64,000 bases of DNA, from positions 46,668 through 110,667 of the forward strand of contig JAIOYP010000005.1 in the NCBI GenBank assembly GCA_021741155.1, in the 5' to 3' direction. Source of the DNA: Flavobacteriales bacterium (GTDB lineage: Bacteria; Bacteroidota; Bacteroidia; UBA10329). Shown piece by piece: positions 1-64,000 of the stretch (positions are counted from its first letter, which is position 1; the number at the start of each line of letters is the position of its first letter). The translations under genes and the position numbers were made by a program. Below the pieces are notes generated by a model. That model was not told where the DNA came from. It did not search any database and worked only from the letters and a program-made list of their open reading frames with translations.

Positions 1-109
1 TATCCCAATTGAATGGTGCATTTGCCGTACCTAATGCCATAAGGGCAAAGAGTAGGAGTACGGTTACGAGTTTGTTCTCGAGAAAATATCGAATAATAGT
101 ATTAAGCAT
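1..109 (-). CDS. N-terminus of a CusA/CzcA-family heavy-metal efflux RND transporter (runs off window edge)
   Basis: Manual translation from ATG at 109: MLNTIIRYFLENKLVTVLLLFALMALGTANAPFNWD, which resembles the N-terminus of Bacteroidetes CusA-type RND pumps; downstream of an HYC_CC_PP gene. Confidence 0.75.
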   Translation of the reverse strand, partial: MLNTIIRYFLENKLVTVLLLFALMALGTANAPFNWD

Positions 110-113
110 AGTT

Positions 114-239
114 GCCCCTCTTTGTCTCCCCAAAGGGGAGAAGGTTTAAACTCCGAGTTAATGGAACAGGCCAGAATGACACGTTCATCTGCGCTTATTC
201 AAGGCAGATTGCCTCCCCTTGGGGGAGGTTGGAGGGTCT
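114..239. repeat. REP-like inverted pair (CTCCCC-aaa-GGGGAG / CCTCCCC-ttg-GGGGAGG)
   Basis: Two GC-rich hairpins (126-140, 212-228) in mutually inverted flanks; same motif family as 58528-58597. Confidence 0.7.
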
Positions 240-240
240 T

Positions 241-615
241 CTAAATAAGAAAGGACTGAATAAGAACAGGAATGTCCTTATCAGGGATAGGTGGCTTGTA
301 ATTTAAATAGGCCACAAGTTTGTTGCTCTCATCAAAATCGAGCGACAAATGATAAACGAATACGGAAATAATTGAAGCAGAGTATATACTTAACGTCTGC
401 ACTGGAGCAACCGAAAAGTCGTCATCAAGCTGAAAGAACTCTCTTTCCGAGTGGCAGCAGTTGGAAGCATCATCCATAGCGCCACACGTACAGCCAGCAT
501 CACCTGTGATAGACACAGAAGCTACTCGATTACCGCAGATGTGTTTCGTAATGCCGACTCCAGAAGTTGCCACCAACACCAATGAGGCAAGAAATATGGA
601 AAACGTTCGTTTCAC
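241..615 (-). CDS. HYC_CC_PP family protein
   Basis: KHIC...NCCH...YKPP pattern and hydrophobic N-terminus; likely GTG start at 615 (ORF track extends to 675). Confidence 0.8.
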   Translation of the reverse strand: MKRTFSIFLASLVLVATSGVGITKHICGNRVASVSITGDAGCTCGAMDDASNCCHSEREFFQLDDDFSVAPVQTLSIYSASIISVFVYHLSLDFDESNKLVAYLNYKPPIPDKDIPVLIQSFLI

Positions 616-820
616 GAAACTAAGGTACGAATGCATTTGAGGTTTATTGTGACGGTGGTCAGACAAATGCTTCATTTAGCAGCTTCGGCTTTCTCGTTCT
701 GGCGGAGCCAACCTGAGTCGAGCCATTAAGCAAGCAAACGGTGTCGGCTACATTTCTTGACATTTGAATTTCCAATCAAACCAATTCTTAGCACAAACGG
801 TGTGCAAATCACTTGCAAAT

Positions 821-858
821 AAAAAGGGGTCACATCGTTTGATTGATGTAACCCCTTC
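821..858 (-). terminator. Hairpin downstream of tRNA-Asn (also part of a putative element end)
   Basis: aggggtcacatc...gatgtaacccct stem followed by a T-run on the minus strand. Confidence 0.6.
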
Positions 859-867
859 ATTTTCAAG

Positions 868-941
868 CTCCCCCTCTTGGACTCGAACCAAGGACCCTCT
901 GATTAACAGTCAGATGCTCTAACCAGCTGAGCTAAGGAGGA
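868..941 (-). tRNA. tRNA-Asn(GTT)
   Basis: Reverse complement TCCTCCTTAGCTCAGCTGGTTAGAGCATCTGACTGTTAATCAGAGGGTCCTTGGTTCGAGTCCAAGAGGGGGAG folds as a cloverleaf with anticodon GTT; TACATTTG promoter motif just upstream. Confidence 0.97.
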
Positions 942-1016
942 ATTTAAGGGCTGCAAATGTAGTTTGCTCGGTCATATAATCCAATACCTTTGTCAAAAAT
1001 TTTCAGACCTATAAAA

Positions 1017-1946
1017 ATGAGCTTACTTACAGTTGGAACCGTTGCCTTTGATGCCATTGAAACTCCGTTCGGAAAAACCGATAAAATAATCGGTGGTGCC
1101 GCCACTTATATTGCTTTGGCAGCTTCCTATTTCAATAAGCCAATCAACATGGTTTCGGTTGTTGGAGATGATTTTCCTGAAGAAGGATTGCAGAACCTGC
1201 GAAATCATGGAGCCAATACCGATGGTATTCAAATTAAAAAAGGCGAGAAAACCTTCTTTTGGGCTGGTAAGTACCATAACGACATGAATACGCGTGATAC
1301 GCTTGTAACAGAACTGAACGTATTAGCTGATTTTGAACCTGTGGTATTGGATGAATATCAAGGTTGCGAGTTCTTAATGCTTGGAAACTTAACGCCTGCG
1401 GTGCAGATGTCAGTGATTAATCAGTTGAAAAGCCGCCCTAGATTGGTTGTGTTGGACACAATGAATTTCTGGATGGACATTATGATGGATGAACTCAAAT
1501 CCGTTTTGAAAAAGGTGGATGTTCTTACCATCAACGATGCAGAAGCTCGTCAACTTTCGGGAGAATATTCATTGGTAAAAGCGGCTCAGATAATTCTCGA
1601 AATGGGGCCAACATTTTTGGTCATTAAGAAAGGAGAGCACGGAGCGTTACTTTTTAATAAAGACTCTGTATTCTTTGCTCCTGCTCTTCCATTAGAGGAG
1701 GTTTTTGATCCAACTGGGGCCGGAGACAGTTTTGCGGGCGGGTTCATCGGCTACTTGGCAAGTACCCGCGATATTTCCTTCGACAATATGAAACGCGCCA
1801 TCATTTTTGGTTCGGCAATGGCTTCATTCTGTGTAGAGAAATTTGGAACGGAGCGATTAATCAACCTAACTCAAAATGAAATTGACGACCGTGTTCAAGA
1901 TTTTATCGATCTCGTTCAATTCGATATTTCGTTGGTGAACGATTAA
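1017..1946 (+). CDS. PfkB/ribokinase-family sugar kinase
   Basis: GGAATY and DPTGAGDSFAGGF motifs; TACCTTTG promoter motif at ~986-993. Confidence 0.92.
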   Translation: MSLLTVGTVAFDAIETPFGKTDKIIGGAATYIALAASYFNKPINMVSVVGDDFPEEGLQNLRNHGANTDGIQIKKGEKTFFWAGKYHNDMNTRDTLVTELNVLADFEPVVLDEYQGCEFLMLGNLTPAVQMSVINQLKSRPRLVVLDTMNFWMDIMMDELKSVLKKVDVLTINDAEARQLSGEYSLVKAAQIILEMGPTFLVIKKGEHGALLFNKDSVFFAPALPLEEVFDPTGAGDSFAGGFIGYLASTRDISFDNMKRAIIFGSAMASFCVEKFGTERLINLTQNEIDDRVQDFIDLVQFDISLVND

Positions 1947-2446
1947 ACGAAGCGAACCATCACCTGGTTCTTATCAACCGTTTTTCCTTTTTCCACTTCA
2001 ACTGAAGCCACGGTTACATCTGCTGGTGCTTTAATAACGTTTTCCATTTTCATGGCTTCAAGCACAAGAACGCGATCTCCTTTTTGAAGTTGGTCTCCCG
2101 GCTTAACGCTGATTTCCAAAACTAGGCCAGGCATTGGGGCTTTTAGTTCGTTTACTTTTCCTGCTCCACCTTTTTCCATACCGAGCTTTTTCAGAAGCTC
2201 ATCAAACTTGTCGATGGTTTCGGTTTCGTAAACATTGCCGTTCACTTTAATTTGACTTTTGCCGTCTACTTCTGGCAAAACCTCCACATTAAACGAACGA
2301 TGGTCTTTTATAACATGATAACGGTTGCCAGCAATTTTGCTCACATCCCAAGCAAACGGTTTGCCGTTCAGCGTTCCGTTTGTCTTGTTATCATCTTCAA
2401 ATTCGGTCAAAAACTCTGATCCTGAAACCTTTACACGTTTGCCCAT
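1943..2446 (-). CDS. Biotin carboxyl carrier protein (acyl-CoA carboxylase subunit)
   Basis: KAPMPG and EAMKMEN biotinylation motif. Confidence 0.92.
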   Translation of the reverse strand: MGKRVKVSGSEFLTEFEDDNKTNGTLNGKPFAWDVSKIAGNRYHVIKDHRSFNVEVLPEVDGKSQIKVNGNVYETETIDKFDELLKKLGMEKGGAGKVNELKAPMPGLVLEISVKPGDQLQKGDRVLVLEAMKMENVIKAPADVTVASVEVEKGKTVDKNQVMVRFV

Positions 2447-2531
2447 CTCTTAAAAATCACTAATTACGATTGTGTTAAGTAGGTATAAGCCTATTTTTGC
2501 GCCCCGTTAAAAAATCAAAGAAAAGAATAGA

Positions 2532-5120
2532 ATGAGAATTCTTACCCAGAATAATACTTGGATCGTTGGATTAATTGCCGTTAGCATCGGTTTCAACGCA
2601 TGTAAAACGCAAAAGAAAACGACCGCTGTTGCTGCTACTTCGGATATTGAAGTGGTAGAAGAAGACGCTATAGAAGTTGAAACTCGCCCGTATCAAGCAT
2701 CAAACACTCGCACGTTCGACCTTATCCATACCACATTGGATGTGCGTTTTGATTGGGAAAAACAACAATTAATGGGGAAAGCTGAACTGTCATTAAAGCC
2801 ATATTTCTACGCTACAAACAAATTGGTTTTAGACGCGAAAGGTTTTGACCTTAATGCGGTGAGCTTGAAAAAGAACGGACAACTCCAGTCTCTCAAATAC
2901 ACTTACGATAAGGAGAAAATCTTCATCGACCTTGATAAAGAATACACGCGCAACGAAACCGTGACAATTTGGGTGGATTACGTTGCAAAACCAGAGGAAT
3001 TGGAGGCTGAAGGCAGTGCCGCCATTACTGATGCAAAAGGTCTTTATTTCATCAATCACCTTGGTGAAGAAAAAGACAAGCCGAAGCAGATTTGGACGCA
3101 AGGCGAAACGGAATCAAGCTCGTGCTGGTTTCCTACTATCGATTCTCCGAATGAGAACATGACGCAGGACATTAAGATTACAGTTGACAGCCGTTACGTA
3201 ACGCTTTCAAACGGTCTTTTGGTGAGTTCTCGTCCAAACGGAGATGGAACAAGAACGGATCAATGGAAACAAACCAAACCTCACGCGCCTTATTTGGCAA
3301 TGATGGCGGTTGGAGAGTTTGCTGTTGTGAAGGATAAGTGGAAGGGAATTGACGTTGATTATTACGTTGAGCCAGCTTACGAACCACACGCGAAAGCCAT
3401 TTTCGGAGAAACGCCAAACATGCTCGATTTCTATTCTGAGGTATTAGGATTCCCTTACGCTTGGGAAAAATACAGCCAGATTGTTGTTCGCGATTACGTT
3501 TCGGGAGCTATGGAAAACACAACTGCTACCATTCATGGCGAATTCCTTCACAGAACGCAGCGTGAGTTGATTGATGGAGACAACGAAGAGATTATTGCGC
3601 ACGAACTTTTTCACCATTGGTTTGGTGACCTGGTGACTTGCGAAAGCTGGAGTAATCTTCCATTGAATGAATCATTTGCGACTTATGGGGAATACATGTG
3701 GTTGGAGCACCGTCATGGACGTGACGCTGCTGATAAGCACGGAAACGAGCAACAGCGTCAATACATCGCGTCTGTAGCGCAAACGGGCCACGTGGATATG
3801 ATTCGTTATTTCTATGACAATAAGGAAGACATGTTTGATGCGCACTCCTATAATAAGGGCGGTCGCATCTTGCACATGCTTCGCAAAACCATTGGAGACG
3901 AAGCATTCTTCAAAGGCTTAAATCTTTACCTAAATGAGAACAAATTCCAATCGGTAGAAATTCATCAATTGCGTTTGGCAATGGAGAAAGTGACTGGTTT
4001 TGACCTCAATTGGTTCTTCAACCAATGGTTTTTAGATAAAGGGTATCCAAGCTTAGACGTATCGCACGATTACAACGCAGAAACCAAGAAATACAGTGTA
4101 ACTATTAAGCAAACGCAAGACCTAAAAGAGTTCCCATTATATAGAATTCCGATGGATGTGGATGTGTATTTCGGAGGTGGCGTGGCCCGTCAGCGAATCG
4201 ACCTTACGGATAAAGAACAAACATTTGAGTTTGATGTCTTGGGAAAACCTTCTTTGGTTAAGGTTGATGCAGAGCAAATGCTTCTTGGAACAAAATCGGA
4301 GACTTTATCCGAAGCAGAATACATTTTCATGTTAAAGAATGCTCCGCTTTTCTTGGATAAAGTGGAGGCGATGAACGGATTGAAATCAAGCAAAAACCCT
4401 GAGGCCATTGAAGCTATTCTTGCTTCTTTGGAAGACAACTATTGGGGAACTCGTAGAAAAGCATTGACATCCCTAAAAGGAAAGGCAGTAGCGGACACTT
4501 CGCTTTTAAAAAACAAGTTAATCTGGATAGCTCAAAAGGATGAAAAATCGATTGTTCGTGCTGAGGCAATTACCGCATTGGCAGAGCAATTCAATTCAGA
4601 CGCAAATGTTCAGGCCGTGGTTGAAGGAGCGATGAAAGACCAGTCATACACAGTTCTTGGTTCAACCTTGAAAGCTATTGCGTCTTACAACGAAGAAAAA
4701 GCATTGTCACTGGCGAAAGCAGCGGAAGCGGATGCAAGCGGCTCACTTATCTCGGCAATTGCTTCGCTTTATTCTCAAAGCGGAACTGCTGAACAGATGG
4801 ATTTCTTTATCAACGGATTTGACAAGATTTCTGACCCGAACAATAAATACGTTTACGTTCAGATTTTCGGGAAATACCTGATGAAGCAAGACATCGCCAC
4901 GCAATCCAAAGGATTGGATATGCTGGAAGATATTGCTCTGAACGAGGGTGCTTGGTGGATGCGACTTTCTTCGCTTCAAGTGTTGATGGGAATGCAGCAA
5001 TCAGCAGAAGCTCAAGACTCGGAGGCTGCCAAATCGATGGTTACGCGAATCAAATCGGTAATTGAGAAGGTGAAAGCCACCGAAAGCAACGAAATGATTA
5101 AAGGGATGTTGGGCGAATAA
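2532..5120 (+). CDS. M1-family aminopeptidase with C-terminal HEAT-like repeats, probable lipoprotein
   Basis: GAMEN, HELFH...LNESFA and YNKGG motifs; FNAC lipobox-like sequence. Confidence 0.92.
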   Translation: MRILTQNNTWIVGLIAVSIGFNACKTQKKTTAVAATSDIEVVEEDAIEVETRPYQASNTRTFDLIHTTLDVRFDWEKQQLMGKAELSLKPYFYATNKLVLDAKGFDLNAVSLKKNGQLQSLKYTYDKEKIFIDLDKEYTRNETVTIWVDYVAKPEELEAEGSAAITDAKGLYFINHLGEEKDKPKQIWTQGETESSSCWFPTIDSPNENMTQDIKITVDSRYVTLSNGLLVSSRPNGDGTRTDQWKQTKPHAPYLAMMAVGEFAVVKDKWKGIDVDYYVEPAYEPHAKAIFGETPNMLDFYSEVLGFPYAWEKYSQIVVRDYVSGAMENTTATIHGEFLHRTQRELIDGDNEEIIAHELFHHWFGDLVTCESWSNLPLNESFATYGEYMWLEHRHGRDAADKHGNEQQRQYIASVAQTGHVDMIRYFYDNKEDMFDAHSYNKGGRILHMLRKTIGDEAFFKGLNLYLNENKFQSVEIHQLRLAMEKVTGFDLNWFFNQWFLDKGYPSLDVSHDYNAETKKYSVTIKQTQDLKEFPLYRIPMDVDVYFGGGVARQRIDLTDKEQTFEFDVLGKPSLVKVDAEQMLLGTKSETLSEAEYIFMLKNAPLFLDKVEAMNGLKSSKNPEAIEAILASLEDNYWGTRRKALTSLKGKAVADTSLLKNKLIWIAQKDEKSIVRAEAITALAEQFNSDANVQAVVEGAMKDQSYTVLGSTLKAIASYNEEKALSLAKAAEADASGSLISAIASLYSQSGTAEQMDFFINGFDKISDPNNKYVYVQIFGKYLMKQDIATQSKGLDMLEDIALNEGAWWMRLSSLQVLMGMQQSAEAQDSEAAKSMVTRIKSVIEKVKATESNEMIKGMLGE

Positions 5121-5125
5121 TCCCG

Positions 5126-5860
5126 CTACAAATCCTGAAGCTTTTTCTTGATATTCTCATCCAACGGGAAGAAAACTCTGGCTGAGAGAAGGACGGTTTT
5201 TGCGGAATCTCCAAAGCTGTTGTTGATTAAATAATCAGCATAATATTCAACCGCAGGTTTCAACAAAGGCGAGCTAATTGGGTCTGGAACGTAATCCAGA
5301 TTTCGATAACTCGCTTCCAGAATCGGGAAGCTGGCTTTGATTTCGCGTTCTGCTTCGTACATAGAACTCAATCGAATATCTGTAACTCCTTTCACGAATT
5401 GGATGTATGGATCATTTGGAGCAAATTCCTGAAGCTGTTTGTAGGTATAGGATGCTTTTCTGTAGTCTTCTTCCTTTTCATAAGCTTGAGCAACAGCAAT
5501 TCCTTCCTTCCGCATCAGGTCAAAATATTCTTGATTGTCTTTGACGATGTCTCCGTTTTTGTCTTTAGAAGCCGCCTTCCCAGCAAACTTCAGAGCATCT
5601 CGCATCGGTAGTTTGTATTGATCTATAATCTTCTGATCTTCTGATTTAGATATTTCATAAAAACACATGGAAGCCCACAGATAAGGCTCCGGGCTCTTGC
5701 GGTGTTTGTCGTTATCAATAAGAGCCTCGGCTGATTCTAATGCTGAAACCCACGCTTCCTTCTCATACTTTTTAGCAATGACCTCAAATTCTGGATTATT
5801 CACCTGTCCAAAAACAGCGGTTGTCAAGAGTATTAAGAGAAGTAGCGAAAAAAGTCTCAT
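5126..5860 (-). CDS. Secreted helical/TPR-like hypothetical protein
   Basis: 244-aa ORF with signal peptide; overlaps the upstream gene stop. Confidence 0.7.
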   Translation of the reverse strand: MRLFSLLLLILLTTAVFGQVNNPEFEVIAKKYEKEAWVSALESAEALIDNDKHRKSPEPYLWASMCFYEISKSEDQKIIDQYKLPMRDALKFAGKAASKDKNGDIVKDNQEYFDLMRKEGIAVAQAYEKEEDYRKASYTYKQLQEFAPNDPYIQFVKGVTDIRLSSMYEAEREIKASFPILEASYRNLDYVPDPISSPLLKPAVEYYADYLINNSFGDSAKTVLLSARVFFPLDENIKKKLQDL

Positions 5861-7326
5861 TCTGAAATCAGTAGTCTTTCGTTTGTAGTGTAATCCTCAT
5901 TTGCGGCCTGCACCATATACAAACCCGATGCCAAGCTCGAAAAGTCTATCTCCATTTTGCGGTTGTTAACTACGCCAGACCAAACAATGCGGCCAAGTTG
6001 ATCTATCACGCTAAATCCTGCTCCCATCAACTCGTTAGCAAATACCAAATTGGTAACGCCATTTGTTGGATTCGGATAAATCTGTGTGTGCACATTCTTA
6101 GTCGCTTCGTCTATTCCCAATGGCGAATACGAAGAGTTTTTAAGTTCAACAATGGAATTTGCCCATGTCAGGCTTGTTCCCCACGATGGGCCACTTGTAG
6201 CAAGAAAAACACGGCCATCGGGCGCCATACAAATATCTCGAAGTCGATCAAAGGTTCCTTGATTGAATGATGAGGTTGGATTATTAGCATGAGCCGTATT
6301 GAAGAGGATTTCTTCATCAACAACAGTTGTTCCATCCACATTATCAACCTCAATCACCTTCAAATGCTCCGCCTTTAGAACTGTCATCAGCATTTTGCCT
6401 TGCCATTCGGGAATGGCAGGATGATTATACCAAATGAGGTCTGATGGAGCAATGGTGGAACTTGAATACCAAATGGCCAATGGATCCTGATAGTCAGTCA
6501 TCGCATTACAAGCCGTCATTTCCGAACCTGTGTTACAAAACCCTTCCACGTTAGGCCAGCCATAATTTCCACCTGCCACAATAATGTTGAACTCATCATT
6601 GGTTGATGGTCCATGTTCAGAACTGTAGAGAATTCCGTTCGGGGCAAGTACCATTCCTTGCGCATTTCTGTGACCGATAGAATACAAGTAGCTCGTTGGT
6701 CCGAATGGGTTGTCAGCTGGAATGCTTCCATCCAAATTCATTCTCAGAATTTTTCCACTAACGGAGTTTTCGTTTTGAGGCGAGGTTTGCTCCTGATAAT
6801 CGCCAGTAGTTGCCAATAATGTATTATCAGGAAGAATAAGCAACCTGCAACCGATATGTGTTGTATTCCCGTTAATTCCTTCTACCAAGGTTAGCGGGCT
6901 TTCCAACATCCCAGAAGTGCTATTGTAGTTATAACGGACAATCCGCTCCTTCACACCTCCGCTATTATAGGTATAAGCCAAAAACACTTGTGGCGTGTTC
7001 TCAAAATCAGGATGGAGTTGGAGTCCAAGCAATCCAGCTTCAGAATTATCGTAAACGGTATTGGTAAGATCTAGAATCGTGGTTCGAACTCCTGTTTCAG
7101 GATTGAGACGGCTCACGCGCCCATAACGTTCTGTCATCCAGATATAATCATCTGGTCCCCATTGAATCTCCCACGGAATGTCAATTCCATTGGTTGAATT
7201 GTTGCCCTGAATAACCACACGCACATCAAGCGTTGTGTTCCCTACAGTAACGGTGCTAGGCTGCGCCAATGCTGTTAAAATGAAGGAGAAAAGAGATATG
7301 GATGTTAGTGTAAAACTTCTAGTCAT
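5857..7326 (-). CDS. PQQ-dependent sugar dehydrogenase (GSDH beta-propeller) with T9SS type A CTD
   Basis: PWEIQWGPD, GHRNAQG, EHGP, GGNYGWP motifs; C-terminal IYPNP...SGLYMV. Confidence 0.9.
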   Translation of the reverse strand: MTRSFTLTSISLFSFILTALAQPSTVTVGNTTLDVRVVIQGNNSTNGIDIPWEIQWGPDDYIWMTERYGRVSRLNPETGVRTTILDLTNTVYDNSEAGLLGLQLHPDFENTPQVFLAYTYNSGGVKERIVRYNYNSTSGMLESPLTLVEGINGNTTHIGCRLLILPDNTLLATTGDYQEQTSPQNENSVSGKILRMNLDGSIPADNPFGPTSYLYSIGHRNAQGMVLAPNGILYSSEHGPSTNDEFNIIVAGGNYGWPNVEGFCNTGSEMTACNAMTDYQDPLAIWYSSSTIAPSDLIWYNHPAIPEWQGKMLMTVLKAEHLKVIEVDNVDGTTVVDEEILFNTAHANNPTSSFNQGTFDRLRDICMAPDGRVFLATSGPSWGTSLTWANSIVELKNSSYSPLGIDEATKNVHTQIYPNPTNGVTNLVFANELMGAGFSVIDQLGRIVWSGVVNNRKMEIDFSSLASGLYMVQAANEDYTTNERLLISE

Positions 7327-7386
7327 GCTTTTATAGTTGGTTCTAATACTTCCAAATATAGGGTTGCGTTACGGGAATCCCGTGTT

Positions 7387-8091
7387 TCACCACGGATTGG
7401 TTGCCCAAACTGTCACCTCAGGCACAAAACCACGGTCATCCATCTTCAATTGCGAAATAATGACGTCTGCAATTTCCTGCGGACGGAGTTTATTCTCAAC
7501 TTCTGCTCGCATCAAACCGTCCGTTTTCCCAAATGCCGTTGTCACTTCGGATGGATTTACGTGCATCACTCTCACATTGTAAGGTCTGAGATCGGCTTGC
7601 CAGCATTGACTCAATCCGCGAAGTGCAAACTTTGAAGAAGCATAAATACTTCCTTTGGCGTAGCCTTTCAACGAAGCGGTTGAACCGATGTTGATGATGT
7701 TTCCAGATTTCTGCGTTTTAAAAATATTGGCAGCTGCCTGACCCATCATAGCTGCGCCAAAGACATTCGTTTGATAGACGCTAATCATATCTTCCATGTT
7801 TAGCTCTCCCAATTCCGCCCATCCAGCGCCAAATCCTGCATTGTTTATCAGAATATCGAACGATTCATTTTCTCTCGTAATTTGAGTGAAAACCCGATCA
7901 ACATCTGATTGATTAGACGAATCCGCTAGAATTGGCTTTGCGCCAATTTCTAAAGCAGCCGCATTCAACCTTTCTTTGTTTCTCCCAGTAATGTAAACTG
8001 TTGCTCCTTCGTTAATAAGTTGAAGCGCTGTTTGTTTACCAATGCCGTTGCTTCCGCCCGTTACTAGCGCAATTTTTCCTTGTAAATCCAT
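7387..8091 (-). CDS. SDR-family oxidoreductase
   Basis: TGGSNGIG, NNAG and YASSK motifs. Confidence 0.93.
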   Translation of the reverse strand: MDLQGKIALVTGGSNGIGKQTALQLINEGATVYITGRNKERLNAAALEIGAKPILADSSNQSDVDRVFTQITRENESFDILINNAGFGAGWAELGELNMEDMISVYQTNVFGAAMMGQAAANIFKTQKSGNIINIGSTASLKGYAKGSIYASSKFALRGLSQCWQADLRPYNVRVMHVNPSEVTTAFGKTDGLMRAEVENKLRPQEIADVIISQLKMDDRGFVPEVTVWATNPW

Positions 8092-8115
8092 AAAAGTGTA
8101 ATCTTCAAACAGTCG

Positions 8116-9156
8116 TTATTGTTCAATCTGAACACGCGAAAAATCGCGGTAACCCATAAAATTGTTGCCAAAACCTTTGATGCCTGCCCTATTGATACTA
8201 TACGATTCGTATCCGACTGTCTCCGTTTCTCTTTGCATGATATACTTCGGATTCTTACCAGAAAAATCCGCCACATGTTGCTCCAAAATTTTCTTCACTG
8301 GATCAGGATAAACGCTTGAAACAAGGTCAATATCACCACTAAAAAACGCATCAAGCTGCTGTTCGCGAGTGGCTATAGATTTGAAAATAAGTGTATCGAT
8401 ATAGGGGAATCTATTGCCGAAAGCGTCATCCGAATAGTATTCATCATTGCGAACCAAGACTAAATCGGCTTCTGAAGAAACAAACACGAACGGCCCTGCT
8501 CCAACTTTTGATTCCTTCCCATACTTCGCTACTGCTTTCTCTGCAACAACAGCAGTTGATGGCTGAGCTAAAACGAACAGAAAAGATGGGTCGGGCTTGG
8601 TTAGTTGGATACTGAGGGTGTAATCATCGATTGCTTTAACACCCACTAGCTCTTCGGCTTCGCCAGCATTGAATTCATTCGCTCCTAAGACCCGATTTTT
8701 GAAAGTTGTTTCAAAGGCTTTTGCATCTCCAGAAGAACAAAGCTGTTTGAAACTGAATACAAAATCCTGAGCTGTAATTGAACGGCTACCGTTTCCAAAA
8801 CAATCATCCTTATGAAAACTTGCCCGCTTCCTAAGTGTGAAAATGTATGAAGTTCCAGCTTCATCAAGCGACCAACTTTCAGCCAATCCAGGAACAATTT
8901 CCAACGTTTTGGCGTCCTGCTTCAAGAGCCCATCGTGTAAGTGCATGCCTATTTCAGATGCGGTTGCATTTGAAATTTCGGTTGGTGCTAATGATGCAGG
9001 CAGCTCTGAAACCGCCACTTTCAGGCATCCACCGAGATGAATGTCTCCTTTAGCCGATCTTTCGCTAATTTGCCTATCACCTTTCTCGCATGAATAAAAT
9101 GTAACTGTTAGAAGAAATAACAGTAGAAAGGACGGTTTTCTTGAGACTCTGAACAT
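8116..9156 (-). CDS. ABC transporter substrate-binding protein family 5-like lipoprotein (unusually short)
   Basis: PGLAESWS, YIFTLR, ITAQDFVFSF and VGAGPF motifs; only 346 aa. Confidence 0.8.
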   Translation of the reverse strand: MFRVSRKPSFLLLFLLTVTFYSCEKGDRQISERSAKGDIHLGGCLKVAVSELPASLAPTEISNATASEIGMHLHDGLLKQDAKTLEIVPGLAESWSLDEAGTSYIFTLRKRASFHKDDCFGNGSRSITAQDFVFSFKQLCSSGDAKAFETTFKNRVLGANEFNAGEAEELVGVKAIDDYTLSIQLTKPDPSFLFVLAQPSTAVVAEKAVAKYGKESKVGAGPFVFVSSEADLVLVRNDEYYSDDAFGNRFPYIDTLIFKSIATREQQLDAFFSGDIDLVSSVYPDPVKKILEQHVADFSGKNPKYIMQRETETVGYESYSINRAGIKGFGNNFMGYRDFSRVQIEQ

Positions 9157-9320
9157 GACGGTTAGCTTTATACAAGTTTAATGGTTACGCGCAAATAATC
9201 CTAAGGAAGAACGAATGGATATCAATCGAATTCAATTATACTTGCACTATAGGCTATTGAGTTTTAAATTACCTTTACAACCATCTAATATTGCCTGTTA
9301 CTAACATCTTTTCCACAAAA

Positions 9321-10133
9321 ATGACACGATTCATACTTAGTAAAAAGCAGATTCTCCCACTTTTTATGATGCTTTTAACCTTGCCAACCATGGCGGGAAC
9401 AATTCTTCTCGAGGGGAATTATCATGGAAGAAACCTTTACGTTCAGAATCCTTTTGCATCTGAAGGTGTAGGTTTTTGCACGTTTGAGGTAAAGGTAAAT
9501 GGGCAAGTAACCACAGATGAGATTAACTCAAGTGCTTTTGAGATTGACCTCAGTTTCTTTCAATTGAACCTAGGTGCTCCGATTGAAATACGCATTTCTC
9601 ATAAAGATGATTGCAAGCCAAAAGTGGTGAACCCTGAGGTTTTGAAGCCAATGAGCACGTTTGAAGTGGCTTCTATCGGTATTAGCAAAGAAGGTGTTCT
9701 TGCCATTACAACTACAAACGAAACGGGGAAATTGCCATATACTATTGAACAATTCCGTTGGAACAAATGGGTTGAAGTTGGAGAATTTGAAGGAAAAGGA
9801 AATCCAGAAAAGAACGATTATTCGATTCAACTGACCACTGTTCACAGCGGAGCAAATCGATTCAGAGTAAAACAAACTGATCACAAGAGCAAGCCACGTT
9901 ATTCTTTTGAAACAAAGGTGACTTCTCCACTGCCTGAAATTACTTTTCAGCCTGGTGATGGTAAGAAAGTAACGGATGCCATCAACTTCTCAGACAACAC
10001 ACTTTATGAGGTTTACAATGCTTATGGAAACATTGTGGCCAAGGGTGTTGGAAAACGAATTGACGTGTCTGCATTTGACAAGGGTACATTCTATCTAAAC
10101 TACGGAACTCAGACAGCTACGTTCAAGCGTTAA
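9321..10133 (+). CDS. Secreted hypothetical protein
   Basis: Long ORF with signal peptide; degenerate T9SS-like C-terminus. Confidence 0.7.
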   Translation: MTRFILSKKQILPLFMMLLTLPTMAGTILLEGNYHGRNLYVQNPFASEGVGFCTFEVKVNGQVTTDEINSSAFEIDLSFFQLNLGAPIEIRISHKDDCKPKVVNPEVLKPMSTFEVASIGISKEGVLAITTTNETGKLPYTIEQFRWNKWVEVGEFEGKGNPEKNDYSIQLTTVHSGANRFRVKQTDHKSKPRYSFETKVTSPLPEITFQPGDGKKVTDAINFSDNTLYEVYNAYGNIVAKGVGKRIDVSAFDKGTFYLNYGTQTATFKR

Positions 10134-10154
10134 GCATCTTAAATAAAAACAATG

Positions 10155-10184
10155 AAGGCCAGCTCATTTGAGTTGGCCTTTTTT
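10155..10184 (+). terminator. Intrinsic terminator
   Basis: aaggccagctca-tt-tgagttggcctt followed by a T-run. Confidence 0.7.
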
Positions 10185-10194
10185 ATTTTGCAGC

Positions 10195-10599
10195 ATGGAA
10201 CACATCGAACATCTTGGGATTGCAGTAAATAGTTTGGAGGTTTCTATTCCAATCTACGAGAAACTGCTGAATACGAAATGCTATAAACAGGAAGCGGTGG
10301 AGTCTGAGCACGTGATTACTGCCTTTTTCCAAACCTCCAACAATAAGATTGAGCTACTTCAGGCGACTTCGAATGAAAGCGCAATTGCCAAATTCATTGA
10401 AAAGCGTGGCGAAGGAATACACCATGTGGCTTATTCGGTGAAGGATATTCAGGCAGAAATGGAACGATTACGAAAAGAAGGTTTTCGATTGTTAAATGAG
10501 CAACCAAAACGTGGAGCAGACAACAAACTCATTTGTTTCGTTCATCCGAAAGACACTTCAGGCGTTTTGATGGAACTCTGCCAAGAAATTTCAGAATAA
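10195..10599 (+). CDS. mce: Methylmalonyl-CoA epimerase
   Basis: IEHLGIAV, KIELL, GEGIHHVA and FVHPK...GVLMELCQ motifs (VOC fold). Confidence 0.92.
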   Translation: MEHIEHLGIAVNSLEVSIPIYEKLLNTKCYKQEAVESEHVITAFFQTSNNKIELLQATSNESAIAKFIEKRGEGIHHVAYSVKDIQAEMERLRKEGFRLLNEQPKRGADNKLICFVHPKDTSGVLMELCQEISE

Positions 10600-11214
10600 G
10601 TCGAGAATCGTTTCTCCCTTTTCCACTTGCAAGTGATACGCGTTGAGCCCCACTTTTCGAGCACCTTCAATGTGCTGAGGGGAATCATCAATAAATAGCG
10701 TTTTGGCAGGGTCAAATCCTTGCTCATCAAGCACGTGCTGAAATATCTGCTCGTCAGGTTTTCTCATTCCGACCTCATAGGAATAGTACAGCTTTTGGAA
10801 GTAACCAGAAAGGTCATTTAAGCCGTGTTCCAATTTTAACGCTTGGTTGAACTTGCGAATGTGAATCTCATTCGTGTTGCTCAAAAGCACAATCCTTTTT
10901 GTCTCGGCTAGCTTCTGCAATAGCTCAAGCCGCTCTTTAGGAAGATTAAGCAACATGGCGTTCCAAGCTTCATCAATTTGAGTATCACTCACCTCAACTC
11001 GAAATGCCCTTCTGATGCCTTCACGAAAATCATTTGAAGTCATCTCACCACGTTCGTAGTCATCAAACAGACCAGCTTGCACCAACTGGGAATAGCTTGA
11101 TTCAAATTCACTGATTCCTAGCTGTTGGAATGCGAAAATTGTTCTCGAATAATCGAGATTGAGAACAACTCCTCCAAGGTCGAAAATGATATTCGGGAAG
11201 TCTTTTGGCGGCAT
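10591..11214 (-). CDS. HAD-family phosphatase
   Basis: IIFDLGGV, LLSNTN, RKPD and FIDD motifs. Confidence 0.92.
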   Translation of the reverse strand: MPPKDFPNIIFDLGGVVLNLDYSRTIFAFQQLGISEFESSYSQLVQAGLFDDYERGEMTSNDFREGIRRAFRVEVSDTQIDEAWNAMLLNLPKERLELLQKLAETKRIVLLSNTNEIHIRKFNQALKLEHGLNDLSGYFQKLYYSYEVGMRKPDEQIFQHVLDEQGFDPAKTLFIDDSPQHIEGARKVGLNAYHLQVEKGETILDLF

Positions 11215-11293
11215 GAAACTCGTATTGGTCAGTTACGGCCAAATATATACTTTTGCCATCCGCTCAAATTGAACGGAAAATGTCGCAAGACAC

Positions 11294-11367
11294 GGGCCTA
11301 TAGCTCAGTTGGTTAGAGCACCTGACTCATAATCAGGGGGTCGCAGGATCATGCCCTGCTGGGCCCA
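11294..11367 (+). tRNA. tRNA with CAT anticodon (probably Ile2/lysidine type rather than Met)
   Basis: GGGCCTATAGCTCAGTTGGTTAGAGCACCTGACTCATAATCAGGGGGTCGCAGGATCATGCCCTGCTGGGCCCA folds as a cloverleaf; atypical T-loop ATCATGC. Confidence 0.92.
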
Positions 11368-11369
11368 CA
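11323..11369 (+). repeat. att direct repeat (left copy, 47 bp, 3' part of the tRNA)
   Basis: Identical to 20037-20083. Confidence 0.97.
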
Positions 11370-11480
11370 TTGAAAATCAAGGAGTTACGTCATTTTTTGA
11401 TGTGACTCCTTTTTTCATTTGCAAGTAATTTGCAAGCAAACGGCCTTCAACCGTAACAAATAGGAGTGAATCGGGGTTCG

Positions 11481-12356
11481 TCACTCAACTTTCACTGGTA
11501 GGGTGTTCGGAAATCGAACGCCTTGAAGGATTTTCCCTGCTCCACCGATCGGAATGACGGCCGTTATCATAACCACACTACCAACAAGCGAAGTAACACC
11601 ACCAGCCACAACTAAACCTGTCTGCACCTTTTCATCTTTGGCAAAATATCCTCCTGTTGCCAAGGCACCGCCCAAGAGGCTCAGGAAAAAACCGACACCA
11701 AATGTTTTCCTCGCATTCTGGAGTTGAAGACCAGCGAAGTTGATGTCCTTTTCAATCGTTTTAAATTCAGTCAAATCGACAACCAGATTTTTCGAATCTT
11801 TAAGCACAACCGGATTTTCTTTTACCGCCTCTACCTCTTTGAGTACTTCGGTGGTATCGGTTGTTCCCTTCGCTGATGAAAGCCTCAATTCAATTTCGGT
11901 TGCAGTTTCATAATCTACCAAAGCCCCTTGCTCATTACCCATTGCTTTTTTAGAATCGCCTCTGAATCGGTACCCTTTAGCATAGTTTGGGTCTATCTCG
12001 ATCGACTTACTGAAATCCTCAATCGCCCCTTGATAATCCTTTGAACGCGATTTTAAAAGACCTCTTTTGACATAAGCTTTAACTTGATCAGGGTCTAACT
12101 GAATCGCCTTTGTGTAGTCATCGAATGCCCCGTTCATATCCTGATTAAAAGAACGTTGTCGAGCGTTGCCACGAGCTGTGTAGGCATCTGCGAAATTGGG
12201 GTTTAACTTGATGGCCTTATTGAAGTCTCTTCTCGCTCCGTCAACGTCACCTGAAGAATACTTTTCTATCCCTTTCTCATAATACTCTTCTGCCGTTTGG
12301 GCGTAGCAGATGGAAACGGAAACAAGGGCTATCAATAAAACTATCGTCTTTCTCAT
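11481..12356 (-). CDS. Secreted TPR-repeat protein with C-terminal membrane helices
   Basis: Signal peptide; repeats of the form DFNKAIKLNPNFADAYTARG; two hydrophobic C-terminal segments. Confidence 0.85.
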   Translation of the reverse strand: MRKTIVLLIALVSVSICYAQTAEEYYEKGIEKYSSGDVDGARRDFNKAIKLNPNFADAYTARGNARQRSFNQDMNGAFDDYTKAIQLDPDQVKAYVKRGLLKSRSKDYQGAIEDFSKSIEIDPNYAKGYRFRGDSKKAMGNEQGALVDYETATEIELRLSSAKGTTDTTEVLKEVEAVKENPVVLKDSKNLVVDLTEFKTIEKDINFAGLQLQNARKTFGVGFFLSLLGGALATGGYFAKDEKVQTGLVVAGGVTSLVGSVVMITAVIPIGGAGKILQGVRFPNTLPVKVE

Positions 12357-12745
12357 TTGGGTTGTTTTAGGTATTCACGGAATTTGTCAATCTCACATCC
12401 TGCCCGTGCGCGTGCGCGTAATTTTGCAGCAGGAAATCACGGCCTTTCTGTTGAATTGTAGGCCACGGAAAGGGAATAACGTTGATTATCAGCATATTGT
12501 CCTCTGTGTGTTTTGTGTTCGAGTGGAGATAAAGCTGAACGCATTTCCAATAGACCTCAAACCCTGCCGTGTACAATAGCCCCCAAGGCAACACGCTCGC
12601 GTGAATGGATAGGAATTGAGGCTGAAAATCTATTTCGCACCGATTCTGAGAGGCTCCCCGAAGCGGATAAAGGGACCGGGGGCATATTCCGACAACGATC
12701 GGTTTTGAATAAAAAGGGTATCTAATACGCGCATCGATAAGCATG

Positions 12746-13132
12746 CTACTCGTCTATTTGAACTTCATAGGTCTTTCCTTCTTCACCATAGATAGTGGCG
12801 TTTCCTGATTCATCCAGTTCAGCGGATTGAATGTGGTCGCTGTCCAGATAGCCGCCACTTTCAAAATAGATGGTAGTTACCTCATTGTTCTCAACCTCTA
12901 CTTCTAAGGTGTACGTGGCTGAATGCCCTGTTTCGGAGTTGTTGTAATAGACCGTTGCCGCATGTGTGCCGTCCTCAAATACTTCGCTTGCCTCTTCTTT
13001 CTCAGCGTAGGTTTCTGTGCTTATCTCAAAATCGGTTGTAGCTGCTTCGGGGCTGCTTTCCTGCTCTTGGCCTGAACCACAGGCTTGGAGCATCAGGGCT
13101 AATGGCAGAAGTAAAAACACAATGCGTTTCAT
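12746..13132 (-). CDS. Acidic lipoprotein, hypothetical
   Basis: LQAC lipobox; Glu/Thr-rich. Confidence 0.75.
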   Translation of the reverse strand: MKRIVFLLLPLALMLQACGSGQEQESSPEAATTDFEISTETYAEKEEASEVFEDGTHAATVYYNNSETGHSATYTLEVEVENNEVTTIYFESGGYLDSDHIQSAELDESGNATIYGEEGKTYEVQIDE

Positions 13133-13139
13133 GAGTTGA

Positions 13140-13748
13140 TTAGTTACAATACTCTCTAATTAGTTCATAAGCGTCTTCATCTCCGAGTTCACCAGCTTTA
13201 GATAAATCCAAACATCCGCTATCTTTTTGTCCTAATATTAGTTTAGAACATCCTCTATTGTAGTAAGCATTTACATTACTAGCATTAAGCTCAATAGCTT
13301 TACTGTAATCTGCAATAGCTCCTCTGTGATCTTCTAACCCGCCTTTAGAATTCCCTCTATTGTTGTAAGCATCTGTATGACTAGGATAAAGCTCTATCGC
13401 TTTACTGTAATCTGCTATAGCTCCTCTGTGGTCTCCTAATTTGCTTTTAGAAACGCCTCTATTGTTGTAAAAATCTGCATCTCTAGCATAAAGCTCTATG
13501 GCTTTACTAAAATCAGCTATTGCTCCTCTGTGGTCTTCTAAAGCGGCTTTAGCAATTCCTCTATTGTGGTAATTCCCTGCATGACTAGGACCAAGGTCAA
13601 TAGCCTTGCTAATATCGGCTATTGCACCTCTATAATCTCCAAGATCAGCTTTTGACGCCCCTCTTTTGGAATATTCTTCTGCCGTTTGTCCATAGCATAT
13701 GGAGACGGAAACAAGAGTAATAAACGTAGCAAGTATGATTCTCAGCAT
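13140..13748 (-). CDS. Secreted TPR-repeat protein
   Basis: Four 34-aa repeats (D[HY]RGAIAD.SKAI.L) plus a GCLDLSKAGELG cap; signal peptide. Confidence 0.9.
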   Translation of the reverse strand: MLRIILATFITLVSVSICYGQTAEEYSKRGASKADLGDYRGAIADISKAIDLGPSHAGNYHNRGIAKAALEDHRGAIADFSKAIELYARDADFYNNRGVSKSKLGDHRGAIADYSKAIELYPSHTDAYNNRGNSKGGLEDHRGAIADYSKAIELNASNVNAYYNRGCSKLILGQKDSGCLDLSKAGELGDEDAYELIREYCN

Positions 13749-13780
13749 CGCGATAGGTTATTCATGTGTAGGTGTCCGGT

Positions 13781-14047
13781 TCAATCCTCATGTCCGCAAA
13801 GCGTTCTTCCGTAGGTGTTTTGAGCATCGTAAAGCGAAACTGTCTTTATCTCATGGGTGCAGTTCTTCAATGCAAAGCAATTCTTATCCTTGTGGTAAGC
13901 CTTGCTGCTTTTGCTATCGCATATATAGACGGCTGAAACTTCTACTGATTCGGTAGAAATGCTAATCAAAACAAACAGCATAATCAAACTGTGTAAGGCA
14001 ATAGACTTGAATTGCATTGCTTTTGAAATTTTCATGGGCTTTCTCAC
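13781..14047 (-). CDS. Small exported protein with a Cys/His putative metal-binding motif
   Basis: VYIC...YH....C....C...LC pattern after a hydrophobic segment. Confidence 0.7.
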   Translation of the reverse strand: MRKPMKISKAMQFKSIALHSLIMLFVLISISTESVEVSAVYICDSKSSKAYHKDKNCFALKNCTHEIKTVSLYDAQNTYGRTLCGHED

Positions 14048-14364
14048 TCACTAGGTTCTTGAGTTTCTTCGTTACTCTTAGAGCGTACCTCTTGTAGCTT
14101 TGCTTGATGGTCGAATAGGAATGAGCCATAGTACGCCTCTTCACCAAATCTCCCGTGGATCTTGGTCTTAGATATACCTGTGAATAACGATTCACCGGTT
14201 CTTGTGTCAGTAATAATTACCGCACCGTCTTTTGTAACACTTGTCGCATATCTACCATTACTTGCGTAACAGCTCAGTTGATAGCCGATGAAAGAGAGTA
14301 TTGCGATAACCGCTAATTTGAAAATGGTATCAGTAATCAGTTTTGAGGAGGTATTCGTTTCCAT
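14044..14364 (-). CDS. Hypothetical membrane-anchored protein
   Basis: N-terminal hydrophobic helix; overlaps both neighbours in an operon-like arrangement. Confidence 0.6.
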   Translation of the reverse strand: METNTSSKLITDTIFKLAVIAILSFIGYQLSCYASNGRYATSVTKDGAVIITDTRTGESLFTGISKTKIHGRFGEEAYYGSFLFDHQAKLQEVRSKSNEETQEPSE

Positions 14365-15019
14365 TGAAAATAGAATTAGGTTTATATCTGATGTAGGTTG
14401 TAAAATCCACTAGCTCACCACGTAAAAACAGGGATGAGTATTCCTCTTTATGGATGCTAACATCGACATCAGCATCTTCACAATTATCATATACATGTAC
14501 GTAGTCAACCTCGTCCTGAAACCTCATCATCTTGGATGACTGAATGCCAGAAGGTTTGATTATAAAACAGCCTTGTTCAAACACTGACACTTTGGGAAAA
14601 TCGTTCTGTCTTTCTTTTAGCATTAGCGAATCCACAGTAATCGCGCAGTAAACCCCTTCTGAGTATGTGTTACTTGGAGAAATGTAATCGTTCATTACCT
14701 TAATGATATAAGCATCTCCGTGTTTAACTATATCATCCACTTGCCCAGTTATTGCTAAAAACCTGGTTGTATCGAGTTTCTCCTGTAACTGATACAAATA
14801 GTTGATTGTAGTATCTTCCAAGCCTATTGCACCATACAATTCCATTAACCTAGCTTCTTCTAGGTCGTTCAATGAGTCTATTTGCGCCCGAGTGAGTTCA
14901 ACTTTCTCAGTTGATTCATCGATCTCAACTTCATTTTCATTACTACCAGTTTCTTGATGGGAACAGGCGATGTTCAAAGTCAACATAAGTATAGTTGCAA
15001 TCAGTAGGTGTGTTTTCAT
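14330..15019 (-). CDS. Hypothetical lipoprotein
   Basis: NIAC lipobox; 229-aa ORF. Confidence 0.7.
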   Translation of the reverse strand: MKTHLLIATILMLTLNIACSHQETGSNENEVEIDESTEKVELTRAQIDSLNDLEEARLMELYGAIGLEDTTINYLYQLQEKLDTTRFLAITGQVDDIVKHGDAYIIKVMNDYISPSNTYSEGVYCAITVDSLMLKERQNDFPKVSVFEQGCFIIKPSGIQSSKMMRFQDEVDYVHVYDNCEDADVDVSIHKEEYSSLFLRGELVDFTTYIRYKPNSIFNGNEYLLKTDY

Positions 15020-15106
15020 GTCTAAGTGCTAATTGAATTCGAAACCTAACTAAAACAATTCAATTTGAGTGGATTAAAGTAACACGCAATGTTCAAAGCT
15101 ATAAAT

Positions 15107-15126
15107 TAGACCGATACCTCGGTCTA
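15107..15126. promoter_or_regulatory. Palindromic operator candidate upstream of the XRE regulator
   Basis: TAGACCGA-tacc-TCGGTCTA perfect 8-bp inverted repeat between divergent genes. Confidence 0.55.
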
Positions 15127-15158
15127 TTGGTGTGCGATAAGCTTCGGACTTTGCCGCT

Positions 15159-15386
15159 ATGGGTCAGATCAGGGATGAGGCTTACTTGCAGCGGTTCGGG
15201 TTTCATGTTCGGAAACTACGTACGGAAAAGCAACTGTCTCAATACCAATTGGCCGACCTTGCCAATGTTAGCCGTAGTCAGATCATGGGTATTGAGAACG
15301 GAACTATAAACCCAACGCTTTGCACCCTTAAAGCGGTGGCCGATGGTTTGAGCATACCGTTAGCCGAACTGGTGGAGGTTGGTTAA
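15159..15386 (+). CDS. XRE-family HTH transcriptional regulator
   Basis: [29 protein letters not shown]. Confidence 0.9.
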
Positions 15387-15898
15387 TCCTTGTCCGTTTG
15401 TTTAAAGCCGATCTGTTTCCTTGATTTCAGTTCCTGCGCCCGTTTTTCGCCCTCCATCAGGTAGCCGATGGCCTCAAAGATGTCGTTGAACTGCCTGTCG
15501 TAGCGTTGCTCCAATTCTTTCAGTTGGCGTGTGAGTTCGGTATGTGAAAGGGCAAACTGCCGCATGAGAACAAACGCACGCATGATGGCGATATTGACAC
15601 GGATGGCCTTTTCGCTGTTCAGTACGCTTGAAAGCATGGAAACACCTTGCTCGGTGAATGCGTAGGGCGGTGTGCGTCTTCCTCCCCAACTTGACATCAC
15701 AGATCGTGATTTCAAGTCTGACCATTCGTCTGCATCCAGTTGGAACATGAAGTCTTCCGGAAACCGCTGCAAGTTCCGTTTCACAGCCTGATTGAGCGTC
15801 CTTGTTTCCACCTCATACAATTCGGCAAGGTCGAAATCTAACATCACCTGTTGCTCCCGTATGGAGTGTATTCTACTGCGTATGATTTCGAGTTCCAT
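15383..15898 (-). CDS. ORF6N-domain DNA-binding protein
   Basis: [33 protein letters not shown] and [15 protein letters not shown] motifs. Confidence 0.92.
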
Positions 15899-15956
15899 TT
15901 TTGACGTACTACTGTGGTTTGCAAACATAATTATCCTGTGCTTTGGGTTTGTGGTT

Positions 15957-17165
15957 TCAATAAGGGTCGTTCACGTCCATGCCCAAAGCATCGAACAGTT
16001 GTTCTCTTGTGAGACTATCTAAACCGCTTGACCGAGAAGCAGGGAATTTCCCACACTTGGATAAACTATGCAAATTCCCTGTTTCCTCCTTTTGAGGTTG
16101 GGAATGCACCCCTATGTAAATTCCCTGATTCGGGTCATTCTGTGGCCTATGTTCGGATATTGAGGGGGGTGTGAAAATTCCCGCTTTTTCGGAGCTTTCT
16201 GTAGTGAATTTGCGGAGGGGTTGCAGCTTGGCCGCCATTGCCTCCGAAATCTGTTGTTTTAGGTCGGAGTGTTGGGCTTGGAACTTTTCGGCCCTCTCCC
16301 ATTCCTGCCTGAATTTGTTCTTGGGAACTATCCCTTCAGTTTGCGTCTCTTTGAGGTGTTTCCAAAACTTGGGGTTTGACCATTGGAGTATTTTCTCCCT
16401 TTGCTTGGGCTTGAACTCATCCAACCTCTGCAAAAGGCTATTGTCGAAAAATAGGGTGTCTTCGTTCCACATGTCCAGCACCATGTCGGCCAGCAGTATG
16501 AGGCAGAACGGATTGTGGAGGTCTGAGAGGTAGCGGATGCCTGTTCTCTTGAAGCTTCTTGACAAGCGGTTCTTCTTCTCAATTCGCAATGTATTAGCAT
16601 ACTGTGGAAGGTTGCGAAAATGCTTTCCCTTGTCGTAGTAGGCAGAAAAGTAGCCGCCATTGTCTGCCCCTCTGAAATCGCCTTCGGTCATTTGCATATC
16701 TCGCACAAGGTGATTCCCTTGCCAAATGATGCTATCAAGAATCAATTGAACACGCATATCGTGAAGGTTTAGCCCCGTTTCGAGGCCTTCTAATCGACTT
16801 GTTCTGAGGCACAGCCCAAATTCCGTCTCCAGCCTGTAAAGGACAAACAGAAGCATTCGGTAGGTGAAATCGTTTGCATTATGTAGCCCTTTGTTAGCGA
16901 AACGGTGAAGACTGCCTCTGATTATCCACCTCGTTTCTCCTTGCAGAATGAAACGCAGCCCTTGAAACTGACCGAACCATTTACCAACCTCTTCACTATC
17001 AGGCGGAGCAGTACGGGAAAATTTAAGGTCCGGGTGTTCCCACAAAGGGCGTTCCCCTGGTCTGAAACTTGCGACTATCCGCACCCCGTCAACGGTTACA
17101 ACCGCATCCAATAGCTTATCTTCGCCCTGTTCCCCAACAGAAGCGGTAGGTATGTGCGGTTGCAT
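15957..17165 (-). CDS. Putative Rep_trans/phage gene II-like rolling-circle replication initiator or relaxase
   Basis: GSLHRF...HNANDF, LETGLN, YYDK and LRIEK motifs; lies directly downstream of the excisionase. Confidence 0.6.
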
Positions 17166-17167
17166 GC

Positions 17168-17536
17168 TTACCGCTTTTTCCTTTTCACCGATTGGCGAAG
17201 CAGTTCATTGGCCTCTTGCTCTATTGCCTCCTGTTGTTCGGCTGCTGTGGGGGTGTAATTGCCTTTCAGCATGGCCTCTACGTCCGAACGTTTGAAAAGG
17301 AGCTTGCGGCCTACCTTGCTGGAGGCTATGCGGCCTTGGTGCTTCCAATTGTAGATGGTGCCTTCCGTAACGGTGTTGCGGAGTATTGCCCTTGCCTCTT
17401 TCAACGTGACATAATCGGGTAATTGTTGAGGTGGTTCGCTTGCCGCTGCAAGTCTGCGTTCTATGCCTTCCACCTTGGCCAATAGTTGGCCGATCGCGTG
17501 GGGCAAATTGTCGAATGTGATTTGGTTTGATTGCAT
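17168..17536 (-). CDS. Excisionase-like HTH_17 DNA-binding protein
   Basis: ITFDNLP...TIYNW...KVGRKLLFKRSDV, typical of Bacteroidetes element Xis proteins. Confidence 0.85.
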   Translation of the reverse strand: MQSNQITFDNLPHAIGQLLAKVEGIERRLAAASEPPQQLPDYVTLKEARAILRNTVTEGTIYNWKHQGRIASSKVGRKLLFKRSDVEAMLKGNYTPTAAEQQEAIEQEANELLRQSVKRKKR

Positions 17537-17611
17537 TGCTCTCGTTGTTGATTCGAGCGCAAAGGTTCACGGGGGCTAATCCGTGAAAGGGGTTGCAAGG
17601 GGTTGCAATCT

Positions 17612-18640
17612 TTACTTCACTGCATCTAAGTACATCCTATTCCAGTTACTTAGGTCTGTTTCGGCCTCGTTTTTTTCTTTCCCCTTAAGATTGGGGATAA
17701 TCACCCTAACGTCTTCAAGTATCGCCTTCATGGCTTTGGGCGATTTTGTGTCGCTCTCCTTGTACTTGTCCACTTCGCCATTGAAGGCCGATTCACGGTC
17801 TTTAGCCCTCCGTAGCTTGTCGAATTTAGTGTACAACTGTTGGCCTGATGTCGCGCTTGTCAGACCGCATAGGGTTACAGCAAAGTTGTCCGCTTTCTTA
17901 TCGCGGTCTGTCCGTGGATCCATAATTCCAGCGTTTTGATATGCCAATAGATACGCGGCCTGTCGCAGGGTCAATATGGAAGACTCGTTTACTCCTGCTC
18001 CGTCTCCGCTCTCTTGAAGTGGTGTAGATGTGTCCGCCTTGAGTAACCCTTCCTCTATCGTAACACATCCTTCGCTTACCTCTTTCAAAAAGTCCATCCA
18101 TTGGACGGCAATAGGAAGCCTATTTACTGAATTTCCGAACGTATCCTTAAAATTTTGATGCTCTATCTCTGCGAAGTTTCTTAGCGATAAGGTCTCATTG
18201 AACTCCTGTACCTTTTTGAACTTGATCCACAGCAACTCCTCCAGTTTTGACTGTTCAGTAGATTCTACCGTATCCAATAATTCCCATCTCTCCTCAGATT
18301 TGGGTAATGGACCGCCATTCCAACGCGCGCTTTGTCTCAAGGTCTCGGTACCGTCATGGAGCGAAAGAACTGTAAATGCCATCATAGGACGCATTGCCAA
18401 AAATCCTGTTCTGTTCTTGTACGTTGAGCGGGACAACTTCTCTAAATCAGTACTGTGCCTGAAAATCTGAATCTCAAGCGATGGATAATCAAAGTAACTG
18501 ACTAAGCCATTATCTCTTCTCCATTCATCATGGTTTTTGCTGGAGAAATCAGATGGCAATCGATAGTAATCTTTGCCTCTGAAACTGTAATCCGGTTTTA
18601 GAGAATTTCCTTTTGAATCCTCGGGGTCTTGCTGTTCCAT
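17612..18640 (-). CDS. Hypothetical protein between integrase and excisionase
   Basis: 342-aa ORF; no family recognised. Confidence 0.7.
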   Translation of the reverse strand: MEQQDPEDSKGNSLKPDYSFRGKDYYRLPSDFSSKNHDEWRRDNGLVSYFDYPSLEIQIFRHSTDLEKLSRSTYKNRTGFLAMRPMMAFTVLSLHDGTETLRQSARWNGGPLPKSEERWELLDTVESTEQSKLEELLWIKFKKVQEFNETLSLRNFAEIEHQNFKDTFGNSVNRLPIAVQWMDFLKEVSEGCVTIEEGLLKADTSTPLQESGDGAGVNESSILTLRQAAYLLAYQNAGIMDPRTDRDKKADNFAVTLCGLTSATSGQQLYTKFDKLRRAKDRESAFNGEVDKYKESDTKSPKAMKAILEDVRVIIPNLKGKEKNEAETDLSNWNRMYLDAVK

Positions 18641-18655
18641 TATCCTTGCCTTGGC

Positions 18656-19891
18656 CTAAAAGTCCATTACTGCCTGTGCCATTTTCTTCTTGGCTTCATC
18701 GCCAAACCCAGCGAAGTAATTGAGGGTTGTTTTCATGTCACTATGATCAAGGCTTTCACGCATAAATTCCATGCTTGCGCCTTTCAATACAGCAATGGTG
18801 GCAAAGGAATGGCGTGCCCAATATGTTGAAACTACCTGCAACTTGTTGGCCGTGCATAGCTTTTCCAAGTGTTGGTTCACATAGCGGGTAAACCCTTTAA
18901 CCGCCCTGTGTTGCTGTTCTGCGTCCATGCCCTCATCCACTATCGGGAACACGTAGGGCGATTTGGCAGGCGGGTTTCCGTGCCTCTTAATGATGTCGTG
19001 ATGTGTGTCATTCAGAAACACAGTTACGGGTGTCCGTCCGTCCTTCTTGGTACGCTTGGTCTTTTCGCGAAGGAATGTCAATCTGTCGGCCTCCAATTGT
19101 TCCCAACGCAATAGGACAATGTCTTTCATGTTCATGCCATTGCTTGCAAAGCTGAAAAAGAAGAAATCCCTCGCCCGTGCCTGTTCATCGGTTGTTGGTT
19201 TGGCATCCATCAGTTGCCTTAGCTGTGCGCCTGAAAGTGCCTTCTTGGTGTTCTTAGACGCAGGTACAACGTATTTCCTTCGACCGAAAGGATAATGGTC
19301 GGGATTGACAAGCTTGTCAGCAATTGCATCATTGAAGATTGCTCTAAGCGGTCGCAAATAAATGCCCACGGTGGTCAGGCTCCGGCCATTGTTTGCCATG
19401 TAGGTTTCAAAGTTCTCAAGGAACTGCGGAGTGATTGCGCTGAACTGCAATGTGCTTTTTCCCGAAAACGCTTGTAGAGCCTTGGCTGAACATTGGTAAG
19501 AATCGGCTGTCCCTATCCGTTTGGCTGCTTTGAGTTTGGCTATGCGCTGGTCATAGTGCCAAAAAACATTCTGTGCCTCTCCTACGGGCATCAGGGCCTT
19601 GCGTTCGTATGCCTCAAAAGTGAAGTGTTCCAATGTGTCAACTGTTGCCTGTGCCTCGGTCTGTAAAGCTTGCAACCGCTGTTTCAAAGGCTGAAATTCC
19701 CTTCGGGGTTTCACCGTCTCCCATGCTGAATGAAAGTCCCGTTCTGAAAGACTAAGTTTAGTTCCGTAGAACTTACCCTCTTTCGTCATGCTGTCCCATA
19801 CATACAATTTCAAAGGAAAGGTTCCGTCCTTTTTCTGCCTCCGTCTGTCCAATGTAACGGATACCGTAGCGGTTGCCTGTCTGTTGCTCAT
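18656..19891 (-). CDS. Tyrosine recombinase/integrase (arm-binding + SAM-like + catalytic domains)
   Basis: LDRRRQKKDGTFPLKL arm domain; GMNMKDI, ARHSFAT and LDHSDMKTTLNY motifs. Confidence 0.95.
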   Translation of the reverse strand: MSNRQATATVSVTLDRRRQKKDGTFPLKLYVWDSMTKEGKFYGTKLSLSERDFHSAWETVKPRREFQPLKQRLQALQTEAQATVDTLEHFTFEAYERKALMPVGEAQNVFWHYDQRIAKLKAAKRIGTADSYQCSAKALQAFSGKSTLQFSAITPQFLENFETYMANNGRSLTTVGIYLRPLRAIFNDAIADKLVNPDHYPFGRRKYVVPASKNTKKALSGAQLRQLMDAKPTTDEQARARDFFFFSFASNGMNMKDIVLLRWEQLEADRLTFLREKTKRTKKDGRTPVTVFLNDTHHDIIKRHGNPPAKSPYVFPIVDEGMDAEQQHRAVKGFTRYVNQHLEKLCTANKLQVVSTYWARHSFATIAVLKGASMEFMRESLDHSDMKTTLNYFAGFGDEAKKKMAQAVMDF

Positions 19892-20036
19892 GTTCTTAGC
19901 TTGCAAGTGATTTGCAAGTAAAAGTAATCTATTTGCAAGTAACTGCATTAAGTCAAATGAAGTTATTTTCTTTGCAAAGTCCAATAAACAAAGGGGTTCG
20001 TGAGGCTTTCAGTTCTGAAAATGTAATTAAAGATTA

Positions 20037-20083
20037 TGACTCATAATCAGGGGGTCGCAGGATCATGCCCTGCTGGGCCCACA
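20037..20083 (+). repeat. att direct repeat (right copy), displaced tRNA 3' half
   Basis: Identical to 11323-11369; followed by terminator aaaaaccatctc...gaggtggttttt. Confidence 0.97.
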
Positions 20084-20245
20084 AAAAACCATCTCAATCG
20101 AGGTGGTTTTTTCGTTTTTAGGACACACCGGAATCTCAGGTCATAGTTTTAGTCAATTTCAACCATGGACGCAACAATTAGTCCTTGCCATTACACACGG
20201 ATTCAAGTTGTTTCCGTTCCTTTATTGCAAAATCAAACAACATCA

Positions 20246-20905
20246 ATGAAAAAACTATTATTCATGCTGACGCTATGCTCAGCAATGGTCAAAGCGCAGA
20301 ATTATGCCCCTGTAGAAGAGCAGGTCGTGCCTATGGATGGCGTGCCAAGAAACAGCCTTACCATTATAATTAAAGATGCTAAAACCGAAGACATTAAAAA
20401 AGCTTGGAAAAAACAACTCAAAGACCTTAAGTGCAAAGTGAGCGACAAGACTTTCATTTTTGGCGATGATTGCAAGGATAAGGAAGTGGGTAGCAACACC
20501 TTTGATATATACTCAGTAGTTGAAGAAGCAACTGATAAGGGGGTAAAGCTTGTGGTTGCATTTGATTTAGGTGGCGCTTACCTAAGCAAGGCCAATCATC
20601 CTGACCAATATCCGATTGCCGAAAAGATTGTTTATGCCTTTGCTGTTGAACAGGCCAGAGAACTTGTTCGGTTGGAGATGGAAGCAACAGGAAAAATTCT
20701 GAGCGGATTTGAAAAAGAACTTGCAGGATTGGAAAAAGACAAGGCTGGGGCTGAATCAAACATTGTCGATTACGAGAAAAAGATTGCTGAATCGAAAACT
20801 GCAATTGAGGTCAATCTTGGAAATCAAGCAAATAAGCTTGTGGAAATAAATACCACCAAAGCCGCTTTGGTTGAACTTGAGGTCCGACTGAATTCAATTA
20901 AATAA
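20246..20905 (+). CDS. Secreted hypothetical protein with C-terminal coiled coil
   Basis: Signal peptide MKKLLFML...AQ; heptad-rich C-terminus. Confidence 0.7.
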   Translation: MKKLLFMLTLCSAMVKAQNYAPVEEQVVPMDGVPRNSLTIIIKDAKTEDIKKAWKKQLKDLKCKVSDKTFIFGDDCKDKEVGSNTFDIYSVVEEATDKGVKLVVAFDLGGAYLSKANHPDQYPIAEKIVYAFAVEQARELVRLEMEATGKILSGFEKELAGLEKDKAGAESNIVDYEKKIAESKTAIEVNLGNQANKLVEINTTKAALVELEVRLNSIK

Positions 20906-20963
20906 TCACTTCCAATTCATTGAAGAAGGCGGCTGATGGTCGCCTTTTTTGTACCTCTGAAGA

Positions 20964-21767
20964 ATGAAATTTCTATCAATTCTATTGGTTTTCTGTGTTC
21001 AGCTTTCCGTTTGCTCTGGGCAAACGGAAAGCCCCTACACCTTTAACTGGAAGCGAGAACTCATTTATGCATCGGGAGCTGGCCTTGTGGCAGGCGGGGG
21101 GCTCCTCACTAGCTTTCAGACACGGCCGCTTACGATTGCTCAAATCAATTCTTTGGATAAGTTTGATATTCCAGGGTTTGACCGCACCGCCACCAAGAAT
21201 TGGAATCCGAAGGCCGACCTCGCCAGCGACATATTGGTTTACGGAAGTGTGACTCTTCCTGCTTTCATGATGATAAACAAGCGGATGCGGAAGGATTTCC
21301 TCGTCATTGGATTCATCTATGCCGAAACAGCCATGCTAACTCTAGGTGTTACCGAACTAACTAAAGGGTTGTCAAAACGAGCTCGACCATTTGTCTACAA
21401 TCTAGATGTAGAAATGAGCGAAAAGACCACAAAAGGGGCGCGCCATTCATTCTTCTCAGGACACACATCTTTAACCACAGCCCTTTGTTTTACTACTGCC
21501 AAAATCTTCTCAGATTACTCAGACAACCGAACTCATAAAGCTTTGGTTTGGACAGGCGCTGTTATTGTTCCTGCAGTTACAAGTATTCTACGTTACGAGG
21601 CGGGACAGCATTTTCCGAGCGATATTATTGCGGGGTATTTTGTAGGAGCAACAATAGGGTACCTGGCGCCCTGGTTACACAAACGGAAACCATTGACAAA
21701 AGGACTGACCATTTCACCGTTTGGGTTAGAAGGTGGCGCAGGTTTGTATCTTAGCTATCAATTATGA
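20964..21767 (+). CDS. PAP2-family phosphatase
   Basis: K...RARP, SFFSGH and R..AGQHFPSD motifs. Confidence 0.9.
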   Translation: MKFLSILLVFCVQLSVCSGQTESPYTFNWKRELIYASGAGLVAGGGLLTSFQTRPLTIAQINSLDKFDIPGFDRTATKNWNPKADLASDILVYGSVTLPAFMMINKRMRKDFLVIGFIYAETAMLTLGVTELTKGLSKRARPFVYNLDVEMSEKTTKGARHSFFSGHTSLTTALCFTTAKIFSDYSDNRTHKALVWTGAVIVPAVTSILRYEAGQHFPSDIIAGYFVGATIGYLAPWLHKRKPLTKGLTISPFGLEGGAGLYLSYQL

Positions 21768-22147
21768 AAACACAAATTTTCTTCTCAATCATAGCCTTGG
21801 TCATGGCGGGTTGCAACTCAGACTCTATAGTTGCAGAGGATTATCGCGATGCATTTGTTGGAACATACATTGGTACTCGAACAAACTCTTCGTGGAGTTT
21901 GAATGGTCCGTCAACCTCTAATGAAATAGCCGATACCATTGAGGTATTTGCCGTGGCGGATTCCATGGTTACTCTTGATGCAACAGAAATCATTATCAGT
22001 ACATATGGCGAGTTCTATGAACAAGGCGGCTCGGGTGCATCGAGCTACTTTTCTGTTCAATTTTTAAACGGAGACAGCCTCATAACCGAAATGAACGGAG
22101 GTGGTCTTGGAGGTGGATATCATTCCACCTTCAAAGGAAAAAAATAA
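21764..22147 (+). CDS. Hypothetical lipoprotein
   Basis: MAGC lipobox; DYRDAFVGTY motif. Confidence 0.75.
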   Translation: MKTQIFFSIIALVMAGCNSDSIVAEDYRDAFVGTYIGTRTNSSWSLNGPSTSNEIADTIEVFAVADSMVTLDATEIIISTYGEFYEQGGSGASSYFSVQFLNGDSLITEMNGGGLGGGYHSTFKGKK

Positions 22148-22152
22148 AAATT

Positions 22153-23067
22153 CTACCTATCGTATTGGCCCAAAAGCTGTAGTAACTCATTCAGCTTCGG
22201 AGATAAAACCAATTCCGTTCTACGGTTGGTGGCCCGGCCTTCTTTGGATGAGTTGGATGCTTTCGGAGAAAACTCGCCTTTACCAGAAGCTGTTAACCGA
22301 GTGGCATCAACCCCATCCACAGTAAGAATACGAACAACAGAAGTTGCTCTCGCAACACTCAAGTCCCAATTGTCTTTAAATCGATTTGTATTGATTGGAA
22401 TGCTGTCCGTATGACCTTCAACTGCCATGTTGATGTCCGAATTCTTGTTCATTACATCAGCAATTTTCTTCACCGCTTCCACTCCTTTCGGTTCCACTGC
22501 ATCGCTTCCAGATTTGAAAAGTAGCTTGTCGCTCATAGACACGTAAACTTTTCCATCACGCATTTCAACGCTCAATTCATCCGAATCAAATCCCATCAAA
22601 GCTTTTTTCACTCGCTCGTTAAGAGCGCTCATCAACTCATCCTGCTTCTTTAGAATTTCCTCCAACGTTTTCAAGCGCTCCTCACGATTTGCCAGTTCCT
22701 TCTCCTTGGCGGCAAGGTCGCTGCTCAAACCCGCTACCTTCGCTCCTGACGAAAGTTTGAGATTGTCAAATGCTTTTTGAGATGATGAAAGTTCTTCCGT
22801 CAGATTCGCGGCCTTCTTTTCGGAGGCACTCAATTCTTCCTTCGTTTTCTTCAGGTCTTTTTCTGTGGTAGCTAAAACGCCTTCTAGGTCTGTTGTTCTA
22901 ACACAAAGAGAATCACGTTCAACTACTGCTTCTTTGAATTTCTTTGATTGAAAGGTTTGTTGAGATTTGGTATATGGTTCGCCACAAGGCTTGACCGATG
23001 CACAAGATGATATCAAACCAGATACAATCAAGACTGCAAGAGAGTATTTAATGGAAATTCGTTTCAT
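22153..23067 (-). CDS. OmpA/MotB-family peptidoglycan-binding lipoprotein with coiled coil
   Basis: VEGHTD, NWDLSVARA and NRRTE motifs. Confidence 0.9.
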   Translation of the reverse strand: MKRISIKYSLAVLIVSGLISSCASVKPCGEPYTKSQQTFQSKKFKEAVVERDSLCVRTTDLEGVLATTEKDLKKTKEELSASEKKAANLTEELSSSQKAFDNLKLSSGAKVAGLSSDLAAKEKELANREERLKTLEEILKKQDELMSALNERVKKALMGFDSDELSVEMRDGKVYVSMSDKLLFKSGSDAVEPKGVEAVKKIADVMNKNSDINMAVEGHTDSIPINTNRFKDNWDLSVARATSVVRILTVDGVDATRLTASGKGEFSPKASNSSKEGRATNRRTELVLSPKLNELLQLLGQYDR

Positions 23068-23269
23068 GAGATAGTATTTATGCTGCTAAATTAGCCTCTG
23101 CACACAGGGTAATTGCTGCATTCTGCGAATGTTATTCACCGTTAAAACTTCATAGTTTCCGTCTGACTCAACGGTCCAACGTATTAATCAATACGCATCT
23201 AGATCATTTTGTATTTTCGTCAGACAACCAACCCCCACGTGGTTCGTTCTTGATTCGAATCTGATTCCT

Positions 23270-26200
23270 ATGTATTTGCTTAAGTCTTTTATCGGAGGAT
23301 TGACCTTGACTTTATTGATTACCGCTTCCGTGTTCGGGCAGGAATGCGGAATCATCTATGTGTCTCCAAGTGGCGCAGGCTCCGGAACAACAGGAACGCG
23401 TGCCAATCCAGCTAGTCTGAGTCACGGGCTTAGTTTGGTAAATGTTACGAATAATGTGCTTTGGCTTGCTGCTGGCTCTTATACAATTACCGATTATTTA
23501 TCTATCCCGAACAACGTTACTATTGAAGGCGGATTTAATGGAGCTTGGATTAAAAGCAATTCAACTCCTTCAATAATCAGTCGTACTGCTGCCAATCCGT
23601 TACCAAATCCAGCAAATGCCCTGGTTGGATTGGCTGGATTGAACGCGTCTGGTTTTCGATTACAAGACCTTACTATCGATGTGGCCGCAGCACCATCAGC
23701 AGGTATTTCTGTTTACGGCATTTATCTAGCTTCTTGTTCCAATTACTCTATTGTTCGCTGCGTTGTGAACACGGGAAATGGTGGAGCTGGGCTAACTGGA
23801 ACTACTGGGGCGCCAGGTGTTGCAGGTGGAAACGGAGCCAATGGCCAGCCAGGAGCCGATGAGCCGAACCTCCCGCAAGGTGGCGCTGGTGGAATTGGAG
23901 CAGCCGGAAACAATGGTGGTAACGGTCAAACTGGAGGTCGACATTCCGGAGGCACAAACCCAGGCCCTGGGCTACCAGGTTCTCCTGCCAATTGCGGAGG
24001 TTCAGGTGGCGCAACGGGCTCGGGACCTCAAAACTCATTTTTCAATCAGACCCCTTCATGCGGCAGCGTCACTTCTGGTCAGAGCGGAACAGCTGGCGGT
24101 GTAGGAATTGCTGGGGCAGCAGGTACAATTGGTGCTCAAGGAACATACATGACAGGCTATTTTGTGCCGGGGCCAGCAGGTGGCAACGGGACTCAAGGTG
24201 GTCCTGGTTGCGGGGGCGGTGGTGGAGGTGGCGGTGGTGGCCGTCAATTAGGGGGTTCAGATAACTATGGTGCAGGAGGTGGTGGCGGTGGTGCTGGAGG
24301 TCAAGGCGGTTTTGGCGGCATTGGTGGCACAGGCGGTGGTGGTTCGTTCGCTGTATTTAGTTGGAACAATGGTGCTGGAGGGAATGTAACCGACTGCGCT
24401 CTTAATCCTGGTGCTGGTGGTCTGGGCGGAGTTGGAGGTGTTGGTGGTGCTGGTGGTACTGGTGGTACTGGTGGTCAAGGAGGTACTGCTGGCGCATGTG
24501 GAAATAGTTTTGGCGGAAACGGTGGAGCTGGAGGTGCTGGTGGGCCGGGTGGTTTGGGCGGATCAGGAGCTACAGGACCAAGTTTACCACTAGCCGAACA
24601 AGGAGGCGGAATCCCGGTTGCTGCTTCGAATATCACTTCTGTTCCGGGCAATCCTCCCGTGATAAATGTTGATAATTATGGATGCACAAACTCTGACATC
24701 TCGTTCTCAGCAACTGGCGGAAACGGAGCTTGGAACTTCGGTACTGGAGCGAACCCTCAGACCGCTAATGGAAACGGACCACATGCAGTTACGTTTCCAA
24801 CTACTGGACGAAGAACCATCACTTACGCAGGAACCACCTTCACCGATTTCATCGGCATTTTTAATAGCGGGCCAACGCTTCCAACAATTTCACCGGCAAA
24901 TCCAACGGTCGATGCGGGTTGTCCAAATCAATTCTCAACCACGTTAGTTGGAAGTCAATATGATTGGGATTTCGGTCCCGTGGCATCACCTCCGACCCAA
25001 TCTGGTCCAGCAGTAACCACAACTTCAGATGTCTATTTCAGCACTCCCGGAACGTATTGGATTAAAGTAACTGTACTTACTGCTTGCTGCGGGCCGGTAA
25101 CGGATTCAACACAAGTAACGGTGCAAGCGAATGTTTATGATATAACGTTGACTGCAAGCGGCACATCTATTTGCGAGGGTGACCCGATTGTTTTCACCGC
25201 TACGCCTCCAACGTATGATAATTACGAATTCTTCATTGATGGCGTTTCCGTTCAGAATGGTGCGCTGCCTGTTTATACAAGTTCAACTATTCAGCAAGGA
25301 GACAGCATTTATGTGGAGGCATTTGTGGGAAGCTGCTTTGCCAATCCAAGCGATACGATTGTCCCTACGGTAAATCCTGTTCCAACGGTAACGCTTACTT
25401 CAAGCGACCCAGACAACGAAATCTGTCAAGGAGAGACAGTCACATTTACGGCCACGCCTGCTGGGTTGGATTCGTATCAGTTCTTCAACGGCTCAACTTC
25501 TATGCAGAATGGTGCGAGCAATATCCTTTTCGGAACCGTTCCGGTCAATAACAGCATAACCGTGGTGGCTACGGATAATGGTTGTTCGAGCCCTCCAAGC
25601 GCAGCCATTGTGACCTTAGTCAACCCGATTCCGTTGGTCACTTTGACCAGTTCTGATGCGGACAATATGATTTGCGATGGTGACAATGTCATCTTTACTG
25701 CCTTGCCACTTGGTCTGGCTGGTTATCAATTCTTTGAAGGTGTGGCGGCCATTCAATCTGGCATTGCTAACGTTTACCAAACAAGCGCATTGGTTTCTGG
25801 TACCAACGTTTTTGTTATTGGAACCAGTCAGGCGGGTTGCGTGGGCGGTCAGAGCAATATCATAACGACTACTGTAAATCCTTATCCAACGGTTACGCTG
25901 AGCAGCTCGGACCCGAACAACGAAATCTGCGAAGGCGAGTCCATCACATTCACGGCCGCCCCATCAGGTCTTAACAGCTACGAATTCTTTGATAGCGCCA
26001 CATCTGTTCAGAATTCGGCTTCCGCAACATGGACCACAACTGGTCTGATTACTGGAAACAGCGTAACCGTTGAGGCAACACATTTTGGCTGTACGAGTGT
26101 TGCGAGTGCAGCTATCACCACCACGCTAATTGCTTCACCTGTTGTTGATCCAGGAGTTGACTTTGAAAACTGCGTTGATGCTACAGATGTTACTCTAACT

Positions 26201-27355
26201 GGGTTTACGCCTGCCGGTGGAACTTGGAGCGGAACAGGAATCACCAATCCAACGGGTGTTTTTTCTCCTAGCGGAGCTGGTGTTGGAACTTTCACTCTGT
26301 CCTACCAAGCTTCGAATGCTAACTGTACAACCACTGAAACAATTACGGCAACCATTCACGCTCTGCCCGTGGTTGATGCGGGAACTTACAGTCCCGTTTG
26401 TTTGGGAGAAACGGTCAATCTCAACGTTACAGGAGCAACAAGCTATGTTTGGACTCCTGCGACAGATTTGAGTAGCACAACCATTGCTAATCCGGTTTCA
26501 ACTCCTACCGCAACCATCAACTACACGGTTGTGGGAACGGATGTGAATGGCTGCGAGAACAGCGATGTCACAACCATCACGGTTGAGCCTGTTCCAACAG
26601 CAAGCTTTACTTCTGGTGATGTTTGTATTGGTGATACAACAGCATTTGTGAATACATCGCAACCAGCGGTTGGAGTTACCTATCAATGGGGTTTTGGAGA
26701 TGGTTCTACATCAACCCAAACCATGCCGACTTATCCTTATCAGGCGGCAGGAACTTACACTGCACAACTGACCGTAACGTGGGGAAATTGTAGCAATTCA
26801 ACTACGGAAGATGTGATTGTCAATGCTCGTCCGCAAGCGTCTTTTATTGCTACTCCCGACTATACAACCGCCATCGAACCGCTTATCAATTTCGAAGACC
26901 TTTCAATTTCCGCTGTTGCTTGGGAATGGGATTTTGGCGATTTTACTCCTTTTTCTGATGAGGAAAACCCATCACATGCCTATTCGGATACGGGAATGCA
27001 CGTCATCACATTGGTCACGTTCAATCAGTTTGGTTGTACTGACACTATTCTTGATTCGGTTTTCATCGCGCCCGCGACCACATTGTATGTTCCATCTGCA
27101 TTTACGCCTGATGCCGACCGCATTAACGATAGCTTCAAAGCTTATGGAGAAGACATTTTTTGGCTTGATTTCCGGGTTTTTGACCGTTGGGGGAAACAAC
27201 TTTTCTTCACCGATGATATTCTCGTTGGTTGGGATGGAACGGACAGCAAAACGAAGAAAGACGTGAAACCTGGTGTCTATGTTTACCAAGTACTCTACGA
27301 GGATTTCCGAGGACGAAGGAAGAAAAAGCTAGGTTCGGTTTCCCTTATCCGTTAA
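23270..27355 (+). CDS. Large Gly-rich, PKD/Ig-repeat surface protein with gliding-motility-associated (type B T9SS) CTD
   Basis: Gly-rich tract; repeated TLTSSDPDNEIC units; W.FGD PKD motifs; YVPSAFTP...FDRWG...WDG C-terminus. Confidence 0.9.
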   Translation: MYLLKSFIGGLTLTLLITASVFGQECGIIYVSPSGAGSGTTGTRANPASLSHGLSLVNVTNNVLWLAAGSYTITDYLSIPNNVTIEGGFNGAWIKSNSTPSIISRTAANPLPNPANALVGLAGLNASGFRLQDLTIDVAAAPSAGISVYGIYLASCSNYSIVRCVVNTGNGGAGLTGTTGAPGVAGGNGANGQPGADEPNLPQGGAGGIGAAGNNGGNGQTGGRHSGGTNPGPGLPGSPANCGGSGGATGSGPQNSFFNQTPSCGSVTSGQSGTAGGVGIAGAAGTIGAQGTYMTGYFVPGPAGGNGTQGGPGCGGGGGGGGGGRQLGGSDNYGAGGGGGGAGGQGGFGGIGGTGGGGSFAVFSWNNGAGGNVTDCALNPGAGGLGGVGGVGGAGGTGGTGGQGGTAGACGNSFGGNGGAGGAGGPGGLGGSGATGPSLPLAEQGGGIPVAASNITSVPGNPPVINVDNYGCTNSDISFSATGGNGAWNFGTGANPQTANGNGPHAVTFPTTGRRTITYAGTTFTDFIGIFNSGPTLPTISPANPTVDAGCPNQFSTTLVGSQYDWDFGPVASPPTQSGPAVTTTSDVYFSTPGTYWIKVTVLTACCGPVTDSTQVTVQANVYDITLTASGTSICEGDPIVFTATPPTYDNYEFFIDGVSVQNGALPVYTSSTIQQGDSIYVEAFVGSCFANPSDTIVPTVNPVPTVTLTSSDPDNEICQGETVTFTATPAGLDSYQFFNGSTSMQNGASNILFGTVPVNNSITVVATDNGCSSPPSAAIVTLVNPIPLVTLTSSDADNMICDGDNVIFTALPLGLAGYQFFEGVAAIQSGIANVYQTSALVSGTNVFVIGTSQAGCVGGQSNIITTTVNPYPTVTLSSSDPNNEICEGESITFTAAPSGLNSYEFFDSATSVQNSASATWTTTGLITGNSVTVEATHFGCTSVASAAITTTLIASPVVDPGVDFENCVDATDVTLTGFTPAGGTWSGTGITNPTGVFSPSGAGVGTFTLSYQASNANCTTTETITATIHALPVVDAGTYSPVCLGETVNLNVTGATSYVWTPATDLSSTTIANPVSTPTATINYTVVGTDVNGCENSDVTTITVEPVPTASFTSGDVCIGDTTAFVNTSQPAVGVTYQWGFGDGSTSTQTMPTYPYQAAGTYTAQLTVTWGNCSNSTTEDVIVNARPQASFIATPDYTTAIEPLINFEDLSISAVAWEWDFGDFTPFSDEENPSHAYSDTGMHVITLVTFNQFGCTDTILDSVFIAPATTLYVPSAFTPDADRINDSFKAYGEDIFWLDFRVFDRWGKQLFFTDDILVGWDGTDSKTKKDVKPGVYVYQVLYEDFRGRRKKKLGSVSLIR

Positions 27356-27426
27356 GGTTCTTCAAAAACTGTGTCAGACTATTTTAGGCGTAAACATCGA
27401 GCGAGAAAGCGTTCGGGGCTTTCTTT

Positions 27427-28041
27427 TTAGAGGAGTATTACCGATCCTGTCAGAATCAGAGTTCCAAGAACAAAGCCAACATACACTTGTAGCGGTGTGT
27501 GGGCATCTAGTTTCAATCTAGAATAACCCACAATTCCACTTACGACCACCAGCGCCATAATTAGCTCGGTAGCATTTACTTGATAACGAAGTGCTAAGCC
27601 CAAGATAGTACCAACAATACCGCCCATTCCGAGCATGTGAATACTCACTTTCCATTTGAGGTTGATAACGAAAGCCACCGCCACCGAAAAAGCTGCCCCC
27701 AAAATCAAATTGGGGAACAGACTTGGCATTGGCGCTTTACTGAACATGTAAAACGTGCTCATATGGAACACAATCGTAGTCAGAAAAGGCAACGAACGCT
27801 CCTTGGCTGTGTGCATATGAAAACTATCAATAAGCTTGGTGCGATAGAAATAATAGAACACCCCAATAGGTAAAATAATGGTGTTGAGAAACGTGATGAG
27901 AAAAATGAATTTCCTGACTTCTGGCTGCACACCGTACGTGATAAAGGTTTCGGCATGAAACAAAATAATCAACGAATAAAGAGGAACGAATATGGGCTGA
28001 AAAATGACTGAAATGGCCGTGGCAAACTTTTTCTCCATCAC
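27427..28041 (-). CDS. Membrane protein, PAP2-like
   Basis: Multiple transmembrane segments; KVSIHM and SRLKLDAHT motifs. Confidence 0.75.
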   Translation of the reverse strand: MMEKKFATAISVIFQPIFVPLYSLIILFHAETFITYGVQPEVRKFIFLITFLNTIILPIGVFYYFYRTKLIDSFHMHTAKERSLPFLTTIVFHMSTFYMFSKAPMPSLFPNLILGAAFSVAVAFVINLKWKVSIHMLGMGGIVGTILGLALRYQVNATELIMALVVVSGIVGYSRLKLDAHTPLQVYVGFVLGTLILTGSVILL

Positions 28042-28844
28042 AACTTCAATTCAAATTCGTCTGCATCGTCCAACGGTCTAAACTTGGCGCAAAAGTCGTC
28101 CAATTCTGCTTTAGAAAGCGTTACTGTTTCAATCGCTTCTTCACCTTCGACAAACGAACACAAAATTTCACCTTTCGGACTTACAACCAACGAACTTCCA
28201 TCATATTCCATTCCTTTTCCGTCTGCTCCAACGCGATTCACGCCAACCACATAGCATTGGTTTTCGTGTGCACGAGCCACGATCAAACTTCGCCAAGCAG
28301 ACGAACGCGCAGCTGGCCAATTCGCCACATAAACCAATACATCATATCGGTCTGATTTCAGGTTTCTACTGAAAACTGGAAACCGTAGATCGTAGCACAC
28401 TTGAGGCATGATTTTCCAGCCGTCTTTTTCGATGATTCTGCGTGCAGAACCAGCGGTAAAAAACTTGTCTTCGTCTGCAAAACTGAAACGATGCCGCTTG
28501 TCATACCACGTAAAACTTCGGTCCGGATTTGCCCAAAGCATTCTGTTGAAGAATTTTCCGCCTGAGCCACCCGTGGCGCACTCTTCTCGAATAATCGCGC
28601 TTCCAGTTATTGTTGCTCCCAGTTCAGCAGAAAGATTCCGAATCCAAGAAACGGTTGGACCGTCCATCGATTCGGACAATTCACGCACATTCATGGTAAA
28701 ACCTGTGGTGAACATCTCAGGCAAAACAATCAGGTCTGTCTTTCCTTTTAGCGGTCGGAGTTTGTCTTCCCAGAATTTGAGGTTCGCGGTTTTGTCTTCC
28801 CAAACAAGGGGCTGCTGACAAACAGTAACACGCAAATCGCTCAT
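28038..28844 (-). CDS. Nitrilase-family omega-amidase (YafV-like)
   Basis: LPEMFTTGF, YDKRH, CYDLRFP and ANWP motifs; adjacent to a YbdL-like aminotransferase. Confidence 0.9.
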   Translation of the reverse strand: MSDLRVTVCQQPLVWEDKTANLKFWEDKLRPLKGKTDLIVLPEMFTTGFTMNVRELSESMDGPTVSWIRNLSAELGATITGSAIIREECATGGSGGKFFNRMLWANPDRSFTWYDKRHRFSFADEDKFFTAGSARRIIEKDGWKIMPQVCYDLRFPVFSRNLKSDRYDVLVYVANWPAARSSAWRSLIVARAHENQCYVVGVNRVGADGKGMEYDGSSLVVSPKGEILCSFVEGEEAIETVTLSKAELDDFCAKFRPLDDADEFELKL

Positions 28845-29995
28845 AATTTCATGAGTTTTTCGGCTGCTTTCTCGAGCGTTTCATCCTCCTTCGCGAAGCA
28901 GAAACGGAGAAATTTATCTTCGTTTTTCTCATGATAAAAGACCGAAACTGGAATGGAAGCCACACCCACTTCTTTGGTTAATCGGATAGCGTAATCTGTG
29001 TCTTTTTCGTCCGAAATGGCCGAGTAATCAAGCAATTGGAAATACGTCCCTTCGCTTGCCCTAATTTTGAAATTGGAGCCTTGAAGTAAACGATTGAATG
29101 TGTCTCGCTTTTCTTGATAGAAAGCTCCGAGTTCGAGGTAATGTTCTTTATCGTTTAAGAATTCGGCCAAGGCATGTTGTGCAGGCGTATTCACAGAAAA
29201 CACATTAAACTGATGCACTTTTCGGAACTCTTTCATCAAATTGGCTGGAGCCATCACATGACCCATTTTCCAACCTGTGTTATGGTATGTTTTTCCAAAG
29301 GATGAAACGATGATGGAGCGCTCGGCCAACTTTGGAAATCTGGCCACACTTTGATGCTCGAATCCATCGAAAATGATGTGCTCATACACCTCATCACTTA
29401 AAATAATGATGTCGGTACCATCGGTTAGCTTTTGAAGCTTGGCCATGTCTTGCGCGTTCATCACTCGGCCCGATGGATTGTGAGGTGTGTTGATGATAAT
29501 CATCCGCGTACGCTGATTAATCAATCGCTTCACTTTTTCCCAATCAATGAGTTCTCCCGAAAGATTCATTTGAACATAAGCTGGTGTTCCTCCATGAATT
29601 TGGATGGCAGGAACGTAGCAATCATAAGCTGGTTCAAAAATGATGACTTCATCGCCTTCGGTCACAAAAGCTGAAATGGCGGTATAAATAGCTTGAGTAC
29701 CGCCAGCGGTGATGGTAATTTCAGTCTCAGAATCATATTTGGCTGAGTAAAGCTCCTCTACCTTTTCGGCCAGTTTTTCGCGCAAACCAAGCACGCCTTG
29801 CATGGGCGAATACTGATTGAAACCACGATTCATGAAGGAATGTGTAAGTTCAACCAACCGGCTGGGAATACTAAAATCGGGAAAGCCTTGTGAGAGATTG
29901 ACTGCGCCATGTTCACGCGCCAAACCACTCATTACCGTAAAAATGGTGGTGCCTTGCTTGGGCAATTTAGAACGGAGTACGCCAGGGAATTTCAT
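28841..29995 (-). CDS. ybdL: PLP-dependent methionine aminotransferase (YbdL-like)
   Basis: SKLP..GTTIFTVMS, NLSQGFPDF, SDEVYEH and SFGKTYH motifs. Confidence 0.88.
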   Translation of the reverse strand: MKFPGVLRSKLPKQGTTIFTVMSGLAREHGAVNLSQGFPDFSIPSRLVELTHSFMNRGFNQYSPMQGVLGLREKLAEKVEELYSAKYDSETEITITAGGTQAIYTAISAFVTEGDEVIIFEPAYDCYVPAIQIHGGTPAYVQMNLSGELIDWEKVKRLINQRTRMIIINTPHNPSGRVMNAQDMAKLQKLTDGTDIIILSDEVYEHIIFDGFEHQSVARFPKLAERSIIVSSFGKTYHNTGWKMGHVMAPANLMKEFRKVHQFNVFSVNTPAQHALAEFLNDKEHYLELGAFYQEKRDTFNRLLQGSNFKIRASEGTYFQLLDYSAISDEKDTDYAIRLTKEVGVASIPVSVFYHEKNEDKFLRFCFAKEDETLEKAAEKLMKL

Positions 29996-30348
29996 CAGGT
30001 GCGAAGATAGTTTTCAGGACGATAAGACCATGCAGATTGTAATCCGCGCAGAGGGCAAACGCATTTAACTTTTATGACTATCCGCATGCTTACCCGGCTA
30101 TTCAAATCAATTTCTGAAAAGGCATGAAAAAGCCACAAATGCGCGGATGTTACATGATGTTAAGAATGAGCATTCTTTTATAAGCGGAAAACATGTGTTC
30201 ATCGGTGGCTAAAAATATGTTCTTCATAAACTTGAGCAAGTAATGAGGCCATCATTTTTTTAAAAATCCGTCTGCCATGTCAACTAAGAAACCAATTTTC
30301 ATATCTGATGGGTAGCCGTACCTTTGGGGTGGATTTAAAACGGAAACC

Positions 30349-30858
30349 ATGCTTGACAACAAGATTGAAAAATTGCTAAACCATCAGATTGAACTCGAAT
30401 TTGAGTCGTCTCAATATTACCTTTCAATGGCTTCGTGGGCCGAGAAGTCTGGATTGAACGGAATTAGTGCGTTCCTCTACACGCAGGCCGATGAGGAGCG
30501 CGTGCATATGCTTAAGCTTTTTCATTACATAAACGACCGTGGCGGACATGCATTGGTGCCTACCATTGGTGCGCCTCCGAAGGAATACAAGGATGCACGT
30601 GAGGTGTTTACAAAGGTTTTGCAGCACGAGCAAATTGTAACCAAAGAGATTAATGATTTGGTGGATACGTGCTTAAAAGTGAAGGATTACACGACTCACA
30701 ATTTCTTGCAATGGTATGTTGCAGAGCAAATTGAGGAAGAACGCCAAGCACAAACGCTAATTGACAAATTGGACCTTATTGGTACGGACAAGGGCGGTAT
30801 GTATCTGTTTGACCGCGATATGGAGACGTTTGTTTCGAAGGACGCTGGCAAGAAATAA
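30349..30858 (+). CDS. ftnA: Non-heme ferritin
   Basis: Ferroxidase-centre motifs EERVH and FLQWYVAEQIEEE. Confidence 0.92.
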   Translation: MLDNKIEKLLNHQIELEFESSQYYLSMASWAEKSGLNGISAFLYTQADEERVHMLKLFHYINDRGGHALVPTIGAPPKEYKDAREVFTKVLQHEQIVTKEINDLVDTCLKVKDYTTHNFLQWYVAEQIEEERQAQTLIDKLDLIGTDKGGMYLFDRDMETFVSKDAGKK

Positions 30859-30879
30859 TTTCATGAACGTTTTCTTTCA

Positions 30880-32337
30880 ATGGTAAACTCAAATTCGATG
30901 GGTGTGATTTTTCAATTGATGGTATCGATTGCTTTGTTTTCGTGCGGTGGGAATGCCACGGAAACTGCTGGTGAAAATGAAGCTACTGGCGATGGTAACT
31001 TCAACATGGAAGTGGTGATTCAGGGTGCTCCGAACGAACAGCTGAAAATGCTGGGTGCATTCGGCAATCAGAATTTTATTGTGGATTCGGCCAAGAGCGA
31101 TGCCAACGGCAGATTTGTTTTTGAGGCTGATTCGTTGCTACCAACGGGTTTCTATTATTTGATGCTGAGTTCGGACAACAGCTATTTCCAACTGCTTTTG
31201 GATAAAGACCAAGAGTTTAAGTTGGAGACGAGAAAAGGCGATTTTGTGAATGCCATGAAGGTGGATGGCTGCTTAAACAACGAACTGCTTTACAAGAATT
31301 TGAAGTTTGAAGCGGAATTTGGCACGCGACTTCAACCTATAAATGACCAATTGGCCAAGTTGACGGAAGGAACGGCTGAATACGCTACCGCAAAAGCAAA
31401 GCAAGAAGCATTAGTAAAAGAGCGTACGGATCATGTGCAATGGTTTTCGGACAATCAGCCGAATTCGTTCTTCACCAAGTTCAAATTATCGGGGCAAAAT
31501 CCCGATTTGACTACTCCAAGACTGCCAAATGGCGAATTGGACCAGGTGGCGCAGGTTTATCTGTATAGAAGAGCGTTTTTCGATAACGTGGATTTGAATG
31601 CCGAATGGACGATGCGCACACCTGTGTTTGCCAATAAGCTTCGTAAATACATCAAGGAATTGACGCCTCAGAATGCCGATTCGCTTATTCGTTATTCGGA
31701 TGAGCTCATCAGCAAAACGAAAGGAAACAAGGAGCTTTTTAAGTTCATTGTGAATTGGATTGCGCTGGAATACAAAACGCCTAAGACCATGGGAACGGAG
31801 GCGTTGTACGTGCATATGATTGATACGTATTGGACGCCTGAGTTGGCGTTTTGGTCCAATCCGGAAGAGATAAAAGGTTTGCGTGGCGAAGTAAGTTTGA
31901 TGAAGCCTAGCCTCATCGGAAAAATTGCGCAGGATGTGCAGGCTACGAACGAAAAAGGCGAAGCGGTTTCTATCTACGGAATGAAATCACCCATCAAGGT
32001 GGTGTTCATCTATTCGTACGATTGCGAGCATTGCCAAAAAGAAGCGCCTGAGATGGCCAAGGTTTACAATCAATGGAAAAGCCAAGGCTTGGATGTGTTT
32101 GCGCTTTGCACCGATAAGGACCAAACGAAGTGGAAAGAATTCGTTCGAAAGAACAACATGACGTTCCACAACGCTATTGACCCAGACCGCAAAAGCCGCT
32201 ACGACCGTAAGTATCATATCGACATCACACCAGAGCTATACGTGCTTGATAAGAACAACAAGATTATTGCAAGCAATCTGAGCCCAGAGCAATTGCCTGA
32301 GTTCTTGCAGGCTGAGAGGGGAAGAAATCCTTGGTGA
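30880..32337 (+). CDS. Thioredoxin/AhpC-TSA-domain lipoprotein
   Basis: LFSC lipobox; CEHC motif in a C-terminal thioredoxin fold. Confidence 0.85.
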   Translation: MVNSNSMGVIFQLMVSIALFSCGGNATETAGENEATGDGNFNMEVVIQGAPNEQLKMLGAFGNQNFIVDSAKSDANGRFVFEADSLLPTGFYYLMLSSDNSYFQLLLDKDQEFKLETRKGDFVNAMKVDGCLNNELLYKNLKFEAEFGTRLQPINDQLAKLTEGTAEYATAKAKQEALVKERTDHVQWFSDNQPNSFFTKFKLSGQNPDLTTPRLPNGELDQVAQVYLYRRAFFDNVDLNAEWTMRTPVFANKLRKYIKELTPQNADSLIRYSDELISKTKGNKELFKFIVNWIALEYKTPKTMGTEALYVHMIDTYWTPELAFWSNPEEIKGLRGEVSLMKPSLIGKIAQDVQATNEKGEAVSIYGMKSPIKVVFIYSYDCEHCQKEAPEMAKVYNQWKSQGLDVFALCTDKDQTKWKEFVRKNNMTFHNAIDPDRKSRYDRKYHIDITPELYVLDKNNKIIASNLSPEQLPEFLQAERGRNPW

Positions 32338-32513
32338 TTTGAGACCTACTATGTTTTCAAAGCAGGGGTGTCCGAAATGTGGTTAGGAGGAGCTGTATTT
32401 AACCCTTTCAGGGATATTTAGGGCTGCGCCCTTATTCGATTGGTCATACCCATCGTTAGTATATAGCGCTTTTCCGGTTACGCTGCGTGAAAATTAAAGG
32501 AGCGCAGCGACAA

Positions 32514-32554
32514 AATCCGTGTTCATCCGCGCTATCCGCGTCCTCCGCGTTCTA
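32514..32554 (+). repeat. Solo copy of the 41-bp (ATCCG)n periodic repeat
   Basis: 36/41 identical to the reverse complement of 34586-34626. Confidence 0.85.
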
Positions 32555-32692
32555 TTATAGAGCATCCCTCAATCAAGAGCGTAGCGACAAATCAGTCCAA
32601 CCAGTTCAATCAGAGCCTGCCCTGAGTTTGTCGAAGGGTTCTATCACCCAGCCCCCATTTTCTATATTTGAGATTCCCGCAAAACGGAATCC

Positions 32693-34588
32693 ATGAAAAA
32701 GATAAACTCTCTCCAAGAATACCACCAGCAATACGCCCTAAGCGTAGCCAACCCAGAAGGTTTCTGGAACGATAAAGCCGAAACCTTCCAATGGAAAAAG
32801 AAGTGGAATAAAACCTTGGAGTGGGAGTTCAAAACACCAGATGTAAAGTGGTTTTTGGGCGGAAAGCTCAACATTACCGAGAATTGTCTTGATAGGCATC
32901 TCGAAACACGAGGCGACCAAGTAGCCATCCTCTTTGAACCCAACGACCCAAGCGAGAAAGCTGAAAAAATCACATACAAGCAATTGCACAGCCGAGTTTG
33001 TGCTTTCGCAAACGTTCTTAAAAGAAACGGGGCCAAGAAAGGCGATAGAATTTGCCTCTACATGCCCATGACGCCCGAATTGGCCATTGCCACCTTGGCT
33101 TGTGCGCGAATTGGAGCCATTCATTCGGTAGTGTTTGCGGGTTTTTCTGCACGCTCACTCGAAGACAGAATTAACGATGCTACCTGCAACATTATCGTTA
33201 CAGGCGATGGCGCCTATCGCGGGGCAAAAACCATCGACCTCAAAGGAATTGTGGATAAAGCCCTCGAAACCTGCCCATCGATTAAGACGTGCATCGTTCA
33301 GAAAAGAACGGGTGCATCTATTACAATGAAAGAGGGTCGCGATGTGTGGTTGGAAGACGAATTGAAGCTCGTCAACGATGACTGCCCAGCCGAAGAAATG
33401 GACAGCGAAGACATGCTTTTTGTGCTCTACACTTCGGGCTCAACAGGCAAGCCTAAGGGCGTGGTTCACACCTGTGGCGGCTACATGGTTTATGCAGAAT
33501 ACAGCTTTAGAAACGTGTTTCAATATGAAGAAGGCGATGTGTATTGGTGCACTGCCGATATTGGTTGGGTCACGGGTCACACCTACATCGTTTACGGGCC
33601 CTTGTTAGCAGGAGCAACCACCGTGATGTTCGAAGGCATTCCCAGTTATCCAGATGCGGGGCGTTTTTGGGAAGTGTGCGACAAGCACCAAGTCAATATT
33701 TTCTACACCGCGCCAACCGCCATTCGTGCGTTAGAGGCCTACGGATTGGATTACGTAAAACCCTACAAACTCGATAGTTTGCGCGTGTTGGGTTCGGTCG
33801 GAGAGCCGATAAACGAAGAGGCTTGGCACTGGTACGATAAGCACATCGGCAAAGGCAAATGCCCCATTGTGGATACGTGGTGGCAGACCGAAACGGGAGG
33901 CATTCTCATCTCGCCTTTGGCGGGAATAACGCCTCTTAAACCGAGTTATGCCACGCTTCCACTCCCAGGCGTCCAACCTTGTTTGGTTGATGCTGATGGC
34001 AATGAAATTGAAGGAAACGATGTGCAGGGAAATCTCTGTATGAAGTTCCCGTGGCCGGGTATGCTTCGCACCACTTATGGCGACCACGAACGCTGCAAGC
34101 AGGTCTATTTCTCTACTTACAAAGGCAAATATTTTACAGGCGATGGTTGCCGAAGAGACAAAGACGGCTACTACCGAATTACGGGAAGAGTTGATGATGT
34201 GATTAACGTTTCGGGCCACCGCTTTGGAACGGCTGAAATTGAAGCCGCCATTGACGAGCACGAAAACGTGGTAGAAACGGCCGTTGTTGGTTATCCACAC
34301 GACATCAAAGGACAAGGCATTTATGCCTACGTCATTTGCAACCATCCACCTGCAGACTTAGAAGCGTTCCGAAAGGAAATCCACAAAGTGGTCATTGAAA
34401 TTATTGGCCCAATTGCGAAACCCGATAAAGTTCAGGTGGTAAGTGGATTGCCAAAAACGCGTTCAGGAAAAATTATGCGAAGAATTCTCAGAAAAGTTGC
34501 TGAAGGAGACGTGTCTAATCTAGGCGATACCTCTACCTTGCTCGACCCATCTGTAGTAGACGAAATTAAATTAGGCGCTGGGTTGTAG
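32693..34588 (+). CDS. acs: Acetate--CoA ligase
   Basis: [20 protein letters not shown] and [11 protein letters not shown] motifs. Confidence 0.97.
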
Positions 34589-34626
34589 AACGCGGATGAC
34601 ACGGATTGAGCGGATAAACACGGATT
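34586..34626 (+). repeat. Left 41-bp inverted repeat of the GxxExxY cassette
   Basis: tagaacgcggatgacacggattgagcggataaacacggatt; 35/41 match to the reverse complement of 35013-35053. Confidence 0.9.
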
Positions 34627-34629
34627 AAA

Positions 34630-35013
34630 ATGTCAAATCTTCTTCATTCGGAAATTACAGGAACTATCCTTGAATGTTTTTTCAAGGTGTACAACTCCTT
34701 GGGATATGGTTTTCTGGAGAAGGTATATGAGCGCGCCTTGGTCATTGAGTTACGACATTCTGGACTTGAGTGTTCCGTCCAATACCCCATCAAAGTTTAT
34801 TATGAAGGCGAGATAGTTGGTGATTACTTTGCCGACATAATGGTCGAGGGAAAAGTAATTGTTGAGCTGAAAGCTGCTGATGTCTTATGTGAAGAGCATG
34901 AATTCCAACTCATCAATTATTTGAAAGCCACAGATGTTGAAGTCGGCCTATTGCTGAACTTCGGCACGAAACCACAATACAAACGAAAGGTCTTTAGCAA
35001 TGGCCGAAAATAA
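34630..35013 (+). CDS. GxxExxY protein (PD-(D/E)xK nuclease-like)
   Basis: GYGFLEKVY, ADIMVEGKVIVELK, QLINYLKAT and GLLLNFG motifs. Confidence 0.95.
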   Translation: MSNLLHSEITGTILECFFKVYNSLGYGFLEKVYERALVIELRHSGLECSVQYPIKVYYEGEIVGDYFADIMVEGKVIVELKAADVLCEEHEFQLINYLKATDVEVGLLLNFGTKPQYKRKVFSNGRK

Positions 35014-35053
35014 ATCCGCGAGTATCCGCTCAATCAGCGTCATCCGCGTTCCA
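35013..35053 (-). repeat. Right 41-bp inverted repeat of the GxxExxY cassette
   Basis: aatccgcgagtatccgctcaatcagcgtcatccgcgttcca. Confidence 0.9.
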
Positions 35054-35058
35054 TTAAA

Positions 35059-37920
35059 ATGACAAAACAGAACGAAACAGAAGACAAACGTCTCTTTCTC
35101 CTCGATGCCTTTGCATTGATTTACCGTGCCTATTTCGCCTTTGCAGGCAATCGTGTAGATAAGCACGGCAATCGCGCCAGCGGCTATACCATGGTCAACT
35201 CAAAAGGGCTGAACACATCGGCCATTTTTGGCTTTACCAACACGCTTTTGGAGTTGCTGGAGAAGGAAAAACCATCCCACATTGCCGTGGTATTTGACAT
35301 GCCGGGCGAAACAAACCGTCAAATTGAATACACCGAATACAAGGCTAATCGTCAGGCCATGCCTGATGATTTGCGCGACAGCATTTCCTACATTCAAGAC
35401 CTTATCCGAGGCTTTCGAATTCCAGTGTTGGGAGTAGAAGGCTACGAGGCCGATGATGTAATTGGCACCCTCGCCAAAAAGGCCGAAAAAGAAGGCTATA
35501 CAACTTACATGGTTACGCCCGATAAGGATTATGGGCAGTTGGTTTCTGATAAAATCTACATGTACAAGCCCGCTAGCATGGGCAACGACATTGCCGTGTT
35601 GGGTCCGAAAGAAATTTGTGAGAGGTATGGATTGGCACGCCCCGAACAATTGATTGATGTGCTCGGAATGTGGGGCGATGCGGTGGATAATATTCCCGGA
35701 ATTCCTGGAGTGGGAGAGAAGACCGCCATCAAGTTCATTCAGGACTATGGCTCGATGGAAGGCTTGTACGAAAACCTCGACCAACTGAAAGGAAAAATGA
35801 AGGAAAACGTGGAAAACAATCACGAAAAAGCCCTCATGTCCAAAATGTTGGCAACCATTATTTTGGATGTTCCGATTGATTTTGATGAGGAAGACCTCAT
35901 TATGGAAGAGCCAAATAAGGAAGCGTTAGCTGAATTGTTTGCAGAGTTGGAATTCAGAACCATCGCCAGAAAAGTACTTGGACAAGAAGTAGCTATTCAG
36001 CCAGCCCCAAAACCAGCTACCGCTAAATCTGCGGCAATGGGGCAGATAGATATGTTTGCGGCCAGCGATACCGTGGTAGAAACGGTTGAGGGTTCGGGTT
36101 ATCAGACGTTGTCAAACACCGACCACGATTACCAGCTTGTTGATACTGCTGAAAAGCGAAAAGAGCTTATCGCAACCCTTTCCAAAGCCGAAACTATTTG
36201 TTTTGACACCGAAACAACAGGATTGGACACGCTTACCGCTGAACTGTTGGGCATCGCTTTTTCCATCGAAAAGGGAAAAGGTTTTTACGTGTCCATTCCT
36301 GATAATGAGGTTGAAGCCAAGAAAGTCTGTGCGGAGTTTCAGTCCATCTTTTCTGATGGAAAGAAATTGCTGATTGCGCAGAATTTGAAATATGATTTGT
36401 GCATTCTTCTGCGTTACGGAATTACTATTTCGGCCAAGACGTTCGATACCATGATTGCGCATTATCTCATCAATCCGGATATGCGACACGGAATGGATCT
36501 ATTGGCGGAAACGTACCTCGCCTACAAGCCTCAATCAATCACCGAACTAATTGGAAAAAAAGGCAAAGCGCAGGGCAGCATGAAGGATGTGGCTTTGGAA
36601 GATGTGAAGGAATATGCTGCAGAAGATGCCGACATCACCTTTCAATTGTTCGAGAAGTTCGGCCCGTTGTTGGATGAAGTGGAAGCGCGAAAACTCTTCA
36701 ATGAGGTTGAAATGCCGCTCATTCCTGTGCTTGGCGCCATGGAGATGGAAGGAATTAAACTTGATGTTGCGGCACTCAAAATAATGTCAGCCGAATTGAA
36801 CGAAGACCTCATCCGCTTGCAGACCGAGATTAAAGAGTTGGCAGGAGTTGACGATTTCAATATTCAATCGCCAAAGCAATTGGGAGAGGTGCTTTTTGAC
36901 CATTTGAAAATTGACACCAACGCCAAGCGAACAGGCAAAACAGGGCAGTACAAAACGGGCGAGGAGATTTTGAGCAAATTGGTTGGAAAACATGCCATTG
37001 TTCCAAAAATCTTGGATTACCGTTCGGTTCAAAAACTCAAATCGACTTATGTCGATACGCTTCCAGAACTCGTAAACGCTAAGACGGGGAAGATTCATAC
37101 AAGCTACAATCAAGCAGTTGCTGCAACGGGTCGATTGAGTTCAGATAATCCGAACCTTCAGAACATTCCGATTAGAACGGAACGCGGTCGCGAGATTAGA
37201 AAAGCATTCATACCCCGAAGCGAAGAATATGTCCTTCTTGCAGCGGATTATTCGCAAGTGGAGCTTCGCATCATTGCTGCCTTGAGTAAGGACGGACCGA
37301 TGATTGAAGCTTTCAAGCAGGGACAAGATATTCACGCAGCTACGGCCGCCAAGGTTTTCGGAGTAAAATTGGAAGAAGTTGACCGCGACATGCGAAGCAA
37401 GGCCAAGGCCGTAAACTTTGGGCTGATGTACGGCCAGTCGGCATTCGGATTGGCGGATAATTTGGGCATTTCCCGAACGGAAGCGAGAGATATAATTGAA
37501 GAATATTTCAAGCAATTCCCAACCATTCGGGCTTACATGGATAGCAACATTCAGTTTGCCAAGGAGCACGGATACGTGGAAACCATCATGGGGCGCAGAC
37601 GCTACTTGCGTGACATCAACTCAAACAATCAAACTGTGAGAGGTTATGCCGAACGAAACGCCATCAACGCGCCTATTCAAGGATCAGCAGCTGATATCAT
37701 CAAAGTGGCAATGATCAACGTTCATGCAGAAATGAACAAGCGCAAAATGAAATCAAAATTGCTGCTTCAAGTGCATGATGAACTTGTTTTTGATGCGCAT
37801 AAAGATGAATTGGAAGAGCTCAAAGCCTTGGTTCAAGAAAAAATGGTTGGAGCGGTAAGTTTAGAGGTGTCGATGGTGGTGGATATGGGAGTTGGAACGA
37901 ACTGGTTAGAGGCACATTAA
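35059..37920 (+). CDS. polA: DNA polymerase I
   Basis: 5'-3' exonuclease (YKANR, EADD), 3'-5' exonuclease (DTETTG) and polymerase (DYSQVELR, QVHDEL) motifs. Confidence 0.98.
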   Translation: MTKQNETEDKRLFLLDAFALIYRAYFAFAGNRVDKHGNRASGYTMVNSKGLNTSAIFGFTNTLLELLEKEKPSHIAVVFDMPGETNRQIEYTEYKANRQAMPDDLRDSISYIQDLIRGFRIPVLGVEGYEADDVIGTLAKKAEKEGYTTYMVTPDKDYGQLVSDKIYMYKPASMGNDIAVLGPKEICERYGLARPEQLIDVLGMWGDAVDNIPGIPGVGEKTAIKFIQDYGSMEGLYENLDQLKGKMKENVENNHEKALMSKMLATIILDVPIDFDEEDLIMEEPNKEALAELFAELEFRTIARKVLGQEVAIQPAPKPATAKSAAMGQIDMFAASDTVVETVEGSGYQTLSNTDHDYQLVDTAEKRKELIATLSKAETICFDTETTGLDTLTAELLGIAFSIEKGKGFYVSIPDNEVEAKKVCAEFQSIFSDGKKLLIAQNLKYDLCILLRYGITISAKTFDTMIAHYLINPDMRHGMDLLAETYLAYKPQSITELIGKKGKAQGSMKDVALEDVKEYAAEDADITFQLFEKFGPLLDEVEARKLFNEVEMPLIPVLGAMEMEGIKLDVAALKIMSAELNEDLIRLQTEIKELAGVDDFNIQSPKQLGEVLFDHLKIDTNAKRTGKTGQYKTGEEILSKLVGKHAIVPKILDYRSVQKLKSTYVDTLPELVNAKTGKIHTSYNQAVAATGRLSSDNPNLQNIPIRTERGREIRKAFIPRSEEYVLLAADYSQVELRIIAALSKDGPMIEAFKQGQDIHAATAAKVFGVKLEEVDRDMRSKAKAVNFGLMYGQSAFGLADNLGISRTEARDIIEEYFKQFPTIRAYMDSNIQFAKEHGYVETIMGRRRYLRDINSNNQTVRGYAERNAINAPIQGSAADIIKVAMINVHAEMNKRKMKSKLLLQVHDELVFDAHKDELEELKALVQEKMVGAVSLEVSMVVDMGVGTNWLEAH

Positions 37921-38043
37921 TCATGACATTTCAATACAAGGTAAAAATGTTTGCAACCCTCTATTAATCTGTTCGTAAGCGTTCAATTGCATAGCGTACG
38001 CAAACGAAATTTTATTTTTGTTGGAATAAAGGAACTTAGGAAC

Positions 38044-38892
38044 ATGAACAAACCATTTAAATCAATACTAGGGTTGGCTTTTGCCGCCTTCTTGCTCGCT
38101 TCTTGTGGGTCAGAACAAAAACCAGCCGCTGAAGCAGCAACTGAAGAAGCCAAGGAGATGTCTGCAGAAGATTTGGCTCAGGCCGATGAAATGATTCAGA
38201 ACATGCCATCTCCTATCGAAATGGCCATTCTGGTGAAACACGCTGGAGGCGAATACAATGCAAAATTGTTGAACGATGTCAAGAAGCTAGACTCGTACGT
38301 GACTCAAGGCAAAAAGACTATCAACATGGGCGTTTATAGCTCGGATGTGGGCTACACGTCACTTTACAAACAAACGCAGGAAACGGTTTTTTACCTCAAT
38401 AATGTGCGTAAACTGTCTGATGACATCGGTCTTTCGGATGCATTCGGCCAAAGCATGTTTGACCGTGTAGAGTCGAACATCGAGAACCGAGATTCGTTGC
38501 TTCAGATTCTCAGCGCATCTTACGATGTGGCGAATCAGTATTTGAAGGAAAATAACCGAATGAACACGTCTGTGTTGATGATTGGCGGAGGCTGGATTGA
38601 GTCTATGTATTTGGCGGCAAATCTTGGTACAAATGGAGGCAGACCAGCAGACATTATTTCTCTTCGAATCTTAGAGCAGGAAAAGGTTCTGGCCAAAATC
38701 GTAATAGCCATGAAAATGGTGGATGACGACCCATTGGTAGCAGAATTTGCCACGAAGCTGGAGGAATTATCACACGCCTTGGTGGCAAGCGAAATTCGCG
38801 TTGGAGAAGGAGATGAAGCAACGGTTGATGCTGCGAAAATGGAAAAAGTCTATGTTCTTGTTGACAAGATTCGTGCTTGGGCAGTAGCTTAA
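38044..38892 (+). CDS. Hypothetical helical lipoprotein
   Basis: LASC lipobox; PSPIE and GGWIE motifs. Confidence 0.75.
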   Translation: MNKPFKSILGLAFAAFLLASCGSEQKPAAEAATEEAKEMSAEDLAQADEMIQNMPSPIEMAILVKHAGGEYNAKLLNDVKKLDSYVTQGKKTINMGVYSSDVGYTSLYKQTQETVFYLNNVRKLSDDIGLSDAFGQSMFDRVESNIENRDSLLQILSASYDVANQYLKENNRMNTSVLMIGGGWIESMYLAANLGTNGGRPADIISLRILEQEKVLAKIVIAMKMVDDDPLVAEFATKLEELSHALVASEIRVGEGDEATVDAAKMEKVYVLVDKIRAWAVA

Positions 38893-38897
38893 TTTTA

Positions 38898-40526
38898 ATG
38901 TCGTTCAAAAAATTTCATTTAAAGCGATCGTTTCTGTGGTCGCTTTTTTTGTGCCTGATATTTTCTCAATCCAAGGCACAACATTTTGATTGGGCAGAAA
39001 GCATTGGCGGCCTTGGATTAGATGTTGGGCGAGCGGTGACCACAGATGAAGCCGGAAATGTTTTTGTGGTTGGGAATTTTACGGGCGGAACGCACATTGC
39101 CGACACATTTCTTACTGGTTATGGTTCGATGGAAGCGTTTGTTGCCAAATTCACGTCCGAAGGAGAATTCCTCTGGGCACGAGTTATTTCTGGCCCTTTG
39201 GAGGATATGGCTAGAGGCGTAGTAACGGATTATGATGGAAATGCCTACGTGGTTGGTCACTTCACCGATACGGTTACTTTTTCCACTTCGCCCGGAGGAA
39301 ATGTTGCTGCAAAATCAGCTGGTGGTCAAGATGTGTTTGTGGTGAAATATGCACCCAACGGCCAGTTGGTTTGGAAACTAACTGGGGGCGGCTCTGGAGA
39401 CGATACCGCAACCGATATTGATCAATATAGATGGAGTGGGAAACTCTACGTAAGCGGTGGATTTGAAAACAGAGCAAGTTTTGGTACAGCTACGATTCTT
39501 TCAAACGGTCGTTCGGATGCTTTTCTCTTGAAAATGGACATGGGTGGCAATGCGCATTGGGTTAGGAATGGTGGAGGTTTGGAGCACGATATTGCAGCCT
39601 CCGTTGCTGTTGGAAATGATGAGTCCGTTTACATTGTAGGAGATTTTTACGATCAGGCCACTTTTGGTTCTGCACAGCTACAAGCCATGGGAAGTTCAGA
39701 CATGTTCTTGGCCAAATTCACCGAAAACGGAAACATGGAATGGGTTCGGACAAATGGTGGCACCTCGGTTGATGTTTCTACCGTTGTAGGCACCGATTTG
39801 AACGGAAACGTATTCGTTTCTGGCTATTACCAAGGCACCACTTTTTTCCAAAATTTCTCTAAAACGGCCATTGATTACAATGATATTTTCGTTTCCAAAT
39901 TTGATGGCGATGGAAACTGCCAATGGCTCAGTTCGGCAGGCAGCTGGAACTTGGACAACTGTTTGGGAATGGCGGTGGATTGGGATGGATCGACCTATCT
40001 CACAGGTTTTTTTGAGAACGAAATGTTTGCGGACGATGTATCGTTCCTTGGTGATGGGTACGATATATTCATTCTGAAATATAATCCGGACGGCACAATA
40101 AGATATGGCCGCAATGCTGGTGCCGCAAGTTCAGATTTCGGCACAGGGATTTGTCTTGGCGCAGATCAAAGTTTATACATAACTGGTTACTATTTCTTCT
40201 TTGCCGATTTTGATCAAACCACCATTGGCAATGCAGATAATGGCGATTGTTTCTTGGCAAGAATGAGCGACATACTTTCTATCCCAGAAGAAGATGAGAA
40301 AGAATCAGATGATGATTGCCTCACGTACAATTATGGACAAAAAACCATGCAGGTTGCCTGTAGTGACTTCACCAAATGGATGGTTGTAAATACGCTAGGA
40401 CAGACCGTTTCAAATGGAAATATAAGTGATGCCAAAATCGACCTTTCGTACTTACGAACGGGTCATTACATCTTTAGAGGAGACCGAAACGGAGCGCCAG
40501 CTTCGGTGAAATTCGTTGTGCCTTAG
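38898..40526 (+). CDS. SBBP-type beta-propeller repeat protein with T9SS-like CTD
   Basis: Repeats of D..GN.YV.G.F and D.FL.KY...G...W. Confidence 0.85.
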   Translation: MSFKKFHLKRSFLWSLFLCLIFSQSKAQHFDWAESIGGLGLDVGRAVTTDEAGNVFVVGNFTGGTHIADTFLTGYGSMEAFVAKFTSEGEFLWARVISGPLEDMARGVVTDYDGNAYVVGHFTDTVTFSTSPGGNVAAKSAGGQDVFVVKYAPNGQLVWKLTGGGSGDDTATDIDQYRWSGKLYVSGGFENRASFGTATILSNGRSDAFLLKMDMGGNAHWVRNGGGLEHDIAASVAVGNDESVYIVGDFYDQATFGSAQLQAMGSSDMFLAKFTENGNMEWVRTNGGTSVDVSTVVGTDLNGNVFVSGYYQGTTFFQNFSKTAIDYNDIFVSKFDGDGNCQWLSSAGSWNLDNCLGMAVDWDGSTYLTGFFENEMFADDVSFLGDGYDIFILKYNPDGTIRYGRNAGAASSDFGTGICLGADQSLYITGYYFFFADFDQTTIGNADNGDCFLARMSDILSIPEEDEKESDDDCLTYNYGQKTMQVACSDFTKWMVVNTLGQTVSNGNISDAKIDLSYLRTGHYIFRGDRNGAPASVKFVVP

Positions 40527-41059
40527 GCTACTGCTTTCAGAATTCTATCAACTTGGCCAATGTGACGAATTACGTGCTGACGCATGAATTTGACGCTTTG
40601 CAGAACGCTCAATTTTCCCGCTGCTGGATGCTTGAAAAGCTCATTGTCAATGATGTTTTCATCCACCGTTTCGTACTGCTTTCTAAGTCCTGCTCTCACT
40701 TCGTTCCATTCTGCCACAGCCTGTGCATAAGAAATGTCCATTCCCTCAGGAATCTGAGCCACAGGAGGAGCCTTGTACTTGATTGGAAGCGAAACAGCCA
40801 GATTCAGTAGCTTCTGCTTTACTGCTGCCCCAAATGTGGCTTTTTGATGTCCACCTACTTCCAGCTTTTTCGTCATGTAGTTCAATGCACCAAGCTCTGC
40901 AACCTTCAAGTGGTAAATCGTCTCGGTAACCGACCAAGAATTCGCAGCAGGTTTTTTTGTGAGCGTTTCCTCCGAATACTTCTCCAATCGTTTGAGCAAT
41001 TGTTGGCGCTCGTTCTCCATTTTGTCAAATGCCGCCAATAGTTCTTTCCGTGTTGCCAT
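40523..41059 (-). CDS. DinB-family protein
   Basis: WSVTETIYHL, KHP..G and H..RH..Q motifs. Confidence 0.85.
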   Translation of the reverse strand: MATRKELLAAFDKMENERQQLLKRLEKYSEETLTKKPAANSWSVTETIYHLKVAELGALNYMTKKLEVGGHQKATFGAAVKQKLLNLAVSLPIKYKAPPVAQIPEGMDISYAQAVAEWNEVRAGLRKQYETVDENIIDNELFKHPAAGKLSVLQSVKFMRQHVIRHIGQVDRILKAVA

Positions 41060-41067
41060 AATTTTTT

Positions 41068-42090
41068 TCAATAAACGTTTAAGCGATTCACTGCCTTTGC
41101 GGTCTGCATCGGATTCCAATATCGCCAAGTTCTGTATTCCTCGAATGTCTTGACGTGCAGAGGCAGCCATTTTAGAAATTCTTCCTTGTCGTTTTCATGG
41201 AGAATAGTTGCCAAATAGGCTTCTAGAAACCCAAGGTTTTCCAAATCGTTCAAACGTTGGAATAGTGGCGAAATGGTGAAGTCGATGTAATTCCAGTTTT
41301 CGAGGAGACATTTTCGCTTCGCCAATTGGAGGCCTGATTCATTAGCTGAACTTGAGCACTTCTCTGAAAGCGCAATCTTTAAACTTTGGTCTAGCTTTTC
41401 TGGATTACCGTTCCATTTTGATTCGTATACAACATTTGAGCAACTAGAAATGAGCATGGCAGACGACCTCAAAAGGTCTACATCATCCGTCATATTGAAG
41501 CAGATTTCGGCATAAAACCACGCCCAAATATGATTGCCAGTAGCCTTCATTAGTTTGGCTGCCCAAAAGTAATTCTCAGCAAAATTTGGAGCTTTCTGAA
41601 TGCCTGCTTCAAACACGGCAAGCGCATCAACGGCTTCTTCCATTGCCAATTTTCTTTTCCCTAATTCAAAAAAAAGAACACCCTCTGATGGAAGTTTTTG
41701 AATGCCATATCTTAGTGCGTCCAATTCCTTTTTTCGCTCAGGATCCTGCGTTTTTTTCGATTCATCCAACTCTAGGTAACAGTTAGACAAGGCGATATAT
41801 AAATCAGCTTGCGCATTCTTGTTATACTGAAGCTCGAAAAGATATTTCTCTGCCTTTTTCGGATTTCCGCTTTTCAGGTAGGCCTTCCCAATCTCAAAGG
41901 CATAATCATAATCGTGAGGTTCGAGATTTCGTGCTTGTTTCAGCAGTTTAATGCCTTCTTCGTACTGGCCTTCATCTATTAGTTTGATTCCTTCAACGCC
42001 AATGGAGTAGGCGTCTTTAGCGGCTTCGGTTTGGGAAAACGCAACCTGCATTACGAGGAAAAAAGAGCAACAAAGCCAAAGGCGCATCAT
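41068..42090 (-). CDS. Secreted TPR protein
   Basis: Signal peptide; TPR-like helical repeats. Confidence 0.75.
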   Translation of the reverse strand: MMRLWLCCSFFLVMQVAFSQTEAAKDAYSIGVEGIKLIDEGQYEEGIKLLKQARNLEPHDYDYAFEIGKAYLKSGNPKKAEKYLFELQYNKNAQADLYIALSNCYLELDESKKTQDPERKKELDALRYGIQKLPSEGVLFFELGKRKLAMEEAVDALAVFEAGIQKAPNFAENYFWAAKLMKATGNHIWAWFYAEICFNMTDDVDLLRSSAMLISSCSNVVYESKWNGNPEKLDQSLKIALSEKCSSSANESGLQLAKRKCLLENWNYIDFTISPLFQRLNDLENLGFLEAYLATILHENDKEEFLKWLPLHVKTFEEYRTWRYWNPMQTAKAVNRLNVY

Positions 42091-42332
42091 CTCTCAAATG
42101 TAATCAAATGAGCTACTTAGAAAAGTTGTCGCTAGGCAAGGAATCGCAGTAATTTCCATCCTTGAAATATGGTTTTCTTGTTTGCCTGTCTACCTCAAAT
42201 TTGGTTAATACGAACCTGTCGTTTGTCGAAATCATTTTGTTGTAGTCACGGATGATTTAAATATGGCTGTCGACTGTAACTATAGTGGTCGTTTGTCGTT
42301 TTATCCACCTGAACCAACATCAAAATAAAGGA

Positions 42333-43418
42333 TTGGAAAATTTATTTGAGTACTACAAGGAACTTGAGAAAGACCGACTCAGTTTTATCTTCAATGGCGA
42401 TGTAAGTGATGATATTACAGACGGCATTATCCGCATCACCGAGTTCAATGTCAACAACTTTGAGGCACTTGCTAATCTTAGTAAGCGCATTTCCTTCATC
42501 ATGGTCGAATGTTTTCAGAACGTGGTTCGCCATGGTTTGAAAGCAGAACAAGGCTCGGAAAAAGAAAAAGCGGGCGGTCTTTTTGCAGCACGATTGATGG
42601 GAGAGGCCAACTATGTCAGTTCAATCAATTTGATAGATATTGAGGAGGTTGAGCTTTTACGTGGAAAGTTGAATCAGCTGAACAGCATTGAAAAGGACAA
42701 GTTAAAAGCCCTGTATTTGGAAGTGTTAAACAACGCAGAATTGTCATCCAAAGGAGGTGCGGGACTTGGGTTGATTCAGTTGGCAAGAAAAGCTGGGCAA
42801 CCAATCTCGTTCGACTTTCAAGACATAAGCGACCATCTTTCTAACTTTTATTTGTCTCTCAAGTTGACTACCGATGGCCAATCCCAGCCTGGTGAAGCAT
42901 TGCGCTTCACTAAATCGTTTGATGAGAAGATTAAAAACTCGGAAGTCCTAATGATCTATAAAGGCGATTTTGGAAAGGATTCCATTATGCCAATTATCCA
43001 AATCATTGAAGAGAAGGTGAAAACCGACAACGAATTAACCACTTCAAAAGGGTTTTTCCTGATTTTGGTGGAATTGCTTCAAAACGTATCTCGGCATAAT
43101 CTAAATAGCATTACCAAGGATGGTATTTTCATGATTACAGAAGACAAGAGCGGAACCTATTGGACATCTGTTGGAAATGTAGTTGATGGTGACACCAAGG
43201 CATTGTTAATGGACCGCATTGACGGACTCAATGCCATGGATGAAATGGGATTGAAACAAGCATATAAGCAAACGTTGCGGGAGGGATCCTTCAGCGATAA
43301 AGGTGGAGCAGGATTGGGACTGATTGAAATTGCTCGCAAGAGTTCAGAAAAGTTGAATTACAGCTTTGATGAGCTGGGAAATGGAAACTATTTCTTCACA
43401 TTTAATGTCAAATTTTAA
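42333..43418 (+). CDS. SiaB-family protein kinase, tandem double domain
   Basis: Two copies of VE..QNV.RH and KGGAGLGLI..ARK; start uncertain (TTG at 42333, ORF track from 42285). Confidence 0.8.
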   Translation: MENLFEYYKELEKDRLSFIFNGDVSDDITDGIIRITEFNVNNFEALANLSKRISFIMVECFQNVVRHGLKAEQGSEKEKAGGLFAARLMGEANYVSSINLIDIEEVELLRGKLNQLNSIEKDKLKALYLEVLNNAELSSKGGAGLGLIQLARKAGQPISFDFQDISDHLSNFYLSLKLTTDGQSQPGEALRFTKSFDEKIKNSEVLMIYKGDFGKDSIMPIIQIIEEKVKTDNELTTSKGFFLILVELLQNVSRHNLNSITKDGIFMITEDKSGTYWTSVGNVVDGDTKALLMDRIDGLNAMDEMGLKQAYKQTLREGSFSDKGGAGLGLIEIARKSSEKLNYSFDELGNGNYFFTFNVKF

Positions 43419-43421
43419 GAA

Positions 43422-43799
43422 ATGATTGAATCTTTACACTTAGTAGCTACCGAAGACACTCCGTTGGTCGATTTTAATACAACCACTGGAATATTTAAGG
43501 TGAGTGGGCGCTCGTTACCAGAAGACGCTTTGGTGTTTTACAAGCCAATTGAAGATTGGCTGAAAGCGTATGTCGAAGACCCGCTTGACATGACTACCAT
43601 GGAAATGTCGGTCGATTATTTCAACTCTGCATCTACACGTTACATTTTCAATATTCTGATGACTTTGGAAGACTTGATTGATGCTGGAAAAGAGGCCAAG
43701 ATTATTTGGAATTATCGGAAAGATGACGACATGATTGAAGCCAAGGGAGAGGAGTTGGAGAGCATTTTGGAAGTTCCATTCGAAATGAAAATGATTTAA
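43422..43799 (+). CDS. SiaC-family regulatory phosphoprotein (DUF1987)
   Basis: ATEDTP.VDF, SGRSLPED and YFNSAS motifs. Confidence 0.85.
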   Translation: MIESLHLVATEDTPLVDFNTTTGIFKVSGRSLPEDALVFYKPIEDWLKAYVEDPLDMTTMEMSVDYFNSASTRYIFNILMTLEDLIDAGKEAKIIWNYRKDDDMIEAKGEELESILEVPFEMKMI

Positions 43800-43804
43800 T
43801 ACCT

Positions 43805-44905
43805 ATGGCGAGAGGCTCAGTTAAAGACGTACGATTGCAGTATGCGCTCTATGGTGCGCTGTTCGGATGTGCATTTCCGATAGTTGCAACGCTTTTTGAT
43901 GCGTTTATGCGCGACCTTGGCCTCGGTCTCAACGGGTTGATTGAAGCACAGAAAACACAACCACTCCATTGGATTATTGACACCGCTCCCATCTTTCTTG
44001 GATTCTTTTCTTGTCTTGCTGGAATTAAGCAGCAGGATGTGATTGAGATGAATGAAAGCCTAGAACGCAAAGTAGAGCAACGAACCGAAATGCTTCATGA
44101 GCAAAACGAAGAGCTCCGCACCATCCAAGATGAATTGGAGGACAGTTTAACCCGTATTTCGCACAGTATAAATTACGCACAGCGTATACAAGATGCCATT
44201 GTGTCGAATACCAATGAATTGGAGGCTGCGTTTCCAGACTCGTTTGTCATGTTTAGACCGAGAGACGTGGTTAGTGGCGATTTTCCGTGGTATTTGAAGA
44301 AAGGAGATTACCATTATTTGGCAGCAGTTGATTGTACTGGTCATGGTGTTCCAGGTGCGTTTATGTCGCTCATTGGTTATTTCCTTTTGAATAGAATTGT
44401 GAAGGAAAATGGCTTTTCTAACACGGATGAGATTCTAACCGAATTGCACAAAGAAGTGGTGAAAGTTTTGAACCAGAGCGATGACTCAGATGTACATGAT
44501 GGAATGGATTTGGCGCTTTGCCGTATTGACACGGTAAAAAAAGAAGTGATGTATTCAGGTGCTGGAAACCCAGTTTATCACTTGAACGAATCAGAACTTA
44601 CAGAATATAAAGCCGATTATTGGAGCATTGGCGGCACGCAGTATCGCAAGCGTGGCGACTACAGCGCGCATTCGTTCAGCTATAAAGATGGCGACATGAT
44701 TTCGATGTTCTCTGATGGTATTACCGATCAGTTTTCTGCTGATGGCCAAAAGAAATTCGGATTCAAAAAAATCAGAACACATCTCGAAAACAACTCATCT
44801 GGATCGATGGCCGAAATGAAAACATCCTTTGAAGCAGAAATGAATCAATGGATGGGCAACCACAAGCAACTAGACGATATGCTGATGATGGGTGTGAGGT
44901 TGTAG
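43805..44905 (+). CDS. Membrane-anchored PP2C/SpoIIE-type Ser/Thr phosphatase
   Basis: VSGDF, DCTGHGVPGAFMS, DGMD, SDGITDQF and QLDD motifs; two N-terminal transmembrane helices and a coiled coil. Confidence 0.9.
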   Translation: MARGSVKDVRLQYALYGALFGCAFPIVATLFDAFMRDLGLGLNGLIEAQKTQPLHWIIDTAPIFLGFFSCLAGIKQQDVIEMNESLERKVEQRTEMLHEQNEELRTIQDELEDSLTRISHSINYAQRIQDAIVSNTNELEAAFPDSFVMFRPRDVVSGDFPWYLKKGDYHYLAAVDCTGHGVPGAFMSLIGYFLLNRIVKENGFSNTDEILTELHKEVVKVLNQSDDSDVHDGMDLALCRIDTVKKEVMYSGAGNPVYHLNESELTEYKADYWSIGGTQYRKRGDYSAHSFSYKDGDMISMFSDGITDQFSADGQKKFGFKKIRTHLENNSSGSMAEMKTSFEAEMNQWMGNHKQLDDMLMMGVRL

Positions 44906-44927
44906 GTCTCTATTACCCGAAAAATCT

Positions 44928-44974
44928 GTCATTATGAGACCCCATTAAATCTTAAAATGGGGTCTCATAATGAC
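44928..44974. repeat. Perfect 19-bp palindrome
   Basis: gtcattatgagaccccatt-(9 nt)-aatggggtctcataatgac. Confidence 0.85.
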
Positions 44975-45086
44975 GGTTTTCTCCTACGTATGTACCATTC
45001 ATAGATCAGCAACGACCACTCATGGGTTTGTGCTTGATGCGTTGAAATTCTCGTGCTTCATTTGCGCGGAACTAACTCATCTACAC

Positions 45087-46799
45087 ATGAAAAAACATTT
45101 CCTTTCTGCTCTTTTTATGGCCGCCATTTCATCCATGGCAATGGCGCAAGACATTACTTCTAACCTAGAAGCTTACGTCTCATTCGATAACGGAAACGCC
45201 ACTATTGATGCTGGTGCTGCAACCGTGGCGGGCATCATAAACGGTGCTACCTCCGCCAGCGATAAAGACGGAAATCCAAACTCGGCCATGTATTTTGACG
45301 GTGGAGATTGGATTGACTTTGGCAATTACAGCAACTATCAGTTCGGTTACGACAGTTTCACGATCGCTTGTTGGATGAAGGCAGATGCGACCGGAACGGC
45401 CGGTTATGTGATCGGGAAACGAGGCTTCACTTCTGGTTCGGATCACGTTTACGGACTGACATACAATTACAACAGTGGCGGACAGGTTCTCAGTTACCTG
45501 CGCGATGACAACAGCAATTCAGCCACGTACCCTACCTTCTCTGTGGCAGCTGGTCAGTGGCATCACGTAGCAATCATGGTTGACCGTACGCTGAATGCTG
45601 CCATCATTTACGTTGACGGTACTATGGTTGCTGCTCAAGTTTTGCCCATGGGTTTCGTAGGCATGAATGCCAATGGCACCAGCTTTGGCAATCTTGTAAT
45701 GGGCAGTGCATCCAATGGCGACCAATACTTCAAAGGATGGGTGGATGAAGTAAGAATTTACCGCAGAGCATTAAGCGAGGCAGACATGAGCGAATTGATC
45801 GGTCCACAGCAATGCGTGGTGAATATTCCTGATGCCATTCTAAAAACGGCTTTGGTGAACAACTCAAACATCAACACCAATTCTGACTTCGAAATCCAGT
45901 GCTATGAAGCTGCCGACTACACTGGTTCCATCAACTTGTTTGGAACCAGTGTTACAGACCTCACTGGAATAGAGGCTTTCACTTCGGCTTATGATTTAGA
46001 CATTACTGGAACGGGTGTAACCTCTTTTGACATTACTCCGAATGTTTCGCTAGCACAGTTTTCTGCTGGGAATTTGTCTCTTACAGGAACGCTGACCTTC
46101 GATGCGGCCAATGCTGCATTGGAAGCGGTTTTTATCCAAAATAATCAATTGAGCGGTTTAGATGTGAGCGCACTTCCAAACCTTCAATTCTTGGACTTCA
46201 ATTACAACAACTTAGTAAGTCTCGATTTAAGCCAAAACCCTGCTTTGGTAGGTCTTACAGCTCAAGGAAACATGCTGACAGCTTTAGATCTGAGCAACAG
46301 CCCTCAACTCACCACTGTGTTTTGTAATTCAAATGCAATTGTTGCTCTTGATCTTTCGGAGAACAGCGCGTTAGCGACCCTCAATTGCGAGAGCAACTCG
46401 TTGAATTATCTGAACGTGGCCAATGGCAGCAATACCAATGTCACGTATTTCAACGCATTGAACAATCCTGATTTAACTTGTATTCAGGTGGACAATGTGG
46501 CTTATAGCACCACCAACTGGACCAGTGTTTCTTCTTGGTCAACTTTCAATACCTACTGCACACCGCCCATTACGGTTGGTGTGGATGAAGCAGAATCGCA
46601 AGCATTTGAAATGTTCCCAAATCCAACCACAGGAACACTTCATTTTTCAGAAGCCATTGCAGGCCAACTTTTGGATGTGACAGGAAAGATTCTGATCCAA
46701 TTCCCTATTTCGCGTACGCTTGACCTAAGCACATTGGCCGAGGGCGTTTACCTCATCCGAAGCAACAGCGGAGCAGTAAGCCGAATCGTAAAAAACTAA
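45087..46799 (+). CDS. LamG-like + leucine-rich-repeat protein with T9SS type A CTD (copy 1)
   Basis: FTIACW, WHHVA and DEVRIY (LamG); LDLSQNPAL repeats; FPNP CTD. Confidence 0.9.
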   Translation: MKKHFLSALFMAAISSMAMAQDITSNLEAYVSFDNGNATIDAGAATVAGIINGATSASDKDGNPNSAMYFDGGDWIDFGNYSNYQFGYDSFTIACWMKADATGTAGYVIGKRGFTSGSDHVYGLTYNYNSGGQVLSYLRDDNSNSATYPTFSVAAGQWHHVAIMVDRTLNAAIIYVDGTMVAAQVLPMGFVGMNANGTSFGNLVMGSASNGDQYFKGWVDEVRIYRRALSEADMSELIGPQQCVVNIPDAILKTALVNNSNINTNSDFEIQCYEAADYTGSINLFGTSVTDLTGIEAFTSAYDLDITGTGVTSFDITPNVSLAQFSAGNLSLTGTLTFDAANAALEAVFIQNNQLSGLDVSALPNLQFLDFNYNNLVSLDLSQNPALVGLTAQGNMLTALDLSNSPQLTTVFCNSNAIVALDLSENSALATLNCESNSLNYLNVANGSNTNVTYFNALNNPDLTCIQVDNVAYSTTNWTSVSSWSTFNTYCTPPITVGVDEAESQAFEMFPNPTTGTLHFSEAIAGQLLDVTGKILIQFPISRTLDLSTLAEGVYLIRSNSGAVSRIVKN

Positions 46800-46821
46800 G
46801 ATGATGTAGTGTGGGTTTGAA

Positions 46822-46858
46822 GAGCCTCGGGCGCGAAAGCGTTCGGGGCTTTCTTTTT
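46822..46858 (+). terminator. Intrinsic terminator (repeated at ~48762-48800, partial copy at ~27398-27427)
   Basis: gagcctcgggcgc-gaaa-gcgttcggggctt plus a T-rich tail. Confidence 0.7.
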
Positions 46859-47032
46859 GGAGAATGTTGACAGTTCCCGCCCGAAACCAAAAAGATGCGG
46901 TGAAAACCGCTTTGGAAGGCCGAACAAACAAGGTTTGATACCATTCGTGGATCAGAAACGACCACTCATGGGTTTGTGCTTGATGCGTTGAAATTCTCGT
47001 GCTTCATTTGCGCGGAACTAACTCATCTACAC

Positions 47033-48739
47033 ATGAAAAAACATTTCCTTTCTGCTCTTTTTATGGCCGCCATTTCATCAATGGCAACGGCTCAGGACAT
47101 TACGTCCAACTTGGAGGCCCACATCTCTTTTGATAACGGAAACGCCACAATTGATGCTGGTGCAGCAACCGTGGCCGGCATCATAAACGGTGCTACTTCG
47201 GTCAGTGATAGGGACGGAAACCCCAATTCGGCCATGTATTTTGACGGTGGCGATTGGATTGACTTTGGCAATTACAGCAACTATCAATTTGGCTACGATA
47301 GTTTTACAATCGCTTGTTGGATGAAGGCAGATGCGACCGGCACGGCTGGTTATGTAATCGGGAAACGAGGCTTTACTTCTGGTTCGGATCACGTTTATGG
47401 ACTGACTTACAACTACACTAATGGTGGACAGGTTCTCAATTATCTGCGCGATGACAACAGTAATGCAGCCACGTATCCTACCTTCTCTGTGGCGGCTGGT
47501 CAGTGGCATCACGTAGCAATCATGGTTGACCGTACCCTGAACGCTGCCATCATTTACGTTGACGGCACTATCGTTGCTGCTCAACCTTTGCCTATGGGTT
47601 TCCTCGGCATGAATGCCAACGGTACCACCTTTGGCAATCTTGTAATGGGTCGTGCATCCAATGGCGACCAATACTTCAAAGGATGGGTGGATGAAGTAAG
47701 AATTTACCGCAGAGCATTAAGTGAGGCAGACATGAGCGAATTGTTCGATCCACAGCAATGCGTGGTGAATATTCCTGATGCCATTCTAAAAACGGCTTTG
47801 GTAAACAACTCAAACATCAACACCAATTCTGATACGGAAATCCAGTGTTCAGAAGCCGCCAACTACACTGGTTATATCAACGTGGCAACAGCCAATGTTG
47901 CAGACCTCACGGGAATAGAGGCTTTCACTTCGGCAGTTGGCCTTGATATCAGCTTCACGGATGTCACCTCATTCGACATTACTCCAAACGTTTCGCTTAC
48001 TTATTTCAATTGTACTCAATTAGGCTTAACCGGAACGCTGATCTTCAATGCGGCCAATGCAGCATTGCAACAAGTGTTTGTGGGCCAGAACCAATTGAGT
48101 GGCTTAGATGTAACAGCACTTTCAAATCTTAATCATTTGAATTGTGCATACAATAATAGCATTGCAAGCCTCGACCTTAGCGCAAACCCTGCGCTGGGTA
48201 TTTTGGCCATGAACTATAACGCCATCAGCAGTTTAGACCTATCCAATAATCTTCTGCTAGCTGATTTTTCGTGTGCAGGCAATGACCTCTCGACACTTGA
48301 TCTCTCGCAGAACAGCGCATTAGCGACCCTCAATTGTGAGGACAACTCATTAAACTATCTGAACGTGGCCAATGGCACCAATACCAATGTCACGTCTTTC
48401 AATGCGTTAAACAATCCGGATTTAACGTGTATTCAGGTGGATGATGCCGTTTATAGTACATCTCATTGGCCAGGAGTAAGCGGGTGGACCAGTTTCAATG
48501 AAAGTTGCATAAGTGTTGGAATAAATGAAGCTACAAGCAGTGAGTTCCAACTCTATCCGAACCCAACTTCTGGCTTCATTTCCTTCACAGAACCAATTGC
48601 AGGTCAGCTTTTGGATGTAACAGGAAAGATCTTGATCCAATTCCCTAATACACGTACGCTTGACCTAAGCACATTGGCCGATGGTGTTTACCTGATCCGC
48701 AGCAACAGCGGAGCGGTAAGCCGAATCGTAAAAAATTAA
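47033..48739 (+). CDS. LamG-like + leucine-rich-repeat protein with T9SS type A CTD (copy 2)
   Basis: Paralog of 45087-46799. Confidence 0.9.
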   Translation: MKKHFLSALFMAAISSMATAQDITSNLEAHISFDNGNATIDAGAATVAGIINGATSVSDRDGNPNSAMYFDGGDWIDFGNYSNYQFGYDSFTIACWMKADATGTAGYVIGKRGFTSGSDHVYGLTYNYTNGGQVLNYLRDDNSNAATYPTFSVAAGQWHHVAIMVDRTLNAAIIYVDGTIVAAQPLPMGFLGMNANGTTFGNLVMGRASNGDQYFKGWVDEVRIYRRALSEADMSELFDPQQCVVNIPDAILKTALVNNSNINTNSDTEIQCSEAANYTGYINVATANVADLTGIEAFTSAVGLDISFTDVTSFDITPNVSLTYFNCTQLGLTGTLIFNAANAALQQVFVGQNQLSGLDVTALSNLNHLNCAYNNSIASLDLSANPALGILAMNYNAISSLDLSNNLLLADFSCAGNDLSTLDLSQNSALATLNCEDNSLNYLNVANGTNTNVTSFNALNNPDLTCIQVDDAVYSTSHWPGVSGWTSFNESCISVGINEATSSEFQLYPNPTSGFISFTEPIAGQLLDVTGKILIQFPNTRTLDLSTLADGVYLIRSNSGAVSRIVKN

Positions 48740-48922
48740 GATGATGTAGTGTGGGTTTGAGGAGCCTCGGGCGCGAAAGCGTTCGGGGCTTTCTCTTTTT
48801 TTAGAGGAATACGATTGTCTGTTTACCTGCCCAAAGGAAATGGTATAGACCTAATTATCGGAAGTCCAAAAATGCTGAATGGAACATGTTTATACATTCT
48901 CGCCAAAACCTGCGATACAGAA

Positions 48923-51055
48923 TCACACAGTTCGTTGAACAGGACCTCCCTTCATGCTAAATGCGATGCGTTTGCGGGCAACGTCTACTTCCAACACTTT
49001 CACTTTTACATGCTGATGAACAGAGACGACTTCAGTCGGGTCTTTCACAAAACGGTCTGCCAATTGTGAGATGTGAACCAAACCATCCTGCTTCACGCCT
49101 ACATCTACGAACGCTCCGAAAGCGGTGATGTTGGTAACGATTCCAGGCAGTTCCATTCCAACGATGAGGTCGGTGATCTTCTCAATTCCCCGTTCAAATT
49201 CAAACACCTTGATGATGCGTCTTGGGTCGCGTCCTGGTTTTAGAAGCTCCGCTTTGATGTCTTCAAGTGTCGGCAATCCAACGGTTTCGGTTACATAGTT
49301 GGACAGGTTTACGGAGTTGATTAGTTCCTCATTCCCTAACAGTTCAGAAACTGAAACCTTCAGGTCATTCGCCATCTTTTTGACGATTGGATAGCTTTCA
49401 GGATGAACTGCTGAATTGTCCAGCGCATCTTTTCCATTCGGAATACGGAGAAATCCTGCCGCTTGCTCGAACGCTTTTGCGCCCAATCGCGGCACTTTTT
49501 TCAATTCTTCTCTGGATGAAAACGGCCCTTCTGATTGTCGGAATTCAAGGATATTATCGGCCAATTGCGGGCCAAGGCCAGAAACGTGTGTCAACAAAAA
49601 TTTACTGGCAGTATTGAGGTTCACGCCAACCTGATTGACACAGCTTTCGGTCACACGTTCGAGAGAAGCCATCAACTTCTTCTGATCCACATCATGCTGA
49701 TATTGTCCAACGCCAATTGCGGCTGGGTCAATCTTCACCAATTCTGCCAAGGGATCTATCAGTCTTCGGCCAATACTCACCGAACCACGCACCGTCACGT
49801 CAAATTGTGGGAATTCATCACGCGCAACCTTGCTTGCCGAATAGACCGAAGCTCCGGCCTCGCTTACCACAAAAACCTGCACTTTTCGGTCGAAATGAAT
49901 GGCTTTTACCAATGCTTCCGTTTCGCGACTAGCAGTTCCATTTCCAATGGCAATGGCTTCAATCTGATATTGCTCCACCAATGTTGAAAGCTTTTTCATT
50001 GCCTGCGAACGTTCGTTTTTTGGTGGATGCGGGTAGATGTTCTCGTTGTGCACCAAATCACCTTGCGCGTTGAGACAGACCACCTTGCAACCGCTTCGAT
50101 AACCAGGGTCAAGCGCCAGCACCCGCTTTTCGCCCAAAGGCGGAAGCATAAGCAGTTGCCGCAAATTCTCAGCGAACACATTGATCGCCTGTTCGTCAGA
50201 TTGCTCTTTGAACGTGCTGCGCATTTCGGTTTCGAGGGATGGCTGTAATAGACGTTTGTACGCATCTTTTGCTGCCGTGCGCACCTCATCCGAACTACCT
50301 GTCGTTCCTTTCACAAAAAAACGTTCGAGCACTTGCAACGCGTTCTCTTCTGTTGGAGAAATTCCTACGCGCAAAAAGCCTTCTTTCTCTCCGCGTAGCA
50401 TCGCCAAAAAACGATGTGAAGGAACGCGCTTCAACGGCTCTTCATGCTTGAAATAATCGCGGAACTTCTCGCCTTCCTCTTCCTTTCCTTTCACCATTTT
50501 AGAAACGATGGTGGCTTCACGTTGAAACAACTGACGCAATCGCGAACGCACGGCCGCATTCTCACTCATCCATTCGGCAATGATGTCGCGAGCGCCTTGC
50601 AATGCATCCTCGACCGAACCGACATCCCCTTTTACAAAGCGTTGGGCAGCTGTTTCAGGAAAGCGCTCATTCTGTGCCATCAGAATTTTCGCCAAGGGCT
50701 CTAATCCTAATTCAATGGCTTTTGTGGCCCTCGTTTTTCGCTTTGGTCGAAAAGGCAAATACAAGTCTTCCAGTTCCTGTGAAGTGGATGCTTCTTCTAC
50801 TCTTTTCTTCAATTCAGGCGTCAACACATCCTGTTCTTTCAACGAAGTGAGAATGGCTTCTCGCCTCTTTTCCAACTCGGTGTAACGTTCAAATAGGTCT
50901 TTGATTTTCCCGATTTGAACTTCATCCAAACCACCCGTTACTTCCTTTCGATACCTCGAAATGAAGGGAACGGTGGCTCCTCCAACAATCAAACTCAATG
51001 TGCTAGCCACTTGTGTTGGCTTACATCCTACTTCTGCCGCAATCTTGTTTTGCAT
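48923..51055 (-). CDS. tex: Tex-family RNA-binding transcriptional accessory protein
   Basis: TVPFISRYRKE, EAGASVYSAS, GVGQYQHD motifs and an S1 domain (FGAFVDVG). Confidence 0.95.
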   Translation of the reverse strand: MQNKIAAEVGCKPTQVASTLSLIVGGATVPFISRYRKEVTGGLDEVQIGKIKDLFERYTELEKRREAILTSLKEQDVLTPELKKRVEEASTSQELEDLYLPFRPKRKTRATKAIELGLEPLAKILMAQNERFPETAAQRFVKGDVGSVEDALQGARDIIAEWMSENAAVRSRLRQLFQREATIVSKMVKGKEEEGEKFRDYFKHEEPLKRVPSHRFLAMLRGEKEGFLRVGISPTEENALQVLERFFVKGTTGSSDEVRTAAKDAYKRLLQPSLETEMRSTFKEQSDEQAINVFAENLRQLLMLPPLGEKRVLALDPGYRSGCKVVCLNAQGDLVHNENIYPHPPKNERSQAMKKLSTLVEQYQIEAIAIGNGTASRETEALVKAIHFDRKVQVFVVSEAGASVYSASKVARDEFPQFDVTVRGSVSIGRRLIDPLAELVKIDPAAIGVGQYQHDVDQKKLMASLERVTESCVNQVGVNLNTASKFLLTHVSGLGPQLADNILEFRQSEGPFSSREELKKVPRLGAKAFEQAAGFLRIPNGKDALDNSAVHPESYPIVKKMANDLKVSVSELLGNEELINSVNLSNYVTETVGLPTLEDIKAELLKPGRDPRRIIKVFEFERGIEKITDLIVGMELPGIVTNITAFGAFVDVGVKQDGLVHISQLADRFVKDPTEVVSVHQHVKVKVLEVDVARKRIAFSMKGGPVQRTV

Positions 51056-51135
51056 GGCGCGAAGTAAGTACAATTGCCTCAAGATTTCGAGTTTGAACGC
51101 TTGAAGTATATATGATAGCTTCGCCTTGATTTACG

Positions 51136-52164
51136 ATGGAATACCTCAAACCTGAAGACTTTCTTTTTGCCACAGGCGAAATGTCCATTGTGGATGTGCG
51201 ATCACCAGGTGAGTTTGAGGCTGGTCACGTAACGGGAGCCATCAGCATTCCACTTTTTGCAGATGATGAGCGGGCAATAGTCGGCACAATTTACAAGCAA
51301 CAGGGAAAGAAAGGCGCGATTGAAAAGGGGCTTGAGATTGTCGGTCCGAAAATGGCCGCTTTGGCTAAAAAAGCAGAAGTCGCAGCTCCGAACGGTAAGC
51401 TTGGCGTGTATTGCTGGCGCGGTGGCATGCGAAGCAATCGCATGGCATGGCTTTTTGAGCAGGTCGGATTGAACTGTACGGTTCTTGAGGGCGGTTACAA
51501 AGCCTATCGGAATTCCGTTTTAGTAGGATTTTCCGACTTGAACAATTTAATCGTATTGGACGGGCCAACAGGAAGTGGAAAGACTAACATTTTGCATGCG
51601 CTGCGCGATGCCGGAGAACAAATTTTGGATTTAGAAGGGCTGGCCAATCACAAAGGATCTGCTTTCGGAAACATCGGCTTACCGGAACAGCCAAGTTCAC
51701 AGCAGTTTCAGAACGATTTGTACTACGAACTTCGGAAGCTTGACCTCGAAAAACGCATTTGGATTGAGCGTGAAGGAATGACGATCGGGCGCGTATATCT
51801 GCCTCAGCCGCTTTGGGAAAACATGCGCGGTTCCACGGCAATTTCCATTCGGATACCAATGGGTTTGCGCGTGGAGCGCTTGGTAGAGGATTATGGTCAT
51901 GCTTCCCGCACCGAGCTTGAAAAAAGCATTCATAAACTACAGCAGAAACTGGGTGGACAGCACATGAATACGGCTTTGGAATTGTTGTCGGAAGACCGAT
52001 TGGCAGAAGTGGCCGAGCTGCTGCTTCAATACTACGATAAACAGTACCGTTTCAGCAAGGAGAAATATCTCGACACAAAACCTTTTCCTGTAGAATTGAA
52101 TTCAAATGATATGATCAAAAATGCCAGGCTTTTTATCGAATTGGCGAATAAAGAAAAACTATGA
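51136..52164 (+). CDS. selU: tRNA 2-selenouridine synthase
   Basis: Rhodanese DVRSP and YCWRGGMRS motifs; P-loop GPTGSGKT; DLEGLANHKGSAFG. Confidence 0.95.
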   Translation: MEYLKPEDFLFATGEMSIVDVRSPGEFEAGHVTGAISIPLFADDERAIVGTIYKQQGKKGAIEKGLEIVGPKMAALAKKAEVAAPNGKLGVYCWRGGMRSNRMAWLFEQVGLNCTVLEGGYKAYRNSVLVGFSDLNNLIVLDGPTGSGKTNILHALRDAGEQILDLEGLANHKGSAFGNIGLPEQPSSQQFQNDLYYELRKLDLEKRIWIEREGMTIGRVYLPQPLWENMRGSTAISIRIPMGLRVERLVEDYGHASRTELEKSIHKLQQKLGGQHMNTALELLSEDRLAEVAELLLQYYDKQYRFSKEKYLDTKPFPVELNSNDMIKNARLFIELANKEKL

Positions 52165-53195
52165 CAGAAGACATTAAACTCACGCAATTCTCGCATGGAG
52201 GAGGATGCGGATGCAAGATTTCTCCACAGATATTGGAACAGATCCTTTCATCATCAAGAACGAAAGTGGATTTCCCAAACCTACTGGTCGGAAACACCAC
52301 AAAAGATGATGCTGCGGTTTACCGAATTGAAGGTGACAAAGCCATCATCAGCACCACCGATTTCTTTATGCCAATTGTGGATGATGCGTTTCAGTTCGGT
52401 GGCATTGCCTCGGCCAATGCCATATCAGACATCTACGCTATGGGTGGAAAACCACTGATGGCCATTGCCATTCTTGGCTGGCCGGTGAATAAAATTCCAG
52501 TCGAAGTGGCGCAGCGCGTCATGGAAGGGGCGCGGATGATCTGCGAAAAAGCGGGAATTCCGCTGGCAGGCGGGCACAGCATCGATTCTCCCGAACCGAT
52601 ATTCGGCCTTGCCGTGACTGGAATAATGAATATAGCCGATTTGAAAACCAATGACAGCGCACAGTCTGGTGACCTGCTGTTCCTCACCAAACGCTTGGGT
52701 GTTGGAATGATCAGCACAGCCCAGAAACGTGGCAAGGCACAACCTGAAGATCATAAGCGAGCGGTGGAGCAGATGTTGCAGCTCAACGATTTCGGTGGTG
52801 CTGTTTCCGCATTGAAAGGCGTGACAGCAATGACCGATGTTACTGGTTTCGGGCTCATCGGTCATTTGGTTGAGGTTTGTGAAGGAAGTGGCGTCTCAGC
52901 CTCTGTTCGTTTTGCTGATGTTCCGTTAATTGAGGGATTGAAAACCTATCTCGACCAAAGCATCTACCCAGATATGACGATGAAGAATTTCAGCACCCAT
53001 TCCTCCAAAATATCTCAATTAAGTTCGGAGCAGCTTTTCACCCTTTGCGATCCGCAGACAAGCGGTGGATTATTGATCTGTGTTCGTCCCGAAGCTGAAA
53101 ACGAGTTTCTGCAATTAGCCAAAACCGAAAATCAATCGGTTTGGAAAATTGGTGAAATGACCGAAAGGATGGAAAAGGTAGTTTCCGTTGTCTAA
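52161..53195 (+). CDS. selD: Selenide, water dikinase (Cys form)
   Basis: HGGGCGCK, DDAAVY, DVTGFGL and DPQTSGGLL motifs. Confidence 0.96.
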   Translation: MTEDIKLTQFSHGGGCGCKISPQILEQILSSSRTKVDFPNLLVGNTTKDDAAVYRIEGDKAIISTTDFFMPIVDDAFQFGGIASANAISDIYAMGGKPLMAIAILGWPVNKIPVEVAQRVMEGARMICEKAGIPLAGGHSIDSPEPIFGLAVTGIMNIADLKTNDSAQSGDLLFLTKRLGVGMISTAQKRGKAQPEDHKRAVEQMLQLNDFGGAVSALKGVTAMTDVTGFGLIGHLVEVCEGSGVSASVRFADVPLIEGLKTYLDQSIYPDMTMKNFSTHSSKISQLSSEQLFTLCDPQTSGGLLICVRPEAENEFLQLAKTENQSVWKIGEMTERMEKVVSVV

Positions 53196-53674
53196 AACTC
53201 AAACTTCAGTGAGGTATTCCCCTTTCGAGCGAGACCGCTTTTCTTTCGCCGGTTGATGTTGAGATTGACCATGTTTGTTTGGTCGTCAAATGCTTCAATC
53301 AGTAGGGTGTTCTGCACTTCGAGTATCTGAACTTTAGCGATGTTTTTAACCTCCACATAGCACCAGGTGGCATCCAACTCATTCTCCTTTCCCAAGTAGG
53401 TATAGCCAGCTTCCTTCCCATTCACTTTGATTACAAAATGTTTTCGAATGTAACTCTCAATCAATTCGTTGACCTGTGGTGGTTCGGCTGCGGTTCCGAT
53501 TTTCGCTTGAAGTGATGCGGGTTGGTTCAGTCCAACCACCAAATCATCGGTGAAAAGTTTGATGGCAATTTCCATCGTCTTTTTCTCCGAATTGTGATTG
53601 ATTTCTGTCAGCGAAAGGTGAAACTCGTGCGGTGCGAACAGGATTAGTGTGAGTGAAAGAATGAGTGCTTTCAT
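53192..53674 (-). CDS. DUF6702-like secreted protein
   Basis: HEFHLSLTEI, FTDDL and DQTNMV motifs. Confidence 0.7.
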   Translation of the reverse strand: MKALILSLTLILFAPHEFHLSLTEINHNSEKKTMEIAIKLFTDDLVVGLNQPASLQAKIGTAAEPPQVNELIESYIRKHFVIKVNGKEAGYTYLGKENELDATWCYVEVKNIAKVQILEVQNTLLIEAFDDQTNMVNLNINRRKKSGLARKGNTSLKFEF

Positions 53675-54118
53675 CTATTCGATGCTTTTGATCTGATAAC
53701 ACGTGCCATTCACAACAAATTCCACTCCGTTTTTCTTGCCAATCATTGCCTGTGCCACGGGCGATTGGACTGAAACCACAAAATAATCCCCGTTTTCAAA
53801 ACGAACTCGGCCCAAACCTGCGGTGATAAGAAAGTTGGCTTTATCGGTAAAAACCAACGTTCCCAATTGAATAGTAACTGAACTATACTTCTGGTCGATA
53901 CGCTGCAATTCGGCTACGAGCGTTTCCGCTTCGGCCAATTGCGCATACAATTTTTCCTGCTCCAAATGCATCATGGCACGACCTGTTTCGTGCTTGTCGC
54001 CAGCGGTACTCTTGTCTTCCGAACCCGCTGCTTCGCGAGTGGAGCCAAGCTCGTTTTCGAGAGCTTTCACCTTCTCGCTGGCAATTTGCAGGCAATGCTT
54101 AATAAGTCGCGCTTTCAC
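53675..54118 (-). CDS. GreA/GreB-like C-terminal domain protein
   Basis: KSTAGDKHETGRAMMHLEQE and SPVAQAMIGKK motifs. Confidence 0.75.
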   Translation of the reverse strand: MKARLIKHCLQIASEKVKALENELGSTREAAGSEDKSTAGDKHETGRAMMHLEQEKLYAQLAEAETLVAELQRIDQKYSSVTIQLGTLVFTDKANFLITAGLGRVRFENGDYFVVSVQSPVAQAMIGKKNGVEFVVNGTCYQIKSIE

Positions 54119-54294
54119 CTTGCGAAGGTAATTGCTTCAATTCTGTTCTTGATTAAGTTCTTCATCATTACACAAATAATCTAATTTGATTCATTATATT
54201 GATTTTATTAAATTATCGTGATGTATTTGACACACAAATAGAATTGTATATATTTGTATCACATTAGACGCGTTAGTGATTAAAAGCCTATATA

Positions 54295-54648
54295 ATGTAT
54301 CAAATAAAGCACGCAAACGATTGGTCAATGATGACAGACAAGGCAATTGTCAATCATCTCTGTCTTCAATTAAGACAACTTCGCCTCGACCAGAACATGA
54401 CGCAAGAACAACTGGCCGAGCGTTCAGGCCTTGGTCGGGCGACTATCAGCAGAATTGAAAAAGGTCAGTCCGTTTCATTGCTCACGCTTATTCAAATGCT
54501 TCGTGCGCTCAATCGATTAGACCTGCTGGATGCATTCCAACAGGTTTCTCCAGAAATAAGTCCGTTACAACTCCTAAAGGAGCAAAAGCCGCGCTATCGT
54601 GCTTCGGGAAAGCGAAGTTCAGACGATAAAGAACCATCAGAATGGTAG
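54295..54648 (+). CDS. XRE HTH antitoxin (HipB-like)
   Basis: TQEQLAERSGLGRATISRIEKG; overlaps the hipA-like start. Confidence 0.85.
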   Translation: MYQIKHANDWSMMTDKAIVNHLCLQLRQLRLDQNMTQEQLAERSGLGRATISRIEKGQSVSLLTLIQMLRALNRLDLLDAFQQVSPEISPLQLLKEQKPRYRASGKRSSDDKEPSEW

Positions 54649-55925
54649 TGGCCGAAGTCACCCTTTGGGGAATGCGCGCTGGCGCTGTGGCTTGGAATGA
54701 GGCCTCAAACCTTGGCTTTTTTGAGTTCGAGCCTGAATTCTTGAAACAGGGATTGGATATCGCTCCGCTGAAAATGCCATTGACTGACGCTAGAAGCGGC
54801 AAGCGTATTTTCTCTTTTCCAAACCTAAACACCGAGACGTTTCAGGGTTTGCCAGGATTGGTGGCAGACAGTCTTCCGGACAAATTCGGAAATAAGCTGA
54901 TTGAGGAATGGTTGGCACGCCAAGGTCGTTCCAGCAGCAGTATGAACCCAATTGAAAAGTTGTGCTACATCGGTTCGAGAGGAATGGGTGCGTTGGAATT
55001 CCTACCAGCCATTTCTGGTTACGAACAGGTTTCTGAGCCGCTGCAAGTGAACGAACTCGTGCGGCTGGCAAGCGACATTCTTCATCAACGGAATTCGCTT
55101 GAAACCAACCTATCGGAAACAAACACGGGAATTGAAGACATTATCCGCGTTGGAACCTCCGCTGGCGGTGCCCGTGCCAAGGCCATCATTGCTTACAATC
55201 CCGAAACGAAAGATGTGCGTTCAGGACAGGCCATCCACTCAGATGGCTACGATTATTGGATCATCAAGTTTGATGGCGTGAGCAACGACCTGTTGGGAGA
55301 CCCGCTAGGTTACGGACGAATTGAATACGCCTATTACCTCATGGCTAAGGCATGTGGCATCAACATGATGGAAAGTCGCTTGTTGGAAGAAGGTGGTCGC
55401 GCACATTTCATGACCAAGCGATTTGACCGGCTCGGCACACAAAAACTGCACATGCAAACGCTTTGCGGCATCGCGCATTTCGATTACAACCTGTCCAATG
55501 TTTATTCCTACGAGCAGGCTTTTCAAGTGATGCGCCAGTTGCGATTGCCTTATCCAGATGCCGAGGAATTGTTCCGCAGAATGGTGTTCAACATCATCTG
55601 TTTCAATTGCGATGACCACACCAAGAACATCTCCTTCTTGATGGATAAGGCTGGAGAATGGAGGCTGTCTCCCGCTTACGATATGACCTACGCTTACAAC
55701 CCAAACAACCGCTGGTTGAAACAACATCAAATGGCAGTAAACGGAAAGCGCGAAAATGTCTATCGAGGTGACCTCTTGAAAGTGGCAAGCGAAATGAACA
55801 TCAAAAAGCCGCTGGAAATCATTACTACGGTTCAAAATTCAGCAGCCAATTGGGCTGAACATGCACAGAAAGCTGATATGCCAATCAATCAAATCGAGAA
55901 GATTGACCGATTGATTAATCCTTAA
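54642..55925 (+). CDS. hipA: HipA-family Ser/Thr kinase toxin
   Basis: DSLPDKFG, SAGGARAK, KRFDR, NCDDHTKN and LSPAYD motifs. Confidence 0.93.
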   Translation: MVVAEVTLWGMRAGAVAWNEASNLGFFEFEPEFLKQGLDIAPLKMPLTDARSGKRIFSFPNLNTETFQGLPGLVADSLPDKFGNKLIEEWLARQGRSSSSMNPIEKLCYIGSRGMGALEFLPAISGYEQVSEPLQVNELVRLASDILHQRNSLETNLSETNTGIEDIIRVGTSAGGARAKAIIAYNPETKDVRSGQAIHSDGYDYWIIKFDGVSNDLLGDPLGYGRIEYAYYLMAKACGINMMESRLLEEGGRAHFMTKRFDRLGTQKLHMQTLCGIAHFDYNLSNVYSYEQAFQVMRQLRLPYPDAEELFRRMVFNIICFNCDDHTKNISFLMDKAGEWRLSPAYDMTYAYNPNNRWLKQHQMAVNGKRENVYRGDLLKVASEMNIKKPLEIITTVQNSAANWAEHAQKADMPINQIEKIDRLINP

Positions 55926-58235
55926 CTATTTCCCTTTATCCGCTGCACGTTTAGCGCGTTGCATCTCGTTTTCAGATGGCCGGTCAAATCCTTTGAAAAG
56001 TTCGAAACGCGTTGGCTCCTGCTTTGGTGGCCAATAGTTATTGTTTCGGTCAATGTCAGCTGTTTCCAAATGTGGGTCTAAGACTACACGAACGAGTTCT
56101 TTCTCTGAGAAGAAAACCTTACTCACCTTTTTATCATTCGTCTTCCAAATTTCGGCTGGAATTCGTTGTGTTTCTTTGGAGCCATCGGTGTACTCAAACT
56201 CCAAAATCACTGGCATCACCAATCCGCCTAAAGATGAAATATCAATCTGATAATAATTCAGGTCGGAATTTAGAAGCTTCTTTTCCGCTTCATTCAATCG
56301 AGCTATGTAACGATCATATTCCTCGCTGTCCAGAATCGACCAAGTGAATGGGTCAAATTGTGTGTTGTAAAAATCACAAGCCCCAGCATCTTTTTCTACA
56401 ATGCATTGAAAGGCGGCCTCGTTCCTTAAATCGCTGATATACTTTTCCCTTTCTTCAAATTGCTTCTTGGCTAGTGGCTTTTCAACTTGTGGATTTTTGG
56501 TGTTCGGTTTGAACCATTTCACGGCATCCAAACTTTGGTCTACATGGTCCGTTGTATAGAACCAGCCTCTCCAGAACCAATCCAAATCAACACCCGAAGC
56601 ATCTTCCATCGTTCGGAAAAGGTCGGCTGGCGAAGGGTGCTTAAAAGCCCAGCGTCTGGCGTATTCCTTGAATGAATAATCGAACAGCTCACGTCCCATC
56701 ACGGTTTCACGAAGGATGTTCAGCGCTGTAGCGGGCTTTCCGTAAGCGTTATTTCCAAACTGAAGAATGCTCTCGCTATTGGTCATAATTGGCACCATTC
56801 CGTTCTTATCACCCTTCATGTAATCGACAATATTTGGTGCTGGGCCTCTTCTTGCAGGGAAATCCTTGTCCCATTCCATTTCGGTCAAATACTCAACAAA
56901 TGAGTTCAATCCTTCGTCCATCCACGTCCATTGGCGTTCATCCGAGTTGATGATCATTGGGAAGAAATTATGTCCCACTTCATGCACAATCACGCCAATC
57001 ATACGATGCTTGGTATTGTCTGTGTACGTACCGTCTTTTTCTGGCCTTCCGAAGTTGAAACAAATCATCGGATACTCCATTCCAATCTGATCGGCATGAA
57101 CCGAAATCGCCACGGGATACGGATAATCAATCGTGTATTTGCTGTATGTTTTGAGCGTGTGAGCCACCACACGGGTTGAGTATTGCTCCCAAAGTGGATT
57201 ACCTTCTTTTGGATAGTAACTCATCGCCATCACTTTCTTTCCAGCGATGTCAACTCCCATAGCATCCCAAATGAATTTTCGTGATGTAGCGAAGGCAAAG
57301 TCTCGCACGTTTGTGGCTTTATATGTCCATGTTTTTTTCTCTTTGCTTCCTTCTTTCTCGTTTTCTTCCGCGTCTTTCTGAGAAACAATAATTACGGGTT
57401 CGGTGGCTGTTTTCGCTTGATTGAACTTATCCAATTGAGCAGCTGTCAACACTTGATTGTAGTTCTGACAGAAGCCAGTTGCGCCAACCATGTGATCAGC
57501 AGGAACAGTGATATTCACCTTGTAATCTCCGAAAGGAAGCGCAAACTCGCCACCTCCCAAAAACTGCTTGTGTTGCCAACCTTCTACTTCATTATAAACA
57601 CAAAGTCGAGGAAAAAACTGCGCAATCGTGTACAAGTAATTTCCATCCTCAGGGAAAAATTCGTAGCCAGAACGACCACCAATTTTCATTCTATCGTTGA
57701 TGTTGTACCACCACTTGAGTTTAATGACGGTTTTACCTTTTGATTTAAGTGCTTTTGGCAAATCAACACGCATCATGGTGTTCACAACAGTTGCTTTTAA
57801 ATCGTTTCCTGCCGCATCCTTCACATACTCGATCTTGAAACCGCCATCAAAATCGTTATGCAATCGCTCCAACTCGCCAAAGCCCATTTTATCGCTGATG
57901 GATGAATTCGAAATCTTTTTTGTGTCGCTGTCCTTGGCGCGCATGTTCTGATCCAACTGCAACCACAAATAGGTTAATTCATCAGGCGAATTGTTCCAAT
58001 AGGTGATGGTGCTCGTGCCGTAAAGTCGCTGCGTTTCATCGTCCAACTCGATGTCCATATCATAATCAACTTGCTGCTGATAATATTCATGTCCTGGCGC
58101 GCCACTTGCCGCACGATAGACATTTGGAGTTGGCAACTCTTGCCCGAGTTGAGCGAATTTTTTCGCACTCTCGTTCTCCTGAGAAAAGCCGAAAAGGGAA
58201 GAAAGGAGAAAAAGGAAAAACGGAAACTGCTTCAT
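55926..58235 (-). CDS. M1-family metallopeptidase
   Basis: GMEYPM and HEVGH...WMDEGLN motifs. Confidence 0.92.
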   Translation of the reverse strand: MKQFPFFLFLLSSLFGFSQENESAKKFAQLGQELPTPNVYRAASGAPGHEYYQQQVDYDMDIELDDETQRLYGTSTITYWNNSPDELTYLWLQLDQNMRAKDSDTKKISNSSISDKMGFGELERLHNDFDGGFKIEYVKDAAGNDLKATVVNTMMRVDLPKALKSKGKTVIKLKWWYNINDRMKIGGRSGYEFFPEDGNYLYTIAQFFPRLCVYNEVEGWQHKQFLGGGEFALPFGDYKVNITVPADHMVGATGFCQNYNQVLTAAQLDKFNQAKTATEPVIIVSQKDAEENEKEGSKEKKTWTYKATNVRDFAFATSRKFIWDAMGVDIAGKKVMAMSYYPKEGNPLWEQYSTRVVAHTLKTYSKYTIDYPYPVAISVHADQIGMEYPMICFNFGRPEKDGTYTDNTKHRMIGVIVHEVGHNFFPMIINSDERQWTWMDEGLNSFVEYLTEMEWDKDFPARRGPAPNIVDYMKGDKNGMVPIMTNSESILQFGNNAYGKPATALNILRETVMGRELFDYSFKEYARRWAFKHPSPADLFRTMEDASGVDLDWFWRGWFYTTDHVDQSLDAVKWFKPNTKNPQVEKPLAKKQFEEREKYISDLRNEAAFQCIVEKDAGACDFYNTQFDPFTWSILDSEEYDRYIARLNEAEKKLLNSDLNYYQIDISSLGGLVMPVILEFEYTDGSKETQRIPAEIWKTNDKKVSKVFFSEKELVRVVLDPHLETADIDRNNNYWPPKQEPTRFELFKGFDRPSENEMQRAKRAADKGK

Positions 58236-58264
58236 TAATTTGAGTTAAGTGGCTCTGAATGAGC

Positions 58265-58864
58265 TCAGAACGGAATTCGTTGGGCAGCCAAAAATAAGGA
58301 AATGCCACCTGACACTATGGAAATAGCTTTGTTCCAATGGTGGTGTTTAACACTTATTGTCTTTATGAGCGCAAATTGAAGCAGGAAGACAACTGCCACC
58401 ACCAGCAATTGGCCGAGTTCGATACCGATGTTGAAGGCGAAAAGCGGCATCAACAAATCATCGCCCAAAAGCGAACGCAGGTAATTCGAAAAGCCCATTC
58501 CATGAATGAGACCGAAACCAAGTGCCAAGCCCCACCCCAACCCTCCCCAAAGGGAAGGGCGAATTCCCCCTCTTTTGGAGGGGGTCAGGGGGAGGCTGAT
58601 GAGATTTTTGGCTGCGGTTGCTACGATTGTAACTGGAATAAAGAACTCAATCCAGGCTGCATTTACTGGAATGATATTCAGAACTGCTAACGCAAGTGTG
58701 ACGGAATGCCCGATAGTGAATGCGGTGACGAGCACCAGGATTTTCTTCCATTCCGAATATCTGTATGCTGCGCAAAGCGCCAGCAAAAACAGCATGTGAT
58801 CATAACCGTGCAGGTCGGTTATGTGCTCAAATCCGAGTTGGAGGTAGGTTGAAAGCATATTCAC
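58265..58864 (-). CDS. HupE/UreJ-family membrane protein carrying an in-frame REP-like insertion
   Basis: GFEHI, DHMLFL, AFTIGHSVTL, FGLIHGMGF and FNIGIELGQ motifs. Confidence 0.9.
   Translation of the reverse strand: MNMLSTYLQLGFEHITDLHGYDHMLFLLALCAAYRYSEWKKILVLVTAFTIGHSVTLALAVLNIIPVNAAWIEFFIPVTIVATAAKNLISLPLTPSKRGGIRPSLWGGLGWGLALGFGLIHGMGFSNYLRSLLGDDLLMPLFAFNIGIELGQLLVVAVVFLLQFALIKTISVKHHHWNKAISIVSGGISLFLAAQRIPF
58528..58597. repeat. REP-like inverted pair inside a coding sequence
   Basis: agccccaccccaaccctccccaaagggaaggg ... ccccctcttttggagggggtcagggggaggct. Confidence 0.8.
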
Positions 58865-58961
58865 TATATCTGGGTGAAAGTCATGATCTGGCCCTAAAAA
58901 AGCTGACGCTCATCATTCCATAAACGTATGGCAAAACTGATATTGTTGCAAATTTGAAATC

Positions 58962-59585
58962 ATGACGAACAACGCAACATTTAGGGATAAGGTCGAACGA
59001 AAGCTGAACGAATGGAAAGGTTTAGCGGAACATTTGGACTTGCAGCTGCATCTCGGTCGCGCAGAGGCTGAGGATGCATTTGAAAAGCAGAAATCTAACC
59101 TTCTAAATTGGAGTGACTCGGTAGCTGCCAATTATGAAAAGGCGAAAGACATTAGCGAAGAAAACGCTGAGAGAATAAGGGCTTCCATAGACAATCTTAG
59201 ACTTCAGGCAGCTTTAGGTAAAGCCGATACTGAAGACCTTTTAGAAGAGCAACAGAAAAATATAAATCAGGCCATACAGAGACTTAGTTCGGATATAGAA
59301 TTCGTTTATAAGAATAGAAAAGAAAGGGGCGAAGACTTTATGGAAGAAGCAGAAGAGCGTCTCAATTATTACCGCACCAGCTTCGATTTATTCAAACTTC
59401 AGATGCATCTGGCTAAAGAAGATGCTGAAGAGATTTGGGAAGAAAAGAAGAAGGAGACGAAGAGAAAAATTGAAGAACTCGAATACAAACTGAAAGAGGA
59501 GACCGAAGAAGCATCAGAAAAATGGGAACACTTCACCAAGGAAATGACCCATGCGTGGAAACACATTCGAAATGCGTTCGACTAG
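58962..59585 (+). CDS. Charged helical protein with three internal repeats
   Basis: LQLHLGRAEAED / LQAALGKADTED / LQMHLAKEDAEE. Confidence 0.75.
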   Translation: MTNNATFRDKVERKLNEWKGLAEHLDLQLHLGRAEAEDAFEKQKSNLLNWSDSVAANYEKAKDISEENAERIRASIDNLRLQAALGKADTEDLLEEQQKNINQAIQRLSSDIEFVYKNRKERGEDFMEEAEERLNYYRTSFDLFKLQMHLAKEDAEEIWEEKKKETKRKIEELEYKLKEETEEASEKWEHFTKEMTHAWKHIRNAFD

Positions 59586-59588
59586 TTT

Positions 59589-60806
59589 TTACTCAAACGA
59601 AATCTTCGCGTTATAAAGTTGATTTACCGAAACGCCAATGTTCAGATAACCCGAAAGCACATTGGCTTCTCTATCCAAATTGAGTTCAGAAAACCACGTT
59701 TTTAAACCATCTTTTTTAATGGGATTTGATGTCGTGAACTGAATGGTTTTTGCATTCAACTCACCACTTTCAAACGCGTAATTCCTCTCTGAAAAATAGA
59801 GATTAGAAGCATTATCTGGCACACTTTCCAGCTTTGTTAATCCTTCGGAATTAAATAAATCATGAACCAAGTGTTCAAGTGTGATTTTTAGAGTGTCGTT
59901 TGATAAATCAAACACAAATGGTACGGAAATTTGTCCAACCCGTGCTTCTTTTTTCTTGTACCATCCCCGGAAACGGTTACTCGCTTCTTTCATAAAACCG
60001 AAATACCAAGTTTGGCATTTCTCCTGCAATCTATCAGGATGCGTATCATACCACCAAAGCCATTCGTATGGATGAATTTCGGGGTGACCAGAATGGTTGA
60101 AATCCGCCACATACGGGCCGTACATTCCAAACGTACCGTGGTCGGCCCCAATATTGTGATGTTCTTTAGATGAATTTGGAGAAATGCATGGATAGAACTT
60201 CTCATTTAGCATGGCGCGTGCGTAAACAGGTGGTGTAATCTCGCAATGCATTCGATAGCGGTTAATATTCTCAAGTGTTTCGGGATAAATCCAAGGTGCC
60301 TCATCCAAGTTTTTTATCCTGTTCCAACGATTTCGTTTTGCCTGTTTTTCATGTCCAATCCAAACGAGGTCGATGTATTTCCGTGTATGCGGAATCAGGT
60401 TGAAATTAACGTCATATTCCGTGAAATGTGGTGGGCTGGGCATACTGATGTGGTCACGCTCGGTTCCCACAAACTTCTGTTTGGTCATATTTAGCGCCTT
60501 CCATTTGTAGCCGAAAACGCTGATGACCCAGCCTGCGGCTGCAACCCGATGGCGTTGACTTTTTGATGGCAAAACGCTATCAACCGAAAATGCCTTTACG
60601 AGATTAACGAGTTCTTCATTCAAGCTATCATTATCGGCAATAAACTTTCGGTCTTTAGTGAGTAATAACCAGTTTTCTGAGGTTGGATTGAAGAAGTGGA
60701 TTTGGAGTGTTTCCTGAGCGGAGGCGTTGAGGAAAAAGAAAAAGGAGAAAAGGAAAAATGTGGTTGATTTGGCCATGAGATTGCTTCGGTCATTCTTCCC
60801 TATCAT
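59589..60806 (-). CDS. Secreted hypothetical protein
   Basis: 405-aa ORF with signal peptide; GPYVAD..H..HPEIHP motif. Confidence 0.7.
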   Translation of the reverse strand: MIGKNDRSNLMAKSTTFFLFSFFFFLNASAQETLQIHFFNPTSENWLLLTKDRKFIADNDSLNEELVNLVKAFSVDSVLPSKSQRHRVAAAGWVISVFGYKWKALNMTKQKFVGTERDHISMPSPPHFTEYDVNFNLIPHTRKYIDLVWIGHEKQAKRNRWNRIKNLDEAPWIYPETLENINRYRMHCEITPPVYARAMLNEKFYPCISPNSSKEHHNIGADHGTFGMYGPYVADFNHSGHPEIHPYEWLWWYDTHPDRLQEKCQTWYFGFMKEASNRFRGWYKKKEARVGQISVPFVFDLSNDTLKITLEHLVHDLFNSEGLTKLESVPDNASNLYFSERNYAFESGELNAKTIQFTTSNPIKKDGLKTWFSELNLDREANVLSGYLNIGVSVNQLYNAKISFE

Positions 60807-61076
60807 TGGCGTAAATATATAACCATTTGTTTTTTAGGGCTTCTTGCTCCTAGGAGAACGGCACGGATGACTTTCATACCGCTAGCCCCATGCACTTGGC
60901 TGCTAATCTCCTTTAGCCTGATGTTCATTTGTGTAAGGGCTTTTTGCATATGGTTGATATGCATAACGGTTCAATAAGTGACGCAGCCTAGTTATACGCT
61001 TACCTACGAATGCAATGACTACATCAAAGAAGGCTAAAGCATGGTTTCAGGTACGGGGATTGGAATCCCGATTGAT

Positions 61077-61739
61077 TTACAAAAAGGTAAACCCGAGGCT
61101 GAAAAGAAAGCGGTGATATTTTTCGCTTAACGTGGCATTAACCAACGCACCGCCATCCTCATCCTGAATTGTCTGTTTAATTCTGTTGCCCGCACTCACA
61201 TATTGATAACCTAGAGAAGTATTTAGAAAAGCGTGTTTGCCAAGCTTGAAGGAGATTCCCAATGCTGGTTCAAGAAAAAAGCCATCCCACTTATACCAAT
61301 CCGAATCCAACGATTGATTTATTTCTTTTAAGGATGCAAAGTGATACCCACCTTTGAATTCAGAGAAAGGGCGGATTTTTCCGTTTGCAAAGTTGAGCCG
61401 TGCATGTCCATAAGCGGAGATTTGATGCGCTTCTTGATTATGGCTGTCGCTAGGTTGATAGGTATATGCAATGCCAGGCCCTACATAGAGGATACTGCCA
61501 ATAAGAGCACCGAACGAAGTTGAAATCCTTGGCGCAGGCATCTTGTATCCTGCCACCTCAACTTCAGATTCTCCAGCCGAGAATGAAGTAACACGGGTGG
61601 TTTCTCCAAACTGCATTCCTACAGTTGCCTCGGTAATGTTGTTAAATCGAACAATTTTAGAGTCGTTTCCGTCCTCTTGAGCGGATGCAGAAAAGCAAAC
61701 GAAACTAGCAATAGTGAGTGTAATGAGTGACCTTTTCAT
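61077..61739 (-). CDS. Outer-membrane beta-barrel-like protein
   Basis: Signal peptide; alternating beta strands; C-terminal SLGFTFL. Confidence 0.7.
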   Translation of the reverse strand: MKRSLITLTIASFVCFSASAQEDGNDSKIVRFNNITEATVGMQFGETTRVTSFSAGESEVEVAGYKMPAPRISTSFGALIGSILYVGPGIAYTYQPSDSHNQEAHQISAYGHARLNFANGKIRPFSEFKGGYHFASLKEINQSLDSDWYKWDGFFLEPALGISFKLGKHAFLNTSLGYQYVSAGNRIKQTIQDEDGGALVNATLSEKYHRFLFSLGFTFL

Positions 61740-61859
61740 GACGTGTCAATTAGGTTTCTGCGCTTGTAATAACGGAAAACGCGTTACGATAGTACAGAAT
61801 TAGAAAAGGCTAAAATGAAGAATAGGGATAGTATTATCCCCATTCCATTGTTCAAAACG

Positions 61860-61941
61860 TACCCGAAGTGGGAGTCGAACCCACACACCTTACGGCACAC
61901 GCACCTGAAGCGTGCGCGTCTACCAATTCCGCCATCCGGGC
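61860..61941 (-). tRNA. tRNA-Leu(CAG)
   Basis: Reverse complement GCCCGGATGGCGGAATTGGTAGACGCGCACGCTTCAGGTGCGTGTGCCGTAAGGTGTGTGGGTTCGACTCCCACTTCGGGTA; long variable arm; TACATTTG promoter motif upstream. Confidence 0.97.
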
Positions 61942-62022
61942 AAGTGATGCAAATGTAATGCGGTTTTTGAATATTGCTCCACTCACAGGAATTGCATATT
62001 CGGATAAAAAGACCTTTCTTTT

Positions 62023-62082
62023 TGGGGCAAAGGGCAAAGGGCAAAGGGCGAAACCGTCCTTTGTCCCTCGTCTCTCGCCCCA
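62023..62082. repeat. Hairpin of 7-bp-period repeats (GGGCAAA)n
   Basis: 28-bp imperfect arms around a 4-nt loop. Confidence 0.75.
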
Positions 62083-62133
62083 TTCTTTAAGCTCAAAAGG
62101 ATCTTCATATCGTGAGTAAAAGGGGAAAAACGC

Positions 62134-64000
62134 TCACCGCGATAACTGTATGTAGCCTTTTTTAATCCCCGATTCACTCGATAAATCCATATAGCTGGCA
62201 ACGTAATAATATGTGCCAGCCTGCGCATTGAGACCATTGTTCTGAATGCTACCGTCCCAAGCACCATCAATCACATCCCATTGATAAATGAGTCTTCCAA
62301 AACGATTGAAGATTTTGACATTCACTTCAACCAAACCTTCGGCTTCCAGTTTAAAGAAATCATTGTAGCCATCATTATTTGGGGTGATGATGTTGGACAC
62401 AGAAACTTGGCAGGTAACCGCCTGTATCAGCGTGGTGTCGGAATCTTGGCATCCGAACTCATTCGTAACCAATACCCAATAGGAACCCGAATCGGTAACG
62501 GTTATCATCTCGCTCATTTCTCCCGTTGACCAAAGCATTTGATTATAGGATTGGTCGAGAATTAGTTCCACAAAATCGCCAGCGCAAATGATGGAATCGG
62601 GAATCAACATTACGTCAGGAACGGGCGCAAGCATGATTGTGACCGAAGAAGTGTCTGAAGCACAGATGCTCTGTTCAACGTAAAGCGAATACACGCCCTG
62701 CTCATTCGGCTCTATTGGGTCAAAGACCAACAGCGGTTCGTTCAATGTAAATCCGTTCGGTCCGACCCAAAAATGGCTCAGACCTGCCGTATCAGCAGCA
62801 TGAACGAAAACGGTGTCGTCTGGACAACCATTTCCAATCACAATAAGAATCGGGTTTTCGGGAATGGGCAGCACTTCAATCTCCAAAAGATCAGATTCGA
62901 CCAAGCACCCTTCTATGTTGAGCGTTGCAAACGCCCCTCCGGAAGGTAATCCCAGCGAAACGCTATCAATGAGGAATTCACCGTTTGAATTGGCAATACC
63001 AAGCGAATCGCCAAATTGATCGAAGAATGTGATCGCTCCGACTCCGATTGGTGAAGCGGAAAGCAGGAGTTCATCGCCATCGCAAAGCAACGTATCACCG
63101 AAAACCTCCACCTCTTCAGGAGTTTGGGTTACTTCGATGTTCCAACTGAACGGATCGGAATTGCATCCGAGTTCATCGGTCAGCACGAACGTGTAAATCG
63201 TATCCGAACTCAAGGTTGCAGTAGAGAATGGATTGGTAGAGGGAATCAGGTCGGTTCCATCATCCAGCAACAGATTATTAGAGGTTACCAAAAGCAATTC
63301 GGCCATTGTCCCTTGGCAGATTGTGTCTGTTGGCACGGTGAGTGCCAAAGGTGGTTCTTGGAATTGAATCTGAACCGTATCTGAAAACAGATCACAACCG
63401 TTGGTGTCCTCAATCGAAGCCCAGAGTATCCCATCTTCAAGAATGTCTATTGAACCTGAATTCGATGTGCTCGGCTGCCATTCGATGGACGAGTAATTGC
63501 CCAGAACGGTTAGCTGCACCAAATCGCCTATGCAATTGAGACTATCGCCAATCGTAAAATCAATCACAAACGCATCTGTTTGTACCATCGCCAAACTGTG
63601 GCTAATGGTATCTACTCCACAAACTGGATGCTCGGCCAGCAATAGATAAATGCCAGAATCAGGATTAGCCAAGGCCAATTGATTGCCATTTACAATGGTC
63701 AAATCGGGAAGCAGCCAAGAATAGGTAAGTACGGACGAAGTGGTCGCCTCTAGAAGAAGTGAATCGTTGGAGCAGAGCACCTGATCGCCAGTAATCTGAG
63801 GAAGAATGGAACCGCTGAAAAGCGAAACAGATGCCGTATCAAACAGACTGAAACATTCGCCATTGTAATGTGCGCCATAATATGCGAGTGATGCAGTTAC
63901 AGAATCGCTGGCAATCTGCGTCAGAATTCCGAGCGAATCAAGCTGTTGGTCAAACCAATACACGGAACCAGTATTACTCAAAACAAGAGAAATGGCTGAA
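62134..64000 (-). CDS. Large Ig-repeat protein with gliding-motility-associated (type B T9SS) CTD, 5' truncated by window
   Basis: Frame open to the window edge; C-terminal NIITPNNDGYND...FNRFG...WDG...GTYYY. Confidence 0.88.
   Translation of the reverse strand, partial: SAISLVLSNTGSVYWFDQQLDSLGILTQIASDSVTASLAYYGAHYNGECFSLFDTASVSLFSGSILPQITGDQVLCSNDSLLLEATTSSVLTYSWLLPDLTIVNGNQLALANPDSGIYLLLAEHPVCGVDTISHSLAMVQTDAFVIDFTIGDSLNCIGDLVQLTVLGNYSSIEWQPSTSNSGSIDILEDGILWASIEDTNGCDLFSDTVQIQFQEPPLALTVPTDTICQGTMAELLLVTSNNLLLDDGTDLIPSTNPFSTATLSSDTIYTFVLTDELGCNSDPFSWNIEVTQTPEEVEVFGDTLLCDGDELLLSASPIGVGAITFFDQFGDSLGIANSNGEFLIDSVSLGLPSGGAFATLNIEGCLVESDLLEIEVLPIPENPILIVIGNGCPDDTVFVHAADTAGLSHFWVGPNGFTLNEPLLVFDPIEPNEQGVYSLYVEQSICASDTSSVTIMLAPVPDVMLIPDSIICAGDFVELILDQSYNQMLWSTGEMSEMITVTDSGSYWVLVTNEFGCQDSDTTLIQAVTCQVSVSNIITPNNDGYNDFFKLEAEGLVEVNVKIFNRFGRLIYQWDVIDGAWDGSIQNNGLNAQAGTYYYVASYMDLSSESGIKKGYIQLSR

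Follow-up and report, generated by a model that had tools for sequence, protein, structure and literature searches.

An intact element of 8.7 kb, built on the gene order integrase–ORF–xis–rep, has integrated into a Bacteroidia tRNA gene within the window, the 64,000-nucleotide stretch of DNA analysed here (Table 1). It is bounded by an att pair whose target is empty in relatives, and its gene set follows the architecture of a family that exchanges its replication module and varies its cargo. We hold, with moderate confidence, that the element uses a predicted Rep_trans initiator, is likely excised as a circle, likely replicates from a palindrome that marks the end of rep, and is probably spread by a helper phage in the manner of PICMIs or tycheposons.

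The limits of the element are well defined. The perfect 47-bp att duplication of the original prediction was recovered, the two copies being identical, and a hairpin with a T-run directly after the distal core looks like the displaced terminator of the tRNA. The TTGCAAGT repeats lie inside both element ends, at 11419-11440 and 19901-19922; the genome bin also holds a sister element, whose two ends carry them too. The GC content (0.39-0.51) is not distinct from that of the flanking DNA. ARAGORN calls the target a tRNA-Met; however, this CAT-anticodon tRNA is likely to be the lysidine tRNA-Ile2, and the genome contains two further CAT-anticodon tRNA types that, by tRNA identity rules, presumably represent initiator and elongator Met. 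The empty-site allele that had been named beforehand as a test exists: the tRNA site is unoccupied in 8 of the 11 congeners with both flanking genes on one contig, and in one of these (G021) the empty site is resolved to base level, with the 47-nt att sequence present once. G020 and G012 also have inserts at this tRNA, and G008 has a 29-kb gap; all three were rejected as members, having neither an integrase nor an att repeat.

The core genes are co-oriented on the minus strand, as ORF calls and family scans agree with the order originally proposed (integrase, 342-aa ORF, HTH_17 xis-like excisionase, 402-aa ORF and ORF6N); the divergent XRE regulator had been overlooked. The 342-aa ORF has no family match in Pfam, PHROGs, NCBIfam or PADLOC scans, and just three homologues were found, its atlas matches being unnamed Bacteroidota clusters. 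The ORF6N protein additionally matches the PADLOC candidate defence PDC-S05. None of the 13 element ORFs scanned against Pfam, PHROGs and NCBIfam belongs to a capsid, terminase, Zot or T4SS family, and no transfer genes were found among them, in line with the earlier view of an integrative element devoid of its own transfer machinery. A 125-aa ORF at 12367-12744 is probably non-coding, since it matches no family, lacks a signal and is disrupted in the sister.

Table 1. Features of the tRNA-integrated element, in window coordinates.
Feature	Coordinates	Strand	Basis or remark
Target tRNA, anticodon CAT	11294..11368	+	ARAGORN call, tRNA-Met
att core, tRNA-proximal copy, 47 bp	11323..11369	+	Direct-repeat comparison; equals tRNA 3' half
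Candidate arm-type integrase sites, TTGCAAGT repeats	11419..11440	n/a	Repeat search; putative function
TPR protein, 291 aa; signal at N-terminus, C-terminal part hydrophobic	11481..12356	-	Family scan and hydropathy
Predicted lipoprotein, 128 aa, LQA-C18 then acidic stretch	12746..13132	-	ORF call and hydropathy
TPR protein, 202 aa, signal; three 102-bp repeats	13140..13748	-	Family scan, repeats, hydropathy
Small Cys/His-containing predicted exported protein, 70-88 aa by start choice	13781..14047	-	Sister homologue 67% identical
106-aa protein, N-terminal hydrophobic anchor	14044..14364	-	Hydropathy; no family match
Predicted lipoprotein, 229 aa, NIA-C19 read from sequence	14330..15019	-	Hydropathy; no family match
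8-bp palindrome, candidate operator upstream of XRE	15107..15126	n/a	z -4.19; kept in sister; putative function
XRE/HTH_3 regulator, 75 aa, divergent	15159..15386	+	Family scan
ORF6N antirepressor-like protein, 181 aa	15383..15928	-	PF10543; sister element without counterpart
Predicted Rep_trans-fold rolling-circle initiator, 402 aa	15957..17165	-	AlphaFold/Foldseek and conservation; D26, E129, Y177, E196
Candidate double-strand origin	16040..16081	-	10-bp inverted repeat, 22-nt spacer, within rep tail; z -3.49
HTH_17 excisionase/AlpA-like protein, 122 aa	17168..17536	-	Family scans
342-aa ORF, int-xis interval	17612..18640	-	N-terminal part variable; C-terminal ~130 aa conserved
Tyrosine integrase, 411 aa counted from ATG	18656..19891	-	PF00589 and PF13102
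Candidate arm-type sites, TTGCAAGT repeats, int end	19901..19940	n/a	Repeat search; putative function
att core, distal copy, 47 bp	20037..20083	+	Perfect direct repeat of proximal copy

The 402-aa protein is predicted from its structural model to be a Rep_trans-type rolling-circle initiator, as had been supposed from its motifs and as the fold test named in the original prediction required. Its AlphaFold model (pLDDT 85.6, with a low-confidence tail at 342-379) gave six Foldseek matches in the PDB with E<=0.001, every one of them RepDE or a Geobacillus initiator; the model aligns with RepDE (4CWC) at Z 11.9 and an rmsd of 4.3 over 232 residues, and the next unrelated structure is TBP at Z 6.1. 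The named best viral structural matches are inovirus Reps. The motifs first noticed (GSLH/HNAND, YYDK and LRIE) are all present and conserved across homologues: E129, Y177, K179, R194 and E196 are invariant and D26 is at least 90% conserved among 149 sequences, the tyrosine motif reading YDK, different from YxxK. The residues of catalytic type in RepDE occur in the order D46/D142/Y191/E214 (PMC13107129), to which D26/E129/Y177/E196 are predicted to correspond by order and conservation. Sequence searches were far less telling. The protein misses both PF02486 and PF05144, the families named in the proposed check, at the curated cut-off, and among 100 homologues one weakly touches PF02486 and one weakly touches PF05144. 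No match to Rep was obtained in Pfam, PHROGs, NCBIfam, PDB sequences or plasmid records; in viral contigs the single protein found nothing and the Rep alignment found one distant match, and the same alignment found one weak match in cultured-phage records. In 21 congeners no close relative of Rep was found.

A covarying palindrome downstream of the Rep core recurs across the family and is a candidate origin. Covariation between its arms is 0.489, against 0.204 after shuffling and at most 0.24 in slid controls, and the 99th control percentile is reached at 13 of 29 non-seed family loci. The window copy, which is one base off register, scores 8.1 with the family matrix, under the 95th control percentile (11.0); two extra GGGAATTT half-sites (16182, 16125) precede it.

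The Rep family was found in 30 of 400 other Bacteroidia genomes (~7.5%), most commonly in the layout int–ORF–xis–rep, which is repeated in compact form over many genera. In the 29 Rep loci that were read, an integrase lies upstream at 25, an HTH_17 gene is present at 23, and a tRNA or tmRNA occurs within ~9 kb at 19; a small-terminase (TerS) gene follows rep at two, and a gene like DUF5681, a putatively TerS-like family, does so at seven. Relaxases, coupling proteins and mating-pore families are absent from the scanned neighbours of Rep-type and primase-type loci. No paper describing the family was found in a literature search whose coverage left out most subscription journals; a Charybdis preprint is, judging by its abstract, unrelated, and the accessible passages of an oriT-only island preprint do not mention Rep_trans.

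The sister element shares both the bin and the chassis of the window element (67% identity in the integrase, 64% in the xis-like protein and 92% in the XRE regulator), and an AAA_25 + DUF6371 pair, by sequence a putative helicase/primase-like replication module, replaces Rep. In a quick tree of the integrases, Rep-type and primase-type modules interleave, with eight changes needed and six of these forced by supported branches. It is tempting to speculate that minimal phage satellites of a class not described before are spread over the whole phylum in Bacteroidia, sharing one int–ORF–xis chassis that repeatedly swaps between a rolling-circle Rep_trans cassette, bringing its own rep-end palindromic origin, and primase/helicase cassettes. 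Such satellites would pass from one host species to another within years and would exchange cargo, and protein domains as well, with sisters in the same genome; this wider proposal is tentative.

Metagenomic data bear on the mobility of the element. A sludge metagenome from a different study and habitat contains the core with one difference in 3,232 bases, adjacent to other DNA. Unitigs of the element have depths of 13.1-13.7 in the run that is the probable source, compared with 13.6-17 for the flanks, giving no sign of amplification, depth being a poor measure of copy number. No attP or excision joint was found in the Logan contigs of runs X1-X6, in which unitigs break at the 47-bp repeat; run X5, with many loose ends and a chimeric appearance, was set aside. 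The host flanks lack coverage in runs X2 and X3, which is compatible with another host and is not counted as evidence.

The cargo seems to be an ordinary, exchangeable payload. It had been proposed that all six cargo ORFs carry export signals; by a simple hydropathy rule, used in place of a signal-peptide predictor, a hydrophobic N-terminal segment is present in six of six, compared with 1007 of 2500 (40%) genome ORFs of at least 150 aa, and this part of the claim stands, although the 106-aa ORF appears to have a membrane anchor rather than a cleaved signal. Family matches in Pfam, PHROGs, NCBIfam and PADLOC are to TPR or to nothing. The further suggestion that envelope proteins mask receptors or exclude superinfection gained no support, as PADLOC and the family scans gave it no backing beyond a weak TPR match and the cargo of relatives is mostly different. 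The 291-aa TPR gene has a sister homologue at the same position (78% nucleotide identity over 1466 bp); other relatives with the same core, which the original prediction had advised seeking, carry restriction-modification, toxin-antitoxin, kinase or KAP-NTPase genes.

A feasible model may be that Int, with Xis and perhaps the 342-aa protein, recombines the att sites through the TTGCAAGT arm sites; the XRE protein would act as repressor and ORF6N may lift repression, Tyr177 of Rep would nick the palindrome loop, and a tailed phage would package the products, with some relatives bringing a small terminase and the window copy none. Counting against this model, no large terminase of three families was found in the host bin, and the window copy has neither a TerS nor a capsid gene. 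A rather unlikely alternative is an integrative mobilisable element, in which the Rep_trans protein would also serve as a MOBT-type relaxase, the palindrome would combine oriT and origin, and a visiting Bacteroidota ICE would give the coupling protein and mating pore. VirD4 is indeed encoded in the host bin, by a different integrated element whose MOBP-type relaxase Pfam detected. The int–orf–xis–primase order is also reminiscent of NBU1, whose gene order, with a primase-like gene, matches the layout of the sister element. Moreover, Rep_trans proteins serve as conjugative relaxases as well, and streptococcal IMEs encode MobT/Rep_trans putative relaxases, some without a coupling protein (PMC5704250). 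However, the MobT helpers described there depend on Firmicutes TcpA and FA-type pores (PMC5704250), TraG and VirB4 are absent from the host bin (94.7% complete), and TerS genes adjoin rep in some relatives. Mobilisation also fits poorly with the swapping of Rep for helicase/primase-like pairs, which would be unable to nick an oriT, while no relaxase was gained in the sister or among 37 neighbours scanned at 12 primase-type loci.

We assign a low probability to the notion that no dedicated helper exists. The element would then be excised and replicated under stress, with replication just raising the copy number, and would travel by membrane vesicles, general transduction or uptake, the routes suggested for tycheposons that carry cargo. 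Tycheposons are enriched in vesicles and phage particles (bioRxiv 2020.12.28.424599), most family members, including the window copy, lack TerS, and the window cargo is envelope-directed by the hydropathy rule; on the other hand, TerS and antirepressor-like genes suggest contact with phages, and PICMIs, which lack packaging genes, are nonetheless phage-mobilised (PMC10803314). That the element is an inovirus prophage or a TLC-like inovirus satellite, its small membrane proteins being coat proteins, is improbable: Rep is similar to inovirus gene II/G2P proteins and small hydrophobic ORFs are present, yet a Zot/pI ATPase, the morphogenesis protein expected of an inovirus, is absent from element and host bin, the cargo is TPR- or lipoprotein-like and varies among relatives, and part of it is common to the primase-type sister, an element that lacks an ssDNA initiator. 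It is scarcely credible that the element is an immobile remnant of a larger one, to which the lack of a visible circle or amplification in contigs that break at the repeat might point; the att pair is perfect, the core frames are open, the compact layout is kept over many genera, and the core recurs nearly unchanged in another study and habitat.

If the elements are phage satellites, as in the preferred reading, PICMI-like biology would reach a phylum of major importance in gut and aquatic habitats, and one chassis could alternate rolling-circle and primase-based replication; if they are conjugative hitchers instead, MOBT-type IMEs would extend beyond Firmicutes. Either way, about 7.5% of the sampled Bacteroidia genomes hold, in small islands, a replication initiator missed by Pfam. 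With a predicted origin motif, a predicted catalytic tyrosine and two sister elements in one genome, the model is directly testable, and the integrase/att and Rep/origin pairs could become genetic tools for Flavobacteriales.

Among known systems, the NBU1/NBU2 IMEs of Bacteroides share a tyrosine integrase, an accessory ORF and an HTH directionality factor; NBUs, however, have a MobP relaxase and an oriT and are moved by ICEs (PMC5704250), and Pfam scans of the element, sister and relatives detected none of the MOBP/MOBV/MOBQ relaxase genes typical of canonical IMEs. The Streptococcus MobT/Rep_trans IMEs are likewise tRNA-integrated, with a tyrosine integrase, a Rep_trans-type protein and no mating pore (PMC5704250), but they belong to another phylum; in the window family no TcpA gene was seen, Rep is swappable for primase/helicase, and TerS occurs in some relatives. 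The TerS or capsid-remodelling genes and pri-rep of PICI, cf-PICI and P4-like elements are not found in the window element. The 10K island of the flavobacterium Riemerella anatipestifer, whose spontaneous excision was demonstrated by PCR, has tRNA-associated 53-bp repeats, the order int–ORF–DNA-binding protein–antirepressor and mostly hypothetical proteins, a resemblance in layout; its gene table annotates no replication protein (PMC6764341).

The window Rep shares a TBP-like fold, a tyrosine with acidic residues and a nearby palindrome with pT181-family RepDE (4CWC/4CWE), Geobacillus 4CIJ and inovirus gene II/G2P (PF05144), but identity to known Rep_trans initiators is 10-15% and its family sits in chromosomal integrative elements. 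The Vibrionaceae PICMIs consist of int, a variable unknown gene (iolg/icg), AlpA, an optional small gene, a replication gene and an accessory region, and likewise lack capsid genes (PMC10803314). The window element has the PF00589 integrase and AlpA-type regulator (PF05930/PF12728) that characterise them, and its 342-aa ORF is a positional analogue of iolg. In the PICMI model, AlpA includes PF12728 and the primases are DUF3987/DUF5906 (PMC10803314); these are replaced by Rep_trans in the window element and occur in 6 of the 12 primase-type loci fetched. PICMIs insert next to fis and undergo helper-phage induction and concatemer packaging (PMC10803314), whereas the window element lies at a tRNA 3' end in a Bacteroidia host and its helper phage is putative. 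Tycheposons and VEIMEs, the latter 5-17 kb in size with Flavobacteria among the named hosts, list primase/helicase, polymerase and plasmid-type replication genes, a Rep_trans initiator being unnamed in the accessible passages (bioRxiv 2020.12.28.424599; PMC9618062). They nevertheless combine a tRNA-targeting tyrosine integrase, xis, variable replication modules, optional TerS and exchangeable cargo, and the window element has the corresponding integrase, xis, replication module and variable cargo.

The element is an insertion. Its ends are formed by a perfect 47-bp repeat, the att duplication named in the original prediction; the repeated sequence is the 3′ half of a tRNA gene with the anticodon CAT, and arm-type TTGCAAGT repeats lie immediately within each element end. 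Because the two further CAT tRNA types in the genome resemble the initiator and elongator Met species, under the tRNA identity rules that we take to apply to the three types, the target is likely to be tRNA-Ile2. Of the two host genes flanking the element, one is present in 20 of the 21 congeners and the other in 19, and Rep (the 402-aa protein of the element) is absent from all of them (0/21). Both flanking genes are located on a single contig in 11 congeners; the spacing between them is 215–311 bp in eight, and three contain other genes between the pair, without an integrase or att. In the congener G021, whose flanking proteins are 86% identical, these 47 nt are present as a single copy, behind which come a terminator-like hairpin and then the downstream gene. 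The empty-site allele sought in relatives is thus found in 8 of the 11 informative congeners. The T-loop of the target tRNA is atypical, with GGATCATG in place of GGTTCGA, which is not an assembly error because G021 has identical letters there. Another congener, G012, encodes a pair of paralogous exported proteins of very large size (1308 aa and 1719 aa) 3′ of the same tRNA, without an integrase or att repeat. Just beyond the element, a region of the window reaches a GC content of about 0.55 with strong skew.

Coordinates of the element, its parts and other loci discussed in the text (G000, host genome bin)
Feature	Sequence	Coordinates	Strand
Target tRNA	window	11294-11368	
Element	window	11323-20083	
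66-bp stretch, one TPR gene	window	12270-12335	
66-bp stretch, other TPR gene	window	13659-13724	
rep (402 aa)	window	15957-17165	-
Palindrome	window	16040-16081	
High-GC, skewed region	window	23500-25000	
Sister element	L001 (G000:C66)	3145-12377	
ORF6N homolog	G000:C56	47076-47585	
ORF6N homolog	G000:C1	61043-61516	
Third, larger element	L047/L048 (G000:C16)	about 58900-86200	
Large paralogous exported proteins	L051 (G012)	1357-10470	

The core comprises an integrase (PF00589, PF13102), a 342-aa ORF (ORF342), an HTH_17 protein (xis), Rep and ORF6N, all encoded on the minus strand, the co-oriented arrangement given in the original prediction; a divergent XRE gene follows ORF6N, and then six cargo ORFs, among them two TPR proteins and two lipoprotein-like proteins. 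A family scan of 13 element ORFs gave no match to a capsid, terminase, Zot, relaxase or T4SS family, which confirms the reported lack of capsid, terminase, Zot-like and T4SS genes. The claim that all six cargo proteins are exported holds insofar as a hydrophobic N-terminus is present in 6/6, but the hydropathy rule used is also passed by 40% of genome ORFs. Two additional ORF6N homologs, 49–53% identical, are present in the genome.

Rep is predicted to be a Rep_trans initiator. A direct search with Rep retrieved five homologs, and a profile built from these matched 2,579 clusters at E ≤ 0.001; the atlas neighbors of Rep are Bacteroidota clusters in which 10–31% of members carry PF05144 (the recognition score falls short of what the tool counts as strong). 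The family is unannotated because almost no homolog matches PF02486 or PF05144 (one of 100 each, weakly). The AlphaFold model (pLDDT 85.6) has RepDE 4CWE/4CWC and 4CIJ as its first structural matches and TBP next, with Z 11.9 and rmsd 4.3 over 232 residues for RepDE, and its named best viral matches are inovirus Reps; the predicted fold therefore bears out the suspected likeness to Rep_trans/inovirus gene II initiators. Across 149 sequences, S85, N96, E129, Y177, K179, R194 and E196 never vary and D26 hardly does; in order and conservation, rather than by superposition, the catalytic-type residues agree with D46, D142, Y191 and E214, which RepDE uses (PMC13107129). Many family Reps (L019, L023, L014, L026, L028 and others) possess a C-terminal CxxC zinc-ribbon extension.

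At most loci, a candidate origin, an inverted repeat of 10–15 bp with an AT-rich center of 12–14 nt, lies directly 3′ of the Rep core, in the coding linker before the zinc ribbon in extended Reps and directly after the stop codon in short ones. We infer that this palindrome is the site of Rep nicking. With a matrix built from nine seed sites, and with 551 windows as controls, the scores of non-seed loci reached at least the 99th control percentile in 13/29 and at least the 95th in 18/29. In 26 aligned palindromes (12 of 38 loci were omitted as low-scoring, doubtful or near-duplicate), pairing occurred in 71% of cells versus 51% when shuffled and at most 50% when slid, and covariation was 0.489 versus 0.204 when shuffled, the former value being biased high because sites were picked partly by symmetry. 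The window palindrome, within the low-confidence tail of rep, is among the five best of the 38 loci as a plain inverted repeat (hairpin z -3.49), but a one-base shift holds its family-matrix score down to 8.1. Four copies of GGGAA[AT]TT fall in a 130-bp stretch of the rep strand, versus 0.09 per kb genome-wide.

The Rep profile matched 30 of 400 other Bacteroidia genomes, and the context was read for about 9 kb on each side at 29 of the 30 loci, one partial match being dropped. The typical order is int, a variable ORF of 240–370 aa, HTH_17, an optional ORF of 120–165 aa, rep and accessory genes; an integrase lies upstream of rep at 25 of the 29 loci, HTH_17 is present at 23 and a tRNA or tmRNA gene is nearby at 19. 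Accessory genes include those for type I, II and III restriction-modification systems, HigBA, TPR and DUF4468 proteins, a kinase and a KAP NTPase; all-exported cargo is therefore peculiar to the window element and its sister rather than typical of the family. Small-terminase families occur 3′ of rep at two loci (L024, L032), and genes like DUF5681, which we take to be TerS-like, at seven (L015, L016, L018, L028, L032, L039 and L041, some on weak scores), with a related ORF at L026. The neighbors scanned at the 29 loci (Pfam scan of 192 of 251 candidates plus 12 proteins from other loci) matched no family of relaxases, coupling proteins, capsids or Zot. At three Flavobacterium loci in tRNA-Asn (L004, L005, L006), the genes are arranged differently, as ORF–xis–rep–palindrome–int; here the integrase lies 3′ of rep and bigger cargo further out.

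The replication module is exchanged between related elements. A sister element of 9.2 kb, placed in the same genome by binning (3.85% contamination), resides in tRNA-Pro(TGG); its 45-bp att is perfect, and it shares the arm repeats of the window element. Its int, xis and XRE are 67, 64 and 92% identical to those of the window element, and two cargo genes are in common; where the window element has rep and ORF6N, the sister carries a 104-aa ORF, a helicase-like gene (AAA_25) and a primase-like gene (Zn-ribbon/DUF6371), 9-bp repeats lie between these replacement genes, and its cargo comprises four exported genes (TPR, MORN-repeat, small Cys/His protein and lipoprotein). A database protein, P0157, fuses the N-terminal half of the sister's ORF290 (E 8e-62) with the C-terminal half of ORF342 (E 3e-54); therefore, the elements swap domains. 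DUF6371 was detected in 18 of 150 other genomes, including the unpublished G113, whose DNA was left out. At the 12 loci fetched, the order int–(ORF)–xis–helicase–primase was found in nine, DUF3987 or DUF5906 in six, and a relaxase in none (37 of 63 neighbors scanned). Among 35 integrases placed on a quick maximum-likelihood tree, those of the window and sister elements are nearest neighbors, eight changes of module type are needed, six of them forced by branches with support of at least 95, and module types are not more clustered than in shuffles (150/500).

Part of the element is present in 15 sequencing runs. X1, where element depth equals that of the flanks, is possibly the source run and not independent. 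In X2 (activated sludge, different study), 1 of 3,232 bases differs over rep, xis, ORF342 and int (six contigs among the matches listed), and one contig passes from 856 unlike letters into the element at 15094, which places other DNA at the cargo position; likewise, a contig of run X6 joins 12796 to 15101 via 1,237 other letters. Cargo varies beside a near-identical core. A further X2 contig, which may lack the element side, continues beyond att into a different terminator resembling that of G021, and these data tentatively suggest another host species. Joints of the attP and attB type are both missing from the contigs of runs X1–X6, which break at the 47-bp repeat. A 66-bp stretch that encodes the signal and first residues is 77% identical between the two TPR cargo genes; an X2 contig connects the two copies, and this stretch could allow recombination of cargo cassettes.

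A feasible model may be that the element is repressed while in the tRNA 3′ end, that Int and Xis, perhaps also with ORF342, would cut out a circle, and that Rep would nick the palindrome via Tyr177 for host enzymes to extend. A helper would bring the product into a new cell, where Int would restore the tRNA. We give a phage an even chance of being this helper, because TerS is present in relatives, because ORF6N is antirepressor-like and also matches the PADLOC candidate PDC-S05, because Rep is exchangeable for genes unable to serve as relaxases, and because the layout matches that of PICMI, for which the order int–iolg–alpA–up1–prim, a requirement of iolg for excision, and a model built on PF00589, PF12728 and DUF3987/DUF5906 are reported (PMC10803314). 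VEIMEs in virions are likewise described as without capsid genes and with hosts that include Flavobacteria (PMC9618062).

Conjugative mobilization with Rep as the relaxase would draw on the precedent of MobT/Rep_trans relaxases in Firmicutes IMEs (PMC5704250) and on a VirD4 encoded by a third integrated element of the host bin; however, no TraG/VirB4 was found in that bin, and we consider this route unlikely. Transfer in vesicles, for which a tycheposon preprint speaks (bioRxiv 2020.12.28.424599), seems rather improbable. The third element, at an elongator-type tRNA-Met, contains an integrase, an IS110 remnant, T9SS-sorted and TPR proteins, MobC and a MOBP-type relaxase besides VirD4, a second recombinase, a phage rep O-like gene and, near the tRNA, what look from their sequence alone to be restriction-modification and NTPase-type defense genes.

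No description of this family was found in the literature searched, which covered subscription journals thinly; the gene tables of VEIMEs and tycheposons may list such Reps (PMC5714925 served as background). The locus contributes a co-resident module swap, an integrase-tree test, an origin-like palindrome and a near-identical core from another study. The window element falls outside PICMI in having neither a primase nor a fis site, outside NBU-type IMEs in having no relaxase, and outside the inoviruses in having no pI. Its layout resembles that of the Riemerella 10K island, for which spontaneous excision is reported and whose gene table annotates no Rep (PMC6764341). By analogy, the element probably operates like a PICMI or a tycheposon.

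Follow-up and report, generated by a model that had tools for sequence, protein, structure and literature searches.

A GxxExxY nuclease gene enclosed by phased inverted arms at the acs-polA junction of a Flavobacteriales bacterium: a candidate selfish mobile cassette

In REP/RAYT systems a RAYT gene, whose product has the HUH Y1 transposase fold (IS200/IS605-like), is flanked by inverted REP copies, and doublets that lack the gene are found in the same genome. MITEs and their parent insertion sequences are likewise characterized by terminal inverted repeats, short non-autonomous derivatives and insertion between genes. A further system is the intervening sequence (IVS) of 23S rRNA. In the Coxiella IVS an ORF is held within a 28-bp terminal stem that is cut by RNase III, and GACAGAT heptamers are found in the 5' arm; IVSs are described there as selfish and patchy elements of unknown mobility (PMC4990558). 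The PF13366 family, to which the gene considered here belongs, is entered as 'Unknown' in a published tabulation (PMC3424549), and our literature search found no description of a GxxExxY arm cassette.

The window is the whole stretch of DNA that was analysed, 64,000 nucleotides of contig JAIOYP010000005.1 from a species that occurs in lake and wastewater habitats, and all features given here are on its forward strand. Between the host genes acs (acetate--CoA ligase, 32693..34588; TIGR02188, E 2.4e-287) and polA (DNA polymerase I, 35059..37920; NF004397, 1121 bits), both taken from the ORF list, lies a 127-aa GxxExxY / PDDEXK_3 ORF (34630..35013; TIGR04256, E 1.4e-39; PF13366, E 2e-41). An inverted-repeat search together with a reading of the sequence placed a left arm at 34586..34626, with the outer end TAGAAC, and a right arm at 35013..35053, with the outer end GTTCCA. 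Arms and gene make up a 468-bp cassette that occupies the acs-polA gap. The dominant inverted repeat spans 34588-34626 and 35013-35051 (39 nt, 87% complementary, 386 nt apart), and a 2-nt extension gives the 41-nt arms, in which 35 of 41 positions are paired. In the left arm CGGAT units start at 34593, 34602, 34611 and 34621, at spacings of 9, 9 and 10, and in the right arm the ATCCG/ATCAG units at 35014, 35024, 35033 and 35042 (spacings 10, 9 and 9) are its mirror. The original prediction, that four CGGAT-like units make up each inverted arm and that the arms tightly flank the gene, was reproduced in coordinates, spacing and pairing. It had also claimed that the cassette abuts the acs stop and the polA start without breaking either gene, and the arm and codon coordinates agree: the extended left arm takes in the acs stop codon TAG (34586-34588), the right arm begins on the last base of the GxxExxY stop codon, and the polA ATG follows the right-arm end by 5-7 nt (5 nt if the extended arm is taken). 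The arms are not bracketed by a 14-nt direct repeat that occurs at both start codons (34624 and 35053); its sequence is like the A-rich start context of orthologues, and it was put down to chance or start context. An RNA fold prediction of the 506-nt region paired the arms (z = -4.9; 0 of 100 shuffles as good), and Rfam gave no match at E <= 1 in the region 32200-35400, rRNA included. A scan for sigma-70 promoters and terminators, which is ill-suited to this phylum, did not rise above shuffles.

The ORF-bearing 23S rRNA IVS is a closer published look-alike of the cassette than REP/RAYT. Like the S23p (PF05635) IVSs of Coxiella and Leptospira (PMC4990558), the cassette measures about 430-470 nt, contains one small ORF and ends in stem-forming terminal inverted repeats, and both have heptamer repeats upstream of the ORF, GACAGAT in the IVS and CACGGAT/CGCGGAT in the cassette. 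Furthermore, four PF05635 four-helix-bundle genes, the ORF family of the IVS type, were found in the same genome in analogous periodic arms and with no nuclease encoded, indicating that arm packaging is not dependent on the GxxExxY enzyme. The two nevertheless differ in location and cargo, as the cassette lies between protein-coding genes and encodes a PD-(D/E)xK nuclease (PF13366), whereas the IVS lies in helix 25 or 45 of 23S rRNA and encodes a four-helix bundle (S23p / PF05635). The cassette units are phased at 9-10 nt, whereas those of the IVS are tandem, and RNase III excision was demonstrated for the IVS, while the cassette stem is a predicted fold whose mismatches carry no RNA-level signature.

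An analogy to REP/RAYT, proposed in the original prediction, held for the layout, in which the gene is flanked by inverted repeat copies, and in part for the existence of gene-less copies. The latter belong to the arm type of a paralogue (C36), for which 51 gene-less palindromes with its arm ends are dispersed in the genome. As with REP, closely related genomes differ greatly in copy number: the C36 arm motif was matched 138 times in G000, 77 in G015, 55 in G026, 39 in G003, 20 in G008 and 0-10 times in the remaining genomes, with 0-1 matches for a reversed-pattern control. Arm-only palindromes of this sister cassette have multiplied in the genome. G008 and G026 have no protein closely orthologous to the C36 type, and across 40 relatives the association of arm-only copies with the cognate gene is only partial. 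The analogy failed for the enzyme, which is a PD-(D/E)xK protein and not of the HUH Y1 fold, and for the arms, which are phased heptamer arrays, whereas a REP is a single short hairpin. Also unlike REP/RAYT, the arm type of the acs-polA cassette itself occurs only as orphan single arms, seven genome-wide, with no arm-only palindromes or doublets. An orphan arm of the CGGAT type, in right-arm orientation, is located at 32514..32554 in the spacer upstream of acs, and a partner search found no second arm within 2.5 kb of it. Terminal inverted repeats, short non-autonomous derivatives and a place in intergenic gaps are MITE-like traits of the cassettes, but in contrast to MITE parents the cassette has no DDE or serine/tyrosine transposase and no established target-site duplication.

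The encoded protein was originally predicted to be a GxxExxY protein of the PD-(D/E)xK fold, and both the profiles and the predicted structure bear this out. It scored 135 bits against the TIGR04256 profile (cut-off 35) and 141.5 bits against PF13366 (PDDEXK_3, cut-off 22), the sole Pfam match at E <= 0.1. The motif residues are G27-F-L-E30-K-V-Y33, D69, E79-L-K81 and Q93...Y97, with E30, D69, E79, K81, Q93 and Y97 as the putative catalytic set. E30, D69, K81, Q93 and Y97 do not vary across 76 sequences, in which E79 and Y33 reach a conservation of at least 90%; the nuclease active site, as identified from these residues, is under selection. The AF2 model (pLDDT 94.3) has a restriction-endonuclease-like alpha/beta, Cas4-like fold, and its best structural matches were REase-like, Cas4, lambda-exonuclease and Hjc chains (4ic1, Foldseek E 6e-4; 3ijm, Z 8.4; AF1548, Z 8.1; Cas4, Z 7.0; Hjc, Z 5.8), with Z values within the range that the comparison tool calls common. 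A PD-(D/E)xK homing enzyme was also among the fold matches (3r3p, Z 5.1), and a sequence search of the PDB gave no match at E <= 1. Fold and the E...D...ExK...QxxxY motif set are common to this protein and the Cas4 / RecB-family and restriction-endonuclease-like nucleases. Unlike these nucleases, it is a minimal 127-aa core with no Fe-S cluster and no helicase partner.

Arms are not confined to this locus. All five PF13366 paralogues in the genome, situated at unrelated loci, are enclosed by periodic inverted arms, with a unit sequence that differs from one paralogue to the next, and arms whose score exceeded that of shuffled flanks by more than 10 were found at 55 of the 84 loci of the family, which span about ten phyla, so that GxxExxY homologues do generally come with arms, as had been anticipated. 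The paralogues are 34-39% identical and no near-identical second gene-bearing cassette is present in the genome; hence there is no sign that the gene itself transposed recently. The family is patchy, being found in 116 of 201 phylum genomes at 1-13 copies each. Both neighbours are co-directional with the cassette gene at 60 of 79 loci and both opposite at two of 79, and at 32 of 50 loci the left arm overlaps the upstream stop or starts no more than 10 nt after it. The cassette is co-oriented in tight operon joints, where it often supplies the upstream stop codon.

At the family loci the arms aligned with scores of at least 59, compared to at most 16-31 for shuffled flanks, and of 110 random 42-mers taken from the same loci only 2 had at least two CNGA[TG] units; the arrangement thus exceeds chance. 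The units of the family arms were CGGAT (146), CAGAT (66) and CTGAT (49), spaced by 9 or 10 nt in 134 of 182 spacings. Between arms, the C.GAT core was 97.2% complementary, the spacers 84.0% and the N position 66.7%. In ten cassettes at the same acs-polA junction, both sides had changed in 18 of 39 arm pairs, a number reached in 0 of 500 shuffles, with slid controls giving 6-10. Compensatory change thus keeps the arms complementary, and the unit core is conserved across phyla. On the sense strand, arm mismatches of the family loci were G-U in 64 cases and A-C in 81 (p 0.18), and those of gene-less palindromes between co-directional genes were G-U in 33 and A-C in 35. As there is no G-U excess over A-C, the constraint looks to be at the level of DNA and not of RNA. 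It was previously suggested that the arms serve as protein-binding sites or pair in ssDNA or mRNA, and the mismatch counts speak against mRNA pairing being the chief constraint. A check of the arms against the protein tree had also been suggested, and the unit core was seen to follow the deep clades: a GAG-type core goes with the clade of L001-L003 and a GAT-type core with the remaining clades. As 34 of the 72 forks of the 76-sequence protein tree are open, only this deep split and the way in which the phyla interleave were read from it.

Of the 17 congeneric acs-polA junctions compared, three were cleanly empty (G001, G010 and G020) and ten others were filled, with an intact GxxExxY frame in all ten carriers. 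Cassette presence required at least five changes on the 17-row flank tree, and a single clade was rejected by AU tests in each of three cases, namely the carriers (p 1e-11), cassette lineage 1 (p 0.0018) and the empty junctions (p 0.0066). Empty alleles in relatives and non-vertical inheritance, which had been proposed for the cassette, were thus both found. Three cassette lineages occupy the junction and do not follow the flank tree; in G003, the flank-sister of G000, the cassette protein is only 68% identical, whereas in G019 it is 90% identical. G015 and G003/G013 contain an inserted 480-aa gene, with the cassette located on its other side. Half-trees built from acs and from polA conflict, and the flanks seem to have recombined, suggesting that part of the gain and loss pattern may reflect allelic recombination instead of insertion. 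Gene and arms behave as one unit in inheritance, gain, loss and exchange.

On balance, we favour the view that the 468-bp unit is a selfish mobile cassette, IVS-like in build and REP/RAYT-like in behaviour, made of a PD-(D/E)xK gene and phased inverted arms. That the cassette is mobile or selfish in some form is highly probable, and it seems about as likely as not that the arms are acted on by the cassette's own nuclease. It was originally proposed that nuclease and arms form an autonomous unit that inserts at gene junctions; the empty sites and repeated changes fit the mobile part of this proposal, and by inference the nuclease itself may move the unit. In such a scheme the promoter-less nuclease gene, set between arms that each carry three or four C-N-G-A-T heptamer-like units in helical phase, would be transcribed by read-through from acs. 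The GxxExxY protein, probably as an oligomer, may bind the phased units of both arms, in duplex or in hairpin/cruciform DNA, and may cut at or near the outer arm ends, whereupon the cassette, and arm-only copies in trans, would be excised or copied into new AT-rich gene-end joints. Alternatively, empty alleles could receive a copy of the cassette following a break. By analogy with the 23S rRNA IVS, pairing of the arms in the transcript and RNase III processing may make the insertion harmless.

It was also considered that the cassette is cargo, the arms being sites of a host or unlinked recombinase or nuclease and the GxxExxY gene a passenger like the S23p gene, for example with a defence or addiction function that favours its retention. 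The nuclease-free PF05635 genes in analogous arms would fit this proposal, as would G008 and G026, which are rich in arm-only palindromes and have no close cognate gene. We nonetheless regard it as unlikely, since the unit core tracks the deep protein clades and is conserved across phyla along with the protein, and since the catalytic residues are invariant. A somewhat less likely proposal places the element at the RNA level, with the arm stem of the acs-polA transcript offered to RNase III, the inner mRNA released or silenced and acs uncoupled from polA, any behaviour of the DNA being secondary. The predicted fold with paired arms, the strong co-orientation with host genes and the precedent of the Coxiella IVS are in line with such a role, but the G-U and A-C counts, a core conserved far past the needs of pairing, the genome-wide dispersal of arm-only palindromes and the region's lack of an Rfam match all speak against it.

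A free-standing homing endonuclease gene, cutting empty acs-polA alleles and being copied by break repair, with the arms incidental or regulatory, might account for the clean empty alleles and for three cassette lineages at one junction, off the flank tree and between recombined-looking flanks, and the match to 3r3p would agree with it. It would not explain why arms are conserved at many unrelated sites and in many phyla, nor the 51 gene-less palindromes at different sites, and we hold it to be improbable. Least credible, and already disfavoured, is an ordinary vertical accessory gene, for instance a repair nuclease working with polA, accompanied by a regulatory palindrome. The gene does adjoin polA and its frame is intact in every carrier, but five paralogues at unrelated loci, empty junctions with at least five changes within the genus, cassettes found across the inserted 480-aa gene and a patchy distribution are not what such a gene would be expected to show.

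If the selfish mobile cassette is the correct reading, a very common family of "hypothetical" genes, present in more than half of the sampled phylum genomes and in about ten phyla among the fetched loci, would mark an undescribed class of small mobile elements that travel within operons, provide stop codons and give rise to dispersed palindromes. Many spurious ORFs derived from repeats and unexpected palindromes between genes in annotated genomes would also be accounted for, and the architecture would be one shared with the rRNA intervening sequences. Such elements could, in addition, be a source of a compact nuclease that is sequence-specific or structure-specific and has a defined site on DNA. 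A bolder and doubtful extension is that GxxExxY cassettes and ORF-bearing 23S rRNA IVSs form one superfamily of DNA-level mobile elements whose phased arms are the places where the encoded protein binds and cuts. In that case the minimal PD-(D/E)xK nuclease might be a novel type of transposase or homing enzyme that places the element at stop/start joints, with the element end supplying the stop codon, and the thirty-year-old question of IVS origin would gain a testable answer.

The ends of the element were also compared. No target-site duplication could be called at the filled and empty acs-polA junctions, at the 480-aa-gene junctions or at one gene-less palindrome site, because the TA / TTAA words next to the element are themselves palindromes and may form part of the inverted repeat; at the palindrome site G007 had an arm-like remnant and not a clean empty site. 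Contigs from four DNA runs were fragmentary; in one of them 34615 is joined to 35033, but its shorter side has no more than 23 letters, which is too weak for an arm-only allele. In-silico removal of the repeat-delimited unit restored the acs stop codon in seven of nine carriers, an uninformative outcome given that about two thirds of frames in AT-rich flanks restore a stop by chance. The element lengths were 468, 470, 470, 471, 472, 475, 471, 464, 534 and 481, and are not as a rule multiples of three.

The GxxExxY reading frame of 127 aa (34630-35013) lies between acs (32693-34588) and polA (35059-37920), all three being on the forward strand and identified from the ORF list and by profile matches. 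An inverted-repeat search returned one dominant pair around it (34588-34626 and 35013-35051; 39 nt, 87% complementary, 386 nt apart), which, when widened by two bases on each side, gives the 41-nt arms of the original prediction with 35 of 41 positions paired. On reading the sequence, each arm was found to carry four words of CGGAT type at intervals of 9, 9 and 10 nt and in mirror order, and a GxxExxY gene packaged between periodic inverted arms was confirmed. The close contact described between the arms and the genes also held, as the acs TAG stop and the left arm overlap and the right arm begins on the last base of the ORF stop and ends 5-7 nt ahead of the polA ATG. In RNA folding the cassette region had a z of -4.9, with the arms paired with each other.

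The ORF scored 135 bits against TIGR04256 GxxExxY (cut-off 35) and 141.5 bits against PF13366 PDDEXK_3 (cut-off 22). Across 76 aligned family members E30, D69, K81, Q93 and Y97 show no variation, and conservation is at least 90% at Y33 and E79; the E...D...ExK...QxxxY pattern in these residues is the motif set of RecB/Cas4-type PD-(D/E)xK nucleases. The structures nearest to a confident AF2 model (pLDDT 94.3, pTM 0.87) were Cas4 SSO0001 (Foldseek E 6e-4) and restriction-endonuclease-like proteins, and a VIA search with the model returned 3ijm (Z 8.4), AF1548 (Z 8.1), TT1808 (Z 7.6), Cas4 (Z 7.0) and Hjc (Z 5.8). Since these Z values are in the range that the search rates as common, the matches establish a fold and not a function; a sequence search of the PDB with the ORF gave no matching chain. 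The family is patchy, being present in 116 of the 201 genomes sampled from the phylum and in 71 of 110 genera, with 1-13 copies each.

Periodic inverted arms surround all five PF13366 genes in the genome of the window (G000, in 69 contigs), and the unit differs per cassette, being CGCGGAT/CACGGAT in the window, CACAGAT/CACTGAT on contig C36, and of the CACAGAG/CGCAGAG/CGCAAAG types on C37, C12 and C55. Loci were fetched for the best 80 of 571 confirmed family relatives, a selection by which they are mostly of the window protein's clade, and an arm score exceeding that of the best among 20 shuffles by more than 10 was obtained in 50 of 79; adding the five G000 paralogues makes this 55 of 84. 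The best-80 loci come from Bacteroidota, Chloroflexota, Acidobacteriota, Planctomycetota, Ignavibacteriota, Nitrospirota, Verrucomicrobiota, Latescibacterota and Patescibacteria. The arm conservation anticipated on the flanks of GxxExxY genes was thereby found, and by these comparisons the arms go with the family rather than with the acs-polA site. The words CGGAT (146), CAGAT (66) and CTGAT (49) recur in the arms so scored, paralogues included, with a unit spacing of 9 or 10 nt in 134 of 182 cases; at least two such words were present in 2 of 110 random 42-mers drawn from the same loci. In Flavobacterium loci (L054, L076, L080, L085, L089, L099 and others) a small hairpin, TTCGC-N-GCGAA, sits inside each arm between units 2 and 3, giving a second spacing mode at 22 nt (17/182).

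Insertion at gene junctions without disruption had been proposed, and among 17 acs-polA junctions in the genus, taken from 16 genomes of which G006 has two, three were cleanly empty (G001, G010, G020), with 5-6 nt from the TAA stop to the ATG. Seven carried the cassette alone, four nothing but an unrelated gene (about 480 aa, with a signal peptide), one the cassette followed by this gene (G015), and two the gene followed by the cassette (G003, G013). On a tree of 1.3 kb of flanks, cassette presence requires at least five changes and the ~480-aa gene at least seven, and AU tests, whose groups were trait-defined yet named after the tree had been inspected, rejected monophyly of the carriers as a whole (p 1e-11), of cassette lineage 1 (p 0.0018) and of the empty junctions (p 0.0066). 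The junction is occupied by three cassette lineages that differ in arm pattern and do not track the flanks, the protein of the flank-sister G003 being 68% identical to that of G000 and that of G019 90%. The half-trees of acs and polA disagree, suggesting that allelic recombination is part of the presence/absence pattern. In G015 a ~30-nt relic of the polA 5' end lies after the right arm and ahead of the ~480-aa gene, which shows that acs-cassette-polA was the earlier layout there. The variable ~480-aa gene was seen at junctions L116-L122 (G012, G006, G008, G013, G015, G003), and those with it and without a cassette have a palindrome, AGAATATTCT, before polA that is similar to the outermost arm bases.

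In the arms of 55 loci complementarity was 97.2% for the C.GAT core, which is the same word across phyla, 84.0% for spacers and 66.7% for N. At this least complementary position the changes are mostly CG to CA/TG, and might reflect CpG-type deamination or methylation of the units. In ten cassettes at the acs-polA junction of related genomes, 18 of 39 arm pairs were altered on both sides, spacers included, a count reached in 0 of 500 shuffles and falling to 6-10 when the partner was slid by 1-3 columns; the pairing scheme was that of the window's row, and some of the ten may be replacements rather than in-place descendants. Arm complementarity is thus actively kept. An RNA stem tolerates G-U and not A-C, and mismatch types were counted on the sense strand to tell RNA pairing from a DNA-level constraint. 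No wobble signature was found either in the cassette arms of the 84-locus set (64 G-U vs 81 A-C, binomial p 0.18; more G-U in 15 loci, more A-C in 25) or in 28 gene-less palindromes between co-directional genes (33 vs 35), and whatever preserves the likeness of the arms thus acts equally on the two strands. Of the roles first offered for the arms, protein sites or DNA pairing are compatible with this symmetry, and mRNA pairing lacks the G-U excess; the candidates are protein binding to the duplex, hairpins or cruciforms formed by the DNA, and conversion of one arm by the other.

An inverted-repeat scan of G000 (165 pairs) and a word-pair search revealed 51 gene-less palindromes of 57-100 bp, with four plus four CAC-N-GAT units, ending in GCCACAGA, as do the arms of the C36 cassette. 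The window's CGGAT type was present in G000 only as seven orphan single arms, for none of which a partner was found; one of them lies just upstream of acs (32514-32554). Matches to the C36-type motif numbered 138 in G000, 77 in G015, 55 in G026, 39 in G003 and 20 in G008, and 0-10 in the rest of 40 relatives (reversed-pattern control, 0-1). Orthologues of the C36-type protein (at least 68% identity) were found in G003, G015, G010, G021, G005 and G013 and not in the motif-rich G008 and G026, so that the tie of arm-only copies to a cognate gene is only partial. The outer flanks of the 51 sites are conserved and unequal (ACATGTTTTTA on one side, TATTTCATGTCA on the other), so that the element extends beyond the heptamer arms and has a polarity. 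The spacer upstream of acs (32499-32613) holds two modules of GAGCG[CT]AGCGACAA followed by a right-arm-type array, with ATCCG units (32514-32554) and ATCAG units (about 32590-32613). With up to 2 mismatches allowed, the 13-mer GGAGCGCAGCGAC has 66 copies in G000, often directly ahead of arm-like arrays, and in tandem runs, e.g. on C57 (~44.0-46.2 kb) and C23 (~8.0-8.2 kb).

Among the best 80 of 571, neighbours were oriented from crude stop-to-stop frames with a minimum length of 110 aa; in 60 of 79 loci the two neighbours point the same way as the cassette gene, and in 2 both point the other way. The left arm overlapped the upstream stop or started within 10 nt after it in 32 of 50 loci. TAG or TAA is common at the beginning of arm ends; the acs stop is the TAG of the arm end in the window and most of the ten same-site cassettes, and TAA in the empty alleles. 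At one gene-less palindrome site the outer flank gives the upstream gene's last three codons and stop, in both G000 and G015. As there is no promoter space between acs and the cassette ORF, expression would come from read-through. Two G000 cassettes (C12:6986-7336, C55:43154-43501) occupy the same joint between two aldehyde-dehydrogenase-like genes, with flanks ~80% identical by eye; they may represent paralogous operons, or the bin (contamination 3.85%) may include a second strain.

Like the PF13366 genes, all four PF05635 genes (S23p, 23S_rRNA_IVP) in G000 lie within periodic inverted arms, with 7-8-nt units of their own (C56:36133-36640, C16:30440-30748, C55:38626-38919, C1:172691-172996); the C56 copy has an in-frame TGA. 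As described in PMC4990558, the Coxiella intervening sequence (IVS) is a "selfish" element of 428 nt within helix 45 of 23S rRNA. Its S23p ORF lies between terminal inverted repeats (28-bp stem) and is preceded by three GACAGAT heptamers in tandem, and RNase III cuts inside the stem; earlier suggestions cited there see IVSs as remnants of transposition or as mobile elements with the ORF serving mobility. The acs-polA cassette shares this architecture of small ORF, stem-forming inverted arms and heptamers, but differs in location, cargo and unit phasing. No description of GxxExxY cassettes or arms was found in open-access PMC and bioRxiv full text. The name GxxExxY turned up in three papers there, in one passage only in passing, and PMC3424549 lists PF13366 as "Unknown" and with multiple transfers. 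We file the cassette as a variant near IVS-like and REP/RAYT-like elements, not as categorically new.

By comparison between genomes, gene and arms are one unit of inheritance, gain and loss, and the acs-polA unit is very probably a mobile or selfish cassette, an ordinary gene being a less likely reading. The nuclease active site is conserved, as are the core words, and the arms co-vary; whether the cassette's own nuclease acts on its own arms is an even call. If it does, the nuclease, probably oligomeric, would recognise the phased words, one per helical turn, on both arms and cut near the outer arm ends, and the unit, with arm-only derivatives in trans, might be excised or copied into AT-rich gene joints, or the unit might instead be copied into empty alleles. 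Arm-only copies have proliferated in some genomes. A pure homing endonuclease gene is a less likely account. The main rival holds that the GxxExxY gene is a passenger and the arms are moved by another enzyme, as is favoured by PF05635 cassettes that have arms and carry no nuclease. A purely RNA-level element is also less likely, the arm constraint being symmetric between strands. For a mobile cassette, arm pairing in the transcript, perhaps with an RNase III cut as in IVSs, would make insertion tolerable. The element lies co-oriented in operon joints and is able to supply stop codons.

Other repeats were observed in G000. A 28-nt perfect palindrome, GTAGAGACGCGATTAATCGCGTCTCTAC, is present in more than 10 irregularly spaced copies within 2.4 kb (C38:81842-84211) and singly on C36, C37 and C11, and a second dispersed hairpin family, AGACCCTTCGTTCCTCAGGGAAGCAA, with a loop of ~23 nt and a sequence unrelated to the heptamer arms, occurs for example at C1:47616-47691, C38:67018-67102 and C3:34691-34769.
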